DNA of 64,000 nt from Candidatus Kapaibacterium sp. (GTDB lineage: Bacteria > Bacteroidota > Ignavibacteria > Kapaibacteriales > UBA2268). Both the position numbers and the translations under genes were made by a program. The notes beneath the pieces are model-generated. The model worked only from the letters and a program-made list of their open reading frames with translations. It was not told the origin of the DNA and searched no databases. Where the stretch lies: the NCBI GenBank assembly GCA_963665665.1, contig OY762428.1, forward strand, positions 1,056,001 through 1,120,000, in the 5' to 3' direction. The number at the start of each line of letters is the position of its first letter. The stretch's first letter is position 1. Shown piece after piece: positions 1 to 64,000 of this stretch.

Positions 1-1083
1 CTTGCCCGCGTTGATGATTCGGCATGTGCTATTGTATTTAAAATCCGGGAAGGCAAGCTGATAGGAAAACGTCATTTTATAATAACAAAAGCTGACGAAC
101 AATCCGACGATGATATTATACGACGAACAGTTGAAAAATGGTATATAGAAACAGATTTTATTCCTCCCGAGATACTTCTGCAAAGCGAGCCGGCAGAACT
201 TGAATACCTGACCGACTGGCTGGGGCAGCGCAGGGGCAGGCCGATTCATATTCATATACCTCAGCGCGGCGACAAGAAAAGCCTGCTGAACATGGCCAGG
301 GCAAACGCAGAATTCGTACTCAGGGAATATCACCTGGCAATAGCAAAACGCGAACAGTCAGTTCCCCATGCCGTAACAGCATTACAGCGGGACCTGAGAA
401 TGAAAAAACCGCCTCGCCGGATTGAGTGCTTCGACAACTCGCATATACAGGGAACCGACCTTGTATCATCGCTCGTGGTATTCGAGGACGGCAAACCCAA
501 AAAATCTGATTACAGGAAGTTTAAAAATAAGACTGTATTGAAAAATGATGATTTTGCCGCTATGAGAGAAGTGGTTCAAAGACGCTATACCCGGCTTGTA
601 AATGAAGAAACCGTGTTGCCCGACCTGATTATTATTGATGGAGGTAAAGGGCAGCTTTCATCAGCATACAGAATATTGACAGACCTGGGAATTCAGGATA
701 AGATAACTATTGTAGGACTTGCTAAGAAACTGGAGGAAGTTTTCTTTCCGGGTGAATCCGAACCGCTGATCCTGCCCAGAACATCCAACAGCCTGAAACT
801 GATTCAGCAGCTCAGGGATGAGGCACACAGGTTTGCGATTACTTTCCACCGCCAACTTAGAAGTAAAAGAACTTTTCAGACAATACTTACAAACATTCCG
901 GGCATTGGAGAAAAGACTGCCACCAAATTACTAAGTGAATTCGGCTCGGTTGAAAATATTCGTAAGGCTGATGATGAAAAATTGAAAAATATCGTGAATG
1001 ATAAAATTTTCAAAGCGATAAGAGAATTTGATTTCGAACAGGCAGAAAAGGAAGACGATGAAAGAACTGAAGAAATTATCTGA
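1..1083 (+). CDS. uvrC: Excinuclease ABC subunit C, 5'-truncated by the window edge
   Basis: Frame 1 is open from base 1 (LARVDDSACAIVFKIREGKLIG...). Motifs RIECFDNSHIQG, DDFAAMREVVQRRY, PDLIIIDGGKGQLS, QQLRDEAHRFAITFHR and a C-terminal HhH (IPGIGEKTATKLL). Confidence 0.97.
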   Translation, partial: LARVDDSACAIVFKIREGKLIGKRHFIITKADEQSDDDIIRRTVEKWYIETDFIPPEILLQSEPAELEYLTDWLGQRRGRPIHIHIPQRGDKKSLLNMARANAEFVLREYHLAIAKREQSVPHAVTALQRDLRMKKPPRRIECFDNSHIQGTDLVSSLVVFEDGKPKKSDYRKFKNKTVLKNDDFAAMREVVQRRYTRLVNEETVLPDLIIIDGGKGQLSSAYRILTDLGIQDKITIVGLAKKLEEVFFPGESEPLILPRTSNSLKLIQQLRDEAHRFAITFHRQLRSKRTFQTILTNIPGIGEKTATKLLSEFGSVENIRKADDEKLKNIVNDKIFKAIREFDFEQAEKEDDERTEEII

Positions 1084-3046
1084 AGCCCTGAAAAATACAA
1101 AGCTGATGGAAGGGAATTACAGGATCAGGCAATTCCCTGAAATGTTTGTTTATAAGAGTATAAAGAATGGTGATAAATTCAGTTCTACATCCGACCGAAT
1201 AAAAAATTTGCGAAATTCAGGAAATGACCTCCCCAAACCTACCTTGTCCCGACCTGTCGGGATCCAAAGGAGGGGCTTAAATTTAGTAGACCTCCCCTTG
1301 CGGGATGGATCGGAAGTCGAAAATTTTCCAAACCCAAATGAATTTTATTCAATGATCATTGATAATATTATCAACAATGATTTTGATTACAGGCAGACAG
1401 ATATTATTTATAACCTGTTTATTCGATATGCATGTGCTTTCGATCATGACGGCGACGGGATCCTGGAAGATAAGCCGGGATTATTAAAAGAAAACGGGAC
1501 CTTCCTGAAAGCTATTGCCATGCTGCCCTATATAAAATATCTCGGCGCCGATACTGTCAGCCTTCTGCCGGTCTGCAAAAGGGGCAAGTCCGGTATGAAG
1601 GGCAACCTTGGATCTCCCTATGCCGTAAGCAACCCTCTGGAAATTGATATTGATCTTGCAGATAATATACACGGCATTTCAGTTGATGAACAGTTCAAGG
1701 CATTTGTTCAGGCTGCACATAAAATGAATATCAGGGTAACAATGGAATTTGTATTCCGCACTGCTTCCCGGGATAGTATTCTGGCTCTTGATCATCCGGA
1801 ATGGTTTTACTGGATATGGGACGATGAAGATATTATTGAGAATTACAGACCGCCAAATTTTGAAAATGAAGTTGTTGATAGAATAATTAAAAAGGCAGAA
1901 TCAGGAAATCTGGAATATCTGCCTGAACCCGATGAAAAATATAAAGGAATATTTGCACCGGTTCCGGATAAATTAAAAATCGAAGACGGAAAAATTATTG
2001 GTTATTCGAAATGTAAGAGATGTATCATACCCGGCGCATTTGCAGACTGGCCGCCTAACGACCCTCAGCCGCCCTGGGATGACGTTACTTACCTGCGCTT
2101 ATACAATCATCCGGATTTTAATTATATCGCCTACAACACCATACGTATGTATGATAACAAACTGAAAAATGATGGGCGAAAAGTCGATGATCTTTGGTAT
2201 TATATTTCAAATATAATACCTCATTATATCAAAAATTTTGATATCGACGGCGTGATGATAGATATGGGGCACGCGATACCATCGGAACTAATGAAAGAAA
2301 TAGTAAAAAAAGCCAGAAGTATAAAACCTGATTTTATATTTTTCGAGGAAAACTTCAATCCCGACGCGCATTCTGTCAGATCAGGATATAATGCATCGCT
2401 CGGCCGTTTGTTTTTTGATATTTATAATACTGATGATTTTAAAAACCTGCTCAGGAAAATATCAACAAAGAAACTATCCCTGCCAATATTTCTCGCTCCG
2501 GAAACACATAATACCCCACGAATTGCTGCCAGGTATAATGATGATAAATTTATGTGCCGTATTGCAGCTTCCCTCCTTTTGCCGGGCCTGCCATATATTC
2601 ATTCCGGGGTTGAAACCGGCGAGAAACGCCCTGTAAATACAGGCCTGAATTTCTTTCCTGAAGAATCAGCCCAATATCCGGAGGAAGAACTGCCACTATT
2701 CTCGGCTCATTACATGAATCCGGGGCAGAATGAATTATTCAGAATAAATTTATTAAAAGAATTATTCTCAATCCGGGAGGAATTCGGAATTGATAAAAAT
2801 TCTGAATTAGTATTGCCTGAAGTTTCAAATAAAAATATAATAGCTTTTATTATTACTGGAAATAAAAAGAACCTTTTATTTGTATCAAATTTTTGTGAAG
2901 TAAAGGAGATTTATTTCAACCTGAAAATCAATAGCGCCAAAACCTTTTATAATTATCAGGATAAAAGGATCATCAATTTTATCAACTCCTCTTTAATTTT
3001 AAATCTAAAATCAAATAAATATTACTATGGCGAATTAGTATTTTGA
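1058..3046 (+). CDS. GH13 alpha-amylase-family protein, maltosyltransferase-like
   Basis: GTFLKAIAMLPYIKYLGADTVSLLP, GSPYAV, FKAFVQAAHKMNIRVTMEFVFRT, catalytic-region IDGVMIDMGHAIP and ETHNTPR. ATG at 1058 is preferred over the TTG at 1028. Overlaps the end of uvrC. Confidence 0.85.
   Translation: MKELKKLSEALKNTKLMEGNYRIRQFPEMFVYKSIKNGDKFSSTSDRIKNLRNSGNDLPKPTLSRPVGIQRRGLNLVDLPLRDGSEVENFPNPNEFYSMIIDNIINNDFDYRQTDIIYNLFIRYACAFDHDGDGILEDKPGLLKENGTFLKAIAMLPYIKYLGADTVSLLPVCKRGKSGMKGNLGSPYAVSNPLEIDIDLADNIHGISVDEQFKAFVQAAHKMNIRVTMEFVFRTASRDSILALDHPEWFYWIWDDEDIIENYRPPNFENEVVDRIIKKAESGNLEYLPEPDEKYKGIFAPVPDKLKIEDGKIIGYSKCKRCIIPGAFADWPPNDPQPPWDDVTYLRLYNHPDFNYIAYNTIRMYDNKLKNDGRKVDDLWYYISNIIPHYIKNFDIDGVMIDMGHAIPSELMKEIVKKARSIKPDFIFFEENFNPDAHSVRSGYNASLGRLFFDIYNTDDFKNLLRKISTKKLSLPIFLAPETHNTPRIAARYNDDKFMCRIAASLLLPGLPYIHSGVETGEKRPVNTGLNFFPEESAQYPEEELPLFSAHYMNPGQNELFRINLLKELFSIREEFGIDKNSELVLPEVSNKNIIAFIITGNKKNLLFVSNFCEVKEIYFNLKINSAKTFYNYQDKRIINFINSSLILNLKSNKYYYGELVF
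1226..1318. repeat. Palindromic REP-like element inside the GH13 coding sequence
   Basis: GC-rich island GACCTCCCCAAACC...TCCAAAGGAGGGGCT...GACCTCCCCTTGCGGGATGG in an AT-rich gene, with the internal hairpin TCCCGAC-CT-GTCGGGA (1247-1262). Confidence 0.65.
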
Positions 3047-3101
3047 TTTTAATTTAGAATAATATACATTACCCGATGTTAAATATTGCACAGGGCTGGC
3101 T

Positions 3102-4346
3102 ATGACAATAGATTTTATTACTTTTTTTCGAACATTATGCAGAAACAGACGGCAAAAATCAGTATTAATCAAACAATTACCAATATCAATAGTGATAATT
3201 TTAATTTCTGTTTCAATTTCTTACTCTCAATCTTCGTTTTCATTAAAAGACGGCATTAATTTACAGGCTTCTGACAGCAGCGTCGCTTGTAAAATAGTTG
3301 TCAGTATGCAGCCGCGAATTGAAGGAGTATGGGGAAAAAATGCGAACGAAGACCTGACGCTGAATTCATATATAAGGCGTTCTCGATTAAAATTCAACGG
3401 TTTCATGTTTACACCAAAATTAACATACCTTATACAGTTTGGGTTCACAAACAGGGATATGGTTTCGAACAGGGATCCGGAAAAAGATAATCCGGGGCCT
3501 CTTTTTGATGCTATGATATACTGGGAATTCATGAAGGGTACAAAACTTGTATTCGGACAAGGTAAGCTTCCCGGCAATTTATCCAGGCTTATGTCATTTG
3601 CTACATTAAGTTTCCCCGAACGCTCATACGCCGAGAAAGTTTTTACAACATACAGGGATAACGGCCTGCAGATTCATCACGAGTCAGGTATTAATAACTT
3701 TAACTGGCGTTTTTACGCGGCTATGACAACAGGCGAAGGCAGGAATATGGAATCGAACGGAAACGGCTATTGCTATACAGGCAGATTAGAATTGCTTCCA
3801 CTCGGGAAATTTGATAAGAAAAATGACAGGTCGGCTTTTGATTCGAACTTTGAGAAAAGCCCGAAATTATTACTTGGCGCTTCATATTCTCTAAACCAGG
3901 ATGCAGTCTGGAACAGGGCTACACTTGGTACGGCATTATTATACCCGGAAGACATCAAATCTCTTTTTGCTGATTTATTATTTAAGTATAATGGGTTTTC
4001 AATCTTTGGCGAATACTATTCGAGGACAGCAGACAATATACTACAAACTAATACTGAAACCGGAGAAAGCACTTATATTTTTGCAGGAAGAGGTGGGTCT
4101 GCCCAAATAAATTATATGATTAGCAATAAATCAAATATTGCCTTTCGTTTTGGATTAGTAGAACCCGATAGCAAAATAAGCAATAAAGTAAGTAAACGAA
4201 AAGATTACGCAATCGGCTATAGTTATTTCCTTTTTAAGAATAAAGTTAAGATCCAGTCTGATATTAGTATGATAAGTGAGAAAAAACAAGGCACGGATAA
4301 GGACGAATGGTTCAACGCAAGGTTCAATGTAATACTTAGCCTGTAA
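3102..4346 (+). CDS. Outer-membrane porin, OprO/OprP (phosphate-selective porin)-like
   Basis: YIRRSRLKFNGFMFTPKLTYLIQFGF, FGQGKLPGN, ERS...RDNGLQ, amphipathic beta-strands and a terminal barrel strand. Exact start is uncertain. Confidence 0.8.
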   Translation: MTIDFITFFRTLCRNRRQKSVLIKQLPISIVIILISVSISYSQSSFSLKDGINLQASDSSVACKIVVSMQPRIEGVWGKNANEDLTLNSYIRRSRLKFNGFMFTPKLTYLIQFGFTNRDMVSNRDPEKDNPGPLFDAMIYWEFMKGTKLVFGQGKLPGNLSRLMSFATLSFPERSYAEKVFTTYRDNGLQIHHESGINNFNWRFYAAMTTGEGRNMESNGNGYCYTGRLELLPLGKFDKKNDRSAFDSNFEKSPKLLLGASYSLNQDAVWNRATLGTALLYPEDIKSLFADLLFKYNGFSIFGEYYSRTADNILQTNTETGESTYIFAGRGGSAQINYMISNKSNIAFRFGLVEPDSKISNKVSKRKDYAIGYSYFLFKNKVKIQSDISMISEKKQGTDKDEWFNARFNVILSL

Positions 4347-4383
4347 CAGAACAGTATTCCTGCTTCGAGGATATTCAATTTAC

Positions 4384-4423
4384 CAAACCATCTCCTGCTG
4401 TCACAGAAGATGGTTTGTTTTTT
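4384..4423 (+). terminator. Rho-independent terminator after the porin gene
   Basis: CAAACCATCT...AGATGGTTTG stem followed by a T-run. Confidence 0.7.
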
Positions 4424-4515
4424 AGTTTGCAATCTTAATTTATTTCAAAATAATATTTTCGTTTCTACTCAGGTTGGTAAATATATTGCTGTTATTGAAG
4501 AAAAATATCGAGAAA

Positions 4516-4607
4516 TGTCATTCTGACCGAGAGCAGCGAGGGAAGAATCCACGTAATATAGCAGAATATGTAGAAGAATGGATACTTCGCTGACGCTCAG
4601 TATGACA
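4516..4607. repeat. REP/MITE-like palindromic element (TGTCATTCTGA...TCAGTATGACA type), copy 1
   Basis: Terminal inverted repeat TGTCATTCTGA / TCAGTATGACA with inner arms GAAGAATCCA / TGGATACTTC. A related copy lies at 61118-61228. Confidence 0.8.
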
Positions 4608-4664
4608 GCTTCCTGCAATTTTATCGAATTTTCATTGTTCAGCTAAATAGTAATATATTTTCTT

Positions 4665-4672
4665 TATATTTG
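4665..4672 (+). promoter_or_regulatory. Bacteroidota-type -7 promoter element TAnnTTTG
   Basis: TATATTTG 33 bp upstream of the ATG at 4706. The same motif lies upstream of genes at 19285-19292 (-), 25752-25759 (-), 31981-31988 (-), 32043-32050 (+), 47896-47903 (-) and 61265-61272 (+). Confidence 0.5.
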
Positions 4673-4705
4673 AAAAATGTATTTTCTGAATCGACGGATT
4701 GAATT

Positions 4706-6220
4706 ATGAAACGTATTATATTACTTTTGGCGATCATTTTGACTTTTTCTTCATCGCTTAAATCTGCTGAAATTAACGGACGGATGGAAGATTTTAACGG
4801 TATAAAAACTCTATACGTTTGGGGAACTCACCAGGAAAGAGGATTTGCAATTGGTTATTACTGTGCAGAAGACTTTTACACTGTTTTCAAAGATTATTTC
4901 TTTGCTGAGTTATTCAGTGGGAACACTATTCTTTATAACAACTTAAAAGCTCAGGCCAAATTTCTTATTGGCGTGGAAGATTATTACATAGAAGAAGCTC
5001 AGGGCATTCTGGATGGTATAAAAGAAGCCGGCTGGGACGATGAGTTTTATGAAATTTTCGGTAGGGATTTCGATACTTTTGATATTATTATAGCAAATTC
5101 AGTTCCCGACCTCGCAGCAAGATTTGGTTGCTCAAGTGTTTCAAGCTGGGGAGAATCAACAAAAGACGATCCGGAATTACAGGGTGAACTTGTTATTACA
5201 AGGCTTCTGGACTGGAGCTCAAGCACAGTTCTTGTAAACAGCCAGTTAATGATTGTTCATATTCCTGCAAGCCGTTCTGAACAGGCATGGGTTAACTTTA
5301 CATTCAGCGGGCTGATGGGTTCTGTTTCTGGTATTAATGCCGGTGGTGTATGCGCTTTTCACCACATGGGCAACGATCATGGAAATATTCCATCACAGCA
5401 GGCACACCCAAGTATGCTTACACTAAGAAACGGTTTGGAAATTTGGGATGCCAACGGCGACAACGAAGTAAAATCCTCTGATGTTTATTATGCTTTCAAT
5501 GAAAAAGTTCAGGCCGGTGGTTTTATTATCCATACTGCTTCGGCTCTTGCTAACCAGGACAGTGCAATAATCCTGGAATGTAATCCTGATCACGGCGTTG
5601 TTGTCAGAACAATTGATGACAATACTGAAATTGAAGGAACAAACCTTGTAACAACAAACCATTTCCGGAAAATGATTGCCCCGGAAGATTGTGACCGCTT
5701 CGACCGACTTATGGATTCACTTAGTTCGGATTCCGATATGACCGTTGAAAGAAGCTGGAATATGCTTGGGCAGGCTTGTGGTGCTGACGGAACTTACTGG
5801 TCATATACAATTCATGAAGTGGAATATATCCCCTACCTGAGAAAAGTGAAGTTAGGAATGGCCACCCCGGAACTTCCCGGATGTATGGTTACTCCTATAG
5901 AATTCAACTTGGACGACCTTTTTAATGTAAACGGAATTGAAGACCAGGAAACCAGTGATATCAATGGTATATTGATAAGTCCTAATCCGGTTGATAACCT
6001 GGCCATTATCAGCCTGTCAGAAGAAATAAACGGGACTTGCAGCATGAATATTTTCAATATTAACGGAGAAAAAGTTTATTCTTCTGATTCATACTATTCA
6101 GGCAATAATATAATTGCAGACCTGTCAAACCTGACAAGCGGCGTTTATATCTGCAATATCCTGATCAGTAACAACAATGGAAAAACAACTTCATTCAGCA
6201 GGAAACTGATCAAAAACTGA
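4706..6220 (+). CDS. Secreted peptidase C45/Ntn-hydrolase-family protein with T9SS type A C-terminal domain
   Basis: Signal peptide, WGTHQERGFAIG, predicted autoprocessing Cys in FGCSSVSSWG, RLLDW, SGINAGG, TTNHF. C-terminal domain: ISPNPVDN...IFNINGEKV...LTSGVYI...KLIKN. Confidence 0.8.
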   Translation: MKRIILLLAIILTFSSSLKSAEINGRMEDFNGIKTLYVWGTHQERGFAIGYYCAEDFYTVFKDYFFAELFSGNTILYNNLKAQAKFLIGVEDYYIEEAQGILDGIKEAGWDDEFYEIFGRDFDTFDIIIANSVPDLAARFGCSSVSSWGESTKDDPELQGELVITRLLDWSSSTVLVNSQLMIVHIPASRSEQAWVNFTFSGLMGSVSGINAGGVCAFHHMGNDHGNIPSQQAHPSMLTLRNGLEIWDANGDNEVKSSDVYYAFNEKVQAGGFIIHTASALANQDSAIILECNPDHGVVVRTIDDNTEIEGTNLVTTNHFRKMIAPEDCDRFDRLMDSLSSDSDMTVERSWNMLGQACGADGTYWSYTIHEVEYIPYLRKVKLGMATPELPGCMVTPIEFNLDDLFNVNGIEDQETSDINGILISPNPVDNLAIISLSEEINGTCSMNIFNINGEKVYSSDSYYSGNNIIADLSNLTSGVYICNILISNNNGKTTSFSRKLIKN

Positions 6221-6241
6221 TGCCATCAAAATATTTTCTTC

Positions 6242-6274
6242 AAGCCCGCTATCTTCCGGATAACGGGCTTTTTT
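6242..6274. terminator. Terminator hairpin between convergent genes
   Basis: AAGCCCG-CTATC...GATAA-CGGGCTT followed by TTTT. Confidence 0.7.
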
Positions 6275-6302
6275 AATATTAAATGACATTCCTGAAAGCA
6301 AG

Positions 6303-9300
6303 TCATTTTCCTATAAGAATTTTTTTTGTGAAATATTGATTTCTTGTCATTAAAACAATATAATACACACCGCTGGCAACATCTCGAATATCAGTTTCAA
6401 CACTTCTGATTACGATCTGATCGTTCAAGCCACTATCAATGCTCTTAACTCTCTGGCCATAAATATTGTATATGCATAATTCATAAATCCCATTTTCAAC
6501 CAGGCCGATTTCAATTTTCAGTTTATCCTCTGCCGGATTTGGCGAAATATTTATAATTCCTGATTCCGCAAAAGGATTAACAAGCCGTGCGCCTCCTTCC
6601 CTACAAATATTTGATAAAGTAAATTTACCGTCAATAAAAATAATACTGGCGCTATTTAAATCGTAGATTGGATTGGAAAGAATCAGAGGACACTCTGGGC
6701 TGTTCCCCAAACCTGTAATAAAACGTACACGACTAAGCGTATCGCCCGGCACACCATCGATTATGAGGCTATCTAAGGTTATAGAAGCTTTATAATTATC
6801 AATTAATACCTGTTCATAATCAATTGGGTATAATAAAGAAGGATTATATTCCAGATCAACAGATTCCAATTTGATACCTTCCGGCAATTGGTTTTCTATG
6901 TTTTCAAGAAATATTGGAACACTAATTATCTCGCCGGTTTCTGCCTTTTTATCTGGTATTTTAAGTTGAGCCACAGCTAATGGTATTTCTTCTTTTACTA
7001 TTTCTAAGAGAATTCGAATATTACTTTTCCTTTTGCAAATTGAATCAATTAAATTTAAATTTTCATCAATAATACTTTCGTATGCAATGCCCGGGAAAGA
7101 TATTTTTAAATTCCCAAAGTCCTCTGCCGCAATTACAAATCTGTCCGAATTAAAATCAAAAACTCCGGATCCATCTACAAAGGCTGTGTTTCTTATTGTA
7201 CCATTATTAATCAATTGTATGGTAGTATCAATGGTTTCACCGGTATTGACTGTTCCAAGATCAATAATATCATCTTTCCAATGTATATTAACACTATCTT
7301 TTCTGCCGGTAATTGGAATATTCAATATTGAATCAATGTATGAATTTGAATAAATTGATAGTTCTGCTTCTTTTTCTCCTGTTGTTGATGGCCTAAAAAG
7401 AATATTTACATTTTTAGAACTATCAGGTTCAATTTTAAATGGGAATATCTCGTTAACTACAAAATCCTCTTCATTAATACCTGAAATATTGATATCTTTA
7501 ACAACCAATGTATCCTGTCCAATATTTTCTATATAGATATTAGAATAAATGGCTGGCTCGCATAATAAATTCCCGAAACCGGCAAAAGTGGCGGAAATCT
7601 TCGGAACAACAATGCCCTCACCAAACAATTGTAATTTTGCAGGACTGCCTAAGCCGTCAAAATAAAATTCCAACAAACCGCTTTTTCTTCCTGATCTTAC
7701 CGGAGAAAACCTAATGTCCATCAGCCATTCCTGACCCGGGTTTATTACAAACGGGCCGCCTCCGGAAATTGTTGAGTACTCCTCCTCATTTTGTAATGCA
7801 TATTTAGTCTTAGTAATTCGAACCGGCGAATCGCCAATATTTTTAATAGTTGTTATCTGCAAAGTATCTTTATTTTCTCCGACTACTACCTGGCCGAAAT
7901 CAATCAAATTGTTCAGGATCTCAAGTTTAGGTTCGATTCCTTCCCCGAATATTTTATGACGCAAGGTGTCCGATTGGCTAATAATTATCATCTCAGCCTC
8001 GTATAAAATAGCTTTTTTAGGAGAGAATCTAATTTCACAAAAATGAGAAGCTCCGACCCCTACAGTATATTTTGGGAATCCTGAAACAACAGAAAAAATA
8101 CCCCCACCGATTTTGAAATAAATTGAATCCATTCTACAGGGCCATTCCCCGGTATTAATAACAAAATCAGTAATCAGCGAATCTTTATTACTGCCAACCA
8201 AAACCTGCTTCATATCTATATCAATACTCTCTACAACCGGAGTAACAATTGAAAATAGTGAATCAGAAACATCCATCTGTCCTGGCAATTCCTCAGGATA
8301 TAATTTTGCAACCCAGAAAGAATATCTGCCGTGAGCTTTAACATCTCCGTAATAGGATGAGCTGGGGCCACCGGCAATTATACCTCCGTCCTGTAAAATC
8401 CCTATTGCTGTAAGCCTGTCCCATTTCGGCCCACCAAGATTCTTCTCCCAAAGAATATTACCATCTTTATCAATGTTTACAATCCAAAAATCATAATAAC
8501 CCCAATTATTCTGTACATCGCCATCATTGGAATAAGTATATCCTCCTAAGGTACAACCGTCGTTATATGAATTTACTAATGAATAAGCACAATCATCTTC
8601 GCTTCCACCAAAATTCTTTTTAAATAATATTTTTCCGTTTGAATTTAATTTTATCAGGAAAAAATCTCTGCTTTTTATACCACATAAATAGATATTACCA
8701 AAATCATTAACTTTGATATCGTGTATTTCATTATAATTATCCTTATCAATTAATTTATTCCAGACCAGCTGTCCACTATAGTCAACCTTTATTATCCAGA
8801 ATTTTGAACTTTCAATTTTATTTCCTATATCTCCATCTTCCGAAGAAGTGACTCCTGCAATAATAAAACCACCGTCGATAGTAAGATCAATACAAGAAAT
8901 TTTATCATCCTTACTCCCGCCATAATTCTTTACCCACTGAACATTCATATTCTCATCAGTTTTTATCAGGTAGTAATCATATCCGCCTTTATTTTGTCGA
9001 AAAATGCCATCCGATGAGCTTGATGATATGGCAATAATATTTCCACCGTCATAAGTGTTTTTAATATCAATAAAATCATTAGAACCATTTCCACTAAAGT
9101 TTTTCATTTCAACCACTCTGCCGTCATCTAAAGCATGAGCAATTTCAACAACTCCTTTGTTTGATCTTCCAAAATTAAAGCTACCGTCATTTTTCTCAAT
9201 GCCTCGATAATAGTAAATATCTCTGACCCACAGAGTATTACCATTCTTGTCCAGTTTAAATATACCTTTACCAGAGAGTATTAAACAATTGCCATCAGCG

Positions 9301-10853
9301 AGAGTGATAAATTGATTACAGTTAGCCTCCCCCCCAGAACCTAAACATCTTTGCCATTGAATCTCAGGATTATATTTGTCCTGAATAGGTTTTAGTTCAG
9401 TAATCCTTATTAAGCATTCCTTACTCGGAGCTGACTGAATTTTGTTCCAGTCAAACTTTAGGCCATTAGTTTCTTTTGCAATTATTGACCAGGAGATGCC
9501 ATTGTCGGTACTAAGTTCTATATCAACGCTATCCTGTTCCATCAAACCTTCCCAGGTTACCAATGTATCAGCTCCTGCAAGAAAAACCTCCCCTCCGTTA
9601 GGATGAACAACCTTTAGCACATAGCCATTGGAATTTAAAGTTCTTTCCCCGCCAATAGCATAATAATTAAAATTGCACGGAGCGGCAATAAATTGGAATT
9701 CAACATAAGACAGGCCGGATTTCTCAGGTGTAAAAGTTATTGTAAGCTCTTTGCTTTTTCCCGAATCAAGTAAGAAACTTTTGGGATTTATATCGAAATC
9801 AGGATTGCTGCTTATAATATCTGTAATATTAAACGAACTGTTAATAGCAGTAATAACTAAGCTTGTATCAATCGATTGTCCGGGTTCAATGTTTCCAATT
9901 CTAATAATAGAATATTTATAGGCAATCTTTGCAATCAATTCATCAGGTACGGAATAAACATTTGTTTCAACTTTATTTATCGGCAGACATTCAATTCTGA
10001 GATTTCTATCCTCTTGGCATGATATATCACTTTTCCATGTTATTTCACAGGGTTCTGATGAATAAGCAAACCGAATTATACGATTTACCAAATCATCGAT
10101 CGCCTCTGATTCTGTAATACCGTCATAAAGCATACCATAGGTTGAGTCAGCAATTGTCTTTAAGGAAGATTTTACACCAATATCAGAAGAATTAGATTCT
10201 GAATATATTATTGCAAAAAATTGAATACTATTATTTCTACATAATTCAATGCATTCCTTTACATTATTATCCATATTGCTCCAGTAACCATCTGTATAGA
10301 TAATCGCAACTTTTTTATATTTACCTCTTTTTGCAACATGTATCAAACCTGTATTTGAATTTAGCAACTGTTCATAAATATTTGTTCCCCCACTGGATTC
10401 AAATAACAGCAAGCCATTACGTATTAATTTTCTATCCGTCGTAAAATCCTGAATTATTGATGAATGCGAATCACAAATCAAAAGAGCAGCTTCATTTGGT
10501 GGCATAGGAATTTGATCACATAATCTATTAATAGTTGTTTTTCCTAAATTAATTGGGCTTATATCACTTCTCCCACCCATTGAACCTGAAATATCAATAC
10601 TCATTGTTATTGATAATTTATCAACTTTTGTTTCGGTACAAGTTACATCAATGACTTCCCTCTGAATCCCATCTTCGTAAATGTTAAAATCATCAATAGA
10701 AAAATCTGTCATCTGATTACCAAGAGAATCAAAGGCCCAAAATTTAGCTTTTACAATTGGGAACTCATCTGTATTAATATTAAAAACACTGAATGTTTGA
10801 CCCAAAACCGAATAGGATAGCAGGAAAAAAACAGTAAAAACAATCCTCATCAT
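6303..10853 (-). CDS. Large T9SS-secreted protein: VWA domain, choice-of-anchor-D/ASH Ig-like repeats, beta-propeller-like repeats, cohesin-like domain
   Basis: Signal peptide, MIDAS motif IDISGSMG with GGT and YTDG, repeated DFG.V..G...DT...I.N.G Ig units, W.KN(Y/F/L)GGS..D repeats, and C-terminal ISPNPAED...SGVYYIVL...KKILIGK. GGAGG ribosome-binding site. Confidence 0.85.
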   Translation of the reverse strand: MMRIVFTVFFLLSYSVLGQTFSVFNINTDEFPIVKAKFWAFDSLGNQMTDFSIDDFNIYEDGIQREVIDVTCTETKVDKLSITMSIDISGSMGGRSDISPINLGKTTINRLCDQIPMPPNEAALLICDSHSSIIQDFTTDRKLIRNGLLLFESSGGTNIYEQLLNSNTGLIHVAKRGKYKKVAIIYTDGYWSNMDNNVKECIELCRNNSIQFFAIIYSESNSSDIGVKSSLKTIADSTYGMLYDGITESEAIDDLVNRIIRFAYSSEPCEITWKSDISCQEDRNLRIECLPINKVETNVYSVPDELIAKIAYKYSIIRIGNIEPGQSIDTSLVITAINSSFNITDIISSNPDFDINPKSFLLDSGKSKELTITFTPEKSGLSYVEFQFIAAPCNFNYYAIGGERTLNSNGYVLKVVHPNGGEVFLAGADTLVTWEGLMEQDSVDIELSTDNGISWSIIAKETNGLKFDWNKIQSAPSKECLIRITELKPIQDKYNPEIQWQRCLGSGGEANCNQFITLADGNCLILSGKGIFKLDKNGNTLWVRDIYYYRGIEKNDGSFNFGRSNKGVVEIAHALDDGRVVEMKNFSGNGSNDFIDIKNTYDGGNIIAISSSSSDGIFRQNKGGYDYYLIKTDENMNVQWVKNYGGSKDDKISCIDLTIDGGFIIAGVTSSEDGDIGNKIESSKFWIIKVDYSGQLVWNKLIDKDNYNEIHDIKVNDFGNIYLCGIKSRDFFLIKLNSNGKILFKKNFGGSEDDCAYSLVNSYNDGCTLGGYTYSNDGDVQNNWGYYDFWIVNIDKDGNILWEKNLGGPKWDRLTAIGILQDGGIIAGGPSSSYYGDVKAHGRYSFWVAKLYPEELPGQMDVSDSLFSIVTPVVESIDIDMKQVLVGSNKDSLITDFVINTGEWPCRMDSIYFKIGGGIFSVVSGFPKYTVGVGASHFCEIRFSPKKAILYEAEMIIISQSDTLRHKIFGEGIEPKLEILNNLIDFGQVVVGENKDTLQITTIKNIGDSPVRITKTKYALQNEEEYSTISGGGPFVINPGQEWLMDIRFSPVRSGRKSGLLEFYFDGLGSPAKLQLFGEGIVVPKISATFAGFGNLLCEPAIYSNIYIENIGQDTLVVKDINISGINEEDFVVNEIFPFKIEPDSSKNVNILFRPSTTGEKEAELSIYSNSYIDSILNIPITGRKDSVNIHWKDDIIDLGTVNTGETIDTTIQLINNGTIRNTAFVDGSGVFDFNSDRFVIAAEDFGNLKISFPGIAYESIIDENLNLIDSICKRKSNIRILLEIVKEEIPLAVAQLKIPDKKAETGEIISVPIFLENIENQLPEGIKLESVDLEYNPSLLYPIDYEQVLIDNYKASITLDSLIIDGVPGDTLSRVRFITGLGNSPECPLILSNPIYDLNSASIIFIDGKFTLSNICREGGARLVNPFAESGIINISPNPAEDKLKIEIGLVENGIYELCIYNIYGQRVKSIDSGLNDQIVIRSVETDIRDVASGVYYIVLMTRNQYFTKKILIGK

Positions 10854-11050
10854 AAACCCTCCACCGGTAATATAAATTACGTTATAATTTTACAACAAAT
10901 TAAAATCATTAAAGTTTCAATTTTTAATATTTTTTTAATACTATAACAATGAACAACTGATATTTCCAAGATTTGAAAAATATCCAAAACACTAACCATC
11001 ATTGAATCTCGTATTCAATTATGGGAGTATTTCATTATGTGGTGTGTATT

Positions 11051-12151
11051 ATGAAGTTTCATTTCTTTATTTTTTTTCTTTTGATTAGCTCATATGCAAA
11101 AGCATCCGACAGCACTGGTATTATACATATTGCCGATAAGATTTTTAAACCGATAAATGAAGATAACACTAAACTGGAATGGATGCCTCTTGCCAATTAT
11201 GATTCGGATCTTGGATTCGGATTTGGCACAAAGGGATTTTATTTAAATCCTTTTGATCATGATGAATCATTTGATCTGATACTATTTGCAAGTACCGGAG
11301 GCGAAAGGCTCATACGGTTCACGTTTTCTTATCCGGATATTGAAACAAGGCAGGGCACAGAATACCCGCTGGCCGTTGATTTCCTAATAGATATCAACCC
11401 GCTGACTATTACTTATGCCTATTCGACAAATATGCTCCAAAGCAAAGATTATGATGCAAAATACAGGGATATACCAATATTATTAAGCCTTGTTTTCAGC
11501 CGGGGTTTTTCCGAAGAATTTGTTGGAAGTGCTGCCCTCAGATATAATTATCTGAGCTATGACAAATTCAATCCAAGACATGATGCAGTCGCGCTTTATG
11601 ATGATGATGTATATTCAGCACCTTCAATTTTTCTAAACCTGTTTCTCGATAAAAGAGACAGCCATATCAGGCCTACAGAAGGATATAAACTCAGCGCCGA
11701 GACGGAATTATACCTGACTGATTTCGATCCTTCTGAAAGATTCACCCGTATAATGACCGAAGCCGCCTATTATAAAAAATTTCTAAACTACTTTATTTTT
11801 GCAACAAGAATTCAGTACAATACTTATTTGGAATCATCGCCGCCATTTCAGCTGCAACACAAACTGGGTGGCAATAAAACTCTCAGAGGCTATCCCAGGT
11901 ATTATTTCCGCGGGCGCTCTACACTTCTATCAAATACTGAAATCCGGGTAACTCTCCCCTATAATTTAGGTTTAATTATGGGGGCCGACGCCGGAAAGGC
12001 ATGGGATACTACTCCGGACAACCTGAAGGACGCTGCATCGAATTTTATTTCAGGGTTGCGTTACTTTTTTAAAACATTTGTTGTAGGCTTTGATTTGGGA
12101 TTCAGTGAAAATCACATAGGTGCATACTTTAGCTTCGGGCATCTATTTTAA
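11051..12151 (+). CDS. BamA/TamA (Omp85 surface antigen) family outer-membrane protein
   Basis: Signal peptide, PLANYDSDLGFGFG, DKRDSHIRPTEG, LGGNKTLRGY (cf. VRGF/Y motif), C-terminal FSFGHLF. ATG at 11051. Confidence 0.85.
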   Translation: MKFHFFIFFLLISSYAKASDSTGIIHIADKIFKPINEDNTKLEWMPLANYDSDLGFGFGTKGFYLNPFDHDESFDLILFASTGGERLIRFTFSYPDIETRQGTEYPLAVDFLIDINPLTITYAYSTNMLQSKDYDAKYRDIPILLSLVFSRGFSEEFVGSAALRYNYLSYDKFNPRHDAVALYDDDVYSAPSIFLNLFLDKRDSHIRPTEGYKLSAETELYLTDFDPSERFTRIMTEAAYYKKFLNYFIFATRIQYNTYLESSPPFQLQHKLGGNKTLRGYPRYYFRGRSTLLSNTEIRVTLPYNLGLIMGADAGKAWDTTPDNLKDAASNFISGLRYFFKTFVVGFDLGFSENHIGAYFSFGHLF

Positions 12152-12153
12152 AA

Positions 12154-12191
12154 AAAGTTCACCGGTTATAATAAAATACCCGGTGAACTTT
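12154..12191. terminator. Bidirectional terminator hairpin
   Basis: AAAGTTCACCGG...CCGGTGAACTTT between convergent stop codons. Confidence 0.75.
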
Positions 12192-12200
12192 GAAAACAAA

Positions 12201-14117
12201 TTACTCTGCTGATGGGAGGTTCTTATTATCCTTCTGTGTTGCAAGTGAAACAATTATCAGAACAACAAGAGCCAGCGTAAATGATATAATTGCAGGATTG
12301 TCCAGCATGTGCGGAGCGTTTGCACTATCAAGCCCATAACGGTCCCACATCGTTGGTGATGTAAGAATAATGCCGAGAGCTGAAACGATACCAGTCAGAA
12401 TGGACCAGGCAATGCCTTTTGCAGTTGTTTTCTTCCAGAACAACAACATCAATATTGCCGGCAGGTTAGCTGAAGCAGCAACAGCAAATGCCCACCCGAC
12501 AAGGAAAGACACATTCATCCCCTTGAAAGCAATACCAAGAACAATAGCAACAATACCAACGGAAAATGCAGCTATCTTACCTGCTTTTACTTTCTTGTCG
12601 TCACTAAGGTTTTTACCCATGTATTTATCGATTATATCGTGGGCAATGGCACCGGATGAAGCAACAATCAAACCGCTGACAGTTCCGAGGATTGTGGCAA
12701 ACGCTATTGCCGAAATGATAGAAAACAATCCCACCCCGAAGGCTTTAGCAAGCAACGGAGCAGACATATTACTGGATTCCACGTCAAGAACCCCGTTTAC
12801 AGCAGCACCAAGGCCCATGAACATAGTCAGTACATAAAAACCGCCAATAGCAGCAATTGCAATAATTGTAGATTTACGGGCATCTTTTGCACTTGGAACA
12901 GTATAATACCTGATAAGGATATGCGGCAATGAAGCCGTACCGAGGAAGAGTGCAAGCATAAGTGATACGAAATTCCATTTCGACCAGGAGTTGGCTCCTT
13001 CGCCGATTTTAAATTTCAGGCCGGGAATCATCATCGCTTTACCGGATGTTATATTCTGATACCATACCGTTATATTGTTCCCTTCATCATCAAATTTTAC
13101 TTTTGAGAACCTTACAATTTCACTATTCTCAATTGTTTCCAGAAATTCAAACGGCCCCAAAGGTCCGGTCTCTGAAACTTCCTCGCCATCAACAATGATT
13201 TTGCTCATATGCCCGACAGGAAAGAATTTTCTTGCTTCTTTATCTTCCCCATTATAAAGCTTTCTACCGTCAGCCATATCGCTTATTGAAAGCATTTCTT
13301 TCAAAGTTGGTTTTCCTTCTACATCTACGAGATTAAACCACCTTATTACTCCTGCTTTCTCAAGCTTTACAAATTGATGGCCTTTAATTTCTTTTGTCCC
13401 AAGAACTTTATATCCGTCAACACTTATTGTGTTGCTTTCAATAACCGCTGTCAGGCTGATAAATTCATGATATTTCTGCTCTTCATTATCAGGCTGTAAA
13501 CTGAAACCGTTATTAAAAATGTAAAAAGACAATATAGTTGAGAAAATCAACAGAAGGCCGCCTTTGATAAACTGCACGTAAGTTGTGGAGGTCATACCGG
13601 CTGTAGCTACTATGAAAATAACAATAGCCCCGACAATAACAACACCAACCCAGTGTGGCAGTCCAAGCAGCGGAGTTACGAGTGCCCCGGCACCAACCAT
13701 CTGTGGAATAAGATAAAATATTGAAACTATCAAAGTGCTGATAGCCGCAGTTATCTGAATTGCTTTTGAATTGAATTTTGAATCCAAAGCATCTGTAAAA
13801 GTGAACTTCCCAAGTCGTTTCAAAGGTTCCGCTACCAGGAATAAAGCCACAATCCAGCCTGCAAGATAGCCAATGGAATAAAGAAAACCGTCATAACCCA
13901 TAAATGCGATCATACCGCAAATACCAAGGAATGATGCAGCAGACAAATAATCTCCTGCAAAAGCAATACCGTTCACTGCCCAGTGAATGGTTCCCCCGGC
14001 TGCAAAATAATTTTGAGCTGATTTTGTTTTACGGGCGAAATAAAAAGATAGGCCCAGAACAAAAGCTACAAAAATTACAAATAAAATTACTGCAAAGGGT
14101 GAAGCTTCATAAATCAT
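12201..14117 (-). CDS. actP: Cation/acetate symporter ActP (sodium:solute symporter family)
   Basis: NGIAFAGDYLSAASFLG, GYDGFLYSIG, LVAEPLKRLGKFTFTD, FYLIPQMVGAG, GTASLPHILIRYYTVP, AFAVAASANLP. Lies downstream of a DUF485 gene, as is typical. Confidence 0.88.
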   Translation of the reverse strand: MIYEASPFAVILFVIFVAFVLGLSFYFARKTKSAQNYFAAGGTIHWAVNGIAFAGDYLSAASFLGICGMIAFMGYDGFLYSIGYLAGWIVALFLVAEPLKRLGKFTFTDALDSKFNSKAIQITAAISTLIVSIFYLIPQMVGAGALVTPLLGLPHWVGVVIVGAIVIFIVATAGMTSTTYVQFIKGGLLLIFSTILSFYIFNNGFSLQPDNEEQKYHEFISLTAVIESNTISVDGYKVLGTKEIKGHQFVKLEKAGVIRWFNLVDVEGKPTLKEMLSISDMADGRKLYNGEDKEARKFFPVGHMSKIIVDGEEVSETGPLGPFEFLETIENSEIVRFSKVKFDDEGNNITVWYQNITSGKAMMIPGLKFKIGEGANSWSKWNFVSLMLALFLGTASLPHILIRYYTVPSAKDARKSTIIAIAAIGGFYVLTMFMGLGAAVNGVLDVESSNMSAPLLAKAFGVGLFSIISAIAFATILGTVSGLIVASSGAIAHDIIDKYMGKNLSDDKKVKAGKIAAFSVGIVAIVLGIAFKGMNVSFLVGWAFAVAASANLPAILMLLFWKKTTAKGIAWSILTGIVSALGIILTSPTMWDRYGLDSANAPHMLDNPAIISFTLALVVLIIVSLATQKDNKNLPSAE

Positions 14118-14395
14118 AATTCTTCCTCTTTGTTCATTCGATCTTCATATTTCGTACATATCATGTTGTAAACAACTCCAAGAATTATTGCCAGGATGAT
14201 CAGGCCGAAACCATAAGTAACAGCAAGGTTTTGTCCCATAAATACGATTTCACTCATTGCCTCGAAATTGATAACAGCAATTGCAACGAAAATGGAATAC
14301 ACGATAAAATAAAGGATAAAAAGCCAAACCCCCAATTTTGCCTTCTTTTCCGCAGCATTGTCCTTACCCATTTGAACTGCCGGACCATGTTGCAT
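14114..14395 (-). CDS. DUF485 (YjcH-like) small membrane protein
   Basis: 93 aa with two transmembrane segments and the NLAVTYGFGLI motif. Its stop overlaps the actP start by 4 bp. GGAGG ribosome-binding site. Confidence 0.85.
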   Translation of the reverse strand: MQHGPAVQMGKDNAAEKKAKLGVWLFILYFIVYSIFVAIAVINFEAMSEIVFMGQNLAVTYGFGLIILAIILGVVYNMICTKYEDRMNKEEEL

Positions 14396-14639
14396 GTTGA
14401 CCTCCGAAAAAAATTAATAAATGAACGTCTGCGACGCTAAAAAATAAGTTCCGAAGATAAGTCTTTCGGCTGATTGCTAACTGCATTATTTTTATTCTAT
14501 GTACTGCGTGTTGCTAAATGCTATTATCCGATATAAATATTTTGAAATAATTCCCATACTTCAATTTCAGGTGGATAGTTATTAATTTTTTCCCTAATTT
14601 TAAATGATAAGCAAATATTTTCCAATATTGGATCATTAG

Positions 14640-17435
14640 ATGAAAATATCCGAACATGCAGCCAGCAGTGAAAAACAAACAGGTATAAGAGGTGAAGATA
14701 TCCATAAATGGATTGACGGATTCTTTGATTACCAGGGCCTGAAACAATTCCTGAAAGCCGAGAATAACAGGAAATACGATCCATACGGGCATCGAAAATA
14801 CCGTCACTGCTATGAAGCATTGGAAGAAGCTTATATTGAGTTCGAACACAAATATACCCGCGAACAGATAAAATCAGTTTTCGAATGTCATATCAAAGAT
14901 GACTATGACGGCTATCTGCCAACCAGGGATGATTTTATTAATGGGACTTTTAAGGAAAAATATCATGAGGAAGAGAGGGTGGGGCAGGATGATTCCATTT
15001 TAAGCCCTGAGGAACTGAATCAATACTTCAAAGGAAAAAGATATTCAAAATTCAGGTCGCCAAATAGAAAAATTTCTTCTTTTTTCAGGTTGAAGATTGT
15101 AATGCCGACAGTAGTAGCAATTGTTCTTTTTGTTAGTTCTGTTTTTGCAATTATCATCCCGGTGTTCAGAACAAACATCATGGATAAGAAAAAAGAAATG
15201 ATTAAAGAACTAACAGTTGCGGCTATAAGTATTATTGATGAAAAAGTGAAGCTCTATCAATCCGGCAAACTAACTCTGGCTGAAGCTCAGAACCTTGCTC
15301 TTAAGGAAATTGACGGCATGAGATACGGGGATGAGATGAAAGATTATTTCTGGATTACAGATATGCATCCAACCATGCTGATGCACCCCTACAGAACCGA
15401 ACTGACTGGCAAAGATCTTTCAAATTATAAGGATCGGGAAAACAAAAGCGGCAAACGATTATTTGTTGAATTTGTTAATATCGTTAAGAAAGACGGCGAG
15501 GGCTACCTTCAGTACCTGTGGCAATGGAAGGATGATTCCACAAGGATTGCCCCAAAGTTGTCCTATGTCAGGGGGATTAAAGAATGGGGATGGATTATCG
15601 GCACGGGTATATATATTAACGATGTAACTGATGAAATAAATGATCTTTCCTTTAATCTTTTTATGGTTTTCCTTCTGATTTCAATAGTTCTTATCGGGCT
15701 TCTGACCTATGTTATCATGCAGAGCTTTAAAATTGACAGGGAATTGATCAAAGCCGAATCAGGACTGCGTGAAGCTAAAAATCGTTACAGGGCTTTAGTG
15801 GAAGCTTCCAACGAAGGGCATGTTCTTGTTATGGATGGAAGAAATGTTTATTCAAATCATACATTCAAGAAATTATTCGGGCTGTCAGAAAGTGAAATAA
15901 TATCAAAAAACATTTCAGAAATAATACCCGGGGATATTGGATCAAATAAAAAAGCAATTGAAAAACTCAGAGAAATTGCTAATGGCAATATTTCTGAAAC
16001 TGAATTTGAAGCTCAGATAAAATCGCCTGATAAAAAAATCATTAATGTAATATTTTCAACTTCGAAAATTTTCTTCTCTCAGAAAAAAGGCTGCATTATT
16101 TCAGTCAGGCCGATTGTAAGGAAAAAAATAAACTTCCTTTTGGAATCTTATGGGAATACCAAATACCATCCCGGCTCTTTATTTGTTTCTAAAAAGGCAG
16201 GAGAGCTTTGCAGGCCGTTTACATCAGACAGCTCTTTGGATAGCAATCCTGTTAAAGTAGGTTCAAATACAACTGTCTTTGAAGTACTGGCAATTATGAA
16301 CCACAAGAAGAAAGATAGGCTTTACGTTGTGGACAGCGAGGAAAAAATTACAGGAATTATTGGCTACTATGATATTGCCATGATGTATGCCGGTTTGCCT
16401 ACAGGTATCTTATACGAAATTCGTCACAGCAGCAATATGGGCAACATAGTCAAAACTTTGGAGCGAATGCCTGAAATGGTTCTGGAATTCACGCGCCAGG
16501 GAGCTTCATCTGAAGTAATAAGGGATAGTGTTGGTAAAGTCTATGAAACAGCAATTAGAAAAATAATAATATTATCACTTAAGGAAGTAGAACTTCCGGA
16601 TGTTAAATTTACATTTTTATCGCTTGGAAGCACTGCCCGTCACGAGATGACACTGTTTTCCGATCAGGATAATGCTCTGATTTTTGAGGATGTTGATAAT
16701 AAAGACCTTCAGATAGTAAGAATGCAGTTCCTTAACTTTGCTGACAAAGTATGTTCGAAAATGCAAAAAGCCGGATATCCCTATTGCCCCGGAGGAATAA
16801 TGGCGGTTAACCCGAAATGGTGTTTATCATTATCTGAATGGAAACAGCAATTTAAAAGATGGATTTATGCAGCTACCCCCGAATCGCTCCTGGGAATACA
16901 TGTTTTCTTTGATATTGAACCTGTTTATGGCGATATGAAACTGATGGACAGTTTGAATGATAATATTAAGGTACTGATAAGGGACAGGCCGGAATTCTTT
17001 GTTCACTATGCCCGAAATTGCCTGTCATACAGGGAACCACTATCGTTTCTCGGGAACATTAGCACTAAAACAAAGGACGGAGTTAAAACCATCAACCTGA
17101 AAGAATGCCTGATGCCGATTGTAAATTTTGCAAGGATATACGCTCTTCGATATCATTTTACCGTACCAGGAACAAAATCCAGGCTTGAGGAACTGCTGAA
17201 ACATAGCATCCTTCAGGAAAAATCATTTCACGAGCTGATTTATCTTTTCAATCATTTATGGCATCTTCGATTTTACAACCAAATGGTGGCACATGAAGGT
17301 TTAAGAGCTGTCAATGACGAACTTGATATCAATTATCTAACGGAAATTGAAAAATCAAACCTTAAAAATATTTTATCAGAAATTTCAAAATTTCAGTCGA
17401 AAATCAATTACGATTTTCTTGGAGGATCAGTATAA
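14640..17435 (+). CDS. Membrane sensor-nucleotidyltransferase: His-rich N-terminal domain, TM, single Cache domain, TM, PAS, CBS, DUF294 nucleotidyltransferase, DUF294_C
   Basis: Cache motifs MRYG...DYFWITD...MLMHPY...GKRLFVEFV...GEGYLQYLW...PKLSYV...WGWIIGTGIY. PAS entry RYRALVEASNEG. CBS VVDSEEKITGIIG. Nucleotidyltransferase LGSTARHEMTLFSDQDNAL, YCPGGIMAVNPKW, INLKE...PIVNFARIYAL. Confidence 0.85.
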   Translation: MKISEHAASSEKQTGIRGEDIHKWIDGFFDYQGLKQFLKAENNRKYDPYGHRKYRHCYEALEEAYIEFEHKYTREQIKSVFECHIKDDYDGYLPTRDDFINGTFKEKYHEEERVGQDDSILSPEELNQYFKGKRYSKFRSPNRKISSFFRLKIVMPTVVAIVLFVSSVFAIIIPVFRTNIMDKKKEMIKELTVAAISIIDEKVKLYQSGKLTLAEAQNLALKEIDGMRYGDEMKDYFWITDMHPTMLMHPYRTELTGKDLSNYKDRENKSGKRLFVEFVNIVKKDGEGYLQYLWQWKDDSTRIAPKLSYVRGIKEWGWIIGTGIYINDVTDEINDLSFNLFMVFLLISIVLIGLLTYVIMQSFKIDRELIKAESGLREAKNRYRALVEASNEGHVLVMDGRNVYSNHTFKKLFGLSESEIISKNISEIIPGDIGSNKKAIEKLREIANGNISETEFEAQIKSPDKKIINVIFSTSKIFFSQKKGCIISVRPIVRKKINFLLESYGNTKYHPGSLFVSKKAGELCRPFTSDSSLDSNPVKVGSNTTVFEVLAIMNHKKKDRLYVVDSEEKITGIIGYYDIAMMYAGLPTGILYEIRHSSNMGNIVKTLERMPEMVLEFTRQGASSEVIRDSVGKVYETAIRKIIILSLKEVELPDVKFTFLSLGSTARHEMTLFSDQDNALIFEDVDNKDLQIVRMQFLNFADKVCSKMQKAGYPYCPGGIMAVNPKWCLSLSEWKQQFKRWIYAATPESLLGIHVFFDIEPVYGDMKLMDSLNDNIKVLIRDRPEFFVHYARNCLSYREPLSFLGNISTKTKDGVKTINLKECLMPIVNFARIYALRYHFTVPGTKSRLEELLKHSILQEKSFHELIYLFNHLWHLRFYNQMVAHEGLRAVNDELDINYLTEIEKSNLKNILSEISKFQSKINYDFLGGSV

Positions 17436-17672
17436 ATTATGAAAAAATATATATATGAAGTTCAATTTTATTATAATATTCTGATTTGCCGGTTCTGACA
17501 ACAATATTGAAATTCGATAAATGCCTAAAGCAGCAAATGTTTCTTTACACTATGGCGGCAAAGTGTTATTTGCGTAACAATCCATTGTTGTCTGGTCCAT
17601 GAAATTTTAGTCTCACGGAAAAATGCAAATTGCAAAAAATCAGACTGATTTTAAGTTTCAACTTAAAATAAT

Positions 17673-19196
17673 TTATACCAAAACACTCCCTGTCATTTCT
17701 TCGGGAACAGGAAGGCCCATAATAGCCAATGCAGTTGGAGCTACATCAGCAAGAATGCCTTCTTTTATCTTAGAATAATCATCGGATATAAGAATAAGCG
17801 GCACCGGATTGAGCGAGTGAGCAGTATTGGGGCTCCCGTCCTGATTCACAGCATTGTCCGCATTTCCGTGATCGGCAATAATAATTGCGTCGTATCCGTT
17901 TTCACGGCACGCTTTAATAACATCGCCCACGCAAGTATCCACTGTTTCCACAGCTTTGATTATTGCTTCGTAAATTCCCGTGTGGCCTACCATATCGCCA
18001 TTGGCAAAGTTCAGGCAAACAAAATCAACTTCCTGCTTTTTCAATTCTTCAACAATTGCATCCTTAACAATCGGGGCGCTCATTTCCGGCTGCAGATCAT
18101 AAGTTGCCACTTTCGGCGATGGAATAAGAATTCTTTTCTCGCCGGGGAATTCCGCTTCTCTGCCGCCTGAAAAGAAAAATGTTACATGAGCATATTTCTC
18201 TGTTTCGGCAATTCTTATCTGCTTTTTATTATTTAACGACAGGTATTCGCCCATTGTCATTTTCACATTCTCTTTGTCATATACTATATGGACATTTTTA
18301 AAAGTATCATCGTACCTGGTCATTGTTAGATAATACAATTGCATTGTTTTCATTTCATACTCGGGGATATCTTTCTGGCTCAGTGCAATGGAAATTTCCC
18401 GAAGCCTGTCGGTTCTGAAATTGAAGCAAAGAACAACATCACCATCTTTGATAGTCGATAAAGGCACTCCGTTTTCGTCAACAATTGAAACAGGCTTGAT
18501 GAATTCATCAGTTACACCATTCTCATAAGACGTTTTTATAGCATCGAGAGAATTTGTAAATTTTTCACCTTTGCCGGAAACAAGCAGGTCGTATCCCTGT
18601 TTAACTCTTTCCCAGCGCTTATCCCTGTCCATGGTGTAATATCTGCCGCATACGCTGGCTACTTTTGCATTCAAAGGTTGGATGTGTTTTTCAAGATTTT
18701 CAACAAATCCAAGTCCGCTGCGTGGATCAGTATCCCTACCGTCCATCAGGGCATGAATAAAGACTTTTTTAAGTCCCCGGGTTTCAGCCATATCACATAA
18801 TTTATAAAGATGTTTATCTGAAGAATGCACTCCCCCATCGGATACCAAACCGAGAAAATGCACCTGTTTGTTATTGGTTTTTGCATAATCAAAAGCATTA
18901 TTAAGGATTTCGTTTTCTTCAATCGAATTATCCTCAATAGCCTTGTTGATTTTTACAAGGTCCTGATATACAACCCTGCCGGCTCCGATATTCAGGTGTC
19001 CAACTTCAGAATTTCCCATTTGTCCGTCCGGCAGCCCCACTTTTTCGCCTGAAGTAAAAAGCCTTGCAGTTGGATATTTTTCCATCAGAGCGTCAATATT
19101 TGGAGTATTCCCGGTGAAAATGGCATCCGAATTATCATGTTTTCCAATTCCCCACCCGTCAAGTATCATCAAGAGAAGTTTTTTATTATTTTTCAT
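17673..19196 (-). CDS. gpmI: 2,3-bisphosphoglycerate-independent phosphoglycerate mutase
   Basis: [74 protein letters not shown]. Confidence 0.97.
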
Positions 19197-19599
19197 TTTC
19201 AATATCAATTTATGTTAAAAATTATTTCCGTAAATAGTCAATCAATCAATAGACATTTCAAAATCATTTAGATTTTAACAGATACAAAATTAAAGAATAT
19301 TATTATACCCGAAACAGAATTATTCTCCGGAATAAAATTTCGATTATAATCGGAATAAATAAGCTACGCCTTGCTTTTTTATTACGAAACAATGAACTAT
19401 TGAATTTTTTCAGATGCGGCATATACCAGCAGTACGTCTTATTCCAAATAGCTTCGGAAGGGCGTTAACAGAAGCGGACCGGTTATAATCGTAAACAGAA
19501 GTGCAGTAAAATACCAGGGGCAAGGAGAAGTTTTTAAAATTTGTACTCTTTGAAATAATTTCCTATTTTATTCCAAATACTTGTGCAAAGGGAAAAAAG

Positions 19600-20715
19600 A
19601 TGAGGGAATTTTCGTATATATTTGTCTTTCTTGTTATTCTGTATTCCTGTGATAATTCCTCCGGAAATAATATTGACAAGTTTTCAGACCTTGAAATTCA
19701 GGTTATCAGTTATGCCGATTCCCTGATTGAAACCAACAATATACCCGGAATATATATATCCTATTCCGAATCAGGCGATAGAAAATGGAGCTGCAGAAGA
19801 GGCAAGGCGAATATATCAGGCAACGCAGCTATTGATCCTGATAACTACTTCAGAATTGGTTCTATTACTAAAACATTCACTGCTTCATTGATCTGGATGC
19901 TGATTGAAGAAGGCAGGATAAGCCCTGACGACTGTCTCCCGGATTTTCAACTTGATAATATAGATACAAACCGGATACTTCATTCAAAATTCATCACCGT
20001 CAGGCAATTGCTGAACATGACAAGCGGCCTGTACAATTATTCAGAAAACGAGGAAATTCAAACCTTGTTTAATCATCCGGAAAAGAGCTATACTCCGCAG
20101 GAATTAATACAAATGGCTTATGATAAAAGCCCGACAGATTTTCCAGGGCAGTCTTATTATTACAATAATACATCCTATGTTCTGCTGGGTTTAATAATTG
20201 AAAAGATAACCGGGAAAAAGATAGAAGATTATCAGAAAGAAAAAATCCTTGCCCCCTATTCACTGAATAATACATTCTATCCTGAAAGCTCTGAACTGCC
20301 CGAACCATTTACATGCGGATATATTCATTATAATGGTAAAAATATTGATTTTACGGTTCAGTATCCCAGTTGGGCATGGTCTGCCGGAGCAATGGTCTCA
20401 ACCTTATCTGATATGGAAAAATGGAGCCTGATCCTTGCCGGTGGAAAGTTCCTTCAGCAGGAAACCATCAAGGAAAGAAATAAGTGGATTGAAGCTATTC
20501 ACGGGATTGATACGGTTTATTACGGCGGGGGTATTTTCAAATTTATGGACTATTACGGCCATTCGGGGGATATTCCCGGCTATATGAGTATAATCATGAG
20601 TAATCCCGACAATAAAAGAACGATAGTTATATCAATGAATAATAACAATGCAAGTATTATCACTGTATTTAAAAATGTACTAACCCTGATCGAAAGGCAT
20701 TACAATGAAAATTAA
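19600..20715 (+). CDS. Serine hydrolase lipoprotein (beta-lactamase class C / D-Ala-D-Ala carboxypeptidase family)
   Basis: Lipobox ILYSC, FRIGSITKTF (SxxK), LLNMTSG, YYYNNTSY (YxN), AGAMVST, GHSG. Confidence 0.88.
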   Translation: MREFSYIFVFLVILYSCDNSSGNNIDKFSDLEIQVISYADSLIETNNIPGIYISYSESGDRKWSCRRGKANISGNAAIDPDNYFRIGSITKTFTASLIWMLIEEGRISPDDCLPDFQLDNIDTNRILHSKFITVRQLLNMTSGLYNYSENEEIQTLFNHPEKSYTPQELIQMAYDKSPTDFPGQSYYYNNTSYVLLGLIIEKITGKKIEDYQKEKILAPYSLNNTFYPESSELPEPFTCGYIHYNGKNIDFTVQYPSWAWSAGAMVSTLSDMEKWSLILAGGKFLQQETIKERNKWIEAIHGIDTVYYGGGIFKFMDYYGHSGDIPGYMSIIMSNPDNKRTIVISMNNNNASIITVFKNVLTLIERHYNEN

Positions 20716-21847
20716 ATATTTTCTGATTTTGGTGATTTTATTAATTAGCAGCTGCAGCGACGACGATAGTTCAGATAAAAATGTATTTACTGAAGAAACT
20801 CAGGAAAAGATAAAATTCATTGTCGACTCCATAGTTGCCGAAAAAGATATCCCAGGAGCCATAATGGCTGTATGGTATGGCGATAAGGGAAGCATGATAT
20901 ATACTACCGGATACTCCGACCTGGAAAACGAAACGCCAATGGAATCAGGATTGAAATTCAGAATTGGAAGCGTAACGAAAACATTCACGGCATCGGTTGT
21001 TTTTCAATTGGTTGAGGAAGGCAAACTCTCGCTTGATGATAAACTGAACAGCTTCCAACTTGATAATATCGAGATGGATTCTATTCCATATTCCAATATT
21101 ATTACTATCGACCAACTGCTGAAAATGACGAGCGGCCTGTATGATTATGCGGATTCGTCCCAGATGTATATTCTTGCAACCGAACCAACGAGACACTGGA
21201 CTGAATCAGAACTAATCCAATATATCTATGGAAAAGAGCCTTATGCCCTGCCCGGTGTGATGTACCACTATACAAATACTGCTTACGACCTGCTCGGGCT
21301 TATTGTTGAAAAGATCACCGGTAATACAATAAAGGAAGAAATTGAAAGTAGGTTTATCTCGAAATTAAATCTGCAAAATACGAGTTTCCCTGATCCGAAT
21401 GACGCATATCTTCTTGAACCCCATGCCGAAGGGTATTATTACTTCCCGGAGGAAAGCAGGCAAATTAACTTCACGGTGCAGGATGTTGGCTGGGCAGGAG
21501 CTGCCGGAGCAATGATATCCAATATCAACGACCTTAGAATTTGGGTTAAGGCGCTTAACGACTGCAGCCTTATTTCAAAGGAGATGACAGATAAACGCTA
21601 TGACTGGCGAACAATGGATACTGATTATGCATTCTATGGCGGCGGATTGATGAAAGTTCTCGGATTTGTAGGCCACTCCGGTGGTATTCCCGGTTTCACA
21701 AATATCACTATGAGAAATGAAAGCGCCGACCTTACAATTATTGTAATGACAAACTATTATGATATCAGGCCGGAACGCATTGGCGGGCCAGAGCATACAT
21801 TCATGAGAATTGTTGAAACAATTGCTCCTGAACTTATTAACAAATAA
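20705..21847 (+). CDS. Serine hydrolase lipoprotein, tandem paralogue of the upstream gene
   Basis: Lipobox LISSC, FRIGSVTKTF, LLKMTSG, YHYTNTAY, AGAMISN, GHSG. Overlaps the previous gene by 11 bp. Confidence 0.88.
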   Translation: MKIKYFLILVILLISSCSDDDSSDKNVFTEETQEKIKFIVDSIVAEKDIPGAIMAVWYGDKGSMIYTTGYSDLENETPMESGLKFRIGSVTKTFTASVVFQLVEEGKLSLDDKLNSFQLDNIEMDSIPYSNIITIDQLLKMTSGLYDYADSSQMYILATEPTRHWTESELIQYIYGKEPYALPGVMYHYTNTAYDLLGLIVEKITGNTIKEEIESRFISKLNLQNTSFPDPNDAYLLEPHAEGYYYFPEESRQINFTVQDVGWAGAAGAMISNINDLRIWVKALNDCSLISKEMTDKRYDWRTMDTDYAFYGGGLMKVLGFVGHSGGIPGFTNITMRNESADLTIIVMTNYYDIRPERIGGPEHTFMRIVETIAPELINK

Positions 21848-21907
21848 TTTGTATTATAATACTGTACAAATCTCAATTTTTCGATTAAATTAATTCATTC
21901 TAAGGTT

Positions 21908-22014
21908 CGGTATAATTTGATTATTTTGATATTTAATCAATGAAATTATACCGGAAATTTTATATGGCAAGGCCTTTAATTGTATAGTCAATCCCAAGCG
22001 AAACCTGGGATTGA
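21908..22014. terminator. Two inverted repeats between convergent genes (possible terminators)
   Basis: CGGTATAATTT/AAATTATACCG (21908-21953) and TCAATCCCA/TGGGATTGA (21988-22014). Confidence 0.4.
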
Positions 22015-22095
22015 TTTCATTTGTATTAGAATAGTCAAACACTGCGATTTGAAAAAATTATTTGATTCAGGATTTCTGAAATTGCATATATTCTT

Positions 22096-23544
22096 TTAAA
22101 AATCCGGTCCCTGATCGTCATCATTCGACCTAAGCCCCGGGGGTTCTTCATATTGAAGCGTAAGATTTTCGAAACGGGCAAAATCTTTCAGGTATGCCAG
22201 GCGAACAACACCCGTAGGGCCGTTTCTTTGCTTACCGATAATTATCTCGGCTGTGTTTTCAGTAGGTGTTTTATCATCATAGGTCATAATTCCGTAATAT
22301 TCAGGCCTGTTCACGAACATAACAACATCAGCATCCTGCTCGATAGACCCTGATTCCCTGAGGTCCGAAAGCATGGGGCGCTTGTCCGAACGGCTTTCAA
22401 CTGTACGATTAAGCTGTGCCAGTGCAACTACCGGTATATTCAGCTCTTTAGCAATCTGCTTAAGGGTCCGGGATATTATCGATATTTCACGTTCACGACT
22501 TTCAGCTTTTGGCGGTGACATTATCTGAAGGTAATCCACAAGGATCATCTGTATATTGTGTTCTTTCATCAATCGGCGGGCTTTGGCCCTGAGTTCCATA
22601 ACCGAAAGCGAGGGAGTGTCATCAATAATCAGAGGTGCTTTGGCCAGCATACCCATCGATTTAACAATTTTATCCATTTCCGGCTGAGTTATCTGCCCGT
22701 TTCTGATTTTTTGCTGGTTAATTTTTGCTTCAGCGCTGATAAGGCGCACAACCAGCTGAACGGCGGCCATTTCAATTGAAAAAAATGCTATCGGGCGATT
22801 ATATTCCTTAGCAGTATTTCGTGCAACAGACAGAGCAAAAGCAGTTTTTCCCATCGAAGGCCTTCCGGCAATAATTATTAAGTCGGAATTCTGAAAACCA
22901 CCAAGCTTATCATCTATTTCATTGTATCCTGTGGGAACACCGGTTGTAACCCCTTTTTTTCTTTCGCGGGCTTTGCCGATAGCTTCGATAGCATCATGAG
23001 CAAGTTTGCTGATTGGCATATAGGATTTATGAATCCTTTTCTCTGCAATAGTGAATATCTTGTTTTCAGCTGTATCAACTTCTTCAAGAGCATCGCTAGT
23101 GTCATCGTATGCACTTTCAATAATTTCAGAAGCTGTAGTTATCATCAGGCGCTTCAGGTATTTCTCCTGAACGATATGAGCAAAATAATCAATATTGGCG
23201 GCTGTTGGTACTTTAGAGCTAATATCAGACAAGTAAAGCGAGCCCCCGGCCTTTTCAAGCAAACCTGTTTTATGTAATTCCTCAGCCACAACCATCAGGT
23301 TCGGTGTTGATCCTTTTTCGGCAATATCTATTGCCGCCTTAAATATCAGCTGGTGCGATTCATTGTAAAAAGCCTCCGGCTGAAGAAGCTCCTGAGCTTT
23401 GGTAACAGCTATCCTGTCAAGCATCATCGAGCCAAGTACATTAATTTCTGCATCAATGGAATGAGGTGGTATCCTGCCTCCCGGATATATATTTTTGGAT
23501 ATATTAGCACCGTTCTTCATATTTCTATTGTAATTTTCTGTCAT
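22096..23544 (-). CDS. dnaB: Replicative DNA helicase
   Basis: PPHSIDAEINVLG, Walker A AGRPSMGKT, FFSIEM, VDYLQIM, AQLNR, SDLRESGSIEQDAD, KQRNGPTG. No intein. Start could be 23544 or 23520. Confidence 0.97.
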   Translation of the reverse strand: MTENYNRNMKNGANISKNIYPGGRIPPHSIDAEINVLGSMMLDRIAVTKAQELLQPEAFYNESHQLIFKAAIDIAEKGSTPNLMVVAEELHKTGLLEKAGGSLYLSDISSKVPTAANIDYFAHIVQEKYLKRLMITTASEIIESAYDDTSDALEEVDTAENKIFTIAEKRIHKSYMPISKLAHDAIEAIGKARERKKGVTTGVPTGYNEIDDKLGGFQNSDLIIIAGRPSMGKTAFALSVARNTAKEYNRPIAFFSIEMAAVQLVVRLISAEAKINQQKIRNGQITQPEMDKIVKSMGMLAKAPLIIDDTPSLSVMELRAKARRLMKEHNIQMILVDYLQIMSPPKAESREREISIISRTLKQIAKELNIPVVALAQLNRTVESRSDKRPMLSDLRESGSIEQDADVVMFVNRPEYYGIMTYDDKTPTENTAEIIIGKQRNGPTGVVRLAYLKDFARFENLTLQYEEPPGLRSNDDDQGPDF

Positions 23545-23790
23545 AATATCAATCAATTTTTCAATTATTAGAATTGTATTTATCACCATTGTAAAATTGC
23601 AGAAATAATTTATGCCATTTTCAACATTTACTACACATACAGTAAAAAAAATGTGGAAAATTTTGTTGAAATCTATTAAAAAACTTGATTTATTAAATTT
23701 TTATGCTAATATTGTGTCTGAATTAATATAATTTTAATATATTTGTTTGGGAAATATGGTGGATGGATTTTTCAGTTTCATGGAGAATGG

Positions 23791-24903
23791 ATGAAAAAGG
23801 TTTTAGTAATTGATGACGCGGATTTTATACTTGAAAGTACATCTACGCTTTTACAATTCGAAGGTTATGACGTTTTCACGGCAGAAGATGGATTAAAGGG
23901 CGTATCGGCGGTTGAAGAACATAAGCCGGATTTAATTTTGTGCGATATATCTATGCCCGGGCTTGACGGCTATGGAGTTTTAGAGAAAATCAGGTCAACA
24001 TCGGAATTTGCAACTACACCGTTTATTTTTCTTACAGCTTTTACAGAAAAATCAAATATGCGTCAGGGCATGGAAAAAGGTGCTGATGACTTCCTCGTAA
24101 AGCCTTTTACAAGGGACGAGTTGATTGCTGCTATCAATGCTCAGTGGAAAAGGCATTCCCTGATAGCACAGCAGGTACAGGAAAAAGTGGAAGAAGTGGG
24201 AAGGAATGTTACTTACGCATTACCTCATGAATTCAGGACTGTTCTGAACCAAGTGGTCGGGTCTGCTAAATATCTTAGCAACAACTCCGACAATGTTTCA
24301 CCGGATGAAATTCTTGAATTGTCCGATGATATTATGTCATCATCTCAGAGACTGCTGAAAATTACAGAAAACTTCCTGATTTACACAAGGATAGAATCAT
24401 TTGTAGCCAATCCGGAAAAACGTCGTCAGTTAAGAACATACAGAACCGATGAACCTTCTGCTATGATTACTGATATTGTTTACCTGCTTGCTGATAATTA
24501 CCAGAGAACCGATGACCTCAGCGTTGGTGAAACTGTAAATCAGATTGCACTCGAAATATCAACCGAGTCAATTCATAAAATTGTACACGAACTTATTGAT
24601 AATGCATTCAGGTTTTCTGAAATCGGTGCTAAGATCAAGCTTGATATGAAAGCCAGGGATAATTTCCTTTATATATCAATATCAGATGAAGGCAGGGGAA
24701 TGTCCAAGGATCAGATTAATAAAGTAGGAGCTTACATTCAGTTCGAAAGAACAATTTACGAACAGCAGGGTGTCGGGCTCGGGCTTGTAATTGCTAAGCG
24801 CCTGGTAGAACTTCATGACGGTATTTTCCAGATTGAAAGCGAAGAAGGAATTGGAACAACAATTACTTTTTCACTTCCTTATGTTGAAAGGCATTACGAT
24901 TAG
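23791..24903 (+). CDS. Hybrid response regulator / histidine kinase (REC-HisKA-HATPase)
   Basis: VLVIDD, DLILCDISMPGLDG, FLVKPF; H-box LPHEFRT; ELIDNAFRFS, DEGRGM, GVGLGL. Confidence 0.92.
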   Translation: MKKVLVIDDADFILESTSTLLQFEGYDVFTAEDGLKGVSAVEEHKPDLILCDISMPGLDGYGVLEKIRSTSEFATTPFIFLTAFTEKSNMRQGMEKGADDFLVKPFTRDELIAAINAQWKRHSLIAQQVQEKVEEVGRNVTYALPHEFRTVLNQVVGSAKYLSNNSDNVSPDEILELSDDIMSSSQRLLKITENFLIYTRIESFVANPEKRRQLRTYRTDEPSAMITDIVYLLADNYQRTDDLSVGETVNQIALEISTESIHKIVHELIDNAFRFSEIGAKIKLDMKARDNFLYISISDEGRGMSKDQINKVGAYIQFERTIYEQQGVGLGLVIAKRLVELHDGIFQIESEEGIGTTITFSLPYVERHYD

Positions 24904-24914
24904 TTCTGATTAAA

Positions 24915-25643
24915 TCAGAATTTGATTGAAAAATTTACTATTGGCAGGCTGACAGGTTCAGCCTGCTTTTTTAATGATTGCAGTTCATCTTCCTCATTAA
25001 GGTATAGAACCAGAAGTCCTGAAGCAGTTCCCATAACTGCCCCGAGAAAGGTATCGGAAAGCCAGTGCTTATCGTAATAAATCCTCGACATCATAGTCAT
25101 ACCTGCTAATGTATAGGATATGATATATGCGGGGGTTTTATTTATCTGGTGAGAAATGATCGTTGCCATTGAAAATGCAAGCCCGGAATGGCCTGACGGA
25201 AAAGATAAGTGTGAATCATCAAACTGAAAAAAATTGAATTTCATGTTGCCTTCATTCAAATAGGGCCTGCTTCTTCCGAAAATTGACTTGACGGCTGATA
25301 TGCTAAGAGTAGTAACAAGTGTTGATTCAATAAGATAAAGTCCGGTTTTCCGGATTTTATCATCCCTTGCAGCAGCCCCTCCGATATATAGCACACCGGC
25401 AAGTCCTAGATTATTATGTATTTCTCCAAGTTGATTTGTTGCCAGGAAAATTCTGTCTCCCCATTTGCCCTTGTTAGCCTGGAAATAGTCCCGAACTGGT
25501 TCATCAGCCAGGAACAATAAGGGAGCGGCAATTCCTGCGGAAATGCTGCTTCCTGCCTTAATATCGAAATCAGAGCAAATCAGCTTGCTAATATTCAGGG
25601 TAAAGATAATTAGAAGAAGTGTTAACTTTTTCATTTGTTCCAT
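24915..25643 (-). CDS. PAP2-family phosphatase (membrane-associated)
   Basis: KSIFGRSRP, SFPSGHS, SRIYYDKHWLSD. Start at 25643 or 25634. Confidence 0.9.
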   Translation of the reverse strand: MEQMKKLTLLLIIFTLNISKLICSDFDIKAGSSISAGIAAPLLFLADEPVRDYFQANKGKWGDRIFLATNQLGEIHNNLGLAGVLYIGGAAARDDKIRKTGLYLIESTLVTTLSISAVKSIFGRSRPYLNEGNMKFNFFQFDDSHLSFPSGHSGLAFSMATIISHQINKTPAYIISYTLAGMTMMSRIYYDKHWLSDTFLGAVMGTASGLLVLYLNEEDELQSLKKQAEPVSLPIVNFSIKF

Positions 25644-25926
25644 ATTTATAAATCCGATAACATCACATTCAAAATTAAACGTTTTTAAAATAATATCATT
25701 GGAATATCTGACATCCGATCTGTAAAAAGGTTTATTTAATCGATTTTTTTGCAAATATATTTTTCAAAAATTATTATTATTATTCAATTTCCCGGATATT
25801 TATGAATATCTGTAAGGAATTCAAACCTGAAATTTTATACAATTTTCACATTTTCATCCTTGAATATTTATTATTAATTATTATATTATTCCACAGATAC
25901 ACTTGTGTAATTATTCCCGGTGAAAA

Positions 25927-28900
25927 ATGTCTGATTTTAAATCAATCCTAAACGGCCTTATTGTGAGATGGAATATTTCTACCTTGGATTCTTCTGAAAG
26001 AAATACTTTGGTAAGTGAAATTTTCAATGTAACATCAATTATTATTGATAAAAACAGCCTTTCGGAGATTCCTGATTCAATCTGGCATGAATGGCTGAAT
26101 ATTAGCGGGAATACATTTTTTTTGAGACATTTATCATCAATGAATCAGGAAAATCAATGGTCTGAACAGGCTTTTAAAATTATTGAGCATAGTAATTATA
26201 CATTGTTAAGGATGTTCAGACAAAGAGTTGAAAAATTTCAGGATAAAACACTTTTCAGGGATATGGGTGGAGACATCCCGGCCGAATGGTCTTATGGCGT
26301 CATTTTCCGAAAAGTAAAAGAAATTGCCGCTGTATTGCACAGGCTCAGGGAAAACGAAACTCCAAGAGTAGCAATTTTATGTGATAATTCAGTAAGCAGC
26401 GCCTGTGCCGACTTAGCCTGCCTCTGCTATGATATTCTTGATACTCCTCTCAGTACACACTTCGAACCGGAAGTAATTCAACACATTATTGAAACTTTAA
26501 AAGTAAATATTGTGATAACCGACAGCCGGGAAAGAGCCTTAAAACTTGCAAAAATCGAATCAAAATGCAATTCTGACTTTACAATTATAACTACAGTTAA
26601 TATTGCTGACTCGGAATTCATGCATTTAGACAGCCTCTGTGCCAAATTGGGCTCCGAGGAAATTGATGATATAATTGAATCAAGGAAAAGGTTCAGAATT
26701 GATGAGGTTGCTACTGTTATGTTCACTTCCGGGAGTACCGGCCTGCCCAAGGGAGTATCTTTTTCCGTATATAACCTGGTTACAAAACGTTTTGCAAGAA
26801 GTGCGGCATTACCATTTATTGGCGATAATGAGACTTTACTGTGCTTTCTGCCATTGTTTCATACTTTCGGACGATACCTTGAGATGTTGGGAACGATCTA
26901 TTGGGGAGGAACTTACGTCTTTGCCGGAAATCCTTCGGCTGATACTTTGCTTGCTCTTTTTCCACGCGTAAACCCATCAATTTTTATCAGTATACCTTTA
27001 AGATGGTTTCAGCTTCATGAAAAGTGCCTTTCTGAAATGGATAAATACAGCGACAGCAGGTATCATATTAAAGCTTTTCGTGCTGTTGTTGGTGAAAGGC
27101 TGCGCTGGGGACTTTCAGCTGCCGGTTATCTGGATCCGAAAGTATTCCGCTTTTTCCATAGAAATGGTGTGGAATTGTGTTCAGGTTTTGGTATGACGGA
27201 AGCAACAGGCGGCATTACCATGACTTCTCCCGGCGGATATGTTGAAGGTTCTGTCGGAAAAGCCTTACCGGGAGTTTATACAAAATTATCAGATAAAGGC
27301 GAGCTGCTGATCTCGGGGCATTATATCGCTTCATACCTGGAAAACGCCAGGCCCGGAGAAAGGATCGAGATACCTGAAGATAATTCCAAATGGCCTGACA
27401 TGCCCACGGGAGATATTTTTCGTGTAGACAGTAGCGGCCATTATGAAATAATTGACAGGCTGAAGGATATATATAAAAATATTAAAGGCCAGACAATAGC
27501 TCCCAAGAAGATAGAAAAGAAATTTGAATCCGTCCCGGGAATTAAAAATACTTTTCTTGTCGGTGACGGTAGAGCTTACAACAACCTGCTGATTGTTCCT
27601 GATAATATGGATCCGGTATTTGTAAATATGCCAGATGAAGAAAACAAGCTTGAATATTTTCATAATATTGTTACAAAAGCAAATGCCGACCTGCCATTTT
27701 ATGAAAGAGTTGTAAATTTTAAACTTTTAGAAAATGATTTTGATGCCGAAAAAGGTGAACTCACGCCTAAGGGATCATTTAATAGAAAAAATATTATTAA
27801 AAATTATTCTAAACTGATTGAAAATTTATACGCAAAAGATCATATTCATTTCTTTATTGATGGAATTAATCTTAAAGTACCATTGTGGTTCTTCAGGGAT
27901 ATTGGAATTCTCGAAGATGATATTCAGGTAATTAATGAAGGATTGATCAATAAAAGAAACAACCAGAAAATCAGAATTGAACAAACTGGTACAAATAGAT
28001 ATATAATTGGTGATTATGAGTATATTTCCAACGATTTAATAATTGATTTTGGCATTTTCTTCCGCCATCCATTTTTATGGGCAGGTAATACAGGCATAAT
28101 GAATTTCGGCAAATGCAAAGAAGGATGGGAAACGAACCTGAAAGGAATTCAAAAAGTAATATTGAGGCCCTATGGAATTCCATCAGGTGTACATCATGAC
28201 GAAGAAGAGCTTATCGGAATAAAATCAGTAAAAATACGCCAGTTACATCATTATTTCCGGGATTCACTTTTTGGTGAAAAATCTGAAGCACTCAATGCAA
28301 TTACTGAGCTCTCCGGATTTCTTGACGAGGGTGACCTAAGGATTTCAGGCCTTGTCCGTTCAAGGATGGAAGCTCTTGCAAGGCATCCCGAAGAAGATGT
28401 TCGCGCAAAAGCATACATGGCACTTTTAATGGCAAAACCCAATATGGATTACAGCAAGGCTTTCCCGGCGTTCCTGGAATCTGGAATGGCCTTTCTTACC
28501 AAGAAAACAATTTATGAACTTGCTGATTCGGATTTCGGTAAAAGAAGGCTTGAACAGCTTCGTCAAAGGCTTTTCAATTACAGAACACAACTAAAATGGC
28601 CAGCCAACGAAATCAGAAGGAAACAATTTAGCCAGATATTCCAGCTTCTTACTTCTTTTGTTTCGCGAAACGAAGAATATTATGCATCTGTCAGGGCTGA
28701 ACTTGCAAGCTGGATACTATTAAAGCATGACAAAGAACTATCAAAAATTGCCATTAAATTCTTCGACCTTCTTTCTGAAGAGTATGAAATGAATCTTCTT
28801 GAAAAGAAAAAATCATATCCGTTTAAATATTGGGAAGATAGAATAATTTTCGAGGACGGCCTTTCTGATTTTGAAATCAAAAATATAAAAAATGTTCTGG

Positions 28901-30549
28901 TGGATACAACTTTTCTTAAGCAATCAGTAATACTTGCATTTGAAGAAGAAGAATTTGAAATATCAGATGTACCGGAACGTGGGATATGGATAAGCAGAAT
29001 AATTGCCCTGCATCATTATATCCGCTATAGAATCTCCATAAATACTATCAGTGGCAAACATTTCGATCTCCAGCTTATCATTCAGGACAGTCTAGGTATG
29101 GATAATGTACCCGAGTTTGTATACTGGTACGCAGCCCTTGGCGGCTATCCTTTCAATCCCCAGGTACTCCCCAGGCTGGGATGTTGCCGTCCGGAACTGA
29201 AGGCCTTTTCTCTTGAATTTAATGGTAATCTTTCAGTATGGGAAAAAATAAGAGAATTTTCCAGCGCAAGGCTGCCAGGCAAGAATATGGAAGATATCAA
29301 ACAGTGGAAAAAACTGTTTATTGAATCGATTGCAGCTTTTTTCCGGGTTTGGATCTATAGTGGAAAACAGGTTGTTCCCGGAATTTCTCCGGGAAATGTT
29401 GTTATTTCAGAACTTGATTTCCGTCCGGGTGCATCAATTATGTCCATGACAGGATTGAAAAGATATATGAACACCATGTCAATAATAAAACCTGTAATTA
29501 ACAATTTTTATATGAAGACGTTCGCCCATTATCCATGGAGCGGAAAGTTTTTGAAAGCAGAATGGATTTTCGATGCCTGTATCGAGGCAATGGGAAGAAA
29601 AGATGCTTCTCATTTCTTTGAATTGCTAAAGCACGACCTTGACTATAAAGACATAAAGTGCATTAAAAATATTTCCCTTTCCCGGCATCTTAACAAGTAT
29701 ATCGAAAAATTCGAAAGATGCTGTTACAGGCCATTAGCATTGCAAAATGCTATCGACAGGTATAGATCCTGGCTGGAACTGAACCACGAAGCAACAACCC
29801 CGGCGAGGGAACAGAATATTATCGAAATAATTAAACTTTATGAACTCAACAATTATCCTGAAATTGTAAGGTATTTATTATATAAAGAAACATATTTTGT
29901 TGATTTTCCGATTCAGGTTCACCAGGCTTTTGATAACCTGATCTCCAAACTCGGTATTGACGAAAACTCACAGGCTGTAAGGCTGCTGGAACTTTCCGAA
30001 CTACAATCCATGATAAAGGACAAAAGAGACAGGGCTGTTTTCAGCAGGCTGGTATTCCCTAAAGTTAAAAATCCAATAAAAATGGAAGTTACCAATCTTG
30101 GCAGCAGAAAGGAAAACCGCCTGGTGGTAAGTTCCGAAATTATGGACAAACAGAAGAAAATATTTACTGTACGTGAACCTGTCAGCCCGGCTGAAGTAGG
30201 CCATGTATACAGGCTGTTCTATACTGAAAAATATCCAAAAACTGTTTCAAAATCAGATAATTTCTTTGTTGTTTTGGACGAACAGGACAGAATTGTAAGC
30301 GGAATCTGTTACAAATACATTGACGAGCAAACGGTACATATTGACGGAACGGTTGTTGTTTCTCAATTGAAAGGACGGGGAATAGGAACAGCATTAGTCG
30401 AGGATTTCTTCAACAGAATGCTTTCAAAAGGCATTGAAGCGGTAACTACTTATTTCTTCCTCAGAGCATTCTACAACCGCCTTGGTTTCAGGCTGGATAA
30501 AAAATGGGGAGCGCTGGTAAAATTTTTAGAAAAAGAAGAAGTTGAGTGA
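25927..30549 (+). CDS. Long-chain acyl-CoA ligase-like AMP-binding protein fused to a long central region and a C-terminal GNAT domain
   Basis: FTSGSTGLPKGV, FLPLFHTFGR, GFGMTEATGG, TGDIF, IIDRLKDIYKNIKGQTIAPKKIE. GNAT motif VVVSQLKGRGIGTAL...FYNRLGF. Confidence 0.85.
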   Translation: MSDFKSILNGLIVRWNISTLDSSERNTLVSEIFNVTSIIIDKNSLSEIPDSIWHEWLNISGNTFFLRHLSSMNQENQWSEQAFKIIEHSNYTLLRMFRQRVEKFQDKTLFRDMGGDIPAEWSYGVIFRKVKEIAAVLHRLRENETPRVAILCDNSVSSACADLACLCYDILDTPLSTHFEPEVIQHIIETLKVNIVITDSRERALKLAKIESKCNSDFTIITTVNIADSEFMHLDSLCAKLGSEEIDDIIESRKRFRIDEVATVMFTSGSTGLPKGVSFSVYNLVTKRFARSAALPFIGDNETLLCFLPLFHTFGRYLEMLGTIYWGGTYVFAGNPSADTLLALFPRVNPSIFISIPLRWFQLHEKCLSEMDKYSDSRYHIKAFRAVVGERLRWGLSAAGYLDPKVFRFFHRNGVELCSGFGMTEATGGITMTSPGGYVEGSVGKALPGVYTKLSDKGELLISGHYIASYLENARPGERIEIPEDNSKWPDMPTGDIFRVDSSGHYEIIDRLKDIYKNIKGQTIAPKKIEKKFESVPGIKNTFLVGDGRAYNNLLIVPDNMDPVFVNMPDEENKLEYFHNIVTKANADLPFYERVVNFKLLENDFDAEKGELTPKGSFNRKNIIKNYSKLIENLYAKDHIHFFIDGINLKVPLWFFRDIGILEDDIQVINEGLINKRNNQKIRIEQTGTNRYIIGDYEYISNDLIIDFGIFFRHPFLWAGNTGIMNFGKCKEGWETNLKGIQKVILRPYGIPSGVHHDEEELIGIKSVKIRQLHHYFRDSLFGEKSEALNAITELSGFLDEGDLRISGLVRSRMEALARHPEEDVRAKAYMALLMAKPNMDYSKAFPAFLESGMAFLTKKTIYELADSDFGKRRLEQLRQRLFNYRTQLKWPANEIRRKQFSQIFQLLTSFVSRNEEYYASVRAELASWILLKHDKELSKIAIKFFDLLSEEYEMNLLEKKKSYPFKYWEDRIIFEDGLSDFEIKNIKNVLVDTTFLKQSVILAFEEEEFEISDVPERGIWISRIIALHHYIRYRISINTISGKHFDLQLIIQDSLGMDNVPEFVYWYAALGGYPFNPQVLPRLGCCRPELKAFSLEFNGNLSVWEKIREFSSARLPGKNMEDIKQWKKLFIESIAAFFRVWIYSGKQVVPGISPGNVVISELDFRPGASIMSMTGLKRYMNTMSIIKPVINNFYMKTFAHYPWSGKFLKAEWIFDACIEAMGRKDASHFFELLKHDLDYKDIKCIKNISLSRHLNKYIEKFERCCYRPLALQNAIDRYRSWLELNHEATTPAREQNIIEIIKLYELNNYPEIVRYLLYKETYFVDFPIQVHQAFDNLISKLGIDENSQAVRLLELSELQSMIKDKRDRAVFSRLVFPKVKNPIKMEVTNLGSRKENRLVVSSEIMDKQKKIFTVREPVSPAEVGHVYRLFYTEKYPKTVSKSDNFFVVLDEQDRIVSGICYKYIDEQTVHIDGTVVVSQLKGRGIGTALVEDFFNRMLSKGIEAVTTYFFLRAFYNRLGFRLDKKWGALVKFLEKEEVE

Positions 30550-30644
30550 TTCATATATTTGATCAAAATATTTTGGATTAAAAGAAAAATTCTCAAATAG
30601 ATTCGCCCCGCCATATATATAAAACCAATGGGCACAAAACAGAC

Positions 30645-30673
30645 AAAAAACCCGGAGACTCTTCATCTCCGGG
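30645..30673 (-). terminator. Rho-independent terminator of the OmpA-family gene
   Basis: CCCGGAGA/TCTCCGGG stem with a T6 tail on the minus strand. Confidence 0.75.
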
Positions 30674-30704
30674 CTGTCGCATCGTTAAATATTTTCCTTA
30701 TGCA

Positions 30705-31937
30705 TCAGAATTTAATAAATTCCACACGCCTGTTGTTGGCTTTTGCTTCAGGTGTTGAATTATCGGTAACCGGTTTTGTTTCTCCCCAACCCTTTGTTTT
30801 AAGCCTTTCAGCGGCAATACCTAATTCAATGAATTTAGTTTTTACGGCTGCAGCTCTTTGCTCTGACAAAGTCTGGTTCATGGCATCATCGCCATCGCTG
30901 TCCGTGTGGCCCTCTATTGAAAAGTTGATTGAAGCGTCATCCTTCATAATTTTTACAATTTTCTTGATAACGCCCATTGAAATCGGAAGAATTTCGGCTT
31001 TTCCGGATTCGAATTTAATACCTGTAGTAACAATCTTACCGTCAGTTTTAACTCTTTTATATAGCTTCTGGCCGCCCTCAGCTATCCTGATATTCTTAAT
31101 TACAGCAGGATGATTATTATCAAAACCATTGCTATTTTCAATTGTAAAGCCAGTGGGATTGAATTCCATGTTTGGAATATTTAATATTCTTGCTTCGTCA
31201 ATATATACTTTCAAAGATCGCTTGTTAAATGATATTGAAATATGACGCCAGGTATTTTTATCTATTCTATTGGATCTTTCAGCGCCCGGATACATACCTT
31301 CGAATTCTCCGCATTCTGCCATACTAACAAAGAATTCTACATATTTATGTCCATTAGGATGCCTTTGTTTTTTAGCATCGAAGAAATGTACATAATACCG
31401 TTGGTTGTACTCGTCTTTTTGAAAATATGCATCAAATTCAATTGTAAATTTTTCAGGCATGTAGTCGGATTCACGATTCTTCATCAAAGGCATAATATAG
31501 GTGTTGTTAGCTTTAAATCCAATAACTTCCTGGCCATCGAAATACATCATCTCGCAATTCCCGGATTTAATATCCCATCTGGACGGAAATTCACCGACTT
31601 CTTCATCAATAAAATAATCCTGGAAAATAACCTTATCGCCGGGAACAAAATCATAATTGCCCCATTTCATTTCAGGATTATAATCTTCTGTTTCTTCAGT
31701 TTTATTATCAGCTGATTGTTTTGAAACATTTTTGCCACCTTTGTTCACAGGCCTTTCTGATTCCTCCTCTTCACTCTCTCCTTCAATAGCTTCCTCAATT
31801 CCTTCTTCTACTTCCTCTTCCACCTTTTCTTCAGCTTTCTTTTTTAGCTTTTTCATAAAACCAAACTGCGCATCAGATTCCTGATATGCCAAAAAAGTAA
31901 AGATCACCAAAAGAGCTGTAAGTATTCTAAAATTCAT
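30705..31937 (-). CDS. OmpA-family peptidoglycan-binding protein with an N-terminal beta-sandwich domain
   Basis: Signal peptide, DFVPGDKVIF...GEFPSRWD. C-terminal IKFESGKAEI...IEGHTDSDG...NQTLSEQRAAAV...GWGETKPV...NRRVEF. Confidence 0.92.
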   Translation of the reverse strand: MNFRILTALLVIFTFLAYQESDAQFGFMKKLKKKAEEKVEEEVEEGIEEAIEGESEEEESERPVNKGGKNVSKQSADNKTEETEDYNPEMKWGNYDFVPGDKVIFQDYFIDEEVGEFPSRWDIKSGNCEMMYFDGQEVIGFKANNTYIMPLMKNRESDYMPEKFTIEFDAYFQKDEYNQRYYVHFFDAKKQRHPNGHKYVEFFVSMAECGEFEGMYPGAERSNRIDKNTWRHISISFNKRSLKVYIDEARILNIPNMEFNPTGFTIENSNGFDNNHPAVIKNIRIAEGGQKLYKRVKTDGKIVTTGIKFESGKAEILPISMGVIKKIVKIMKDDASINFSIEGHTDSDGDDAMNQTLSEQRAAAVKTKFIELGIAAERLKTKGWGETKPVTDNSTPEAKANNRRVEFIKF

Positions 31938-32078
31938 TTTAACATCCGTCAATTTGTTAAATATCCCCTTATTTTATTAACAAAATTAATTGAAATTTTC
32001 TTTTTTGCCAATTTTTTAAGCAACTATATTTTTCCTTAATCGTATGTTTGTACAGATACAATTAATGAAAGAAGCAAA

Positions 32079-32270
32079 ATGTTAAAGAAAACAGTAATAA
32101 TTTCAGGAGCAGGGTTGCTATCGGTAGCAACAGCAATAATAATTGGCCAATTTTTTCCTTTAATAGATAATTCGGATTTCATACAGGGATTCTTTACCGG
32201 CCTTGCAATAGTTTTCCTTTTAGCATCAGCAATAATGATGGCCTTTGAAAGACGGACAAAAAGGAAATAA
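32079..32270 (+). CDS. Small two-TM membrane protein (63 aa)
   Basis: Two hydrophobic segments, DFIQGFFTGLAI, a basic tail, and TATGTTTG 28 bp upstream. Confidence 0.6.
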   Translation: MLKKTVIISGAGLLSVATAIIIGQFFPLIDNSDFIQGFFTGLAIVFLLASAIMMAFERRTKRK

Positions 32271-32574
32271 TTACGAGTTCATCTTCATAATCGTATTTTA
32301 TTCTTAGAAATACGCTTGTTAATTTAACAAATTAAAATATTTGCTTAGTATAGTTTTTGAAAACTCATAATAATTGAAACAATGCAAGTCATAAATCAAT
32401 TATTGAAATATTCATATTAATAATTACACTGCCCAACCGAATAGCGGCCCTGCCCGATTAAAACATCAATTGGTAAAAGGGATAGATCGGATCAATAGAA
32501 TGAAATTCCATATCAACAGAGTAAAATTCTGTGTTTTCAGAATATAATTTTATCTGAAAAAATATCTTTATCAG

Positions 32575-32763
32575 CACAAACCAACGCTAAGATGGCACGA
32601 TCCAACGCTATGATTATACGAACCATCGCTATGATGACACAAACCAATGCTATGATTATACGAACCATCGCTATGATGACACAAACCAATGCTATGATGA
32701 CACGAACCATCGCTATGATGACACGAACCATCGCTATGATGACACGAACCATCGCTATTATAG
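32575..32763. repeat. Tandem repeat, 9 x 21 bp (consensus CACGAACCATCGCTATGATGA)
   Basis: Nine contiguous units read directly from the sequence, with no spacers and more degenerate end units. Confidence 0.95.
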
Positions 32764-32910
32764 TGCAAACAAAGGTATTTCCGAAGCTAAAAATCAATTA
32801 TTAAAATTGCCACAGCTGCATTAATACCCTTATTTTCAATTATTTATATAAACATGAATATAATGAGCAATTTCTACAGGATAATCATCAGGAAAGATAA
32901 AATATTAAAT

Positions 32911-32937
32911 CAAAAGGCGGATTTAATCCGCCTTTTG
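32911..32937 (-). terminator. Terminator hairpin after the TMTC-like gene
   Basis: Perfect CAAAAGGCGGAT-TTA-ATCCGCCTTTTG. Confidence 0.8.
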
Positions 32938-32958
32938 TTTTATTCAATTAATATTATT

Positions 32959-34908
32959 CTACTTTCTTGGTAATGGAGTTCCGGAAATAATTCTTCTGAT
33001 TCTCGGGTCAAGCTTTCCTCCGTTGGCCTCAAGAGCTTTTATTACCGGTGGTATTTTTTCAGTCTGCCCAAGGTTCCAGTACAGTTGAACCAGGTTCTGA
33101 TATATCGGATACATTTTATTGCTTACCTTAATTCCCTGAAGCCATACTGCTTCTGCATTGGTTAGTTGGTTTTTATTTGCATAGGCAGCGCCAAGATTCA
33201 AATAAGCCATCGGAATATTCCTGTTTCTTTTAAGAGCAATATTCAAAATGTTAATAGCTTTGTCATACATCTTTTTCTGCATATAAACAGTACCCAGATC
33301 GGCAAACCATGCAGCATGAGGCTTTCCTCTTTTAAGCGCTTTTTCAAGAGGAACAAGAGCTTCGTCATAACGCTTGTTTATCAGGTATGTTTTTCCGAGA
33401 TTATAGTTTGCCAGATGATTATCAGGCTGTAACGCAAGAGCTTTTTTAGCATACTCTTCAGCTTTTTTCCAATTTTTCTGCCTGATATATACAGCCGACA
33501 GATCAATGTATAAATTGAAATTATCAGGATTTAGTTCAATTCCTTTGTGATAAAGGCTGTCAGCAACATCAAGTTTGCCTTCTACATAATATGCCTTTCC
33601 AAGGTCAAGATAACCTCTGGATTTATAGGGATAAACATCAACAGCATTCTGCCAGTAGGTTGTCCTGTTTTGGAAAACAGGTTCATAGGCATAAGTTCTA
33701 ATTGCAAATATCACAAATATTACTGAAGCAATAGCAATTGGAACAGGTTTTTCAATATTAATTTTTAAAGCTCTGAAAATTTCGAAAAGAACTATAATAA
33801 ATCCGAGAAATACCAGATAAGCCCTGTGTTCGGCATAATCAAAGAAGTCTCCTACATAAATAATTCTTATCAAGAGAGTTGGGAGCAGGAATACAAAAAA
33901 CCAAATGAAGCCAAACCAGGCTCTTCCCTTGTTAATATCTTTAAGGACGAACATGGAAGCAAGGAGCAGCAGAAGAACAACAACCCCGGTGATAATTGTC
34001 AACTGTTCAAAATTAGCAAGTGCATGCATTTTTACCGGAAGGATCATTTTCCCGAACATTGCAAAAATAGTAGGGAAATTTTGTATCAATGCATCTGGCC
34101 CGATAGTATCCGGAGTGTTTATATGGTCGGTAGCACCCTTCCTTGCAGCATACCATATCAACCCAAGTATAAACCATCCCGTAACAAGCGATATACCCTC
34201 CTTAGAGAAGATTTTCTCCCTGTGGTAGATAAATATGTAAGCTATACCGACAAATGGCAGCAGAGCCGTTGTTTCCTTTGTAAATAATGCAATCAAATAA
34301 GCCAGCATACTCAGAATATAAAATACGAACTTTTTTGCGCCGCCGGATTCCATGAAATTTATCAGGAAAATAAAGCATAGCAATATAAAAACAGCTATCA
34401 TCGAGTCATTTCGCCCGGAAATCCAGGATACCGAGGGAGATATTACCGGATGAACAGCAAACAGCATAGCCATAATAAATGAAGGTATTCTGTTATAGCC
34501 AAATTTCATCAATGCAAAAAACAATAAAATTGAACCCATTACATGAAAAGCCAGATTTGTCCTTCTGTAAAAGTGGGGGTCGGTTTTCCCCATCTGATGA
34601 TCGATAATAAATGATGAATCCAATATCGGCCGGTAATAAGTTGCCCCGATAGCTTTTTTAAAAGAATTCTTTATATTGGACGGATCCTGATTATATGCTT
34701 GTTGATCAAGAACAAAAATGTTATCGTCGCAATAAACCAGGCCATAATCCAACGTACGGTAAAACAAAGCAATAGTTGTAACTGCTATTATAAATGCAAG
34801 CAAAGTATTAATCAAATAAGGGTGAACTTTATCATTTTTTTGTACAATTTCTGCTGATTGTTTTTCTACCTTATTTTTTTTCTGATTTTTCTTGTTTTTT
34901 TTGCTCAT
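32959..34908 (-). CDS. TMTC-like GT-C membrane glycosyltransferase with C-terminal TPR repeats
   Basis: Loop DD motif (VYCDDNIFV), YYRPI, LFAVHPV...VSWISGRND, ALFTKET, AEHRAY, about 11 TM segments, then several TPRs. Confidence 0.82.
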   Translation of the reverse strand: MSKKNKKNQKKNKVEKQSAEIVQKNDKVHPYLINTLLAFIIAVTTIALFYRTLDYGLVYCDDNIFVLDQQAYNQDPSNIKNSFKKAIGATYYRPILDSSFIIDHQMGKTDPHFYRRTNLAFHVMGSILLFFALMKFGYNRIPSFIMAMLFAVHPVISPSVSWISGRNDSMIAVFILLCFIFLINFMESGGAKKFVFYILSMLAYLIALFTKETTALLPFVGIAYIFIYHREKIFSKEGISLVTGWFILGLIWYAARKGATDHINTPDTIGPDALIQNFPTIFAMFGKMILPVKMHALANFEQLTIITGVVVLLLLLASMFVLKDINKGRAWFGFIWFFVFLLPTLLIRIIYVGDFFDYAEHRAYLVFLGFIIVLFEIFRALKINIEKPVPIAIASVIFVIFAIRTYAYEPVFQNRTTYWQNAVDVYPYKSRGYLDLGKAYYVEGKLDVADSLYHKGIELNPDNFNLYIDLSAVYIRQKNWKKAEEYAKKALALQPDNHLANYNLGKTYLINKRYDEALVPLEKALKRGKPHAAWFADLGTVYMQKKMYDKAINILNIALKRNRNIPMAYLNLGAAYANKNQLTNAEAVWLQGIKVSNKMYPIYQNLVQLYWNLGQTEKIPPVIKALEANGGKLDPRIRRIISGTPLPRK

Positions 34909-35037
34909 GGATCAATATCTATTAATTATACAGTTTACTTTTATGAAGTTGCAAGAGTTTGAAAACACCCGGTTTTATCTGTGTAAATCTTCGATATATT
35001 TAATAAAATAACCGAACAATCAACTTTTTGGGTTTTG

Positions 35038-36207
35038 TCATTTTTTAATATTATTATGTTCAAGCGCCTGTTCCCAGTCATGAACCTGGAATTTTTCACC
35101 GGCATCAGATTCTGCTTTTTCTTTGTTAGTTCTTATAAAACCACCATATTTTGTAATCACAGCAGCAGGGAATTTCCCATTTGTTGCAGCAATATATGTT
35201 TCTTCATTAAATTTATTATCATTTGCTATCCAGATGTCATAAAGCATTACACCGTTGAACTTTGTGTCGGTAATTATTTCACTTTCACTTTTCGCGCCTC
35301 TGAAATCATTACTTCCTATCCAAGTATCAAAATTTTCGCCGATTAATTCCAGCGAAACATAATTTCCTTCGAATATATTTTTTTCCACTTCAATGATACC
35401 TGACAGATCAATCAGGGCTAAACCTGCCTCGGAACAATTTTTTATTTCATTATTAGCTATCCGGGATAAATCTGCGACTTTCTTCATACTGTCGGCACCT
35501 ATACAAATACCGTACAATTCACAATTTTCAATCAGGTTACCGTCTTTTCCACCGATATTATTCCCTTCAATTCCTATACCACTTGGAAAAACAACAATAC
35601 CTGTACCATCAAAAAAATCGCTATCAGGAGATATTCTTTTGATATTTCTTATTATATTCCCATGAATCTCGGCAAAAGCAGGGCCGTCAAGAAATATTCC
35701 ATAATTACAGTTTTCGATAGTATTATACTCGATAAAATGCTTTGCAGTTGTTGATTCTGAATAGATAGCAGCTCCATTTATTTGTTCCGGATTATTATAT
35801 ATATCATAAAAATTCCTGAAAACAAATCCTTTAATAGAAATATTATCCGTGTAGAGAGAAAAACCGTTTCTCTGAGAAATGGATTTCTCTTCGAAATCAC
35901 CGTCAATAATCGGTTTATCAACACCAACAATTTCCATGCTTCTGTGCTGGTCGGTAAATGAATTACTTTCGTAGTAAGTAATTTGTTCGTCGTCATACAT
36001 ACCAACTACATGAACCACATCGCCTGTAACAGCAGATTTCAATGCTCTTTTTATAGTTTTAAAAGCTCCCTGCTCAGTATTGTCCTGCCCGGTGTTCTCA
36101 TCATTTCCAATAGCCCCGTTCACATAATAATGTGCAGAAAAGGATGAGTAAGACATAAATATTATTGTTAAAAACCCAATTATCAATTTCATTATCAACT
36201 TCCTCAT
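35038..36207 (-). CDS. Secreted right-handed parallel beta-helix (pectin-lyase fold) protein; paralogue of the N-terminal module of the 3794-aa protein
   Basis: Signal peptide, YYVNGAIGNDENTG...AFKTIKRAL...GDVVHV, and N.I.NC..GI repeats. No T9SS C-terminal domain. Confidence 0.85.
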   Translation of the reverse strand: MRKLIMKLIIGFLTIIFMSYSSFSAHYYVNGAIGNDENTGQDNTEQGAFKTIKRALKSAVTGDVVHVVGMYDDEQITYYESNSFTDQHRSMEIVGVDKPIIDGDFEEKSISQRNGFSLYTDNISIKGFVFRNFYDIYNNPEQINGAAIYSESTTAKHFIEYNTIENCNYGIFLDGPAFAEIHGNIIRNIKRISPDSDFFDGTGIVVFPSGIGIEGNNIGGKDGNLIENCELYGICIGADSMKKVADLSRIANNEIKNCSEAGLALIDLSGIIEVEKNIFEGNYVSLELIGENFDTWIGSNDFRGAKSESEIITDTKFNGVMLYDIWIANDNKFNEETYIAATNGKFPAAVITKYGGFIRTNKEKAESDAGEKFQVHDWEQALEHNNIKK

Positions 36208-36252
36208 ATATTACGGCAAAATAAAGATGTAATTTAAAGAATTTGCCTGAAT

Positions 36253-36280
36253 AAAAAAAAGGCGGGGTAAAAACCCCGCC
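36253..36280 (-). terminator. Rho-independent terminator of the 3794-aa gene
   Basis: GGCGGGGT-TTTT-ACCCCGCC followed by T8 on the minus strand. Confidence 0.85.
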
Positions 36281-36304
36281 TCTTAATCTATCATCTAAGA
36301 AGAA

Positions 36305-39300
36305 TTATCTTGCTATGATGAATTTCTTGATGATCTGGTCTTCACCGGCTCTAATATTCAGGATATAAGTTCCGGAAACAACGTTGTCAAGATTAATCTT
36401 GATATCGTGTGCACCGGCTGAATAATAGCTTCCGTTGAGTGCGCCGAGAACCTTGCGTCCAGAGAGATCAAGAACGTTAACTGTTACATTCTGTGAGCTC
36501 TGAAGCTCGAGAGTGAATGTAAGGTGATCAGTTGCAGGAACAGGCATCAGGTTAGATACGAAGAGGCCTGCTTCTTCATTTTCTCTGCTAAGGATGATAA
36601 CATCCCTGTGTGCAAGCAAGAATTCACGTCCATCAATACCTACAGCTACCAGCTTGTAGAGATATTCGTCGCCAACTCTGAGGTTAACATCATCATCAAC
36701 GAATGAGTATCTGTTATCTACGCCGCCAATTGCTACTAAGCCGGCATCGCTTGTAAAGCTACCAACTTTAACATAATCGAAGTCAACAGCATCCCAGGAT
36801 GTGTTAGTTACGTCAGCTCTGTAGAGTTCGAAACCAACGATACCCTGTTCGAATGTTGTGTTGAAGTCGAGATATGCATTAGCATTGTATGACTTAGCTG
36901 TAAACTGATCGAGTTCTACATACATACCACCTGCAGTTATACGGCAATCCGGAATTTCGATTGAAAGCGGGTTACCTGTACCAAGGTCGTCAATGTAATT
37001 TGTTGTAGGTGCTGCTACGCCATGGTGACCATTGTAGCGATACTCAGTTACTTTAGCATAGTAGTAAGTGTCATCGTTAAGGCCGGAAATTTCACCGGAC
37101 TCATCTACATCACCATTAGCAATGGCTTTAGAACCATCAGTGCCGCCTTCAGGAACAACAACTGTATTTGTTGTAAAGTTAATGTTTCCTGAGCCAACAT
37201 TGTAGTATTCACCATCAACAGGAAGTGACGGATAGTTATTTTCACGCATTACAACTACACGAGCATTACCGTTACGGCCGTTGCTCCATGAAAGCTGAAC
37301 CATACCTTCGCCGCCTACACAAGCGTCATCAATAACCTGAATACGTCTTGCCTGACGGTAAGGTTCAGTAGCTCTAAGAACGAAGCCATCATCGGTACCG
37401 CTATTTTCAGTATAACCTGACAGATAGCCTGTAGCAGATGCTTTGATCTTATTATAAGCGCGACCATCACCCATATACTGGTAGTAGCGTTCGTAGTTCG
37501 GATATGAATCCCATTCGAATGATGCGAATGTAACTGATGAGCTGCCGCCACCAATGTTACCTGTGTTGTTAGCTACAGCACCTGCATAAGTACCATCGTC
37601 GTAGATAGCATCAGCAAGTGTTCCAGCGTCAACAGGAGTAAGAGTGATATTAACAGTTCCGTCAGTTATAGGATTACCAAGCCTGTCTGTCCTTTCAACA
37701 CCGAGTTCGTCGAATGTATCGTGAGATAATTCAACTTCAGCCGGCATGTAAGCTGCAAGGAAGCGAAGCTGGTAGATTGTCCAAGGATTCTGTGAGCAAT
37801 CACTTGTATTGTAGTTCTTAGGACCAGAACCCTGGTTGTAAGCAAATACGTGTGCAACGTAGTTCTTATCTGATTCAAGGCCAGTAACAGTAACTGTGTG
37901 AGTTGTGTTAGAACCGTCTGTATCAGGAATTACGTCAACAACCCTGAATCCGCTTGCAACTTCAGTTGCTGAGCTCCAGCTTCCATTGTTATCCGCGTAG
38001 TCTGTGAAGTCTGACGGAGTCCAAGTGAATGCTGGCAGGCTGTAACCTTCCATAAGAACAACAATGTGTCCGCCATTTACAGTTCCATATTCCTGGAATG
38101 TGAATGTAAATGATGTGGAAGCATTGCTTGTGAAGTTAATTTCACAATCCTGTGCAGGTTCTGAAATGTATGCAGCACCAGTGAATTCAACTGTAAATGA
38201 ATCGCCGGCATAGCATGTAGCATTTTCCTGAACAGTAATTGTACCACTGTGATTAAGGTGTTCACCCTGAGGATAATACTGTACCCAGAATGTACCGCTT
38301 TCATCAGTGAGTGTAATTGTTGATGCCCAAGCATCAGCAGCGTCTTCCCTTACCCTGAAGTTATCGTTACCGTCGTTATCTGCAACAGATACCTGGATAG
38401 GATAATCAAGTTCAGAGAATGTGTAAAGAACAGAGTATGATGTTGATGACTCTGTCATTTCTTCAATATAACCAAAGTCTGTACCTGACTGTGATACGAA
38501 TGTAACTGTAGGTTCAGTTGTGGTTATTGTCGGTGAGCTTGTAAATGAGCTGGAACCGCAAGTACTGTTAGCACGAACCTTCACATAGTATGTCATGTTA
38601 GGATCGAGAGCACAATCAGAAGCTGTCCAGCTTGAAGGTGTTACAACAACATCAGAGCCAACCTGTACATCTGCTGATGTAAATACCTGAACGGTATAAT
38701 CATCTGCATCTGTTACGTCTGCCCAGTCAGCTGTTATCCTTGTAGCAGGATAAGTATCATGAGCAGCTACTGCAACTGCTGCCGGAGCTGCCGGAGGCAG
38801 GTCAACAGTGATAGTTGAAGCAGGTGAGGATACAGCACCACAAGGTCCGCATACGAATCTTGCTTCTACTTCAGCGCCATCCCAACCACCGGATACTCCG
38901 GTAATTTCGATAGTATTAGGAGCTAAAGCAGGTATACTAATAGTTGCTGCATAGTCGCCACTGCCATAAGAACCAGTTGTAACCTGAGTCCATGACCTTG
39001 AAGCATTGGCATTTGTCCACCATGTTGGAACAACCGGGCCACATGCCTGACTATATGCGAGTGCGGAATATTCAAGATCTCCACCAATACAGATAGTTTT
39101 TGTAGTGTTATCCTGAATATCACCTGTTACATGCCAGAATATAGGAGCATCATACATAATCATCTGGCTGATTACTTCAGATGCGCAAGTACCATTGCTT
39201 GCAACTATCTTAATAATAGCATTTTTCCAATCCGGATCACCCGGGTTAGTCCTGCTATAAGGTACATTGCTTAAAGTAAGTGTTGAAGAATTAGCAGCAC

Positions 39301-42300
39301 GAGCTGTAACTGTAGTTCCTTCAAATGATCCTGATAACGGAATAGCAATGTATGACTGAGCATCATTCAGGAAGTCAACATACCATGTAATTGATGTAGC
39401 ATCTGCTACATTAGTTGAGAATGTTGCAGTTCCATCGTCGCATACATCGATTTCATTATCATAATCATCATTATTATCACCAAATCCTTCAATTGTAGTA
39501 ATTGTCGGTATCGGTGAAGCAGTAAGTGTAACTGTTGTAGTTGTTTCACTACATGCTCCGTTAGATGCAGTAGCCCAGTACTGGAATCCATCCTGTGCAG
39601 TTACTGTCCATGATGCAGAATTACCAGCTAAGCTGAATGAGCCGCTTGTAACTTCTGTTACAGAACTGCCATCTGTTTCCCAGAGTTTAGGATTATTCAT
39701 TCCTGAAATATTGTCATAAGTAATCCAGAGAACTTTGTCGTCGCCGATACAAACAGCGCCGGCTGGTTCTTCTGTGATATTTGACAAGTTAGGAGCGTCA
39801 GAAACTGAAATAGGACCATAAACAGTAGTATTTGCATCAGTACATACACCGTTTGAGTAAACGATCCTGAATGAAGCACTACTATAGCTAATCTGGTTAG
39901 AAGTTATGCTTGCGCTTGTACCTGAAACTGTAAAGTCGCCGCCAACGTTGATCCAAGTTGAACCATCGTTCCACTGCCACTGTCTTGTTCCATAAGCTGC
40001 GCCATCAGCTGTAAATTCAAGTTCAATTACTTCAGATTCGCAGAATGCAGTCCTTGTTGTTGCCCAAGTACCATTTGCATTAGGTGCCTGGTCAATATTA
40101 ATTGTTATCGAGTTTGAAGAGCTAACTGTTGCAGCTCCGCAACCTGAAACATTACTATATGTAACCATAAGTTCCATACCGTCAAGTGCATGTACAGGAC
40201 TGTCAATAACAAGGTTGTTACCTGTTACAGTAGCAGAACCGGTAGAAGTACCGAATGCATTACCTGCATCAGTTGATACTACTGCCCATGAAGTTCCACC
40301 GTCTGTTGTCCAGCTCCAAACAGGATTAGTAGGAGTCGGGTTACCTGTTACATCAGCAGTAACTGTGAAGTTATCATTTTCACAAACATCCTGATCGGCA
40401 GTTAGGATTGTTACTGTCGGAGGAACGTTAACCTGAACTTCAACTTCATCATTCTGAGGATCGATAACACAAGCTTTACCGCGGTTATCCCTCATGCTGA
40501 TGAGAGTGTAGAGGTTAGTTGTAATGATATTGTTCACTGTATAAGTGTACGGGAATGAAAGGATACCTGTTACACGGTCAGTAGTCTGGCCGTTTGAGTA
40601 CCTTACTTCTGAATTTGCACCATTCTGGCCGCCATCGATGTCGAATACGAGATCAAGATCACCATCGTAGCAAACAACTGCACAAACGTCAGCGCTTGTT
40701 GTTGGTGTTGCACATGCCGGAGTACCGGATGCTACTGTCATTGAACCAAGTGGCCATGTCCAGTAAGACCTTGAGTTCCTGCGTGCAAGATCAGGAGTTC
40801 CATCGATGTTTGTGAAGTAATTAGTCTGGTTGCTTGAGCCGTTGAATGAGAATACGCCGATTGTGTATTCTGTACCAGCGTTCAGGCCTGTAAGAACTAA
40901 TTCTTCAGTACGTGTTGTAACGTTATCATTCTTATAGATAAGTTTACCACTTGTCCTTGTAACGTTGGATGTTTCAGCCCAACCTACTGTACCATTATCT
41001 GTAAGTGTCGGGTATTCCTGGCCGTCAACCGGATATTCAGATCCGTCTGTTGGCATTGAAGAAGCCTGGATAGCTCCAACAAGAACACCAGTACCGTCGC
41101 CGTTAGTCCAGCGGAATTTAAGTTCGCTGTCCGGATTTGCAGGCTTACGGAATATAATTATCTGTGCAGGTGTAGGCTCGTCATTCAGAGCAAATGCTGA
41201 TGTACCTGAGAAGATACCCCATGCTGTCTGAAGGTGATCAACGCCTGAAACCTGGAGAAGGTCTGTTGTGTGATTTGAACCGGAACCATAATCTGTCCAT
41301 GCATCAGGATCAAGTTCTTCATCCCAACGAGCAGCATAAGACCAGGCAGCGTCAAAGTTAGTGCCGGCAGTGCTGTTGCATGTAAGACCAAATCTCAATT
41401 CGAGATCAAGATCTGTAGATTCTGGATAAATTGTTCCTGTAGGATCATAAGCACCGAGATAATAAGTATGATCTGTAGCATAAGTATCATCACCTTTACT
41501 AAACTCATCAGCAGGGTTAGTTGCATTAACTCTTGCTGCATATTTTGATCCTGTCAGGAAGTTTGTTGAATTAGCTCTGAATTCAATTGGCAGATATTCT
41601 CCGCCTACACCTATCGGGAGTAATACTAAGTCATACTGGTCAACATTTTCTGCTACAAGTGAACCAGTACCGTTTGTAACTACAAATGAGTTGCAAACAC
41701 CAACATTAGTAATTGTACCACCAACATTCATGTCATTGTCGCCAAGGAACATGTGAGCGGTACCACCAATAGGCATATTGCCTGTTGCGTAGAATTCATC
41801 ATAAAGAGTTACAGAAGCGGAACTTGTATTGGAGATTGAAAGATCAATGTTTCCATTAATATAAGTATCGCCGTCGTTAACCCAGCCGTGGCCTTCGCCG
41901 GTAGCAGGAGTAACGTTTTCTAAGTAACTACCGTTTGTTACCCAGATGAATTCGCCGTCGTTAGCATCGTCGATAGCTGTCTGTATTGAAGCATAGTAAT
42001 CAACGATATCAGCAGTTGTAAGCATATCTGCTGTTGTTGCAACATAAACGTTTGCACCAACGCAGGAAGCAACTGTCTGGAAGCCAACCTGTGAAGGATA
42101 AACGTCTGTGCCGTCATTCAGCCAAGGCAGGTAATCAACGCCATCAGAAACTGTAGCGCCAAGTGTACCCATCTTAGTGTTGTCTGCATGGTCGGGACCA
42201 TTTGCAGAACCCCACCAGTTACATTCAGCTGTAAGGCTGCTTGAAGTACCGGTGATTGAGTATGAAACACTACAATCTGATGTAAACGAGTTATGATAAA

Positions 42301-45300
42301 GAATCATATCTGTTGACCAGTCAGTTGCAACATTAGCATCGGATAATAATCCCAAATACCCAATATTAACTTCTGAAGTATTTTCAAAGTTATTATTAGT
42401 TATTGAAGCGCTTGCCAATGTTCCTGTTCCGGTTGAACTACCATAATAGATTAATTCAGAAGCATTAAAATCATTATTATTAATGTCTACTACTGATAGA
42501 TCATCATCATTTATTCCAAATAACAATAAGGAATTTTCTACATCATTGTTAGAAAATTCTGTATTATTGGCTTCAGATTCCTCAACAAGGAGTGCGTAAC
42601 CCATAGTTCCTGTAAATACATTATAGTCTAATAATGTACCTGTAATTGATGCTGATGTTACAGCAACACCTACTGCAGGATTCTGAAGAATGGTATTGTG
42701 ATCTGCTGCAAAATTGCTAATAGAAATATTTCTAATTTCGACAGCAGGAACTGTTGGTCCGGCCATTGAAGGAATCATCCTTAATCCACGAAGTGAAACA
42801 TTATCAGCAGTAATTGTGAAGAGTTCACTTGGTGAAGATGTCGGAATAATTGTCGGGCCACCAATGTAACCTGGTGTAGTTGCATCGTAAGCACTTGTAA
42901 GGCCGTCGGCTTTTTTACCAACAACACAAACATCTGCTACGTGTGCATCAATATTATCTTCCTGATATGTACCATTCTTAACCCAGATGAACTGACCTGC
43001 GGAAGCATCGTCAATAGCTGCCTGGATTGAAGAATAATATTCAAGAATTGTAGCAGTTGCAGGATCTTCATCTGTAGCCCTGATAATCGGAGCATAAGAT
43101 GTACCTGTAAGATTACAAACAAGGCCTGATACTTCTGTCCAGAACGGAACAAATGTTAATGAACCGCTGACATCAGTAATTGCAGCACCCTGATCTGCTG
43201 TAGAAGAACCTACATAAGTATTAAGTGCATTTTCAGGACCATACTGTGAATCATAATAGTTATCTGTAGCATCGATGCCGGCTGTTCCGCCATAAGCATT
43301 AGCGGCAACATAGATAGCAGCAGATGTTTCATCAGTAAACGAGTTGAAATTAATATTTACATCGTCCTGAATTGTATTGTCATCAGCTCTGAATAAAATC
43401 GGAACTGCTGTATAATTACTGAATATATTCTGAGTAATAGTAAGATCTGTAAGAGTTGCAGATGCATCAGTTGTAAATACATCAATTGCTCCATTTGTAT
43501 ATTCAAATGTATTACATGTAATTACAATATTATCAGAATTTATATCGCCAAATCCAAGATCAATAGATCCTGAATAGGAGGCTGAGTTACCAGAAATTTC
43601 GGCATTTGTAATACCGCCAAGGAATGTACCCAAACCATCCTGTACACAACCAAGCACGCTACCATAACCTGACTGGTTAACACCACCTTCGGCAGTAGTA
43701 TAAGGCTTGAATGTGTTATCAGTAATATAAAGATTAGTAACTGAACCGCTTGCAACTGAGAAGGCACCACCAATGTCAGTACCAGCAGTTTCAAGAAGTG
43801 AATTCAGAACTCTTGCGTCTGCAGCCCAAGGGAATGACACGAGTTTTTCTCTGTCAGTACCGTCGAAACCGGCAGCGTAAAGCAGCCATGAATCCTGAAT
43901 GTAAACAGTTGTTCTTAGAGCTCCGGCATCTGTCCAAACAGCACCGTCAAAGTCATTAGCATCGTTACCAAGATCAATTTTGAAGCCGTCAATTGTTACA
44001 TTGTCAGCAGCAACAAAGATCATTGGTTCGTTGTAATCACCCTGAACCCATGGAGCACCAGGAGTCTGGCCTGAGTTTTTGTACTGGCCGTCAAGGACTG
44101 TAGTTGCTGAATAGCCTTTACCCTGAAGTTTAACTGACTGCGTAATAGTTGATGAAGTTACGAATGCAAAGTCACCATCATCGAAATAAACTATATTAGC
44201 TGCGTCAGTACCCGCAAGAGCATCGTCAAGGTTAGCAAAGTAATCAACAGGTGAGTCGTTGTTCCAGATTGGTGCATACAATGTTGTTAAAGCATTTGTA
44301 GTGAACCAGCGAACAAATTCAACACCAGGAGTTACTTCAGCACCCTGAGTAGGATACTCGAACTGGTTGCCTTCAAGTTCAACATAGCCGTAGTTGCCGT
44401 CGTGTTTAACAGCAGGGCCATTTGCACTTGCCCAGAAGTTCCACCTTGCTTCGAGGTCATTTCCACCGTTAAGTGAAATTGAAGCACTTTCGAAACCAAC
44501 TGCAGGACTTGCATCTGTGTCAAGTACAATGTTGTAAAGGAATTTGAATTCGTTATCGAAGTCAGCAATATCGGTACCGCCGAGAACATCCTGCATAATA
44601 TACAGAGCCGGATCATTTGTACTTCCATTCTGGAATGTATTATGGTGGAAGTAAATTCCGGAGAATGTTCTGCCAGTAAATGTCGCACTTGGATCAGCAA
44701 ATACGAAACCGCCATCAGCGATATCATTATTATTTACTGTAACGCCTGCAATACCGGCACCAAGGCCGAAGTATGCATTGTTATTTCCGTCGACATCATT
44801 ATTGCTGAGAGTTACGTTACTTGTTGTAGTTGATGTCGGAGTGATCTGGAACCAAGTTGTTGAACTTGCAGTTGTGAATGTATTCCAGTTAACATCAAGA
44901 TAATTTACGCCGTTTCCGTCAGAAACGTCAACACCTGCATCTGTTCCGTCAAGATCAAATGAACAGTATTCAATTCTTGAATTGTTCAAAGAACCTGTGA
45001 ACTGAACACCGGCTGTTACGCCAGTTGCAGTCATGTCAAGGTTGAAACCGCGCATTGAAACGTTATCAGCTGCAAAGAAGAAGAGAGTCCCTGTACCGTC
45101 GCCGGCAACGATAGGACCTGATCCTGTACCTGCTGTTCCGCCTGTCCAGGCGTCAGCTGTACCGGAAGGAATACCAGTTGTACCGGTTACCGGTTTTTTA
45201 CCTCTCAGGTAAACTTCTTCGTCAACTGTAACTGATTCGCTGTATGTACCTTCTTTTACGATGATATGATCACCGGTTGCTGCAGCGTCAACTGCAAGCT

Positions 45301-47689
45301 GGATTGAAGAATAAAGGCCTTTAAGGTTTGTCTCTGCAGCATTGTAGAGATAAACAGGGCCTTCAAACTCTGTACCAGTAGCAACGGAAGGACAAGCACC
45401 AGTATAATCTGTCCACCATGGGGCAAATGTATATTGGTAATCACTTACGTCAGAGTCATCATAAATTAATGAACCCTGGCTGCTTGTATTAAATACGTTT
45501 TCCGGGTGAGTCGGGCCGTATTTGCCAGTACCCCAGAAGTTGTATCTGATATCAAGAGCATTGCTGCCATCAGCATTATAAACTGCATAATCAGGTCCGG
45601 CTGAGGAATAATTGCTGAAGTCATGATAGTAAACTTCAATTCCATTAGCAGAACCAACATAAACACCGATTGCAGCATCACTGATATTATTACTGTAGAT
45701 CTCAACATTTGTAAATGTTGATGTTCCCGCAGCAATCGCAGCAGCAAATGAATCGTCATTAATGTTATTACACTGAACAAGAACATCATTAACATAATCG
45801 TAAGATGATCCTGAATATTCCACACCAATGTGAATTGCTGACGGCTCGTATGATCCAACAACAACACCAGAATAATCAGTATAGAATGTGTTTCCTGTTA
45901 CTTCAACTTCTGACCTTTCAACGATAACACCATTGAGCATACTATTTGAGATCAGTGGCATACCGAACATATTGTCAAAAATCTGTACAGGGTCACCAGT
46001 GAAGCTAGTTGAACCATTGTCAAACATCCTTATACCGAAATAACCGTCATCTGTTGTTTCTAACTGACTTTCTTCAGTAAGGAACCAGTTATCATGAATA
46101 TCCAGGCCGCCAATTCCGTCTTCGCTGCCAAGATAATCATTTACGATACCGATAGATGTTGTTCCAGATGCTTCTGTAAGAGGAACATAGAATTTATTAT
46201 TCTCAATTTCAGCATCAGCTGACTCAGTAATACCGAGAATATAAGCTGCTTCCGAAGCAGGAGTAATATCCGTTTTAAAAGAGAAACCATGGATATAAAC
46301 ATCGCCGTTAATGGCATATACTTCGTGCTGAGGATTATGTTCTGAGAAAGTAGTAGCAGATGCTGTAACTATATCGTCGCAAATGATAACATGACTGTCA
46401 GGCGAGTTTGTATTTGCACCTGTCGGGTCATCATGAGCGAAAAGTTCGATACTAACAGGAATGTCGAGACATTCTTCATAAGTACCGTCTGATACCATAA
46501 CGCGTTCGTTATTGTCGGCATCATCAATAGCATCCTGAATGTCGTAACGAATAAAGCGGGCTGAGCCGGCATCTGTACGTGAATCTGTAATTTCATCACC
46601 AGATGTTAAAGCAGCAGCAGAGTGGAGTACACTTCCGCCAAAATCATTACTATTGTTCCACCAGATATCATAAAGCATTATACCTGCAAAGTCCTGGTCG
46701 GCCTTTACAATGATATCGTTGGGTATATCAAACATGTTGTTATTTACATATACATCATTGTTTGATTCGTCAATGTTCAGACATGAGAGGTACATACCAA
46801 AGTTAGCTGTACTTGAAGTTGCAGAAGTTTCAAAAGTATTTTCTGAAATTTCTACAGCACCTTCAAGGTTCCAGATAGCTATAGCATAACCTTCTGTTTC
46901 TGCGCTGTTAGGTGTGTCACCGCAATCAGTAATTGTATTATACTGAATATAGGTACCTTCGGCATTAACATCAAATGTTGTACTACCTATTTGGATACCA
47001 TTTGTAACACAGTTAGTGATAGTATTACTACCACCGCTAGTACCAATCGTATTCAGGTCAATGCTGTTTGAAGCATTTGTTGAAACGATAATAATACCAA
47101 CACCACCGTGTGAATTGACTTTAGGATTGTCCTGCAAGTCAATTGATGTGTTTGTCACGGTCGCATCGCTGGTATTAGAAAGGTACATACCCCAGGTACA
47201 GTTCTCAATCGTTAGATTGTTAAAAACATGCCCTGCGGATTGGTTAATTGAGACAATGGCTGCGCCACCGTCATTAATAAAATCGCTACCGTTGGTTTGA
47301 GCAACGTAATCCTGAATAGTAAAGTTCTGGATAGTGACGTTATCCGCCGCTATATAAAAACCGACAGCTCTACTGCCGCCTCCCAGTCCTGTACCATCCA
47401 AGGTCGGGTAAGGGTCGCCATTATTTGCAGGAAGCCCTACAATAGTCAGGTTATTCTTACCAGCGCCAACATCAACACTTTCGTTATAAGTGCCGGTTAC
47501 GACGTTGATTACGTCTCCACCATCGGCAACGTTAACTGCATTTTGGATAGTCAGCTTCGCATTGAGTAATGTCAAACCATCATTGGCATCATTACCGGTG
47601 GGCGAAACATAATAACCCGTTGCAGTCATGGCATACGTACTCAGGACGAAAGCCGCCAGGAGTACGAAAAGTCTACCAAAACGTTGCAT
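36305..47689 (-). CDS. Giant (3794 aa) T9SS-secreted surface protein: tandem beta-helix modules, Ig/FN3-like domains, type A C-terminal domain
   Basis: Signal peptide, recurring SIQ.AID.A..G..I.V..GTY.E caps and N(F/W)W....GP ends, Ig strands (QWQWNDG..W; YYVKVRANSTCG), and terminal LMPVPATD...VLDLSGRKV...SGTYIL...KKFIIAR. Acidic and Thr/Ser/Asp/Asn-rich. Confidence 0.9.
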   Translation of the reverse strand: MQRFGRLFVLLAAFVLSTYAMTATGYYVSPTGNDANDGLTLLNAKLTIQNAVNVADGGDVINVVTGTYNESVDVGAGKNNLTIVGLPANNGDPYPTLDGTGLGGGSRAVGFYIAADNVTIQNFTIQDYVAQTNGSDFINDGGAAIVSINQSAGHVFNNLTIENCTWGMYLSNTSDATVTNTSIDLQDNPKVNSHGGVGIIIVSTNASNSIDLNTIGTSGGSNTITNCVTNGIQIGSTTFDVNAEGTYIQYNTITDCGDTPNSAETEGYAIAIWNLEGAVEISENTFETSATSSTANFGMYLSCLNIDESNNDVYVNNNMFDIPNDIIVKADQDFAGIMLYDIWWNNSNDFGGSVLHSAAALTSGDEITDSRTDAGSARFIRYDIQDAIDDADNNERVMVSDGTYEECLDIPVSIELFAHDDPTGANTNSPDSHVIICDDIVTASATTFSEHNPQHEVYAINGDVYIHGFSFKTDITPASEAAYILGITESADAEIENNKFYVPLTEASGTTSIGIVNDYLGSEDGIGGLDIHDNWFLTEESQLETTDDGYFGIRMFDNGSTSFTGDPVQIFDNMFGMPLISNSMLNGVIVERSEVEVTGNTFYTDYSGVVVGSYEPSAIHIGVEYSGSSYDYVNDVLVQCNNINDDSFAAAIAAGTSTFTNVEIYSNNISDAAIGVYVGSANGIEVYYHDFSNYSSAGPDYAVYNADGSNALDIRYNFWGTGKYGPTHPENVFNTSSQGSLIYDDSDVSDYQYTFAPWWTDYTGACPSVATGTEFEGPVYLYNAAETNLKGLYSSIQLAVDAAATGDHIIVKEGTYSESVTVDEEVYLRGKKPVTGTTGIPSGTADAWTGGTAGTGSGPIVAGDGTGTLFFFAADNVSMRGFNLDMTATGVTAGVQFTGSLNNSRIEYCSFDLDGTDAGVDVSDGNGVNYLDVNWNTFTTASSTTWFQITPTSTTTSNVTLSNNDVDGNNNAYFGLGAGIAGVTVNNNDIADGGFVFADPSATFTGRTFSGIYFHHNTFQNGSTNDPALYIMQDVLGGTDIADFDNEFKFLYNIVLDTDASPAVGFESASISLNGGNDLEARWNFWASANGPAVKHDGNYGYVELEGNQFEYPTQGAEVTPGVEFVRWFTTNALTTLYAPIWNNDSPVDYFANLDDALAGTDAANIVYFDDGDFAFVTSSTITQSVKLQGKGYSATTVLDGQYKNSGQTPGAPWVQGDYNEPMIFVAADNVTIDGFKIDLGNDANDFDGAVWTDAGALRTTVYIQDSWLLYAAGFDGTDREKLVSFPWAADARVLNSLLETAGTDIGGAFSVASGSVTNLYITDNTFKPYTTAEGGVNQSGYGSVLGCVQDGLGTFLGGITNAEISGNSASYSGSIDLGFGDINSDNIVITCNTFEYTNGAIDVFTTDASATLTDLTITQNIFSNYTAVPILFRADDNTIQDDVNINFNSFTDETSAAIYVAANAYGGTAGIDATDNYYDSQYGPENALNTYVGSSTADQGAAITDVSGSLTFVPFWTEVSGLVCNLTGTSYAPIIRATDEDPATATILEYYSSIQAAIDDASAGQFIWVKNGTYQEDNIDAHVADVCVVGKKADGLTSAYDATTPGYIGGPTIIPTSSPSELFTITADNVSLRGLRMIPSMAGPTVPAVEIRNISISNFAADHNTILQNPAVGVAVTSASITGTLLDYNVFTGTMGYALLVEESEANNTEFSNNDVENSLLLFGINDDDLSVVDINNNDFNASELIYYGSSTGTGTLASASITNNNFENTSEVNIGYLGLLSDANVATDWSTDMILYHNSFTSDCSVSYSITGTSSSLTAECNWWGSANGPDHADNTKMGTLGATVSDGVDYLPWLNDGTDVYPSQVGFQTVASCVGANVYVATTADMLTTADIVDYYASIQTAIDDANDGEFIWVTNGSYLENVTPATGEGHGWVNDGDTYINGNIDLSISNTSSASVTLYDEFYATGNMPIGGTAHMFLGDNDMNVGGTITNVGVCNSFVVTNGTGSLVAENVDQYDLVLLPIGVGGEYLPIEFRANSTNFLTGSKYAARVNATNPADEFSKGDDTYATDHTYYLGAYDPTGTIYPESTDLDLELRFGLTCNSTAGTNFDAAWSYAARWDEELDPDAWTDYGSGSNHTTDLLQVSGVDHLQTAWGIFSGTSAFALNDEPTPAQIIIFRKPANPDSELKFRWTNGDGTGVLVGAIQASSMPTDGSEYPVDGQEYPTLTDNGTVGWAETSNVTRTSGKLIYKNDNVTTRTEELVLTGLNAGTEYTIGVFSFNGSSNQTNYFTNIDGTPDLARRNSRSYWTWPLGSMTVASGTPACATPTTSADVCAVVCYDGDLDLVFDIDGGQNGANSEVRYSNGQTTDRVTGILSFPYTYTVNNIITTNLYTLISMRDNRGKACVIDPQNDEVEVQVNVPPTVTILTADQDVCENDNFTVTADVTGNPTPTNPVWSWTTDGGTSWAVVSTDAGNAFGTSTGSATVTGNNLVIDSPVHALDGMELMVTYSNVSGCGAATVSSSNSITINIDQAPNANGTWATTRTAFCESEVIELEFTADGAAYGTRQWQWNDGSTWINVGGDFTVSGTSASITSNQISYSSASFRIVYSNGVCTDANTTVYGPISVSDAPNLSNITEEPAGAVCIGDDKVLWITYDNISGMNNPKLWETDGSSVTEVTSGSFSLAGNSASWTVTAQDGFQYWATASNGACSETTTTVTLTASPIPTITTIEGFGDNNDDYDNEIDVCDDGTATFSTNVADATSITWYVDFLNDAQSYIAIPLSGSFEGTTVTARAANSSTLTLSNVPYSRTNPGDPDWKNAIIKIVASNGTCASEVISQMIMYDAPIFWHVTGDIQDNTTKTICIGGDLEYSALAYSQACGPVVPTWWTNANASRSWTQVTTGSYGSGDYAATISIPALAPNTIEITGVSGGWDGAEVEARFVCGPCGAVSSPASTITVDLPPAAPAAVAVAAHDTYPATRITADWADVTDADDYTVQVFTSADVQVGSDVVVTPSSWTASDCALDPNMTYYVKVRANSTCGSSSFTSSPTITTTEPTVTFVSQSGTDFGYIEEMTESSTSYSVLYTFSELDYPIQVSVADNDGNDNFRVREDAADAWASTITLTDESGTFWVQYYPQGEHLNHSGTITVQENATCYAGDSFTVEFTGAAYISEPAQDCEINFTSNASTSFTFTFQEYGTVNGGHIVVLMEGYSLPAFTWTPSDFTDYADNNGSWSSATEVASGFRVVDVIPDTDGSNTTHTVTVTGLESDKNYVAHVFAYNQGSGPKNYNTSDCSQNPWTIYQLRFLAAYMPAEVELSHDTFDELGVERTDRLGNPITDGTVNITLTPVDAGTLADAIYDDGTYAGAVANNTGNIGGGSSSVTFASFEWDSYPNYERYYQYMGDGRAYNKIKASATGYLSGYTENSGTDDGFVLRATEPYRQARRIQVIDDACVGGEGMVQLSWSNGRNGNARVVVMRENNYPSLPVDGEYYNVGSGNINFTTNTVVVPEGGTDGSKAIANGDVDESGEISGLNDDTYYYAKVTEYRYNGHHGVAAPTTNYIDDLGTGNPLSIEIPDCRITAGGMYVELDQFTAKSYNANAYLDFNTTFEQGIVGFELYRADVTNTSWDAVDFDYVKVGSFTSDAGLVAIGGVDNRYSFVDDDVNLRVGDEYLYKLVAVGIDGREFLLAHRDVIILSRENEEAGLFVSNLMPVPATDHLTFTLELQSSQNVTVNVLDLSGRKVLGALNGSYYSAGAHDIKINLDNVVSGTYILNIRAGEDQIIKKFIIAR

Positions 47690-48078
47690 AATAAGACCTT
47701 AGATTATTAATGGAACAAAAAATTAATTTGAAATTTGTAAAATATCTATTCAAAAATTCATTATACATTTAATTGTAAAATCCCTGATATTTATTTAACT
47801 ATTAATATTTTCAATCATTTATTTTAACATCTCTTTTGGTTTTTAAATCCCCCGTCGGTGTACATCCTAATTTACGCTGTTACACAAAATACAAACAAAT
47901 ATAAAAAAGAAAAATATGCCAAGCAAAATATTTTTAACCATTCTTAATAAATATTAATTCAGACTAACCCTCTTATAAGTAGGATTAATCGTTGTTTTCA
48001 ATTTTTGTGTAATTTACCTGACAGTTTCAATCTCCTGAATTACTTTTTCCTATTAATTTACCTGTAAAATAATTTAAT

Positions 48079-48094
48079 TACAATTTCCATGCCA
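48079..48094 (-). promoter_or_regulatory. Possible degenerate sigma54 promoter upstream of the 3794-aa gene
   Basis: TGGCATGGAAATTGTA has the correct GG-N10 spacing, but GT replaces GC at -12. Confidence 0.3.
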
Positions 48095-48183
48095 CAGTAA
48101 TATTACTTAATTTTAATTATTTCAATTAAGTATTAGTACAAATCTAATTTATTTTTTTGTTCTTTTCAATAAGACTTTTCCAC

Positions 48184-48215
48184 AAAAAAAAAGCGCCCCC
48201 TGTCAGGGACGCTTT
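48184..48215 (-). terminator. Rho-independent terminator of the fibre gene
   Basis: Minus strand AAAGCGTCCCT-GACA-GGGGGCGCTTT followed by a T-run. Confidence 0.75.
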
Positions 48216-48238
48216 ATATTTTCGTCAATAATGTTTAA

Positions 48239-51200
48239 TTATTGAATTCTATGCCATACAAGGTTTGCATCAACAACAAACATTGCAGCATCACCAGGAT
48301 TTAATACTGTTGAATCAGCATCATCAAGTGTAAGAACTGCTGTTGCATTGCTGTTAATTACATAAAGAACCTGTCCTTCTTCTGAGTAACCGCCATCAGG
48401 TAGTGTAATATTTGTAGTGCCAAGATTAGCAGTAACATCAATTACAGTTGCCCAACCCAGATTTGTCCAGTTTGTTGAAAATGTCATTGCTGTAGCAGCA
48501 GCGGCATCAAGTTCAAAGTAGGAAAGAACTAATTTACCATAGGACATATGGAGTGTTGTTGCATTTGAATTTGTAGGTTCGTTTATGTTAGAATTAATAG
48601 TAGGATTACCTTCTGCAAGGATTGCTTCCCTTATATTAGCATAAGATGATACTTTAAGAGTACCATGGTTTACTTCAAGGTCGCCTCTTTCAATTACAAG
48701 TGCTTTACCAGTTTGATCAGATCCATTTGTATATTCATTACGAATAACAACTGTAGGATCTCCCGTAGGATCTGAAGTGTTAGTTGCAATAAGTGATGTT
48801 TCATCTGCTGTGGAGTTAGCAAATGTACCTGTGTGGCTGAATGTAAAGTCACCGTCGATTGCAATACCAGTGTTCCTTGTAAGAACTTCATAACCGTCAT
48901 AGTAGAGGTCTGATGAATATGTTCCGGAAGGAGCTGTGATAGAACCGTCGCTGGATACAACGATCTGATCAACGCCACCGGCCTGTACGCGAAGTGCACT
49001 TCCGATAACAACATCACCATCTGTCTGGATAGCTACGTCTGTTGCTGCACCTGTTGTGTTATTAACTCTTAATACAGGACTTGTTCCTGTTGCAGCATCA
49101 ATTCTAACGGTTCCGTCAACATCAACTACATCAAGGTTTGTTGTTCCGTCAACATCAAGATCACCGTTAATGTCAACATCATCTGTAACATTAAGGTCAT
49201 TGTTAACATTAATCGTATTGCCAACATATAGGTTATCTGTAACTGTTCCGGAAGAACCTACGATAAGTGTGCCTGAAACAGTCTGGTTTGTTACTTCAAG
49301 ATCATTTCCAACAAATACATCAGAGAATGAAGCATCTGCAGGAGTTGTAGCACCGATAGTAACATCATCCATTGTACCGCCATCAATATTTACATTAACA
49401 GCTGTGAAAGCAGTGTTAGCTTCAAGTGTTGTGAAGTAACCTGTTGCGCGTGTAGTATTACCAATGATTGTAGCATCGATATTACCACCATTTACGTCAA
49501 CGTCTGCAAATGTCTGTTCTGCAACCCAGCTGTTAGCATTGTTCATGTTAAGAGTAAGGCTGTTACTGTTTTCTGTAAGAGTACCGTCATACATAAGGTC
49601 AATCGGGTTAGCGGCTGTACCTGTACCTGTAATCGGGTGATCTGTTACAACTTCAGCATCGATACGAACTGTAGTACCAGTGTTAGTAGTAGTAATGTTT
49701 GTACCGCCTTCGAATGTGATAGCATGTGCAGCGTCTGTAAGATCAAATGCAGCACCTGCATCAGCACTTACAGAAGCGAATACTGTAGCATCAGCGATTT
49801 CAGTTGTACCAACAACGCCAGCATTAATATCAAGGTTAAGATCATCTGAATCTGTGCCTGTAATATTAATATCAGATGTAGTACCGTTATCATTAACAAG
49901 TACGTTAACGTTAGCAGCTGCTGTTAAGCGGCCATCTGCATCAACTGTAAATGTTGCAACTTCTGTAGCTGAACCATAAGAATCAGCAGAAACTGTTGTA
50001 GCAATAAGCTCATCAGCGCCAACTGAATTGTCAGCCATGTTGCGAAGCTCAACTGCGTTATCCTGGATCATACCATTTTCAATTGCAAGAGGCTGAATTG
50101 TGAAGCCAGCTGCATAGCTGCCGTCAATATCATTTACGATTGCAGGTGTATCATTGAATGTTACAACGTCAATACCATTTTCTGTAATGTCGCCGTTTAC
50201 TTCAAGGTCGCCAGTGAAAGTACCGCTGCCATTTACAACAACAGGGCCTGTAGCTGTGATAGCGTTTCCGCCAAGAGCTGATTCTACAACAAGTCCGTCA
50301 TAAACTGTTGCGCCGCCAGCTATTTCAGCGCCATTATCAACTGCAAGGAAGTTATGTATATCAACTCTTCCTGTGAAGTCACCTGTACCTGTTACAGTCA
50401 GATCACCATCAATATCAACATCGCCTGTAATGTCAGCACCGTCAGCGTTAACAAGAAGGCCACCGCTAACTATTTCAACACCCTGGTTAACCCAGAGGTC
50501 TTCATTAATTTCAACAAATCCGCCAAATACTGCTTCGCCAGTTGTAAAATCAATATAACCGTTAACGCCGTCCCATGTAAGGCCTGTGCCTGTTAATGTT
50601 GCGTTAGCACCTGCAGGATCGCCAACAAATAAGCCATTTGTGAAGTTCTGGATGTCTATCCATGTGTTTTCATGGTTCATGTTAAGTGAAAGGCTATTGC
50701 TGTTCTCTGTGAGAGAAGCATCATACCAGAGATCAATAGGATTGCCGGGTGTACCGTCGCCTACGATCGGGAAGTCAGTAATAACATCAGCTGAAATAAC
50801 TACTTCATTTGAGGCAGTTGCTTCGATATGAACGTTAGCATTACCTTCAACAAATGAGAATGTTCTGTTACCATTTGTAACATCAAATCCAGGACCGTTA
50901 TCGGCTGTTACTTCTGCGAAGATAGTTGCGCCGTTAATATCATCATTAACGATTGAACCGTCAACGATTTCTGTTGATCCAACAGTACTTGGATTAATAT
51001 CAAGTGTTAAGTCATCAGAATCTGTACCGCTGATTGCGATATCAGAAGCAGCATTATCGTCAACAAGAATATTAATGTTAGCTGCTGCTGTTAATCGGCC
51101 ATCTTCGTCTACAGTAAATGTTGCAACTTCTGTAGCAGAACCATAAGAATCAGCAGCAACTGCTGTTGCTATGAGTTCGTCCGGTCCAACAGAATTGTCA

Positions 51201-54200
51201 GCCATGTTGCGAAGTTCAACTGCGTCATCAGCAATGTAATCATTGATAACGCCATTGTCTTCAATACCAACTGTTGCATTAGTAGCAGGTGTAAGGTCTA
51301 CATTGATACCTCTGATACCTTCAATGCCTTTGCTGTTTGTAAGAGCACCTGGAGTATCCCATACTATAAATGGTTCGTCAATGTCAGCTTTGAGAGCAAG
51401 GCCGTCATCAACATAACCTTTTGTTGTTAATGTTGTACGTCCGTCTGCTGCATCTGTTTCATCTGAATAACCTTTTCCATCAAGATAAAGGTCTGCATGT
51501 CCGGTAATATCACCAGCTGCTTCAATGAAGTCATTAACTTCCAGACCTAATTCAACATAACCCTGGCCCCAGAACCAGAAGTCACCAAAGACACCATCAA
51601 TTTCAACCATTTCAACACCACCGTCATACATTGTAAGACCTTCAGATGAACCAAGGTATCCAGTCTGACCAATAGTAATTTCTGCACCACCCGGGAATGT
51701 AATATCATTGAAATTCTGATTTACTGCCCAGTTATTTACATGTGTCATGTTAAGAGTAAGGCTGCTGCTGTTAAGCGCGAGAGCTTCGTCGTAAGCAAGA
51801 GTAATTTCATCGCCAGGAATGCCTGAACCTACAACAGGATCAGCAGTCTGTACGAGAGCTGAAATTTCTACCTGGTTGCCAGGAAGAACTTCAATGCTTA
51901 CGTTAGGATTACCTTCAACAAAGTTGATTGCATTGTTAGTGTTTGTAACGTCGAATGAATCCATATCAGGATCAACAACTGTTGCAAATACAGCGTCGTC
52001 ATGAATATCGCCATTTACGATAGTACCATCAAGAATCTTAGCTGATGTTACAGCGTCAGGCTGAATTTCAAAACCGTTTGTATAATCACCGTCAATATCA
52101 AGTACTGTTAACGGGTTCATATCAACGTCTACAACATCAATACCATTGTGCTGAAGTGCACCGGCAAAGTTATAGTCCTGTGTAAGATCAACGTCTTCAG
52201 GAAGAATTGTACCGTTATCAATTTTATCAGTAGTTACAGCATTTGCTGCAAGTTTGTCATTATCAACTGCAAGATCAGCAATTTTTTCTGTTATAACAGC
52301 GCCATTAGCGATTTTTGTTGTTGTAACAGCTAAATTATCAATTTTGCCTGTTGTTACTGCAAGATTATTAATCTTACCTGTTGTTACTGCAAGGTCATCA
52401 ATTTTAGCAGTTGTTACACCAAGGTCAGTGATACCAACTGTAGCATTACCTGCAGCTGCAAGGTCAACTGTGATACCTTCCACGCCTGCAACGCCTTTGC
52501 TGTTTGTCAGGTTTGTAGGAGTATCCCATACAAGGTAAGGCTCGTCTTCAAGAAGGTCGATATGATCTTCTACCCAGCCTTTTGTAACCATAGTATTAAT
52601 AGGATCAGCATCAACTGTTACGTCTGAATAGCCTTTTCCTGTTATGTTAAGGTCGCCCATGATATCAACGTTTGCATCAAATTCTGCATCGCCGTCAACA
52701 TCAAATGTACCGTCAACCCAAACGTTTCCAACAACATTCAAATTCTGTGAGAATGTTGAGCTTTCATCAACAAGAAGAGCACCGTGGATTGTTACATCAT
52801 CACTGATTTCCATCGGAGCGTCAGGAGCTACCGGAGGAGTAAGTGTTACGTGGAGTCCGTTAGGATCACCAACGATTACTTCTTCCATACCAAGAATTGT
52901 TGTAGCGCCGATTGTTGAGTTTGCCCAGATATCGCCATAAGTTTTGATAGCTGTTTTCATTGCAGCAGCATTTGTGTTGCGTACAACGAGAACTGCATTG
53001 TCAGCGTCTGTAGGATCAAGGATACCAGTTACATTTTCACTGTTACCTTCGATATACATTGCACGGCCTTCATTTCCGCCGCCTCTGATTACTTCAGCTA
53101 CGTATTCGTCAACTGCAGGATTAGACATTGCATAGAGTGCCTGGCCTGTTTCAGCTATACCAACGATAGCATCGGCTGTACCGTCTGCATCGCCATATAC
53201 TGCTGCTGCATCATCGTCACCGGCTGTAGCTTCAAGATAGAAAGCACCGGCTGCGTGCATACCTGTTGTATTATTAATTACTGTATGTTCAACAACGAGA
53301 GCAGCTGAGCTGTGTCCGTCGTCGCCATCAACATCCATATCAATATAAGCGCCAATTGCATTGTCTTCAAGAGTTGTTACATCAACGTCTACATGAAGAG
53401 CACCTTCGCCAAGCTGTCCGTCAGTTGTTCTGTTGATATCAACTGTAGGAACACCATTACCACCACCGGAAGCAACGATAGCTGAACCGGCTGTTGTAAG
53501 GTTAGAAGGAACTTCAGCAACGATAGCGTCGCCATTGTTAGTCATTGTTACTGTAAGACCATCGCCATTTGCGGCTGAAGAGTTTGTCAGGTCAACTACA
53601 TTGCCTGTACCGGCAGTTTTGTTGAGAGCAAACATTGTCTGGTCTTCATCATTATCTTTAGTTACCGGAACTGTGAAATCATCAATTGCCCAGTCAGCGT
53701 ATCCGTCACCACCGTCATTGTTCCATTTAAGAACATATTCGAATGTAGGATCAACTGCAGGTGCTGTACCTGTATAAACCCAGGCTGTTCCATTCCAGTA
53801 AGCCATCTGGCCAAGAGTATTAGCATCAGCAAACTTATCAAGAGTTACTGCGCCATCTTCAATTTTATCTGTTGTTACTGCATCGTCAGCAAGGTCATCT
53901 TCCATAACCTGGCCGTCAGCAATTTTCTCTGTTGTTACTGCATCATCAGCAAGTTTGCCATTTGTAACTGCAAGGTCAGCAATTTTTGCTGTTGTTACAT
54001 TAAGGTTAGCAATCTTATCTGTTGTTACATTACCGTCAGCAATTTTTACTGTTGTTACATTGCCGTCAGCAATTTTTTCTGTAATAACTGCTGCATCAGC
54101 AATTTTCTCTGTAGTAACGTTAAGATCAGCAATTTTAACTGTTGTTACTGCATCATTGTCAATCTTAGGTGTTGTCACTGCAAGGTCAGCGATTTTATCT

Positions 54201-57200
54201 GTTGTTACAGCGCCATTTGCAATATCAACTGTCTGAACAGAAAGGTCAGCGATTTCATCACTGCCAACTGCACCGGCGTTAATATCAAGTGTTAATGCAT
54301 TTGCAACTGCACCAGAGATAGAAATATCTGATGTAGCAACATCGTCGTCAACCCAGATGTCAACATTCTGTGCGAATGTTAAACGGCCATCTTCGTCAAC
54401 TGAGAACTGTGCAACTGCTGTTGATGTACCATAGTCGCCGCCTGTTACTGCTGTTGCAATAATTTCGTCCGGGCCTACGGAGTTATCAGCCATTTTTTCA
54501 AGTGTAACTGCATTTTCAGCAATTTTCATTTCTGTTACAGCGTCGTCAGCAATTTTTACTTCTGTTACTGCTGCATCAGCAATTTTTGCTGTTGTTACAT
54601 TAAGGTCAGCAATCTTTGTTGTAATAACTGCTGCATCAGCGATTTTTTCTGTTGTTACATTAAGATCACGGATTTTACGAGTAGTTACAGCAGCATCTTC
54701 AAGTTTAGGTGTAGTTACTGCATTGTTAGCGATTGTACGAGTAATGATAGCGTTATCCTGAATATCAACATCCTGGATTGAGAGGTCAATGATCTCGTCG
54801 CTGCCAACTGTACTCGGGTTAATGTCGAGAGTTAAGCTTGATGAAACCGGGCCACTGATAGCAATATCAGAAGCAAGTACTTCATCAACAAGAATATCTA
54901 CATTCTGTGCGAATGTAAGGCGGCCGTCTGCATCAACTGCGAACTGGCCTACTGCTGTTTCTGTTCCGTAATCGCCGGCTACAACCGCTGTTTCAATCAG
55001 TTCGTCCGGGCCTACTGAACCGTCAGCCATTTTATCTAATGTTACAGCATTGTCAGCAAGTTTTGCTTCTGTTACTGCTTCATTCTGAATTTTCGGTGTT
55101 GTTACTGCTTCGTCAGCAATTGTACGTGTGATAATTGCATTGTCAGCAATATCAACATCCTGGATAGAAAGGTCAATGATTTCATCACTGCCTACTGTGC
55201 TGGGATCAATTTCAAGTGTAAGAGCTGATGATACGCCACCGCTGATTGAGATATCAGAAGCTACTACATCATCTACAAGAATGTTTACATCCTGTGCGAA
55301 TGTAAGGCGGCCGTCTGCGTCTACTGTGAACTGGCCAACTGCTGTTTCTGTACCATAAGTACCGCCAACAACTGCTGTTTCGATAAGTTCGTCAGGACCA
55401 ACTGAACGGTCAGCCATTTTATCTAATGTTACAGCATCTTGAGCAATTTTTGCTTCTGTTACTGCTTCATTCTGGATTGTACGTGTTGTTACTGCTTCGT
55501 CAGCAATTGTGCGAGTGATAATTGCGTTGTCTGCAATATCTTCTGCAAGAATTGTCTGCTGAGCAATTTCTGTTGTTGTTACAACGTTAGGATTGATCTG
55601 AAGATCAAGCATATCCGGCATGTCATTATTAACAAGGATGTCTGAGTTCTGGCCGTCGTCGGCAAGTCTCATTTCAACCCAGTCCATACCGTTCCATTTC
55701 AGCATAACGCCGTCCATGCCTTCACCATTCTGAAGTTTAGAATAAGTGATAGCGTCGTCAGCGATGTCTGCTGTAATGATTGTTTCATCAAGGATAGTAC
55801 GTGAGTCAATTTCACCGTCTGCAATCATTGCATTGCGGAGGAAGTCATTGAACCAGCGTGTACCATTGAAGAAAAGTATATTATTTTCGCCAACGCCTTC
55901 TTTCCACATTTCAATGGGTTCGTCGTAGCCGTTGCCGATAATTTCGTTAGCTGTGTTGATAAGAGCGTGGGGAACTTCCCATCTCATCTGCATTGCTGTG
56001 TTGTCCCATGTAAGAACATAACCATCTTCAAGAGCTGTAGGCTGAAGTGGTGTAGCATTCAGGTTGTTAGGCTCGATAAGCTGAGCTTCCCATGTACCTG
56101 ATGCCTGGTTGAAATAGAGAACTGAATTTTCGTTACCAACGTATTCTGCATCATCTCTAAGTTTGATAGGATCATCAGCATTACCGCGACCTGTGATCGG
56201 GTGATGTGTTGAAACCATGGGAACGCCCCAGTAGAATTCGCCTGTTGCAGCATCCCATACCGGTGAGTACTGGTCTGCAGCAGGTTTTGACCATGTAAGT
56301 TCATTCGGTGTATCAACTTTATAGTTATAATACATGAAAGTACCAACATAACCCATACCTGGTTTGTCAACTGTTTCGCCTTCTTCTGTGCTGGCATAAA
56401 TTTCTCTTACGCCTGCTACATCAGGATAAAGCTGAAGGTCAAGAGCATCAATGTCTGTTCCAACAACTTCAATGTCTGAATTAGTCATGTCATCTTCTGC
56501 CTGGATAAGAACATCTTCAGCAAAAGTTAAACGACCGTCTTCGTCAACTGTGAAAGTACCAACGTTATATTCATCACCATAATCGCCAGCCATTACAGTT
56601 GTTGCCTGAAGTTCAAAAGGAGTAACTGCTTCTTCAGCAATTTTCTCTGTTGTAACCTGGCGATCACCAATATCTGCTGTAAGAATTGTGCCGTCCATGA
56701 TTTTGTCTGTTGTTACAGCATCGGGGCCAATTTTTTCGTTTGTTACAGCAAGATCAGCGATCTTCGGAGTTGTTATCTGCATGTCGGCAATATCTTCTGT
56801 AAGGATAGTACCGTTCATGATTTTGTCTGTTGTTACAGCATCCGGGCCAATTTTAATATTGGTTACCGCGCCGTTTGCAATTTTAACTGTAGTAACAGCG
56901 CCGTCAAAGATGCGGTCTGTTTTTACAGCGCCAACAGCGATCAGCGGATCAGGATAAGTGCCTGTCAGATCGCCTGCGGCCGGGCCACTCGGAGGAGTAG
57001 TTACATTCGGAGCAAGGTGTTCCTGAGTAATGGAACCAGCTTCGATATTGTCAATGATAGCCTGAGGATCGATACCCGGATTCGGATATTCGCCTGTCAG
57101 AACACCACCGGCCGGGCCAATCGGAATTGCCTGAACGCCGGGAGCAAGTTTTTCCTGAGTAATCGCGCCGTCAACAACATCCATTGCTACTCTTGCAGTA

Positions 57201-57595
57201 TCGGCATCGATAGCATACATAGCATAAGGATTAGCTGTTAACCTTGTCCTCGGGAATGGAGTACCGTTACCAACAGTTACTTCAAGCCAGTAAGGCCTGT
57301 TGAAAGTAAAGTTGATAGGATTCTGAGTACCGAGGTAAACATTTACGAAGCCATCAACGGAATTCACGTCCTGGATTTCAACCCAGATAGGACTTCCGCC
57401 GAACTCGTCTTCATAAATTCTGAAAGTCACGGGTGTCCCCCCGTCGGCTATTGGTTCGTTATTCTCATCAAGCAAACTTGCCTGGTAGTTCAGGACTCTC
57501 GGAACAGTTTCATCTGCTGCCCAAGACTGAGTAAACTGAGCCATGGCAAGGATTGCTACTAGAACGAAACTTAGAAGAATAGATTTCTTCATCAT
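48239..57595 (-). CDS. Giant (3118 aa) exported phage-tail-fibre-like repeat protein
   Basis: Signal peptide, N-terminal VPRVLNYQASLLD...RTRLTANPYAMYA domain, dozens of AVTT.KIAD. decapeptides, six YG....V..F.VD.DGRLT.A units, G.LTG.YP.P and PI.G.G....PI.L motifs. No T9SS C-terminal domain. Confidence 0.85.
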   Translation of the reverse strand: MMKKSILLSFVLVAILAMAQFTQSWAADETVPRVLNYQASLLDENNEPIADGGTPVTFRIYEDEFGGSPIWVEIQDVNSVDGFVNVYLGTQNPINFTFNRPYWLEVTVGNGTPFPRTRLTANPYAMYAIDADTARVAMDVVDGAITQEKLAPGVQAIPIGPAGGVLTGEYPNPGIDPQAIIDNIEAGSITQEHLAPNVTTPPSGPAAGDLTGTYPDPLIAVGAVKTDRIFDGAVTTVKIANGAVTNIKIGPDAVTTDKIMNGTILTEDIADMQITTPKIADLAVTNEKIGPDAVTTDKIMDGTILTADIGDRQVTTEKIAEEAVTPFELQATTVMAGDYGDEYNVGTFTVDEDGRLTFAEDVLIQAEDDMTNSDIEVVGTDIDALDLQLYPDVAGVREIYASTEEGETVDKPGMGYVGTFMYYNYKVDTPNELTWSKPAADQYSPVWDAATGEFYWGVPMVSTHHPITGRGNADDPIKLRDDAEYVGNENSVLYFNQASGTWEAQLIEPNNLNATPLQPTALEDGYVLTWDNTAMQMRWEVPHALINTANEIIGNGYDEPIEMWKEGVGENNILFFNGTRWFNDFLRNAMIADGEIDSRTILDETIITADIADDAITYSKLQNGEGMDGVMLKWNGMDWVEMRLADDGQNSDILVNNDMPDMLDLQINPNVVTTTEIAQQTILAEDIADNAIITRTIADEAVTTRTIQNEAVTEAKIAQDAVTLDKMADRSVGPDELIETAVVGGTYGTETAVGQFTVDADGRLTFAQDVNILVDDVVASDISISGGVSSALTLEIDPSTVGSDEIIDLSIQDVDIADNAIITRTIADEAVTTPKIQNEAVTEAKLADNAVTLDKMADGSVGPDELIETAVVAGDYGTETAVGQFAVDADGRLTFAQNVDILVDEVLASDIAISGPVSSSLTLDINPSTVGSDEIIDLSIQDVDIQDNAIITRTIANNAVTTPKLEDAAVTTRKIRDLNVTTEKIADAAVITTKIADLNVTTAKIADAAVTEVKIADDAVTEMKIAENAVTLEKMADNSVGPDEIIATAVTGGDYGTSTAVAQFSVDEDGRLTFAQNVDIWVDDDVATSDISISGAVANALTLDINAGAVGSDEIADLSVQTVDIANGAVTTDKIADLAVTTPKIDNDAVTTVKIADLNVTTEKIADAAVITEKIADGNVTTVKIADGNVTTDKIANLNVTTAKIADLAVTNGKLADDAVTTEKIADGQVMEDDLADDAVTTDKIEDGAVTLDKFADANTLGQMAYWNGTAWVYTGTAPAVDPTFEYVLKWNNDGGDGYADWAIDDFTVPVTKDNDEDQTMFALNKTAGTGNVVDLTNSSAANGDGLTVTMTNNGDAIVAEVPSNLTTAGSAIVASGGGNGVPTVDINRTTDGQLGEGALHVDVDVTTLEDNAIGAYIDMDVDGDDGHSSAALVVEHTVINNTTGMHAAGAFYLEATAGDDDAAAVYGDADGTADAIVGIAETGQALYAMSNPAVDEYVAEVIRGGGNEGRAMYIEGNSENVTGILDPTDADNAVLVVRNTNAAAMKTAIKTYGDIWANSTIGATTILGMEEVIVGDPNGLHVTLTPPVAPDAPMEISDDVTIHGALLVDESSTFSQNLNVVGNVWVDGTFDVDGDAEFDANVDIMGDLNITGKGYSDVTVDADPINTMVTKGWVEDHIDLLEDEPYLVWDTPTNLTNSKGVAGVEGITVDLAAAGNATVGITDLGVTTAKIDDLAVTTGKINNLAVTTGKIDNLAVTTTKIANGAVITEKIADLAVDNDKLAANAVTTDKIDNGTILPEDVDLTQDYNFAGALQHNGIDVVDVDMNPLTVLDIDGDYTNGFEIQPDAVTSAKILDGTIVNGDIHDDAVFATVVDPDMDSFDVTNTNNAINFVEGNPNVSIEVLPGNQVEISALVQTADPVVGSGIPGDEITLAYDEALALNSSSLTLNMTHVNNWAVNQNFNDITFPGGAEITIGQTGYLGSSEGLTMYDGGVEMVEIDGVFGDFWFWGQGYVELGLEVNDFIEAAGDITGHADLYLDGKGYSDETDAADGRTTLTTKGYVDDGLALKADIDEPFIVWDTPGALTNSKGIEGIRGINVDLTPATNATVGIEDNGVINDYIADDAVELRNMADNSVGPDELIATAVAADSYGSATEVATFTVDEDGRLTAAANINILVDDNAASDIAISGTDSDDLTLDINPSTVGSTEIVDGSIVNDDINGATIFAEVTADNGPGFDVTNGNRTFSFVEGNANVHIEATASNEVVISADVITDFPIVGDGTPGNPIDLWYDASLTENSNSLSLNMNHENTWIDIQNFTNGLFVGDPAGANATLTGTGLTWDGVNGYIDFTTGEAVFGGFVEINEDLWVNQGVEIVSGGLLVNADGADITGDVDIDGDLTVTGTGDFTGRVDIHNFLAVDNGAEIAGGATVYDGLVVESALGGNAITATGPVVVNGSGTFTGDLEVNGDITENGIDVVTFNDTPAIVNDIDGSYAAGFTIQPLAIENGMIQDNAVELRNMADNSVGADELIATTVSADSYGSATEVATFTVDADGRLTAAANVNVLVNDNGTTSDINITGTDSDDLNLDINAGVVGTTEIADATVFASVSADAGAAFDLTDAAHAITFEGGTNITTTNTGTTVRIDAEVVTDHPITGTGTAANPIDLMYDGTLTENSNSLTLNMNNANSWVAEQTFADVDVNGGNIDATIIGNTTRATGYFTTLEANTAFTAVNVNIDGGTMDDVTIGATTPADASFSDVFVGNDLEVTNQTVSGTLIVGSSGTVTDNLYVGNTINVNNDLNVTDDVDINGDLDVDGTTNLDVVDVDGTVRIDAATGTSPVLRVNNTTGAATDVAIQTDGDVVIGSALRVQAGGVDQIVVSSDGSITAPSGTYSSDLYYDGYEVLTRNTGIAIDGDFTFSHTGTFANSTADETSLIATNTSDPTGDPTVVIRNEYTNGSDQTGKALVIERGDLEVNHGTLKVSSYANIREAILAEGNPTINSNINEPTNSNATTLHMSYGKLVLSYFELDAAAATAMTFSTNWTNLGWATVIDVTANLGTTNITLPDGGYSEEGQVLYVINSNATAVLTLDDADSTVLNPGDAAMFVVDANLVWHRIQ

Positions 57596-57659
57596 TTAGT
57601 TCCCCTAAAATGGTTATACAAATAAATTTCACTATAACTTAATGTTATTATTTTCATAG

Positions 57660-58247
57660 TTATCTTACTAATACCATTACATTTCGCAAATTATAAGCTC
57701 TGAAGCTGTCGCCTGCCATCTGGGCCGGTTTAACAACCAGTTCATAAAGATAAGAACCGGAGGCAGCATCTGTACCTGTAAAGTCTTTTCCGTCCCAGGC
57801 TGCCTGCTGTTCGCCGGAATTCTGATATCCGCTGAACAGTTCTTTAACTTTGTTACCTGAAACATCGTAAACAGTTAATGTAACGTAGGCGTAACCCGGC
57901 AGGAAGTACTGAACTGTAGTACTGCTGCTGAACGGGTTAGGGTAGTTCGAAAGCCTTGCTTCCGGTGGTGTCGGTTCCGGCACATCAACGCCCTGGTTTG
58001 CCTTCGGCACCCAGTAACCCTGATATACATCGATGATCTCGCCCGAATCTCCGTTCGAGATCTTCTCGATTGCTAACTGCCCAATCATCCCCGACATTTT
58101 CATGCCTGAAGAATTTTGAGCAGCAACCATTCCACCGCTGCCCATTGCCCACTTCTGAATGCGAACATTCTGTGAGAACAGGCCGCTCATCGTCAGCGGC
58201 GCAAGGATGCTGACAATGAGGAGTAACCTAAAGTGTTTTTTCATCAT
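57660..58247 (-). CDS. Small T9SS cargo protein (short beta-rich N-domain plus FlgD-Ig-type C-terminal sorting domain)
   Basis: Signal peptide, SGG...MSGMIGQ...YQGYW, then LSNYPNPFSSSTTVQY...VYDVSGNKVKEL...WDGKD..G...ASGSYLY. AGGAG ribosome-binding site. Confidence 0.85.
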   Translation of the reverse strand: MMKKHFRLLLIVSILAPLTMSGLFSQNVRIQKWAMGSGGMVAAQNSSGMKMSGMIGQLAIEKISNGDSGEIIDVYQGYWVPKANQGVDVPEPTPPEARLSNYPNPFSSSTTVQYFLPGYAYVTLTVYDVSGNKVKELFSGYQNSGEQQAAWDGKDFTGTDAASGSYLYELVVKPAQMAGDSFRAYNLRNVMVLVR

Positions 58248-58370
58248 GTGAACTCCTGTAGAAACTTACTATATAGACATTCATTTACTTATCTATCTTA
58301 AAAATTATTTTTTCAATCTTCGCGTATCTTCGAGGTTTAATTTTACATAGAACCCCGGATAGGGTATTCA

Positions 58371-58386
58371 AGCAAAATTTATGCCA
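58371..58386 (-). promoter_or_regulatory. Sigma54 (RpoN) -24/-12 promoter
   Basis: Minus strand TGGCATAAATTTTGCT matches TGGCA-N7-TTGCW (GG-N10-GC), about 124 bp upstream of the 58247 start. Confidence 0.65.
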
Positions 58387-58824
58387 TTAAAAGAGCTAAT
58401 TATCCGGTGCAATTTCTCTTTTGAATATTACACAGAATATGAGAACGAAAATACAAAGAAACAATATAATTATCAAAAAGATTTTAGGTATAACCAATAA
58501 AAAACCGGCATCCCGCGAATCTTTCTCGCAATTATTAATAAAAAACTAATTCATGCTAAATGTATCTGACTTATCCGCAATAACATCCCGCAGATTAATC
58601 AAGGGCTCCCCCCCTTTCATTAATTTTGAAAATTGTTAAAACCTGTTCTAATTTCCGAGCTTCGTATCATATATAACAAAAATCTTCATTCCCCTTTTCC
58701 AAGTTTCTTTAAAATAAAGTAATAAAAATATAATTCCAAATATTTATTTTCTATTTTCTCAATTAATTTAAAATACTCATATTGCAGTTAATTATTTGTA
58801 TGAATTAATATTAAAATTCAGTTA

Positions 58825-60279
58825 ATGAAACTTTCGTCTTTAATCGGCCATGCATCATACCTGGCTTCACTTATCGAAAAATCCCGTGATCCTTCGGACA
58901 GACTCGCTTCGCAATACTTCCGAAGCAAGAAGTATATCGGAAGCAAAGAAAGAAGATTTCTTTCCGAGTCTGTTTTTTTTCATCTCAGGATATTATCCCT
59001 GTCCCGCTATCTGACCGATAGTTGCTTTGATTTATTGCATAATGAATCTGCCGGTAAAATTGAGTTTATTACTTCATTGATTCTTGCAAAGCAATTTAAT
59101 GATCACGAGATGATTAGTTTTGCCCCCTATGAATTGTTATTAAGGGCGGGCAATTCCGGCGAATTCCGGGTATTAGTGAATGAATGCCTCAGTGATATTC
59201 TAAACACTGACAGCACGCTCGATCAGTATTCGATGATTCTTACTGGATACAATAAACTTGCTAAGAATATATCATCCGTTTCTAATTGTCCGGGAAATAG
59301 TAACTTAAAATTACTATCCGACTATTTTATCATGCCTGAATTTTTATTGATGTCTCTATTAACATATTTAAATATCGATCAAATATCGGCGATTTCAAAG
59401 GCAATGATGGATTCGGCGCCGGCCGGAATTCGTATCCAGGGAAAAAGTATTGATAGAAATGACCTTATAAAGAGTTTGTGCCTGGAAGAAAATCATTATA
59501 AATCCGGCAGTATTTCACCTTCATGTATTAATATATATAAAAGGATACAAATAATCAGTTCAATTCCCTACAAAAACGGTTTTATTGAAATACAGGACGA
59601 AGGCAGCCAGCTAATTGGTTTCGCTTTGAATCCGGCGCCAAAATCAAGAGTTCTGGATGCATGTGCTGGGGCAGGCGGAAAAACAATGCATATTGCCGAC
59701 CTGCAAAATGATAGTGGACACATTGTATCAGCCGATATCGACCTGAAAAAACTTAAGGAACTGAATAAACGCGCCGCCAGAGCAGGATTTAATTCAATCA
59801 ACACTTTCCTGTGGCAGACCAATCCAGGAAAAAAAGCAAGCTCTAAACAAAAGGAACAATATAACAAACTTTTCAACAGGCCCTTCGATTATGTCCTGGT
59901 TGATGCACCATGTTCAGGTTCCGGAACAGTCAGGCGCAGTCCAATGCAAAAATGGAGGCTAAATGAGAAGCTGATCCAAAAACATTCACGCAAGCAATTT
60001 GAGCTTCTTTCGAAATATTCAGAATATGTAAGGCCTGGCGGAATATTGGTTTACGCAACATGTTCAATACTTCCGCAGGAAAACAACTATGTTATTGATA
60101 AATTCATGGATGTGCATCCTGATTTTGAGCCATCCCCACTTGCCGGTATTTTCAAAGAAAATGATATTGAAATTGCGAATTTAGAAAAAAATCAGCATTT
60201 TCTTACACTTTTACCAGGAATTCACGGAACGGACGGTTTCTTCATGGCCCGGTTCAAAAGGACAGTGTGTAACATTTAA
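58825..60279 (+). CDS. RsmB/NOP2-family RNA m5C methyltransferase
   Basis: YFRSKKYIGSKERR, IEIQDEGSQLI, VLDACAGAGGKT, VLVDAPCSGSGTVRR, LVYATCSILPQEN, TDGFFMARF. Confidence 0.92.
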   Translation: MKLSSLIGHASYLASLIEKSRDPSDRLASQYFRSKKYIGSKERRFLSESVFFHLRILSLSRYLTDSCFDLLHNESAGKIEFITSLILAKQFNDHEMISFAPYELLLRAGNSGEFRVLVNECLSDILNTDSTLDQYSMILTGYNKLAKNISSVSNCPGNSNLKLLSDYFIMPEFLLMSLLTYLNIDQISAISKAMMDSAPAGIRIQGKSIDRNDLIKSLCLEENHYKSGSISPSCINIYKRIQIISSIPYKNGFIEIQDEGSQLIGFALNPAPKSRVLDACAGAGGKTMHIADLQNDSGHIVSADIDLKKLKELNKRAARAGFNSINTFLWQTNPGKKASSKQKEQYNKLFNRPFDYVLVDAPCSGSGTVRRSPMQKWRLNEKLIQKHSRKQFELLSKYSEYVRPGGILVYATCSILPQENNYVIDKFMDVHPDFEPSPLAGIFKENDIEIANLEKNQHFLTLLPGIHGTDGFFMARFKRTVCNI

Positions 60280-60326
60280 CACATAATTAATACAAGATTA
60301 CAGTTTATTCATTATCAAATTCGGAT

Positions 60327-60968
60327 ATGAAAACATTACTTGAAAACATTGACACCATAATCTTCGATTTCGGTGGTGTTCTATATAGAATTAATCCAGA
60401 GGACAGCTTTTCTGCTTTTACTAAACTTATCAATAAATCAGGAGTTAAGGTAAGCCGTGAAGTAATTTTATCCAGACTGGTTGTTCCCTACGAAAAGGGC
60501 GAGCTAAGCAGCCCCGGATTTATAAACGGGCTAAGGTCATATTGCAATAATGTAATTGATAATAATGAATTAATACGAATTTGGAATCTCACCCTGAAAG
60601 AACTTTACCCTGATTCTTTTCAGATACTTAGTTACTTTAAGAAATATTACGACATATTACTGCTAAGCAACACTAACGAGATTCATTATGAATTCTTTAA
60701 GCCGGAATGCCGAGAGATTTTCAGTCTTTTCAGGAAAAAATATTTTTCGTACCAGATAGGAATGGCCAAACCTGATAATGAAATATTCAATTATCTTATT
60801 GAAGATGCTGGAATTAATAAATCTAAAAGCCTTTTTATTGATGACAATACCGCAAATATCGCTACAGCAAAAGCTATGGGCTTTAGAACACTGCTCCTTG
60901 ACAACAGAAACAAACTGTCAGAATTATTTCACACTGTCAAAAAATATACACAAAATAATGAAATATGA
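60327..60968 (+). CDS. HAD-superfamily phosphatase (YihX-like)
   Basis: IIFDFGGVL, LLSNTN, MAKPD, LFIDD...NI..A...G. Confidence 0.9.
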   Translation: MKTLLENIDTIIFDFGGVLYRINPEDSFSAFTKLINKSGVKVSREVILSRLVVPYEKGELSSPGFINGLRSYCNNVIDNNELIRIWNLTLKELYPDSFQILSYFKKYYDILLLSNTNEIHYEFFKPECREIFSLFRKKYFSYQIGMAKPDNEIFNYLIEDAGINKSKSLFIDDNTANIATAKAMGFRTLLLDNRNKLSELFHTVKKYTQNNEI

Positions 60969-61117
60969 TTAATCAAACCAGTTAATCACATATATTCAAC
61001 TTTCACTGACAAATTATTTTCCAAAATCATACTCACATCCAATTACTGATATAAATATTTCGTTACTAATCAGCATAAAGGAAGAATATGTTAGATATGG
61101 TTAATAATACCAGAAAA

Positions 61118-61228
61118 TGTCACTCTGAACAAAGTGAAGAGTCTATTCTTCATAATTTTATCCAAAAAACAAGTGGATTCTTCAGTCGCAAGCTCCGGAA
61201 GCCTGCCCCGACATGTCGGGGAATGACA
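61118..61228. repeat. REP/MITE-like palindromic element, copy 2, with a nested mini-palindrome
   Basis: TGTCACTCTGAAC...TGAAGAGTC / GATTCTTCA...GAATGACA. The right arm is interrupted by the perfect palindrome CCCCGACATGTCGGGG (61206-61221). Confidence 0.78.
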
Positions 61229-61458
61229 TTTTTGCAATTATTCTTTTCAAAAAAAGAATAATATTATATTTGCTGAATATTAACAATATTTCAAAATACT
61301 AATGGAGCAAAAATAATTTTGAGTATTCAAAGGCTAATTCATATCGGTACAATTTGGTCTTATATAATTTACACTTAAAATAAATCACGGATATTTCGTT
61401 CTTATTAAAGTTAGAATTGAAAAATAAAGAGAAAAATATATTCATTTGGAGTCGAATT

Positions 61459-63135
61459 ATGAAAATTGAAGTAGTAATGCCAAAAATGGGCGAATCCCTC
61501 CAGGAAGGAACAATCGTAAAATGGCTGAAAAATGTTGGTGAAACCGTAGAACGTGATGAAATGATCCTGGAAATTTCCACCGACAAAGTTGATACTGAAG
61601 TACCTTCGCCAAATGACGGTACTATCGTTGAGATTCTTGCAGAAGAAAATGATACAATAGAAGTAGGTAAAGTAATAGCTATTATTGAAACTGATGCTAC
61701 TGATCAAAAATCAGAACCAGCAGAAATCATCCCGGAACCCGAGGTGGAAAAACCTGCTCCCCCTTCTGACGTTGAGACAATTGAAGTGGTAATGCCAAAG
61801 ATGGGAGAATCCCTACAGGAAGGAACTATCGTGAAATGGCTGAAAAATGTTGGGGAAACCGTTGAACGTGATGAAATGATACTTGAAATTTCTACTGATA
61901 AGGTTGATACTGAAGTGCCTTCTCCTGCTAACGGAACCTTAATCGAGGTACTTGCCGAGGAAGGTGATACAATTGAAGTAGGAAATGTTATTGCCAGGAT
62001 TACAACGGGTGGAAAAGCAGCAACACCTAAAGTAAAAACTCCTGCTCCTAAAGATTCCTCATCTGAACCGGCTAAGGAGAAATCCGAACCTGCTTACAGG
62101 CAAATTGCGGCGGGTACAACTTTCGATATTCCCCGTAAACATAATGATAAATTCTTCTCCCCGCTTGTTCGTACAATTGCCGAGAAAAACAGGATACCTC
62201 TTGAAGAACTTGAAACTTTGAAAGGGAGCGGTATTGAAGGAAGAATCACAAAGAATGACCTGCTAAAGTATATTGAAAATAAAAATTCCGGAAATATTTC
62301 AGCCTCTACAGCTGTAACAGAGAGGCCACAGACATCCCCGGCAACTGTACCAGACAGTAAACCCGTAAAAATGCCGTCTGCACAGCCGCAGTCTATGCCT
62401 GAGCAGAATATTCAGCCAATACAGGGCGACGAAGTTATTCCTATGGACAGGGTTCGCAGCCTGATTGCCGAGCACATGGTATTTTCAATGCGCACATCAG
62501 CTCATGTAACCAGTGTTGACGAAGCTGACCTTACAGGTATAGTAAAATACAGAAATAAAGTTAAAGATGAATTCTTTAAACGTGAAGGTGTAAAACTTAC
62601 ATTCATGCCTTTCTTTGCAAAAGCAGTAATCGACGCTCTTAAAGAATATCCTATGGTGAACGTAAGCGTTGACGGTAAAAATATTATCAAACACAACCGT
62701 ATCAATCTTGGTATTGCCACAGCCCTTGAAGACGGCAACCTGATTGTACCGGTTATCAAAGATGCTGATGACCTGAGTATTACAGGCCTTGCAAAAAGAA
62801 TTGCCGATCTGGCAAACAGGGCAAGAACAAAACAGTTAAGCCCCGATGAAATACAGGGAGGCACTTTTACAATAACAAACTTCGGTTCGTTCGGAACATT
62901 ATTCGGCTCACCGATTATTAATCAGCCGGAAGTAGCTATTCTCGGTGTTGGTGCGATAAAGAAACGCCCCGTTGTAAAAGAGATTGAAGGCGACTACGCT
63001 ATTGTTCCGAGAGACATCAGTTTTATATCACTCAGTTACGACCACAGAGTAGTTGACGGTATGCTGGGAGGCCTGTTTACGATGGCTGTAGTTAAAAATC
63101 TTGAAAAAATGGCAGCAGGAAATATTCAGCTATAG
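61459..63135 (+). CDS. sucB: 2-oxoacid dehydrogenase E2 (dihydrolipoamide acyltransferase, SucB/DlaT type) with two lipoyl domains
   Basis: Two EISTDKVDTEVPSP lipoyl motifs, E3-binding FSPLVR...GSGIEGRITKND, and catalytic GGTFTITN, PIINQPEVAILG, LSYDHRVVDG. Substrate specificity cannot be determined from the sequence. Confidence 0.85.
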   Translation: MKIEVVMPKMGESLQEGTIVKWLKNVGETVERDEMILEISTDKVDTEVPSPNDGTIVEILAEENDTIEVGKVIAIIETDATDQKSEPAEIIPEPEVEKPAPPSDVETIEVVMPKMGESLQEGTIVKWLKNVGETVERDEMILEISTDKVDTEVPSPANGTLIEVLAEEGDTIEVGNVIARITTGGKAATPKVKTPAPKDSSSEPAKEKSEPAYRQIAAGTTFDIPRKHNDKFFSPLVRTIAEKNRIPLEELETLKGSGIEGRITKNDLLKYIENKNSGNISASTAVTERPQTSPATVPDSKPVKMPSAQPQSMPEQNIQPIQGDEVIPMDRVRSLIAEHMVFSMRTSAHVTSVDEADLTGIVKYRNKVKDEFFKREGVKLTFMPFFAKAVIDALKEYPMVNVSVDGKNIIKHNRINLGIATALEDGNLIVPVIKDADDLSITGLAKRIADLANRARTKQLSPDEIQGGTFTITNFGSFGTLFGSPIINQPEVAILGVGAIKKRPVVKEIEGDYAIVPRDISFISLSYDHRVVDGMLGGLFTMAVVKNLEKMAAGNIQL

Positions 63136-63154
63136 TATTCATATATTTTTTGAT

Positions 63155-63197
63155 AAAAAAAAACATCCGCCTGATAAAACCCGGCGGATGTTTTTTT
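63155..63197. terminator. Bidirectional rho-independent terminator
   Basis: A9-CATCCGCC...GGCGGATG-T7 between convergent genes. Confidence 0.85.
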
Positions 63198-63230
63198 ATA
63201 ATATATTTTTATAATAAATATTATTACAGT

Positions 63231-64000
63231 TTATTTTACCACTACAAACTTTGCTGCGGCAACTTCTTTTCCACTTCTGACTATCAGCCAGAAAACACCG
63301 GAAGAAAGTTTGGAAACGTTAAATTCCATTTCAGTTAATCCCTGGCTAAGGGTTTTCTTATTACCAGGTAATACCAGATTACCAATATTATCGCAAATAG
63401 AAATTTCAGCTTCCATGAATGTACCGCTATTTATTTCAGCAGTTAAAATACCATTTGAATTTTCGTGTACTGATAAAATTTTCAAAAGGCCGGAACTAAG
63501 TCCGCCATTAGATTCAAATACATCACTATCTTTCAGAACTGTCAGTTTTGCAGCATCGGATTCGGCCTCGCCGCACTCACCGATTATCTCACAATGGTAC
63601 ATACCAGAATCAGCCATCGAAACACCTTCTATCATCAGGCTGTCAGATTTCATATTTAATATTTCCTGGCCGTCTTTGAACCATTGATATTCCAGGTCTT
63701 TACCTAAGGCTTCAACTTTAAAGACAACATTTGAATTTTCTTTTATCGTTTTATCCTCGGGACTTTGGCTTACTTCAGTTCCTTTAACAACAGTTAGCCG
63801 TACAGGGTCGCTTTCAGCCACCGGCTGGCAAAAGCCGCCAACAGAAACAGTATAATCTCCGGCATCAGTCATTCGAACTTCAGTAAGAACCAGAACAGAA
63901 TCTGTAGCACCGTTAATGGGATTGCCATTCAGGTTCCAGGCATAATTAATTTTTTCTCCATGAGCATGGCATTCAAGCATAAACTCTCCGCCCTCACATA
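63231..64000 (-). CDS. Ig-domain protein with a T9SS-like C-terminal domain, 5'-truncated by the window edge
   Basis: Frame is open to the window end (CEGGEFMLEC...). I-set motifs YQWFKDG and DAGDY/DSGMYHC. Terminal ICDNIGNLV...LSSGVFWL...KFVVVK. Confidence 0.85.
   Translation of the reverse strand, partial: CEGGEFMLECHAHGEKINYAWNLNGNPINGATDSVLVLTEVRMTDAGDYTVSVGGFCQPVAESDPVRLTVVKGTEVSQSPEDKTIKENSNVVFKVEALGKDLEYQWFKDGQEILNMKSDSLMIEGVSMADSGMYHCEIIGECGEAESDAAKLTVLKDSDVFESNGGLSSGLLKILSVHENSNGILTAEINSGTFMEAEISICDNIGNLVLPGNKKTLSQGLTEMEFNVSKLSSGVFWLIVRSGKEVAAAKFVVVK

Follow-up and report, generated by a model that had tools for sequence, protein, structure and literature searches.

The locus raises the question of what a predicted nucleotidyltransferase might do at the cytoplasmic end of a membrane receptor that is encoded beside an acetate-type symporter. 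In the window analysed, a stretch of 64,000 nucleotides of Candidatus Kapaibacterium DNA, the gene of a 931-aa membrane receptor (14640..17435, + strand) is transcribed divergently from an overlapping gene pair (12201-14395, - strand). The pair consists of a small DUF485 (YjcH-like) membrane protein of 93 aa with two TM segments (14114..14395, - strand; Pfam DUF485 2.7e-8, 34.1 bits against a cut-off of 28) and, immediately downstream with a 4-nt overlap, an ActP/MctC-like sodium:solute symporter of 638 aa (12201..14117, - strand; Pfam SSF 2.9e-67). The open reading frames, the length of the receptor and the 244-bp divergent gap described in the first-pass annotation agree with the orf list and the sequence. 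The start codon of the receptor gene is taken to be right because the N-terminal sequence MKISEH is kept in an alignment of 24 homologues. The intergenic region (14396..14639) contains two imperfect direct repeats, TTGCTAAnTGC with copies 37 nt apart and AAATATTTTnnAATA with copies 78 nt apart. The neighbours of the receptor gene in the window are DUF485/ActP upstream and iPGM downstream, and no gene for an RNase_T (DEDDh) exonuclease adjoins it.

A genome-wide search of the 5.46-Mb genome found one DUF294 gene, four SSF genes and one DUF485 gene, and the sole DUF294 gene sits 244 bp from the sole DUF485-actP pair. This adjacency exceeds chance, for which a rough estimate is <1e-3. The symporter matches the NCBIfam models for MctC (1.2e-134, 449.7 bits against a cut-off of 670) and ActP (PRK09395; 2.8e-123, 412.2 bits against 750), each match being split into two stretches by an insert of ~150 aa; since both scores fall below cut-off, it is named only ActP/MctC-like.

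Domain organization of the receptor

The protein had been described as beginning with a TM helix, followed by Cache, TM, PAS, CBS, DUF294 and DUF294_C. HMM searches uphold the order from Cache to the C-terminus, but the N-terminus is a cytoplasmic domain (residues 1 to ~154) rather than a TM helix. This conserved, DUF6915-like domain with invariant histidine and aspartate residues had been overlooked. Its His/Asp-rich part (residues 1-110; 14640..14969, + strand) is a putative metal-dependent phosphoesterase. Hydrophobic segments at residues 158-176 (15111..15167, + strand; hydropathy window score 2.94) and 341-359 (15660..15716, + strand; score 2.84) bracket a periplasmic sCache_2 sensor (residues 181-335; 15180..15644, + strand; Pfam 6.3e-40, 137.1 bits against a cut-off of 25). 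On the cytoplasmic side follow a PAS domain (residues 382-486; 15783..16097, + strand; Pfam PAS 2.6e-7, TIGR00229 8.7e-11), a single CBS motif (residues 535-580; 16242..16379, + strand; Pfam CBS 4.4e-8), a DUF294 pol-beta-type nucleotidyltransferase domain (residues 609-748; 16464..16883, + strand; Pfam 4.1e-41) and a helical, degenerate HEPN-like substrate-binding domain, DUF294_C (residues 785-926; 16992..17417, + strand; Pfam 1.9e-29). The Pfam matches of the protein include no kinase, cyclase or DNA-binding family, as had been stated, and the same scan found no HD or ACT domain and no cNMP-binding domain (PF00027).

The suggestion that the CBS region senses the energy state is not supported. 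Pfam detects one CBS stretch in this protein and no Bateman pair, and of 24 aligned close relatives 10 have the insert that carries this stretch and 14 do not. Two CBS stretches were found in seven of eight scanned membrane Cache-DUF294 receptors without the N-terminal domain (hereafter type B), the eighth (L055) having one, and two are also present in the soluble relatives scanned.

The carboxylate sensor

A sequence search of the PDB placed the sensor nearest to the sCache domains of Adeh_3718 (4k08_A, 7.7e-29) and PscD (5g4y_A, 2.5e-27), and a profile search gave E-values of 1.5e-38 and 1.2e-37, respectively. PscD is reported to bind acetate, glycolate and propionate with KD values of 31 uM, 23 uM and 101 uM through Tyr90, Trp92, His103, Phe126, Tyr143, Trp145 and Lys156 (PMC5062169), and the acetate contacts reported for Adeh_3718 are Tyr94, Trp96, His107, Leu129, Phe130, Phe133, Tyr147, Trp149 and Lys160 (PMC3831638). 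These ligand-contact residues are all identical or aligned in the 931-aa protein, where the pocket consists of a carboxylate-binding set (Y236, H249, Y292, K306), two stacking tryptophans (W238, W294) and a hydrophobic back wall (L274, F275, F278). Across 24 homologues, each of the nine is either invariant or conserved to at least 90%. The earlier proposal that an external short carboxylate is sensed is thus supported as a prediction from sequence, every pocket residue of the solved acetate/propionate-binding domains being kept. The outputs differ: PscD and Adeh_3718 have an MCP signalling domain, whereas the protein described here, whose ligand is predicted, has a nucleotidyltransferase.

The TM-Cache-TM region (residues 157-356) also matches the NCBIfam equivalog model for MctS (E 2.6e-23, 82 bits against a cut-off of 700). 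Monocarboxylate SSF permeases are under the control of sensor kinases such as MctS (of MctSR) and CrbS/MxtR. The 931-aa receptor likewise adjoins such a permease, but it lacks the HisKA and HATPase domains of the kinases and has the nucleotidyltransferase as output instead.

The nucleotidyltransferase module

The GS...DxD motif is intact, as had been noted: GSTARHEMTLFSDQDN begins at residue 663. The full signature (G663 S664 x10 D675 Q D677, with D758 as the third carboxylate) is strictly kept in 32 sequences drawn from all architectures, as are K821, R832, R848 and R877 of DUF294_C. Searches of the PDB with the DUF294 part by sequence or profile gave nothing at E <=1. An AF2 model of DUF294 plus DUF294_C (pLDDT 92.7, pTM 0.89) was superposed by VIA-align on the N-terminal domain of GlnE (1v4a_A; Z 26.7, 302 residues aligned, rmsd 2.9), on DrrA (6yx5_B; Z 26.0, 296 aligned) and on the C-terminal domain of GlnE (3k7d_B; Z 25.6, 303 aligned), the next other proteins being HEPN domains and an aminoglycoside nucleotidyltransferase at Z ~9. 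The Foldseek E-values of the GlnE/DrrA matches are 2.2e-9, 4.2e-7 and 1.5e-6; TUTase, mitochondrial PAP and HalB match at E 0.2 or worse, or at Z 6.5. The invariant catalytic residues and the modelled fold support the earlier reading of an intact GlnE-type output, with predicted activity. The best match, GlnE-N, is a de-adenylylating domain, so the fold alone does not tell the direction of the reaction.

GlnE (1v4a, 3k7d) and the AMPylation domain of Legionella DrrA/SidM (6yx5, 3nku) are protein-tyrosine AMPylases that share with the 931-aa protein the G-S...D-x-D motif and the combination of a pol-beta nucleotidyltransferase with a helical substrate-binding domain (296-303 residues superposed), at a sequence identity of only 11-14%. 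Unlike them, the receptor has a membrane sensor input, and it lacks the second nucleotidyltransferase repeat of GlnE. In GlnD, the PII uridylyltransferase and uridylyl-removing enzyme, a single polypeptide carries a nucleotidyltransferase as writer and a metal-dependent hydrolase as eraser, together with domains that sense ligands. The likeness to GlnD is one of concept, accompanied by weak GlnD_UR_UTase Pfam matches on the DUF294_C of relatives; the receptor differs in being membrane-bound without HD or ACT, and its proposed eraser is DUF6915. DUF294_C has been grouped with the C-terminal domains of GlnD and GlnE and described as lacking the HEPN Rx4-6H motif (PMC3710099). The MntA-HepT (MNT/HEPN) system resembles the module in that a nucleotidyltransferase works with a HEPN-type helical domain, MntA being reported as an adenylyltransferase that chemically modifies HepT (PMC7641770), but HEPN chains match only the C-terminal domain of the module (Z 7.7-9) and the receptor has no toxin context. 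By analogy, a protein-bound oligo-AMP chain, as named in the title of PMC13000451, could make erasers of exonuclease type intelligible.

Soluble relatives

The first-pass annotation presented the protein as a candidate new signalling system, which overstates its novelty, as it is a membrane variant of the long-annotated, uncharacterised COG2905 proteins (Pflu5625, PP_0354/PP_0353, PA3233/PA3232). These are soluble, with the order cNMP_binding, CBS pair, DUF294, DUF294_C and an adjacent RNase_T-like exonuclease, and they belong to CrbS/R (MxtR/ErdR) acetate regulons. The 931-aa protein shares with them the DUF294 plus DUF294_C module with identical invariant residues, and both keep the company of SSF symporters, small subunits, acetate-CoA ligase and a phosphoesterase-type partner. 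Input to the soluble forms is through cytoplasmic cNMP and Bateman domains, and their DEDDh exonuclease is encoded by a gene of its own, whereas the 931-aa protein has DUF6915, two TM segments, sCache_2, PAS and one CBS motif, and the exonuclease neighbour is absent. Among the relatives scanned, Pfam found the cNMP-binding domain in the soluble proteins of loci L015, L030 and L004, and in L004 the RNase_T exonuclease directly follows the soluble form. In a quick tree, the module of the 931-aa protein belongs to a deep clade separate from the soluble forms (SH-aLRT 100, branch 0.91); the motif is GS-x-AR-H-E/D-MT-x-FSDQDN in the membrane clade versus GS-x-GR-x-EQTL-x-TDQDN in soluble COG2905.

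Published observations link the soluble forms to short-chain acids. DUF294/COG2905 genes are described as co-induced with acetate and propionate uptake genes in pseudomonads (PMC5715377; 10.64898/2026.09.07.749794), and DUF4212/SSF mutants as cofit with neighbouring COG2905/RNase T genes (10.1101/072470). Deletion of PP_0353/PP_0354 is reported to slow growth on propionate and pyruvate moderately (10.64898/2026.09.07.749794), and loss of Pflu5625 to change growth on acetate only negligibly (PMC5715377). The searched literature, in which the names DUF294, PF03445, PF10335 and DUF294_C are rare, yielded no biochemical activity for any DUF294 protein and no paper that joins a Cache domain, a nucleotidyltransferase, CBS and signal transduction.

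The N-terminal DUF6915-like domain

The N-terminal region (residues 1 to ~154) is the best-conserved part of the 931-aa protein in 24 homologues. When residues 1-150 were scanned alone, Pfam returned DUF6915 (PF21866) at E 6.3e-5, with 23.5 bits against a cut-off of 27. The three nearest Atlas clusters shown are all DUF6915 (0.96-0.97), and the ten best clusters with a family assignment share one family or clan. A chain of phmmer searches ties the domain to stand-alone proteins, of which P0160, P0166, P0167 and P0168 match DUF6915, P0160 and P0167 above cut-off. H6, H22, D26, R52, H56, F68, H84 and D88 are invariant, and H51 is at least 90% conserved, in 16 sequences that include fused and stand-alone forms. 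The stand-alone proteins are 106-120 aa long, and the Atlas clusters nearest to the N-terminal domain are mostly viral. P0160 matches phrog_8143, a PHROG of unknown function; the N-terminal domain itself matched no PHROG. DUF6915 is also carried alone by phages and plasmids.

The model of the domain is all-alpha and of middling confidence (pLDDT 68.5). Foldseek against the PDB gave nothing at E <=0.001 (best E 3.8), and the top VIA-align score among 48,161 chains was Z 5.2, no better than noise when the model is helical; with a model of this quality the searches show neither a new fold nor the lack of a known one. A complex prediction for the nucleotidyltransferase module with residues 1-135 gave no answer (score 0.00) and carries no weight either way.

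Partners across the family

Homologues are numerous: a search with the 931-aa protein alone retrieved, among 8000 candidates, 2612 proteins at E <=0.001 from many phyla. The same single query against genome contigs gave 13 loci, of which a single one encodes a full relative, and the survey of gene neighbourhoods is based on metagenome contigs with 52 non-redundant membrane Cache-DUF294 proteins. Within the available flanks, an SSF symporter (ActP/DUF485 or VC_2705/DUF4212) is near 33 of the 52 (median distance 700 nt) and a DUF3360 membrane protein is near six; where at least 5 kb of flank was available on both sides, one or the other is encoded in 23 of 25 cases. The link to monocarboxylate symporters is thus real across the family, but in the protein's own N-domain subfamily an SSF symporter is near only 3 of 13 non-redundant members and a DUF3360 membrane protein is found instead in 5 of 13. 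Several relatives' loci also bear a separate Cache-type orf and a sigma-54 response regulator.

One putative phosphoesterase, never two, is fused to or adjoins the receptor in 45 of the 52: the DUF6915 N-domain in 13, a fused or abutting PHP domain in 8, a same-strand adjacent Metallophos gene in 11, and AP_endonuc_2 (an EndoIV-like TIM barrel) within 2 kb in 13. Metallophos, PHP or AP_endonuc_2 accompanies none of the 13 receptors with the DUF6915 domain versus 32 of the 39 without it. Type-B clusters L071, L083 and L094 have adequate flanks and no phosphoesterase partner. At the cytoplasmic N-terminus, the DUF6915 domain stands where long type-B proteins have the PHP domain (5 of 5 scanned), and all four long DUF6915-bearing representatives scanned are Cache-DUF294 proteins. 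Two genomes of the same family encode, at the equivalent actP locus, a DUF485-ActP pair (65% identical) and after it Metallophos and an N-domain-less receptor. That relatives have a PHP fusion or a separate phosphoesterase gene nearby in place of the N-domain points to a writer/eraser pair. The quick tree places the N-domain forms in one clade and needs ~9 changes in all for six partner labels, so the exclusivity of partners rests on few evolutionary events.

A possible mechanism and its alternatives

It is somewhat short of an even chance, in our estimation, that the protein is a receptor for C2/C3 carboxylates and reversibly nucleotidylylates a regulator of monocarboxylate uptake, the mark being erased by DUF6915. 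As a one-component transmembrane receptor, it would bind acetate, propionate or glycolate in its periplasmic sCache_2 domain and relay the signal through TM2 and PAS to the cytoplasmic GlnE/DrrA-type nucleotidyltransferase (DUF294 plus DUF294_C). This module would transfer an NMP from an NTP to a hydroxyl, most likely of tyrosine, on a protein that governs the uptake or use of monocarboxylates, and the His/Asp domain, likewise cytoplasmic, may be a metal-dependent phosphoesterase that erases the NMP mark. With an opposed writer and eraser in one receptor, ligand occupancy would set the balance between writing and erasing. The proposal draws on the domain anatomy and topology, the conserved pocket and catalytic residues, the likeness in fold to protein AMPylases, the genomic links to symporters and phosphoesterases and the genetics of the soluble relatives. 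It counts against it that partners of exonuclease type (RNase_T, PHP, EndoIV-like) suit nucleic acids or oligonucleotides as substrates no less than a protein-NMP bond. Further points against it are the negligible effect of the Pflu5625 deletion, the middling DUF6915 model, the few evolutionary events behind the exclusivity of partners, the three type-B clusters that lack a partner, the small share of N-domain receptors beside an SSF symporter and the de-adenylylating role of the best fold match. The broader prospect, that ligand-gated protein nucleotidylylation is a further transmembrane signalling chemistry beside phosphorylation, methylation and second messengers, in which an AMPylase or UMPylase switched by acetate or propionate marks the uptake machinery and DUF6915 is a new metal-dependent de-nucleotidylase fold, is unlikely.

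Membrane receptors with enzymatic output usually produce second messengers, and the RNase_T, PHP, Metallophos and EndoIV-like families include enzymes that cut nucleotides and oligonucleotides. Both facts favour a diffusible nucleotide as the signal (an oligonucleotide, linear or cyclic, or an NMP adduct of a small molecule), made by the nucleotidyltransferase in response to external carboxylate and degraded by the fused or adjacent phosphoesterase in the manner of cyclase/phosphodiesterase pairs; the cNMP-binding domain of the soluble relatives is a further point for it. Yet the module superposes over its entire 300 residues on GlnE and DrrA, which are protein AMPylases (Z 25.6-26.7), nucleotidyltransferases that form nucleic acids or oligonucleotides matched only at Foldseek E >=0.2 or Z 6.5, and the neighbourhoods contain no recurrent receptor protein for such a signal. 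This reading is quite improbable. Pol-beta nucleotidyltransferases also include RNA-tailing enzymes, and the module might instead extend RNA (or DNA) at its 3' end, with an exonuclease-type partner trimming the added nucleotides, in post-transcriptional control of the symporter operon. Partners of RNase_T type are described as 3'-5' exonucleases (10.64898/2026.09.07.749794), but the closest folds are GlnE and DrrA rather than CCA-adding enzymes, poly(A) polymerases or TUTases, and a membrane tether with an extracellular sensor would be unusual for an RNA-modifying enzyme; we regard RNA tailing as very improbable.

A less radical departure, which we hold to be rather unlikely, keeps the receptor and its nucleotidyltransferase as proposed and makes DUF6915 a metal, redox or gas sensor or a regulatory or docking domain, the mark being removed by the nucleotidyltransferase fold itself, as in the N-terminal domain of GlnE, or by an unlinked enzyme. 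Five invariant histidines and two aspartates suit a metal centre for sensing no less than one for catalysis, the small stand-alone forms and the mostly viral nearest Atlas clusters have no link to a nucleotidyltransferase, and the top fold match of the module is the de-adenylylating GlnE-N domain. Against this stand the position shared with PHP, the failure of DUF6915 to co-occur with the other phosphoesterases, the replacement of the N-domain form by Metallophos and a type-B receptor at the equivalent actP locus of the two same-family relatives, and the restriction of long DUF6915-bearing representatives, among those scanned, to Cache-DUF294 proteins.

Candidate targets

For the preferred reading, in which a protein is nucleotidylylated, ActP, DUF485 and acetyl-CoA synthetase had been named as targets. 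The last is not supported in this genome, in which no acetate-CoA ligase reached cut-off with two NCBIfam models (TIGR02188, best 108 bits against 725; NF003313, best 142 against 729). The ~150-aa insert of the symporter (residues 203-354; 13056..13511, - strand), recognized as the gap between the matched stretches, lies between hydrophobic segments 6 and 7 and matches no family. It was considered as a target or docking site. Hydropathy and the topology of the LeuT fold predict it to be periplasmic, and on this ground it was rejected as the receptor's target. It is a trait of a large subfamily of ~638-aa symporters (271 clusters, the named ones mostly Bacteroidota) and not specific to the receptor. 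An alignment of 20 DUF485 sequences contains no clearly cytoplasmic invariant tyrosine and so provides no lead to a target.

Significance

DUF294/COG2905 enzymes are widespread, yet neither substrate nor activity was found for them in the searched literature. The membrane forms add a predicted ligand that the soluble forms lack, so that a controlled in-vitro test becomes possible. If the writer/eraser reading is true, it would account for a conserved and puzzling part of bacterial short-chain-acid regulons. The fused DUF6915 domain stands where relatives bear known phosphoesterase folds, which provides a first functional hypothesis for DUF6915.

Gene organization and domain structure

The DUF485 gene (93 aa, 14114-14395, minus strand) overlaps the SSF symporter gene (638 aa, 12201-14117, minus strand) by 4 nt and is separated by a 244-bp gap from the divergently transcribed gene of a 931-aa receptor (14640-17435, plus strand). 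When the open reading frames of the window were re-checked, the coordinates, intergenic gap, protein length and nucleotidyltransferase motif of the first-pass annotation all proved correct. The symporter is a strong match to the NCBIfam models of MctC (450 bits, cut-off 670) and ActP (412 bits, cut-off 750) but stays below both cut-offs because the match is broken in two by an insert of ~150 aa (residues 203-354; 13056-13511, minus strand) that belongs to no matched family and lies between hydrophobic segments 6 and 7, a predicted periplasmic position. The same insert marks a subfamily of ~638-aa 'cation acetate symporters' (271 clusters, the named members mainly Bacteroidota). Two imperfect direct repeats occur in the divergent intergenic region (14474-14521 and 14535-14627), TTGCTAAnTGC spaced 37 nt and AAATATTTTnnAATA spaced 78 nt; possible explanations are operator sites and coincidence in AT-rich DNA.

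The receptor, on the plus strand, consists by Pfam of sCache_2 (residues 181-335, 6.3e-40), PAS (residues 382-486), a single CBS motif (residues 535-580), DUF294 (residues 609-748, 4.1e-41) and DUF294_C (residues 785-926, 1.9e-29). Hydrophobic segments (residues 158-176 and 341-359) flank the Cache domain on both sides, placing it in the periplasm and both termini of the protein in the cytoplasm. This is the domain order first proposed (TM-Cache-TM-PAS-CBS-DUF294-DUF294_C), except that a further domain ahead of the first transmembrane segment had been overlooked; in keeping with the first-pass annotation, Pfam lists no kinase, cyclase or DNA-binding domain in the 931 residues. The stretch containing CBS is kept in just 10 of 24 aligned homologues, and therefore CBS, previously taken as an energy-state input, does not define the receptor subfamily.

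The sCache_2-DUF294 architecture is common: both domains are present in all of the best 120 of 2612 matches, those named among the 120 being Delongbacteria, Cloacimonetes, Kiritimatiellales, Planctomycetota, Verrucomicrobiota, Fibrobacterales and KSB1. Rather than the candidate new signalling system first proposed, the receptor is a membrane variant of COG2905 (soluble cNMP-CBS-DUF294-DUF294_C proteins), a real and intact representative of a widespread, annotated but unstudied family. In the literature searched, no paper linked a Cache domain with a nucleotidyltransferase, CBS and signal transduction, and DUF294 and COG2905 were seldom named.

Sensor domain

In sequence searches of the PDB, the receptor finds no relatives beyond four sCache chemoreceptor domains, of which 4k08_A and 5g4y_A are best. 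PscD (5g4y/5g4z) was reported to bind acetate, glycolate, propionate and pyruvate with KD values of 31, 23, 101 and 356 uM, contacting the ligand through Tyr90, Trp92, His103, Phe126, Tyr143, Trp145 and Lys156 (PMC5062169), and in Adeh_3718 (4k08) an acetate ion is described as held by the equivalent residues plus Leu129 and Phe133 (PMC3831638). The aligned counterparts in the receptor are Y236, W238, H249, L274, F275, F278, Y292, W294 and K306, and these nine pocket residues are invariant or nearly so in 24 homologues. A C2/C3 monocarboxylate is therefore strongly predicted from sequence as the ligand, an assignment of class that is probably right.

Survey of relatives and their transporter genes

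For a survey of gene neighborhoods, the best 80 loci of 556 relatives were taken from a metagenome scan, orfs were called by a simple longest-ORF rule in the window, in L001 and in the 80 loci, 66 membrane Cache-DUF294 orfs were grouped into 52 clusters at 80% identity, and neighboring genes were scored by tblastn with fixed thresholds. Thirteen of the 52 clusters resemble the receptor of the window (type A), possessing its N-terminal domain and the motif GS-x-AR-H-E/D-MT-x-FSDQDN; the other 39 (type B) lack this domain, usually have two PAS and two CBS domains, and carry the motif GS-x-GR-x-EQTL-x-TDQDN. One metagenome lineage (L030, L031; also L035, L064) packs as many as four DUF294 genes into 18 kb, encoding a soluble cNMP-CBS protein (629 aa), type B (830 aa), type A (889 aa) and one more Cache form (831 aa), accompanied by a Usp gene and a DUF3360 gene.

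Across the family, the architecture is linked to monocarboxylate symporters. An ActP-type symporter (at least 38% identical) is near 21 of the 52 clusters, the majority of the 21 also having a DUF485 match, and a VC_2705-family symporter (TIGR03648, 487 bits against a cut-off of 321) with its DUF4212 small subunit (TIGR03647) is near 13; one cluster has both kinds, so that an SSF symporter accompanies 33/52 at a median distance of 700 nt. DUF3360 proteins, with ~10-11 hydrophobic segments, are encoded near six of the 52. Where both flanks reach 5 kb or more (25 clusters), an SSF or DUF3360 gene is present in 23. At three near-identical loci, an acetate-CoA ligase gene (764 bits, cut-off 729) follows ActP. 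The tie to SSF is looser for type A (SSF in 3/13, DUF3360 in 5/13). At type A loci without SSF (L032, L034, L037, L038, L041, L079), the DUF3360 gene lies divergently ~230-370 nt upstream of the receptor, which suggests that DUF3360 (486 aa, Pfam 3e-250 at type A loci) acts as a transporter and is controlled in a similar way. At 17 loci (cluster 3), L044 (6074-7297) among them, the symporter genes have a recurrent neighbor encoding a ~407-aa protein that carries a signal peptide and matches nothing in Pfam or NCBIfam; this protein is a candidate outer-membrane channel for the symporter substrates.

Among the soluble relatives, Pflu5625 is reported to belong to the CrbS/R regulon and its deletion to hardly change growth on acetate; its authors cite a predicted regulation through nucleotidylation (PMC5715377). 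PA3232-PA3235 were up ~16-fold on propionate (PMC9765439), PP_0353/PP_0354 were reported to have the strongest MxtR/ErdR dependence (10.64898/2026.09.07.749794), and in RB-TnSeq data DUF4212/SSF genes were cofit with adjoining COG2905/RNase T genes (10.1101/072470). The receptor is probably tied functionally to monocarboxylate transport.

The N-terminal domain and its phosphoesterase counterparts

The most conserved part of the receptor in the alignment of 24 homologues is residues 1-~135, before the first transmembrane helix. Scanned alone, this domain matches DUF6915 in Pfam (E 6.3e-5, slightly below the gathering score), and in a language-model atlas it falls among DUF6915 clusters (0.97) that are mainly phage-derived, the DUF6915 clusters of the atlas being chiefly viral. 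Residues 1-140 retrieved 46 clusters from 1.84 billion representatives; the four long, full-length matches that were scanned are all Cache-DUF294 proteins, and the short matches are stand-alone proteins of 106-120 aa. H6, H22, D26, R52, H56, H84 and D88 are invariant in fused and stand-alone forms, and this His/Asp set is the pattern expected of a metal site. The set is shared by the stand-alone DUF6915 proteins P0145-P0168; a variant of 176-227 aa has a hydrophobic C-terminal extension. The AF2 model of the domain consists entirely of helices and is moderately confident (pLDDT 68.5).

This domain is present throughout type A (13/13), and no type A cluster has a partner of another type. Type B clusters have instead a same-strand Metallophos gene no more than 200 nt away (11/39), a PHP domain fused N-terminally or abutting (8/39; Pfam-confirmed on all five long proteins scanned), or an AP_endonuc_2 TIM-barrel gene within 2 kb (13/39) that matches the NCBIfam models of CbiR phosphodiesterase, sugar epimerases and endonuclease IV best, though each far below its cut-off. 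Among the seven without a partner, one lies directly against a type A gene, two run off a contig end and one has flanks under 700 nt, leaving three true exceptions (L071, L083, L094). Two partner types were never found in one of the 52 clusters. Beside the soluble cNMP-CBS-DUF294 gene of Gaetbulibacter (L004), an RNase_T exonuclease gene begins 2 nt after it, and genes for acetyl-CoA synthetase, a two-component pair and an SSF protein are in the vicinity.

A quick maximum likelihood tree of the catalytic module (53 rows: 50 clusters and three soluble paralogues, two truncated clusters being left out) unites type A in a single group with full support and a long branch. Two changes are required for the AP_endonuc_2 label, two for PHP and seven for Metallophos, and all six partner labels together require ~9 changes compared with 32 when shuffled; partner exclusivity therefore goes back to a few replacements rather than to 52 separate trials. 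One replacement can be seen in close relatives. Two genomes of the same family have, in a row, DUF485 and ActP (65% identical), with or without a porin-like gene, followed by Metallophos and type B. Type A is absent from all 40 relatives; in the source genome, a type A gene adjoins the only DUF485-ActP pair. We infer that these actP loci are orthologous. The window newly contributes an actP locus at which a DUF6915-bearing type A replaces Metallophos plus type B in situ, and the clade structure of partner switches.

Catalytic module and proposed function

G663, S664, R667, D675, Q676, D677, N678 and D758, together with four basic residues of DUF294_C, are invariant in 32 sequences of every architecture. 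Sequence search detected no solved structure for the DUF294 module. A confident AF2 model of residues 589-931 (pLDDT 92.7, pTM 0.89) superposes over ~300 residues on the GlnE N-terminal domain (Z 26.7, rmsd 2.9), DrrA in complex with Rab8a (Z 26.0) and the GlnE adenylylating domain (Z 25.6), with concordant Foldseek matches (E 2.2e-9 to 1.5e-6); after partial DrrA chains come HEPN domains and an aminoglycoside nucleotidyltransferase at Z ~9. The receptor is probably an active GlnE/DrrA-like transferase.

All three top fold matches act on protein tyrosine, and mainly for this reason a protein is the preferred substrate, at a little under an even chance. RNA 3′-end tailing by the module is very improbable, the RNA-tailing enzymes being far weaker structural matches, and synthesis of a nucleotide second messenger is improbable. 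The best case for such nucleic-acid and oligonucleotide products is made by the exonuclease-type partners, which would also suit the shortening of an oligo-NMP chain attached to a protein, such as that reported for MNT-HEPN systems (PMC13000451). It is tentatively proposed, with nearly even prospects, that external carboxylate would gate the receptor, that the receptor would reversibly nucleotidylylate a protein involved in monocarboxylate uptake, and that the DUF6915 domain would take the mark off. That DUF6915 is a hydrolase is possible, though somewhat doubtful; a non-catalytic DUF6915, with which the rest of the model can stand, is rather unlikely.

Acetyl-CoA synthetase, previously suggested as a target, was not found in the source genome (G000), which has no acetate-CoA ligase at cut-off (best 108 bits for TIGR02188, 142 bits for NF003313). 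The ActP insert was rejected as a target on account of its predicted periplasmic position, and DUF485 offers no obvious cytoplasmic invariant tyrosine. The genome nevertheless encodes an ActP-like importer, and acetate may be activated another way.

Other genes of the window

A 1540-aa protein encoded 8.5 kb downstream of the receptor (25927-30549, plus strand) has an AMP-binding acyl-CoA-ligase-type domain (1.1e-50) and a C-terminal GNAT acetyltransferase. Tandem genes of beta-lactamase fold (serine hydrolase/PBP-like, 371 and 380 aa, 19600-21847, plus strand) overlap at their ends and look like a local duplication. Upstream of actP (3102-12151) is a neighborhood of cell-surface genes, encoding two proteins with T9SS C-terminal sorting domains (an Ig-repeat/VWA protein of 1516 aa and one of 504 aa), a Porin_O_P protein and an Omp85-family protein, which fits an FCB-group (Bacteroidota-like) host.

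Follow-up and report, generated by a model that had tools for sequence, protein, structure and literature searches.

A conserved gene pair encoding a small T9SS cargo and a MAT-like giant fibre, candidate parts of a two-component cell-surface appendage

Introduction

The 64,000-nucleotide stretch of DNA analysed here (the window) encodes, side by side on its minus strand, a small protein ending in a T9SS sorting domain and a giant phage-tail-fibre-like protein that has none. What might the small protein do for its neighbour, and how might the fibre reach the cell surface and be held there? The first-pass annotation of this DNA had proposed an undescribed appendage system in which the small protein binds the N-terminal domain of the fibre and carries it through, or anchors it via, the T9SS. 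Cellular phage-like adhesins have a precedent in the MAT (mosaic adhesive trimer) fibres of Bdellovibrio bacteriovorus, which were reported in 2024 to serve as adhesins in prey recognition; the available text of that study leaves open how their constant N-domain is attached to the cell (Caulton et al., PMC10769870).

Results

Organisation of the locus

The region comprises four elements:

57660-58247, minus strand: gene 1, small T9SS type-A cargo P0001, 195 aa (open reading frame and translation)
57596-57659, minus strand: intergenic spacer of 64 bp, with a purine-rich AGGGGA ahead of the fibre ATG (from the sequence)
48239-57595, minus strand: gene 2, MAT-like fibre protein P0002, 3118 aa (open reading frame and translation)
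48190-48215, minus strand: intrinsic-terminator-like hairpin and T-run, closing the two-gene unit (scan)

The two genes had been described as a single unit, and both this description and its coordinates hold: a scan found no terminator-like site in the 64-bp spacer (57596-57659), and a terminator-like hairpin follows the fibre gene at 48215-48190 on the minus strand, 24 nt past the fibre stop (11 pairs, 6 of them G-C, a loop of 4, then a T-run). Over 49 pairs in the loci that we fetched, some contigs being counted twice, the median gap between small and fibre gene is 50 bp. Upstream of the pair lie genes for an RsmB/F methyltransferase, a HAD hydrolase and a 2-oxoacid dehydrogenase E2, and downstream lie genes for T9SS, beta-helix and TPR proteins. 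The claim that no phage genes are nearby thus stands for the adjoining genes, housekeeping on the upstream side, these neighbours being its scope. Just past the terminator, at 36305-47689, a second giant T9SS protein of 3794 aa is encoded, which the earlier annotation had not recorded.

The small protein

The gene 1 product is divided as follows:

58170-58247, minus strand: signal peptide, aa 1-26, ending ...LFS ahead of QN (hydrophobic N-terminus by eye; AF2 helix at residues 3-20)
58002-58169, minus strand: smallN module, aa 27-82, ~55 aa with four short beta-strands and the motif GSGG...GQ...QG(F/Y)W
57954-58001, minus strand: Pro/Glu-rich linker, aa 83-98 (variable, gap-rich alignment columns; without secondary structure in AF2)
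57663-57953, minus strand: T9SS type-A C-terminal sorting domain, aa 99-195 (PF13860, TIGR04183, AF2, Foldseek)

The sorting domain scores above the cut-offs of Pfam FlgD_ig (PF13860; 40.9 bits against 27, E 2.1e-10) and TIGR04183 (25.6 bits against 23), and reaches only 20.9 bits against PF18962, under that family's cut-off of 27. AF2 models residues 99-195 at a pLDDT of 97-98 in the Ig-like beta-sandwich fold expected of a sorting domain, for which the best Foldseek match is PorU (6za2, 2.4e-4) and the next PorZ (5m11, 1.6e-3). The genome itself encodes a PorU sortase (NF033707, 853 bits against a cut-off of 420, C1:3305095-3308379). Thus, by its sorting-domain match, its fold and the presence of PorU in the same genome, the gene 1 product qualifies as a T9SS type-A cargo.

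The smallN module is modelled by AF2 as strands at residues 39-44, 50-54, 61-65 and 72-76, with a pLDDT of 57-78 that is moderate despite 102 aligned sequences. Its conserved columns in alignment A1 (G32, Q33, G53, F54 and W55) are the motifs that the first-pass annotation had quoted, and the picture of a beta-rich SGG...SGMIGQ...YQGYW peptide on a T9SS sorting domain is confirmed by the translation and by the Pfam and NCBIfam matches. Neither Pfam nor NCBIfam has a family for smallN. Orthologues of gene 1 in family relatives (19 loci) are 178-214 aa long.

The giant fibre

Four parts can be distinguished in the gene 2 product:

57518-57595, minus strand: signal peptide, aa 1-26, ending ...SWA ahead of AD (by eye)
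57236-57505, minus strand: N-domain, aa 31-120, a compact beta-sandwich of ~90 aa, a distant relative of the Bdellovibrio MAT N-domain
48572-57145, minus strand: fibre body, about aa 151-3008, phage-tail-fibre-like repeats (PHROGs, motif counts)
48242-48571, minus strand: C-terminal tip, the last ~110 aa, with the motif LPxGxxGQxxYxxN...W

The protein contains no Cys and is rich in T, D, A, V and G. The PRVLNYQ...PYAMYA N-terminus reported earlier is present in the translation, and, again as reported, neither Pfam (E<=0.1) nor NCBIfam places a T9SS sorting domain, an autotransporter barrel or S74 anywhere in the fibre. The likeness of the body to phage tail fibres was also borne out, with PHROG matches to phrog_892 (2.8e-85), phrog_28766 (9.7e-75) and phrog_21412 (2.1e-39), 20 'AVTxxKI'-type and 6 'TVDxDGRLT'-type motifs, and no PDB sequence relative at E<=0.01. 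Classification as a trimeric autotransporter or type V adhesin was rejected, the C-terminal membrane-anchor barrel being absent in Pfam and NCBIfam.

A cryptic C-terminal secretion domain would have offered the fibre an exit of its own, and none is recognisable: the last 153 aa have no NCBIfam match at E<=10, to a type A/B sorting domain or otherwise, and hhalign of the tip against a sorting-domain alignment returns a probability of 0.5%. The tip motif is kept in 8 of 10 complete orthologous fibres and recurs in some unpaired fibres, while the C-termini of paired fibres differ (tip motif, coiled coil, others). As the C-terminus varies among orthologues, it holds no constant signal. Fibre length ranges from 621 to 3118 aa among family relatives.

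The N-domain model, built on alignment A2, reaches a block pLDDT of 87-96 for residues 1-90. No PDB relative was found for it, and the MAT N-domain likewise has none (PMC10769870). Against the profile of the latter, NF053851 (Bdello_MAT_N), the N-domain of the window gives 19.7 and 18.2 bits (E 5.8e-4 and 1.7e-3). The profile matches 27 of 33 relatives at E<=0.01, the best at 1.8e-9, with only two single-member rival matches, and its four best matches genome-wide are the four N-domains of the genome, aligned from profile positions 2-9. Membership in the curated Bdellovibrio subfamily was rejected (scores of 18-28 bits, cut-off 60). These matches support a distant relationship between the two N-domains and so place the fibre among a known kind. 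MAT fibres and the window fibre alike have a signal peptide, a constant beta-rich N-domain, a phage-like shaft and an exchangeable tip; as described in the available text, the MAT shaft is trimeric, the tip comes with or without S74, and the fibres are cellular rather than phage structures (PMC10769870). The PHROG matches and varied C-termini provide the phage-like shaft and exchangeable tip of a MAT-type protein here, in a version without S74. Two differences stand out: the window fibre is three times longer than MAT fibres, and it adjoins a small partner gene with a T9SS sorting domain, a partner of which the available description of MATs makes no mention (PMC10769870). The "undescribed appendage system" of the first-pass annotation must therefore be divided: the fibre is of a known, MAT-like kind, and what is new is the partner module and its link to the T9SS.

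Could the fibre gene instead be the remnant of a prophage tail fibre, with no role in the cell? The PHROG matches of its body would suit such an origin, yet the flanks are housekeeping genes, the same site is occupied in 14 of 19 family relatives and the fibre carries a Sec signal. Moreover, 50,697 phage records yielded no match to either the N-domain or smallN, and IMG/VR contigs, searched with the N-domain alone, yielded no relative. We regard this origin as highly improbable.

Conservation of the gene pair

It had been suggested that 'GQ...GFW + sorting domain' genes might accompany 'YQ...PYA' fibre genes, and across the genomes of the phylum this proved strongly positive. Firstly, we counted from the small gene. 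With the smallN of the window as query, 19 non-self matches were obtained in 18 of 24 genomes of the same family; 17 have a fibre N-domain match just downstream on the same strand and contig, and the other two loci stop 139 and 294 bp short of a contig end. An RsmB/F homologue lies upstream of the small gene, on the opposite strand, in 14 of these 19 loci; since these homologues share only 34-39% identity, the pair has stayed at one chromosomal site over deep divergence. A search of another 300 genomes of the phylum with profile A1 found 47 non-self smallN matches in 27 genomes. At least 38 of these genes have a fibre N-domain match on the same strand no more than 2.5 kb away (among the 150 of 219 such matches listed; cross-tabulated by hand). 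The other nine loci were fetched: two are adjacent to a fibre gene, three are without one, one is a 69-aa fragment, and three follow 5'-truncated open reading frames with fibre-body repeats at contig ends. Overall, 40 of 47 smallN genes are within 2.5 kb of a fibre N-domain gene and three more come after truncated fibre genes. In three genomes labelled Eisenbacteria, at least 7 of 9 smallN matches adjoin a fibre N-domain gene, one such MAG contig reading smallN, fibre N-domain, sorting-domain protein, fibre N-domain, smallN. The pairing is thus strongly conserved across the phylum and is found outside it too.

Secondly, we counted from the fibre. A smallN gene is adjacent in 11 of 20 further fibre loci, and a gene for smallN plus sorting domain lies immediately upstream in 23 of 33 loci found by peptide pattern. 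A third set of 19 fibre loci was taken from 17 genomes in which the profile A1 search had given no smallN match; 13 of these have a sorting-domain open reading frame directly adjacent, and two more have one within two genes. All ten adjacent partners that were scanned have T9SS sorting-domain matches, three of them below curated cut-offs only. In the stretches fetched, a partner is absent from 9 of 20, 9 of 33 and 4 of 19 loci, respectively. The fibre N-domain occurs in 88 of 301 genomes and smallN, at E<=1e-3, in only 28, a gap for which divergent partners account in part, as the sorting-domain neighbours in smallN-negative genomes indicate. The pairing is therefore not universal: some smallN genes have no fibre neighbour, and many fibre genes are without a partner.

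Where paired, the genes adopt two layouts, the partner lying upstream or, in the second layout, following one to three fibre genes; adjacency is seen in at least 12 families of the phylum, and also in a second phylum, with changing flanking genes and partners of 160 to 2356 aa. The small protein might still be a T9SS surface peptide in its own right, sharing only a transcript with an adhesin that surfaces by another route. Lone smallN genes and the many lone fibre genes fit this, and no computation here shows contact. Adjacency that persists through changes of layout, partner size and flanks, in so many families and a second phylum, is nevertheless hard to explain without a joint function, and we judge the absence of any physical link quite improbable.

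Distribution of the two modules

The smallN profile matches 2212 cluster representatives at E<=1e-3, and in 143 of the 150 listed the module starts by residue 56, directly after the signal peptide. Proteins of these thousands of clusters bear no annotation beyond hypothetical or their sorting domain. It is fused to varied anchors and scaffolds: a T9SS domain, a dockerin, a cohesin with dockerin and T9SS domain, Ig or BACON. One smallN-dockerin protein is labelled Chloroflexota. Tandem copies, and the fusions to dockerin or Ig domains, suggest that smallN may bind something broader than fibre bases. The passengers of the fibre N-domain vary as well, comprising fibres of many lengths and, in the same genome, LVIVD beta-propellers with coiled coils. 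No open reading frame in the fetched loci combines smallN with the fibre N-domain at E<=0.01.

Discussion

We propose that the two genes form an operon for a two-component fibre on the cell surface, in which the small protein would be a T9SS-delivered surface adaptor docking the fibre base, smallN and the fibre N-domain behaving like a docking pair. We assign this reading a probability of roughly 0.55. Adjacency by itself would fit docking, co-export and co-assembly alike, the support throughout being comparative genomics, and it is from this that we infer surface anchoring, contact between smallN and the N-domain, trimerisation and an adhesive role.

In the proposed scheme, the small protein would be exported by Sec and transported by the T9SS, after which PorU would cut off the sorting domain and the new C-terminus would be fixed to the outer-membrane surface, a step modelled on Porphyromonas type-A cargo. 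Anchoring to anionic LPS is known from Porphyromonas, which belongs to another lineage. What would be left on the cell is the ~55-aa, four-stranded smallN on a short linker. Gene 2 would supply a giant, presumably trimeric, MAT-like fibre with Sec signal, N-domain, shaft and exchangeable tip, whose N-domain may dock on smallN in the manner of cohesin and dockerin or of a phage baseplate adaptor. The fibre would then project from the cell, its variable tip pointing away from the surface and available for adhesion or for recognition of other cells or surfaces. As to how such a fibre, lacking a sorting domain, might cross the outer membrane, the simplest guess is export in complex with the small protein, which may therefore carry its candidate passenger out besides docking it.

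Such transport could also be the main function, with the small protein binding the folded fibre base in the periplasm and taking the fibre through the T9SS translocon, anchoring being secondary or absent; the two readings overlap and could hold together. A Sec signal without a type A/B sorting domain on the window fibre, the variable C-termini of its orthologues, and the sorting domain on all ten scanned partners and on the neighbour in 13 of 19 loci without clear smallN are all consistent with this piggyback route, and so tight an operon (gap of 64 bp here, 50 bp in the median) would suit co-translation and early complex formation. However, three paired fibres (L046, L049 and L051) keep their partner despite ending in sorting-domain-like tails of their own, which argues against a sorting domain supplied in trans as the sole role of the small protein; as regards the orientation of those fibres, these predicted tails also count against base docking. 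Full-text literature searches combining T9SS with piggyback, hitchhiking or cargo without a sorting domain found no precedent, and a trimer of 3118-aa chains would be a very large passenger. To our knowledge, Chloroflexota lack a T9SS, and the smallN-dockerin protein labelled as such could not serve T9SS transport. Transport as the main function seems unlikely to us.

Alternatively, the small protein might be an assembly factor or minor subunit of the fibre (a trimerisation nucleator, base collar or cap) rather than a cell-surface anchor. The conserved pairing would fit, and smallN, with four strands and moderate pLDDT, seems too small for an independent globular domain and would suit strand addition. 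There is also a faint resemblance to PamT, a CPR protein of ~240 aa predicted to be the tip subunit of the Pam pilus; it has a truncated Ig domain but lacks a T9SS domain. A tail-fibre-like gene is reported beside pam operons in the accessible text (Troman et al. 2026, PMC13278184). Positions 15-78, at the beginning of the PamT profile, give weak matches to smallN in 3 of 31 relatives (E<=1), with a best E of 1.4e-5. The small protein of the window was itself rejected as a PamT (NF058579, cut-off 240 bits), its smallN giving no match at E<=10 and the genome none at E<=1, and a folding helper would have no need of the sorting or anchoring domain found on nearly every partner. We consider this role improbable.

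The adaptor that we favour resembles several known systems in part. Like T9SS type-A cargo of the gingipain type, anchored by PorU, the small protein combines a signal peptide with a type-A sorting domain of the expected fold, in a genome with PorU; unlike such cargo, it presents a passenger of only ~55 aa that lacks any enzymatic or adhesin domain, and its apparent role would be to receive another protein. In SprB/SprF and other type-B proteins with PorP-like partners, a giant Bacteroidota adhesin likewise needs an attachment protein encoded next to it; there, as far as the accessible texts go, the giant bears the sorting domain and the partner is an outer-membrane barrel (PMC9143113, PMC12618676), whereas in the window the small partner bears the sorting domain and the giant none. 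Cohesin-dockerin systems and phage tail-fibre-to-baseplate adaptors share the principle of a constant small module on an anchored protein that receives varied passengers; binding is putative here, and no relation of sequence or fold came to light. smallN also occurs fused with cohesin and dockerin. The Aureispira grappling hook GhpA is likewise a long T9SS-dependent surface appendage of a Bacteroidota member and catches other cells, but according to the accessible text it is a heptamer and itself the T9SS substrate, unlike the pair described here (PMC12428579).

A MAT-related N-domain with a dedicated, conserved neighbour, a minimal module presumably anchored by the T9SS, offers a concrete candidate for an anchor, and the exit route of a 3118-aa fibre without a sorting domain becomes a question for the T9SS field. 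Co-export, if true, would be an exception to the rule that every T9SS cargo has its own signal, and a small protein carrying a giant trimer through the translocon would provide the first example of such a signal being supplied in trans. More speculatively, smallN and the MAT-type N-domain might form a general, unnamed docking pair that mounts Sec-exported fibres and other passengers on the surfaces of many bacteria and, in organisms with a T9SS, also carries the fibre; we hold this wider view only tentatively. Were it true, the anchor side would be swapped to suit the envelope: Bacteroidota and Eisenbacteria would use a T9SS sorting domain, and bacteria elsewhere dockerin or cohesin; PamT would perhaps be the anchor side in CPR bacteria, beside their 'tail fibre-like' gene, and the pair would put a name to the missing 'surface element' sought for the MAT fibres of Bdellovibrio. 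We know of no T9SS in Bdellovibrio. In uncultured Bacteroidota, surface fibres could be sought with the pair as a marker.

A two-gene unit for a small T9SS cargo protein and a giant fibre

The two genes and the site that follows them are all on the minus strand:

57660-58247, minus strand: small gene, an ORF of 195 amino acids (aa)
48239-57595, minus strand: fibre gene, an ORF of 3118 aa
48215-48190, minus strand: strong hairpin followed by a T-run, 24 nt past the fibre stop codon

The first-pass annotation had described these genes as one unit, and this was confirmed: the gap from the small gene to the fibre gene is 64 bp, a sequence scan detected no terminator-like site within it, and the hairpin and T-run come after the fibre. 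A sigma-70-like hexamer pair (10/12) lies at 57690-57719 (minus strand), within the 3’ end of the small gene and upstream of the fibre start; it was given no weight because chance alone would give 33 such sites and the scan returned 38. Upstream of the pair, the opposite strand encodes an RsmB/F-type methyltransferase, a HAD hydrolase and a 2-oxoacid dehydrogenase E2. The source genome is a single contig of 5.46 Mb and also encodes a PorU sortase (853 bits).

Three further genes of the window were noted. Directly past the terminator lies a second giant gene (36305-47689, minus strand; 3794 aa), the product of which starts with a NosD-like β-helix (TIGR04247, 9.3e-13) and contains fn3/Ig-like regions as well as a clear T9SS sorting domain. 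It was placed outside the conserved pair because an N-terminal homologue is present in only one relative locus (L026). Two more T9SS cargo genes encode an Ig-domain protein that continues beyond the window end (63231-63980, minus strand) and a 1516-aa protein containing VWA and HYDIN-like Ig domains (6303-10853, minus strand).

Architecture of the small protein and of the fibre

The small protein consists of a signal peptide (assigned by eye, as for the fibre), an N-terminal module of ~55 aa (smallN, aa 27-82), a Pro/Glu-rich linker and a type-A T9SS sorting domain (TIGR04183, 25.6 bits for a cut-off of 23; PF13860, 2.1e-10). AF2, run with 102 aligned sequences, predicts the sorting domain at pLDDT 97-98 and smallN as four short strands at pLDDT 57-78; the best structural matches of the small protein are PorU and PorZ of the Porphyromonas T9SS. 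Pfam, NCBIfam and PHROG searches returned no family for smallN, the conserved columns of which read GSGG...GQ...QGFW. In an ESM Atlas look-up, taken as a lead only, its best scores were 0.81-0.82 and every match was a “hypothetical protein”. A homologue search by word index yielded just 2 relatives for the small protein alone and 39, none with a functional name, for the alignment of 31 smallN modules (A1).

In the fibre, the signal peptide is followed by an N-domain (aa 31-120) predicted by AF2 to be a compact β-sandwich (block pLDDT 87-96). Compared with the PDB, this fold gave no match at E<=1e-3, only generic β-sandwiches being returned, and a sequence search of the PDB with the whole fibre found no relative. 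The body, which lacks cysteine, matches phage tail-fibre PHROGs (2.8e-85, 9.7e-75 and 2.1e-39) and carries 20 AVTxxKI-type and 6 TVDxDGRLT-type motifs. Neither the N-domain nor smallN had a match among 50,697 phage records, and no relative of the N-domain was found in IMG/VR contigs. As judged from these searches, phage-likeness is confined to the shaft of the fibre.

The last ~110 aa contain the motif LPxGxxGQxxYxxN...W, common to 8 of 10 complete orthologues. Overall, this tip motif of ~60 aa was seen at the fibre C-termini of nine fetched loci (L022, L023, L025-L028, L030, L043 and L056) and in a 613-aa ORF without N-domain (L048:11392-13233), and it is present on fibres with and without partner genes. 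It resembles an exchangeable tip module.

The fibre had been annotated as having no T9SS domain, autotransporter barrel or S74 domain, and Pfam and NCBIfam searches indeed detected none of the three. A cryptic C-terminal secretion domain, the presence of which would have spoken against the initial proposal, was looked for in the fibre sequence and none was recognised. A cryptic sorting domain was rejected as far as sequence tells, given the lack of a family match, an hhalign probability of 0.5% (fibre tip profile against the sorting-domain alignment) and the variable C-termini.

The two genes are paired within the family

With smallN of the window as query, we obtained 19 non-self matches in 18 of 24 same-family genomes and no match in 16 genomes from other families of the order. 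A fibre N-domain match lies just downstream on the same strand for 17 of these 19 genes; the remaining 2 are located at contig ends. Fibre length among the family loci ranges from 621 to 3118 aa. An RsmB/F homologue is found upstream of the small gene on the opposite strand in 14/19 loci, at only 34-39% identity, indicating that the pair has long occupied this place in the chromosome. That the fibre gene is the remnant of a prophage, a reading suggested by its phage-like shaft, is extremely improbable next to such residence and to an N-domain without phage relatives in the records searched.

The closest fibre N-domains in named records are from MAGs labelled Ignavibacteria, Kapaibacterium/Kapabacteria, Bacteroidota or FCB group. 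Eight fetched contigs (L074, L079, L081, L087, L088, L090, L093 and L098) are titled “uncultured Hyphomicrobiales bacterium” yet carry a Bacteroidota-type T9SS locus; these labels are probably wrong.

Pairing extends across and beyond the phylum

The A1 profile gave 47 non-self smallN matches in 27 of 300 further phylum genomes, and the profile of 33 fibre N-domains (A2) gave matches in 88 of 301 genomes. Among the matches listed, at least 38 of the 47 smallN genes lie within 2.5 kb of a fibre-N match on the same strand, in a cross-tabulation made by hand from 150 of the 219 fibre matches. The other 9 loci were inspected: 2 are adjacent to a fibre-N gene, 3 come after ORFs that lie at contig ends, lack their 5’ part and are rich in fibre repeats, 3 have no fibre, and 1 is a 69-aa fragment. 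The genome-wide pairing predicted in the first-pass annotation is thus borne out, with 40/47 smallN genes near a fibre-N gene here and 17/19 in the family. Two layouts were observed. In the first, a partner of 160-230 aa is upstream of the fibre; in the second, a partner of 290-470 aa (once 2356 aa) is downstream of one to three fibre-N genes.

Starting from the fibres, a smallN neighbour was found in 11 of 20 further loci. A gene for smallN and a sorting domain lies immediately upstream in 23 of 33 fibre loci found by pattern, some contigs of which overlap the family set. We also examined 19 fibre loci from 17 genomes without an earlier smallN match: a sorting-domain ORF, often with a degenerate smallN-like start, is immediately adjacent in 13, and one lies within two genes in 2 more. 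All 10 partners scanned have T9SS sorting-domain matches, 3 of them only below curated cut-offs; the local sorting-domain profile is narrow. One Eisenbacteria-labelled contig has the gene order smallN, fibre-N, sorting-domain protein, fibre-N, smallN, and in three genomes so labelled at least 7 of 9 smallN matches adjoin fibre-N genes. The genomes compared are related and therefore not independent of one another, although the pairs come from at least 12 families. Mere co-transcription of the two genes is a poor candidate to account for pairing over this range and in two gene orders.

Each module occurs in other combinations

A search of 1.84 billion cluster representatives with the smallN profile gave 2212 matches at E<=1e-3, 70 of them at E<=1e-10, with source names that are either “hypothetical protein” or that of the sorting domain. 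Among the matches listed, smallN starts by residue 56, i.e. directly past the signal peptide, in 143 of 150, and most proteins have 150-210 aa. In longer ones, smallN is joined to a dockerin, to cohesin, dockerin and sorting domain, or to BACON, Ig or CARDB domains. Three proteins (jointly P0020, P0029 and P0143) illustrate this: a Chloroflexota-labelled MAG protein has three tandem copies before a dockerin, a 1034-aa Ig-rich protein also has three, and one protein has a single copy with dockerin, cohesin and T9SS domain.

The N-domain of the fibre is likewise found on other proteins. In the source genome of the window, three tandem genes (C1:2468707-2477180, locus L073; 918, 740 and 735 aa) share the MAT-like N-domain; two of the products have LVIVD β-propellers, and all three have tails that are coiled-coil-like by eye. 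By eye, the 336-aa ORF that follows has a smallN-like start and a hydrophobic tail behind “IPTL”; it was not counted as a member (iterated smallN profile, E=0.76; no Pfam or NCBIfam match at E<=0.01). Among the fetched loci, no ORF holds smallN and fibre-N together at E<=0.01. One constant module is thus carried by anchored proteins and the other by passengers of various kinds, which is how a docking pair would be expected to behave.

A proposed T9SS-anchored receiver for the fibre base

We propose that the pair encodes a two-component surface fibre, in which a T9SS-anchored small protein receives the fibre base, and give this reading a probability of about 0.55. By analogy, the small protein would be exported by the T9SS and then fixed to the surface; smallN would receive the fibre base, leaving the variable tip to face outwards. 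The contact between smallN and the fibre, like the wider mechanism, is what we infer from the pairing and the modular distribution. A 1:1 complex prediction of A2 with A1 scored 0.13 and 0.17 (mark 0.32) and, run without controls, speaks neither for nor against binding.

Co-export while bound to the small protein would be an attractive way for a fibre that has no sorting domain to pass the outer membrane. Co-export as the main role of the small protein, although compatible with anchoring, is rather unlikely: smallN forms exist with non-T9SS anchors, and three paired fibres (L046:3089-13351, minus strand; L049:2860-8331, plus strand; L051:2860-9201, plus strand) have T9SS sorting-domain-like tails of their own, that of L051 matched by the local profile and those of L046 and L049 recognised by eye. 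Less probable still is a role of the small protein in assembly or as a minor subunit.

The mature chains of most orthologous small proteins and fibres begin with Gln after the predicted cleavage site (...AQ|...), which fits the Bacteroidetes “Q-rule” reported in PMC5837995. SmallN and the fibre N-domain both start only a few residues into the mature chain.

Relation to MAT fibres and to PamT

By profile comparison, the N-domain of the fibre and its counterpart in the Bdellovibrio mosaic adhesive trimer (MAT) fibres are distantly related. NF053851 (Bdello_MAT_N) matches the N-domain of the window at E 5.8e-4 and 1.7e-3 and 27 of 33 N-domain relatives at E<=0.01 (best 1.8e-9); genome-wide, its four best matches are the four N-domains. 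All scores are far below the 60-bit cut-off, and the fibre is therefore not a member of the curated Bdellovibrio subfamily. According to Caulton et al. (PMC10769870), MAT fibres show the same architecture, and their N-domain has no PDB relative, as is the case for that of the window, and presumably binds a surface element yet to be identified. The fibre of the window belongs to the MAT kind, of which it is a new and very large variant.

No description of this gene pair was found in the main texts of the literature on PamT, MAT fibres and SprF/PorP, nor in that on T9SS piggyback transport or cargo without sorting domain, or on T9SS tail fibres in Kapabacteria/Ignavibacteria. To the extent of these searches, neither the smallN module nor the consistency of its T9SS anchoring has been described.

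A link to PamT, which is predicted to be the tip subunit of the CPR Pam pilus, was kept as a lead only, being weak and absent from the window’s own small protein, for which an NCBIfam search gave no PamT match. The N-terminal start of the PamT profile (NCBIfam CPR_pilus_PamT) is weakly matched by 3 of 31 smallN modules, one of them that of L045:11261-12634 on the plus strand (E 1.7e-6 with and 1.4e-5 without signal peptide). The Pam preprint (PMC13278184) places a tail-fibre-like gene beside pam operons, and PamT might be a smallN-type receiver for the product of that gene.
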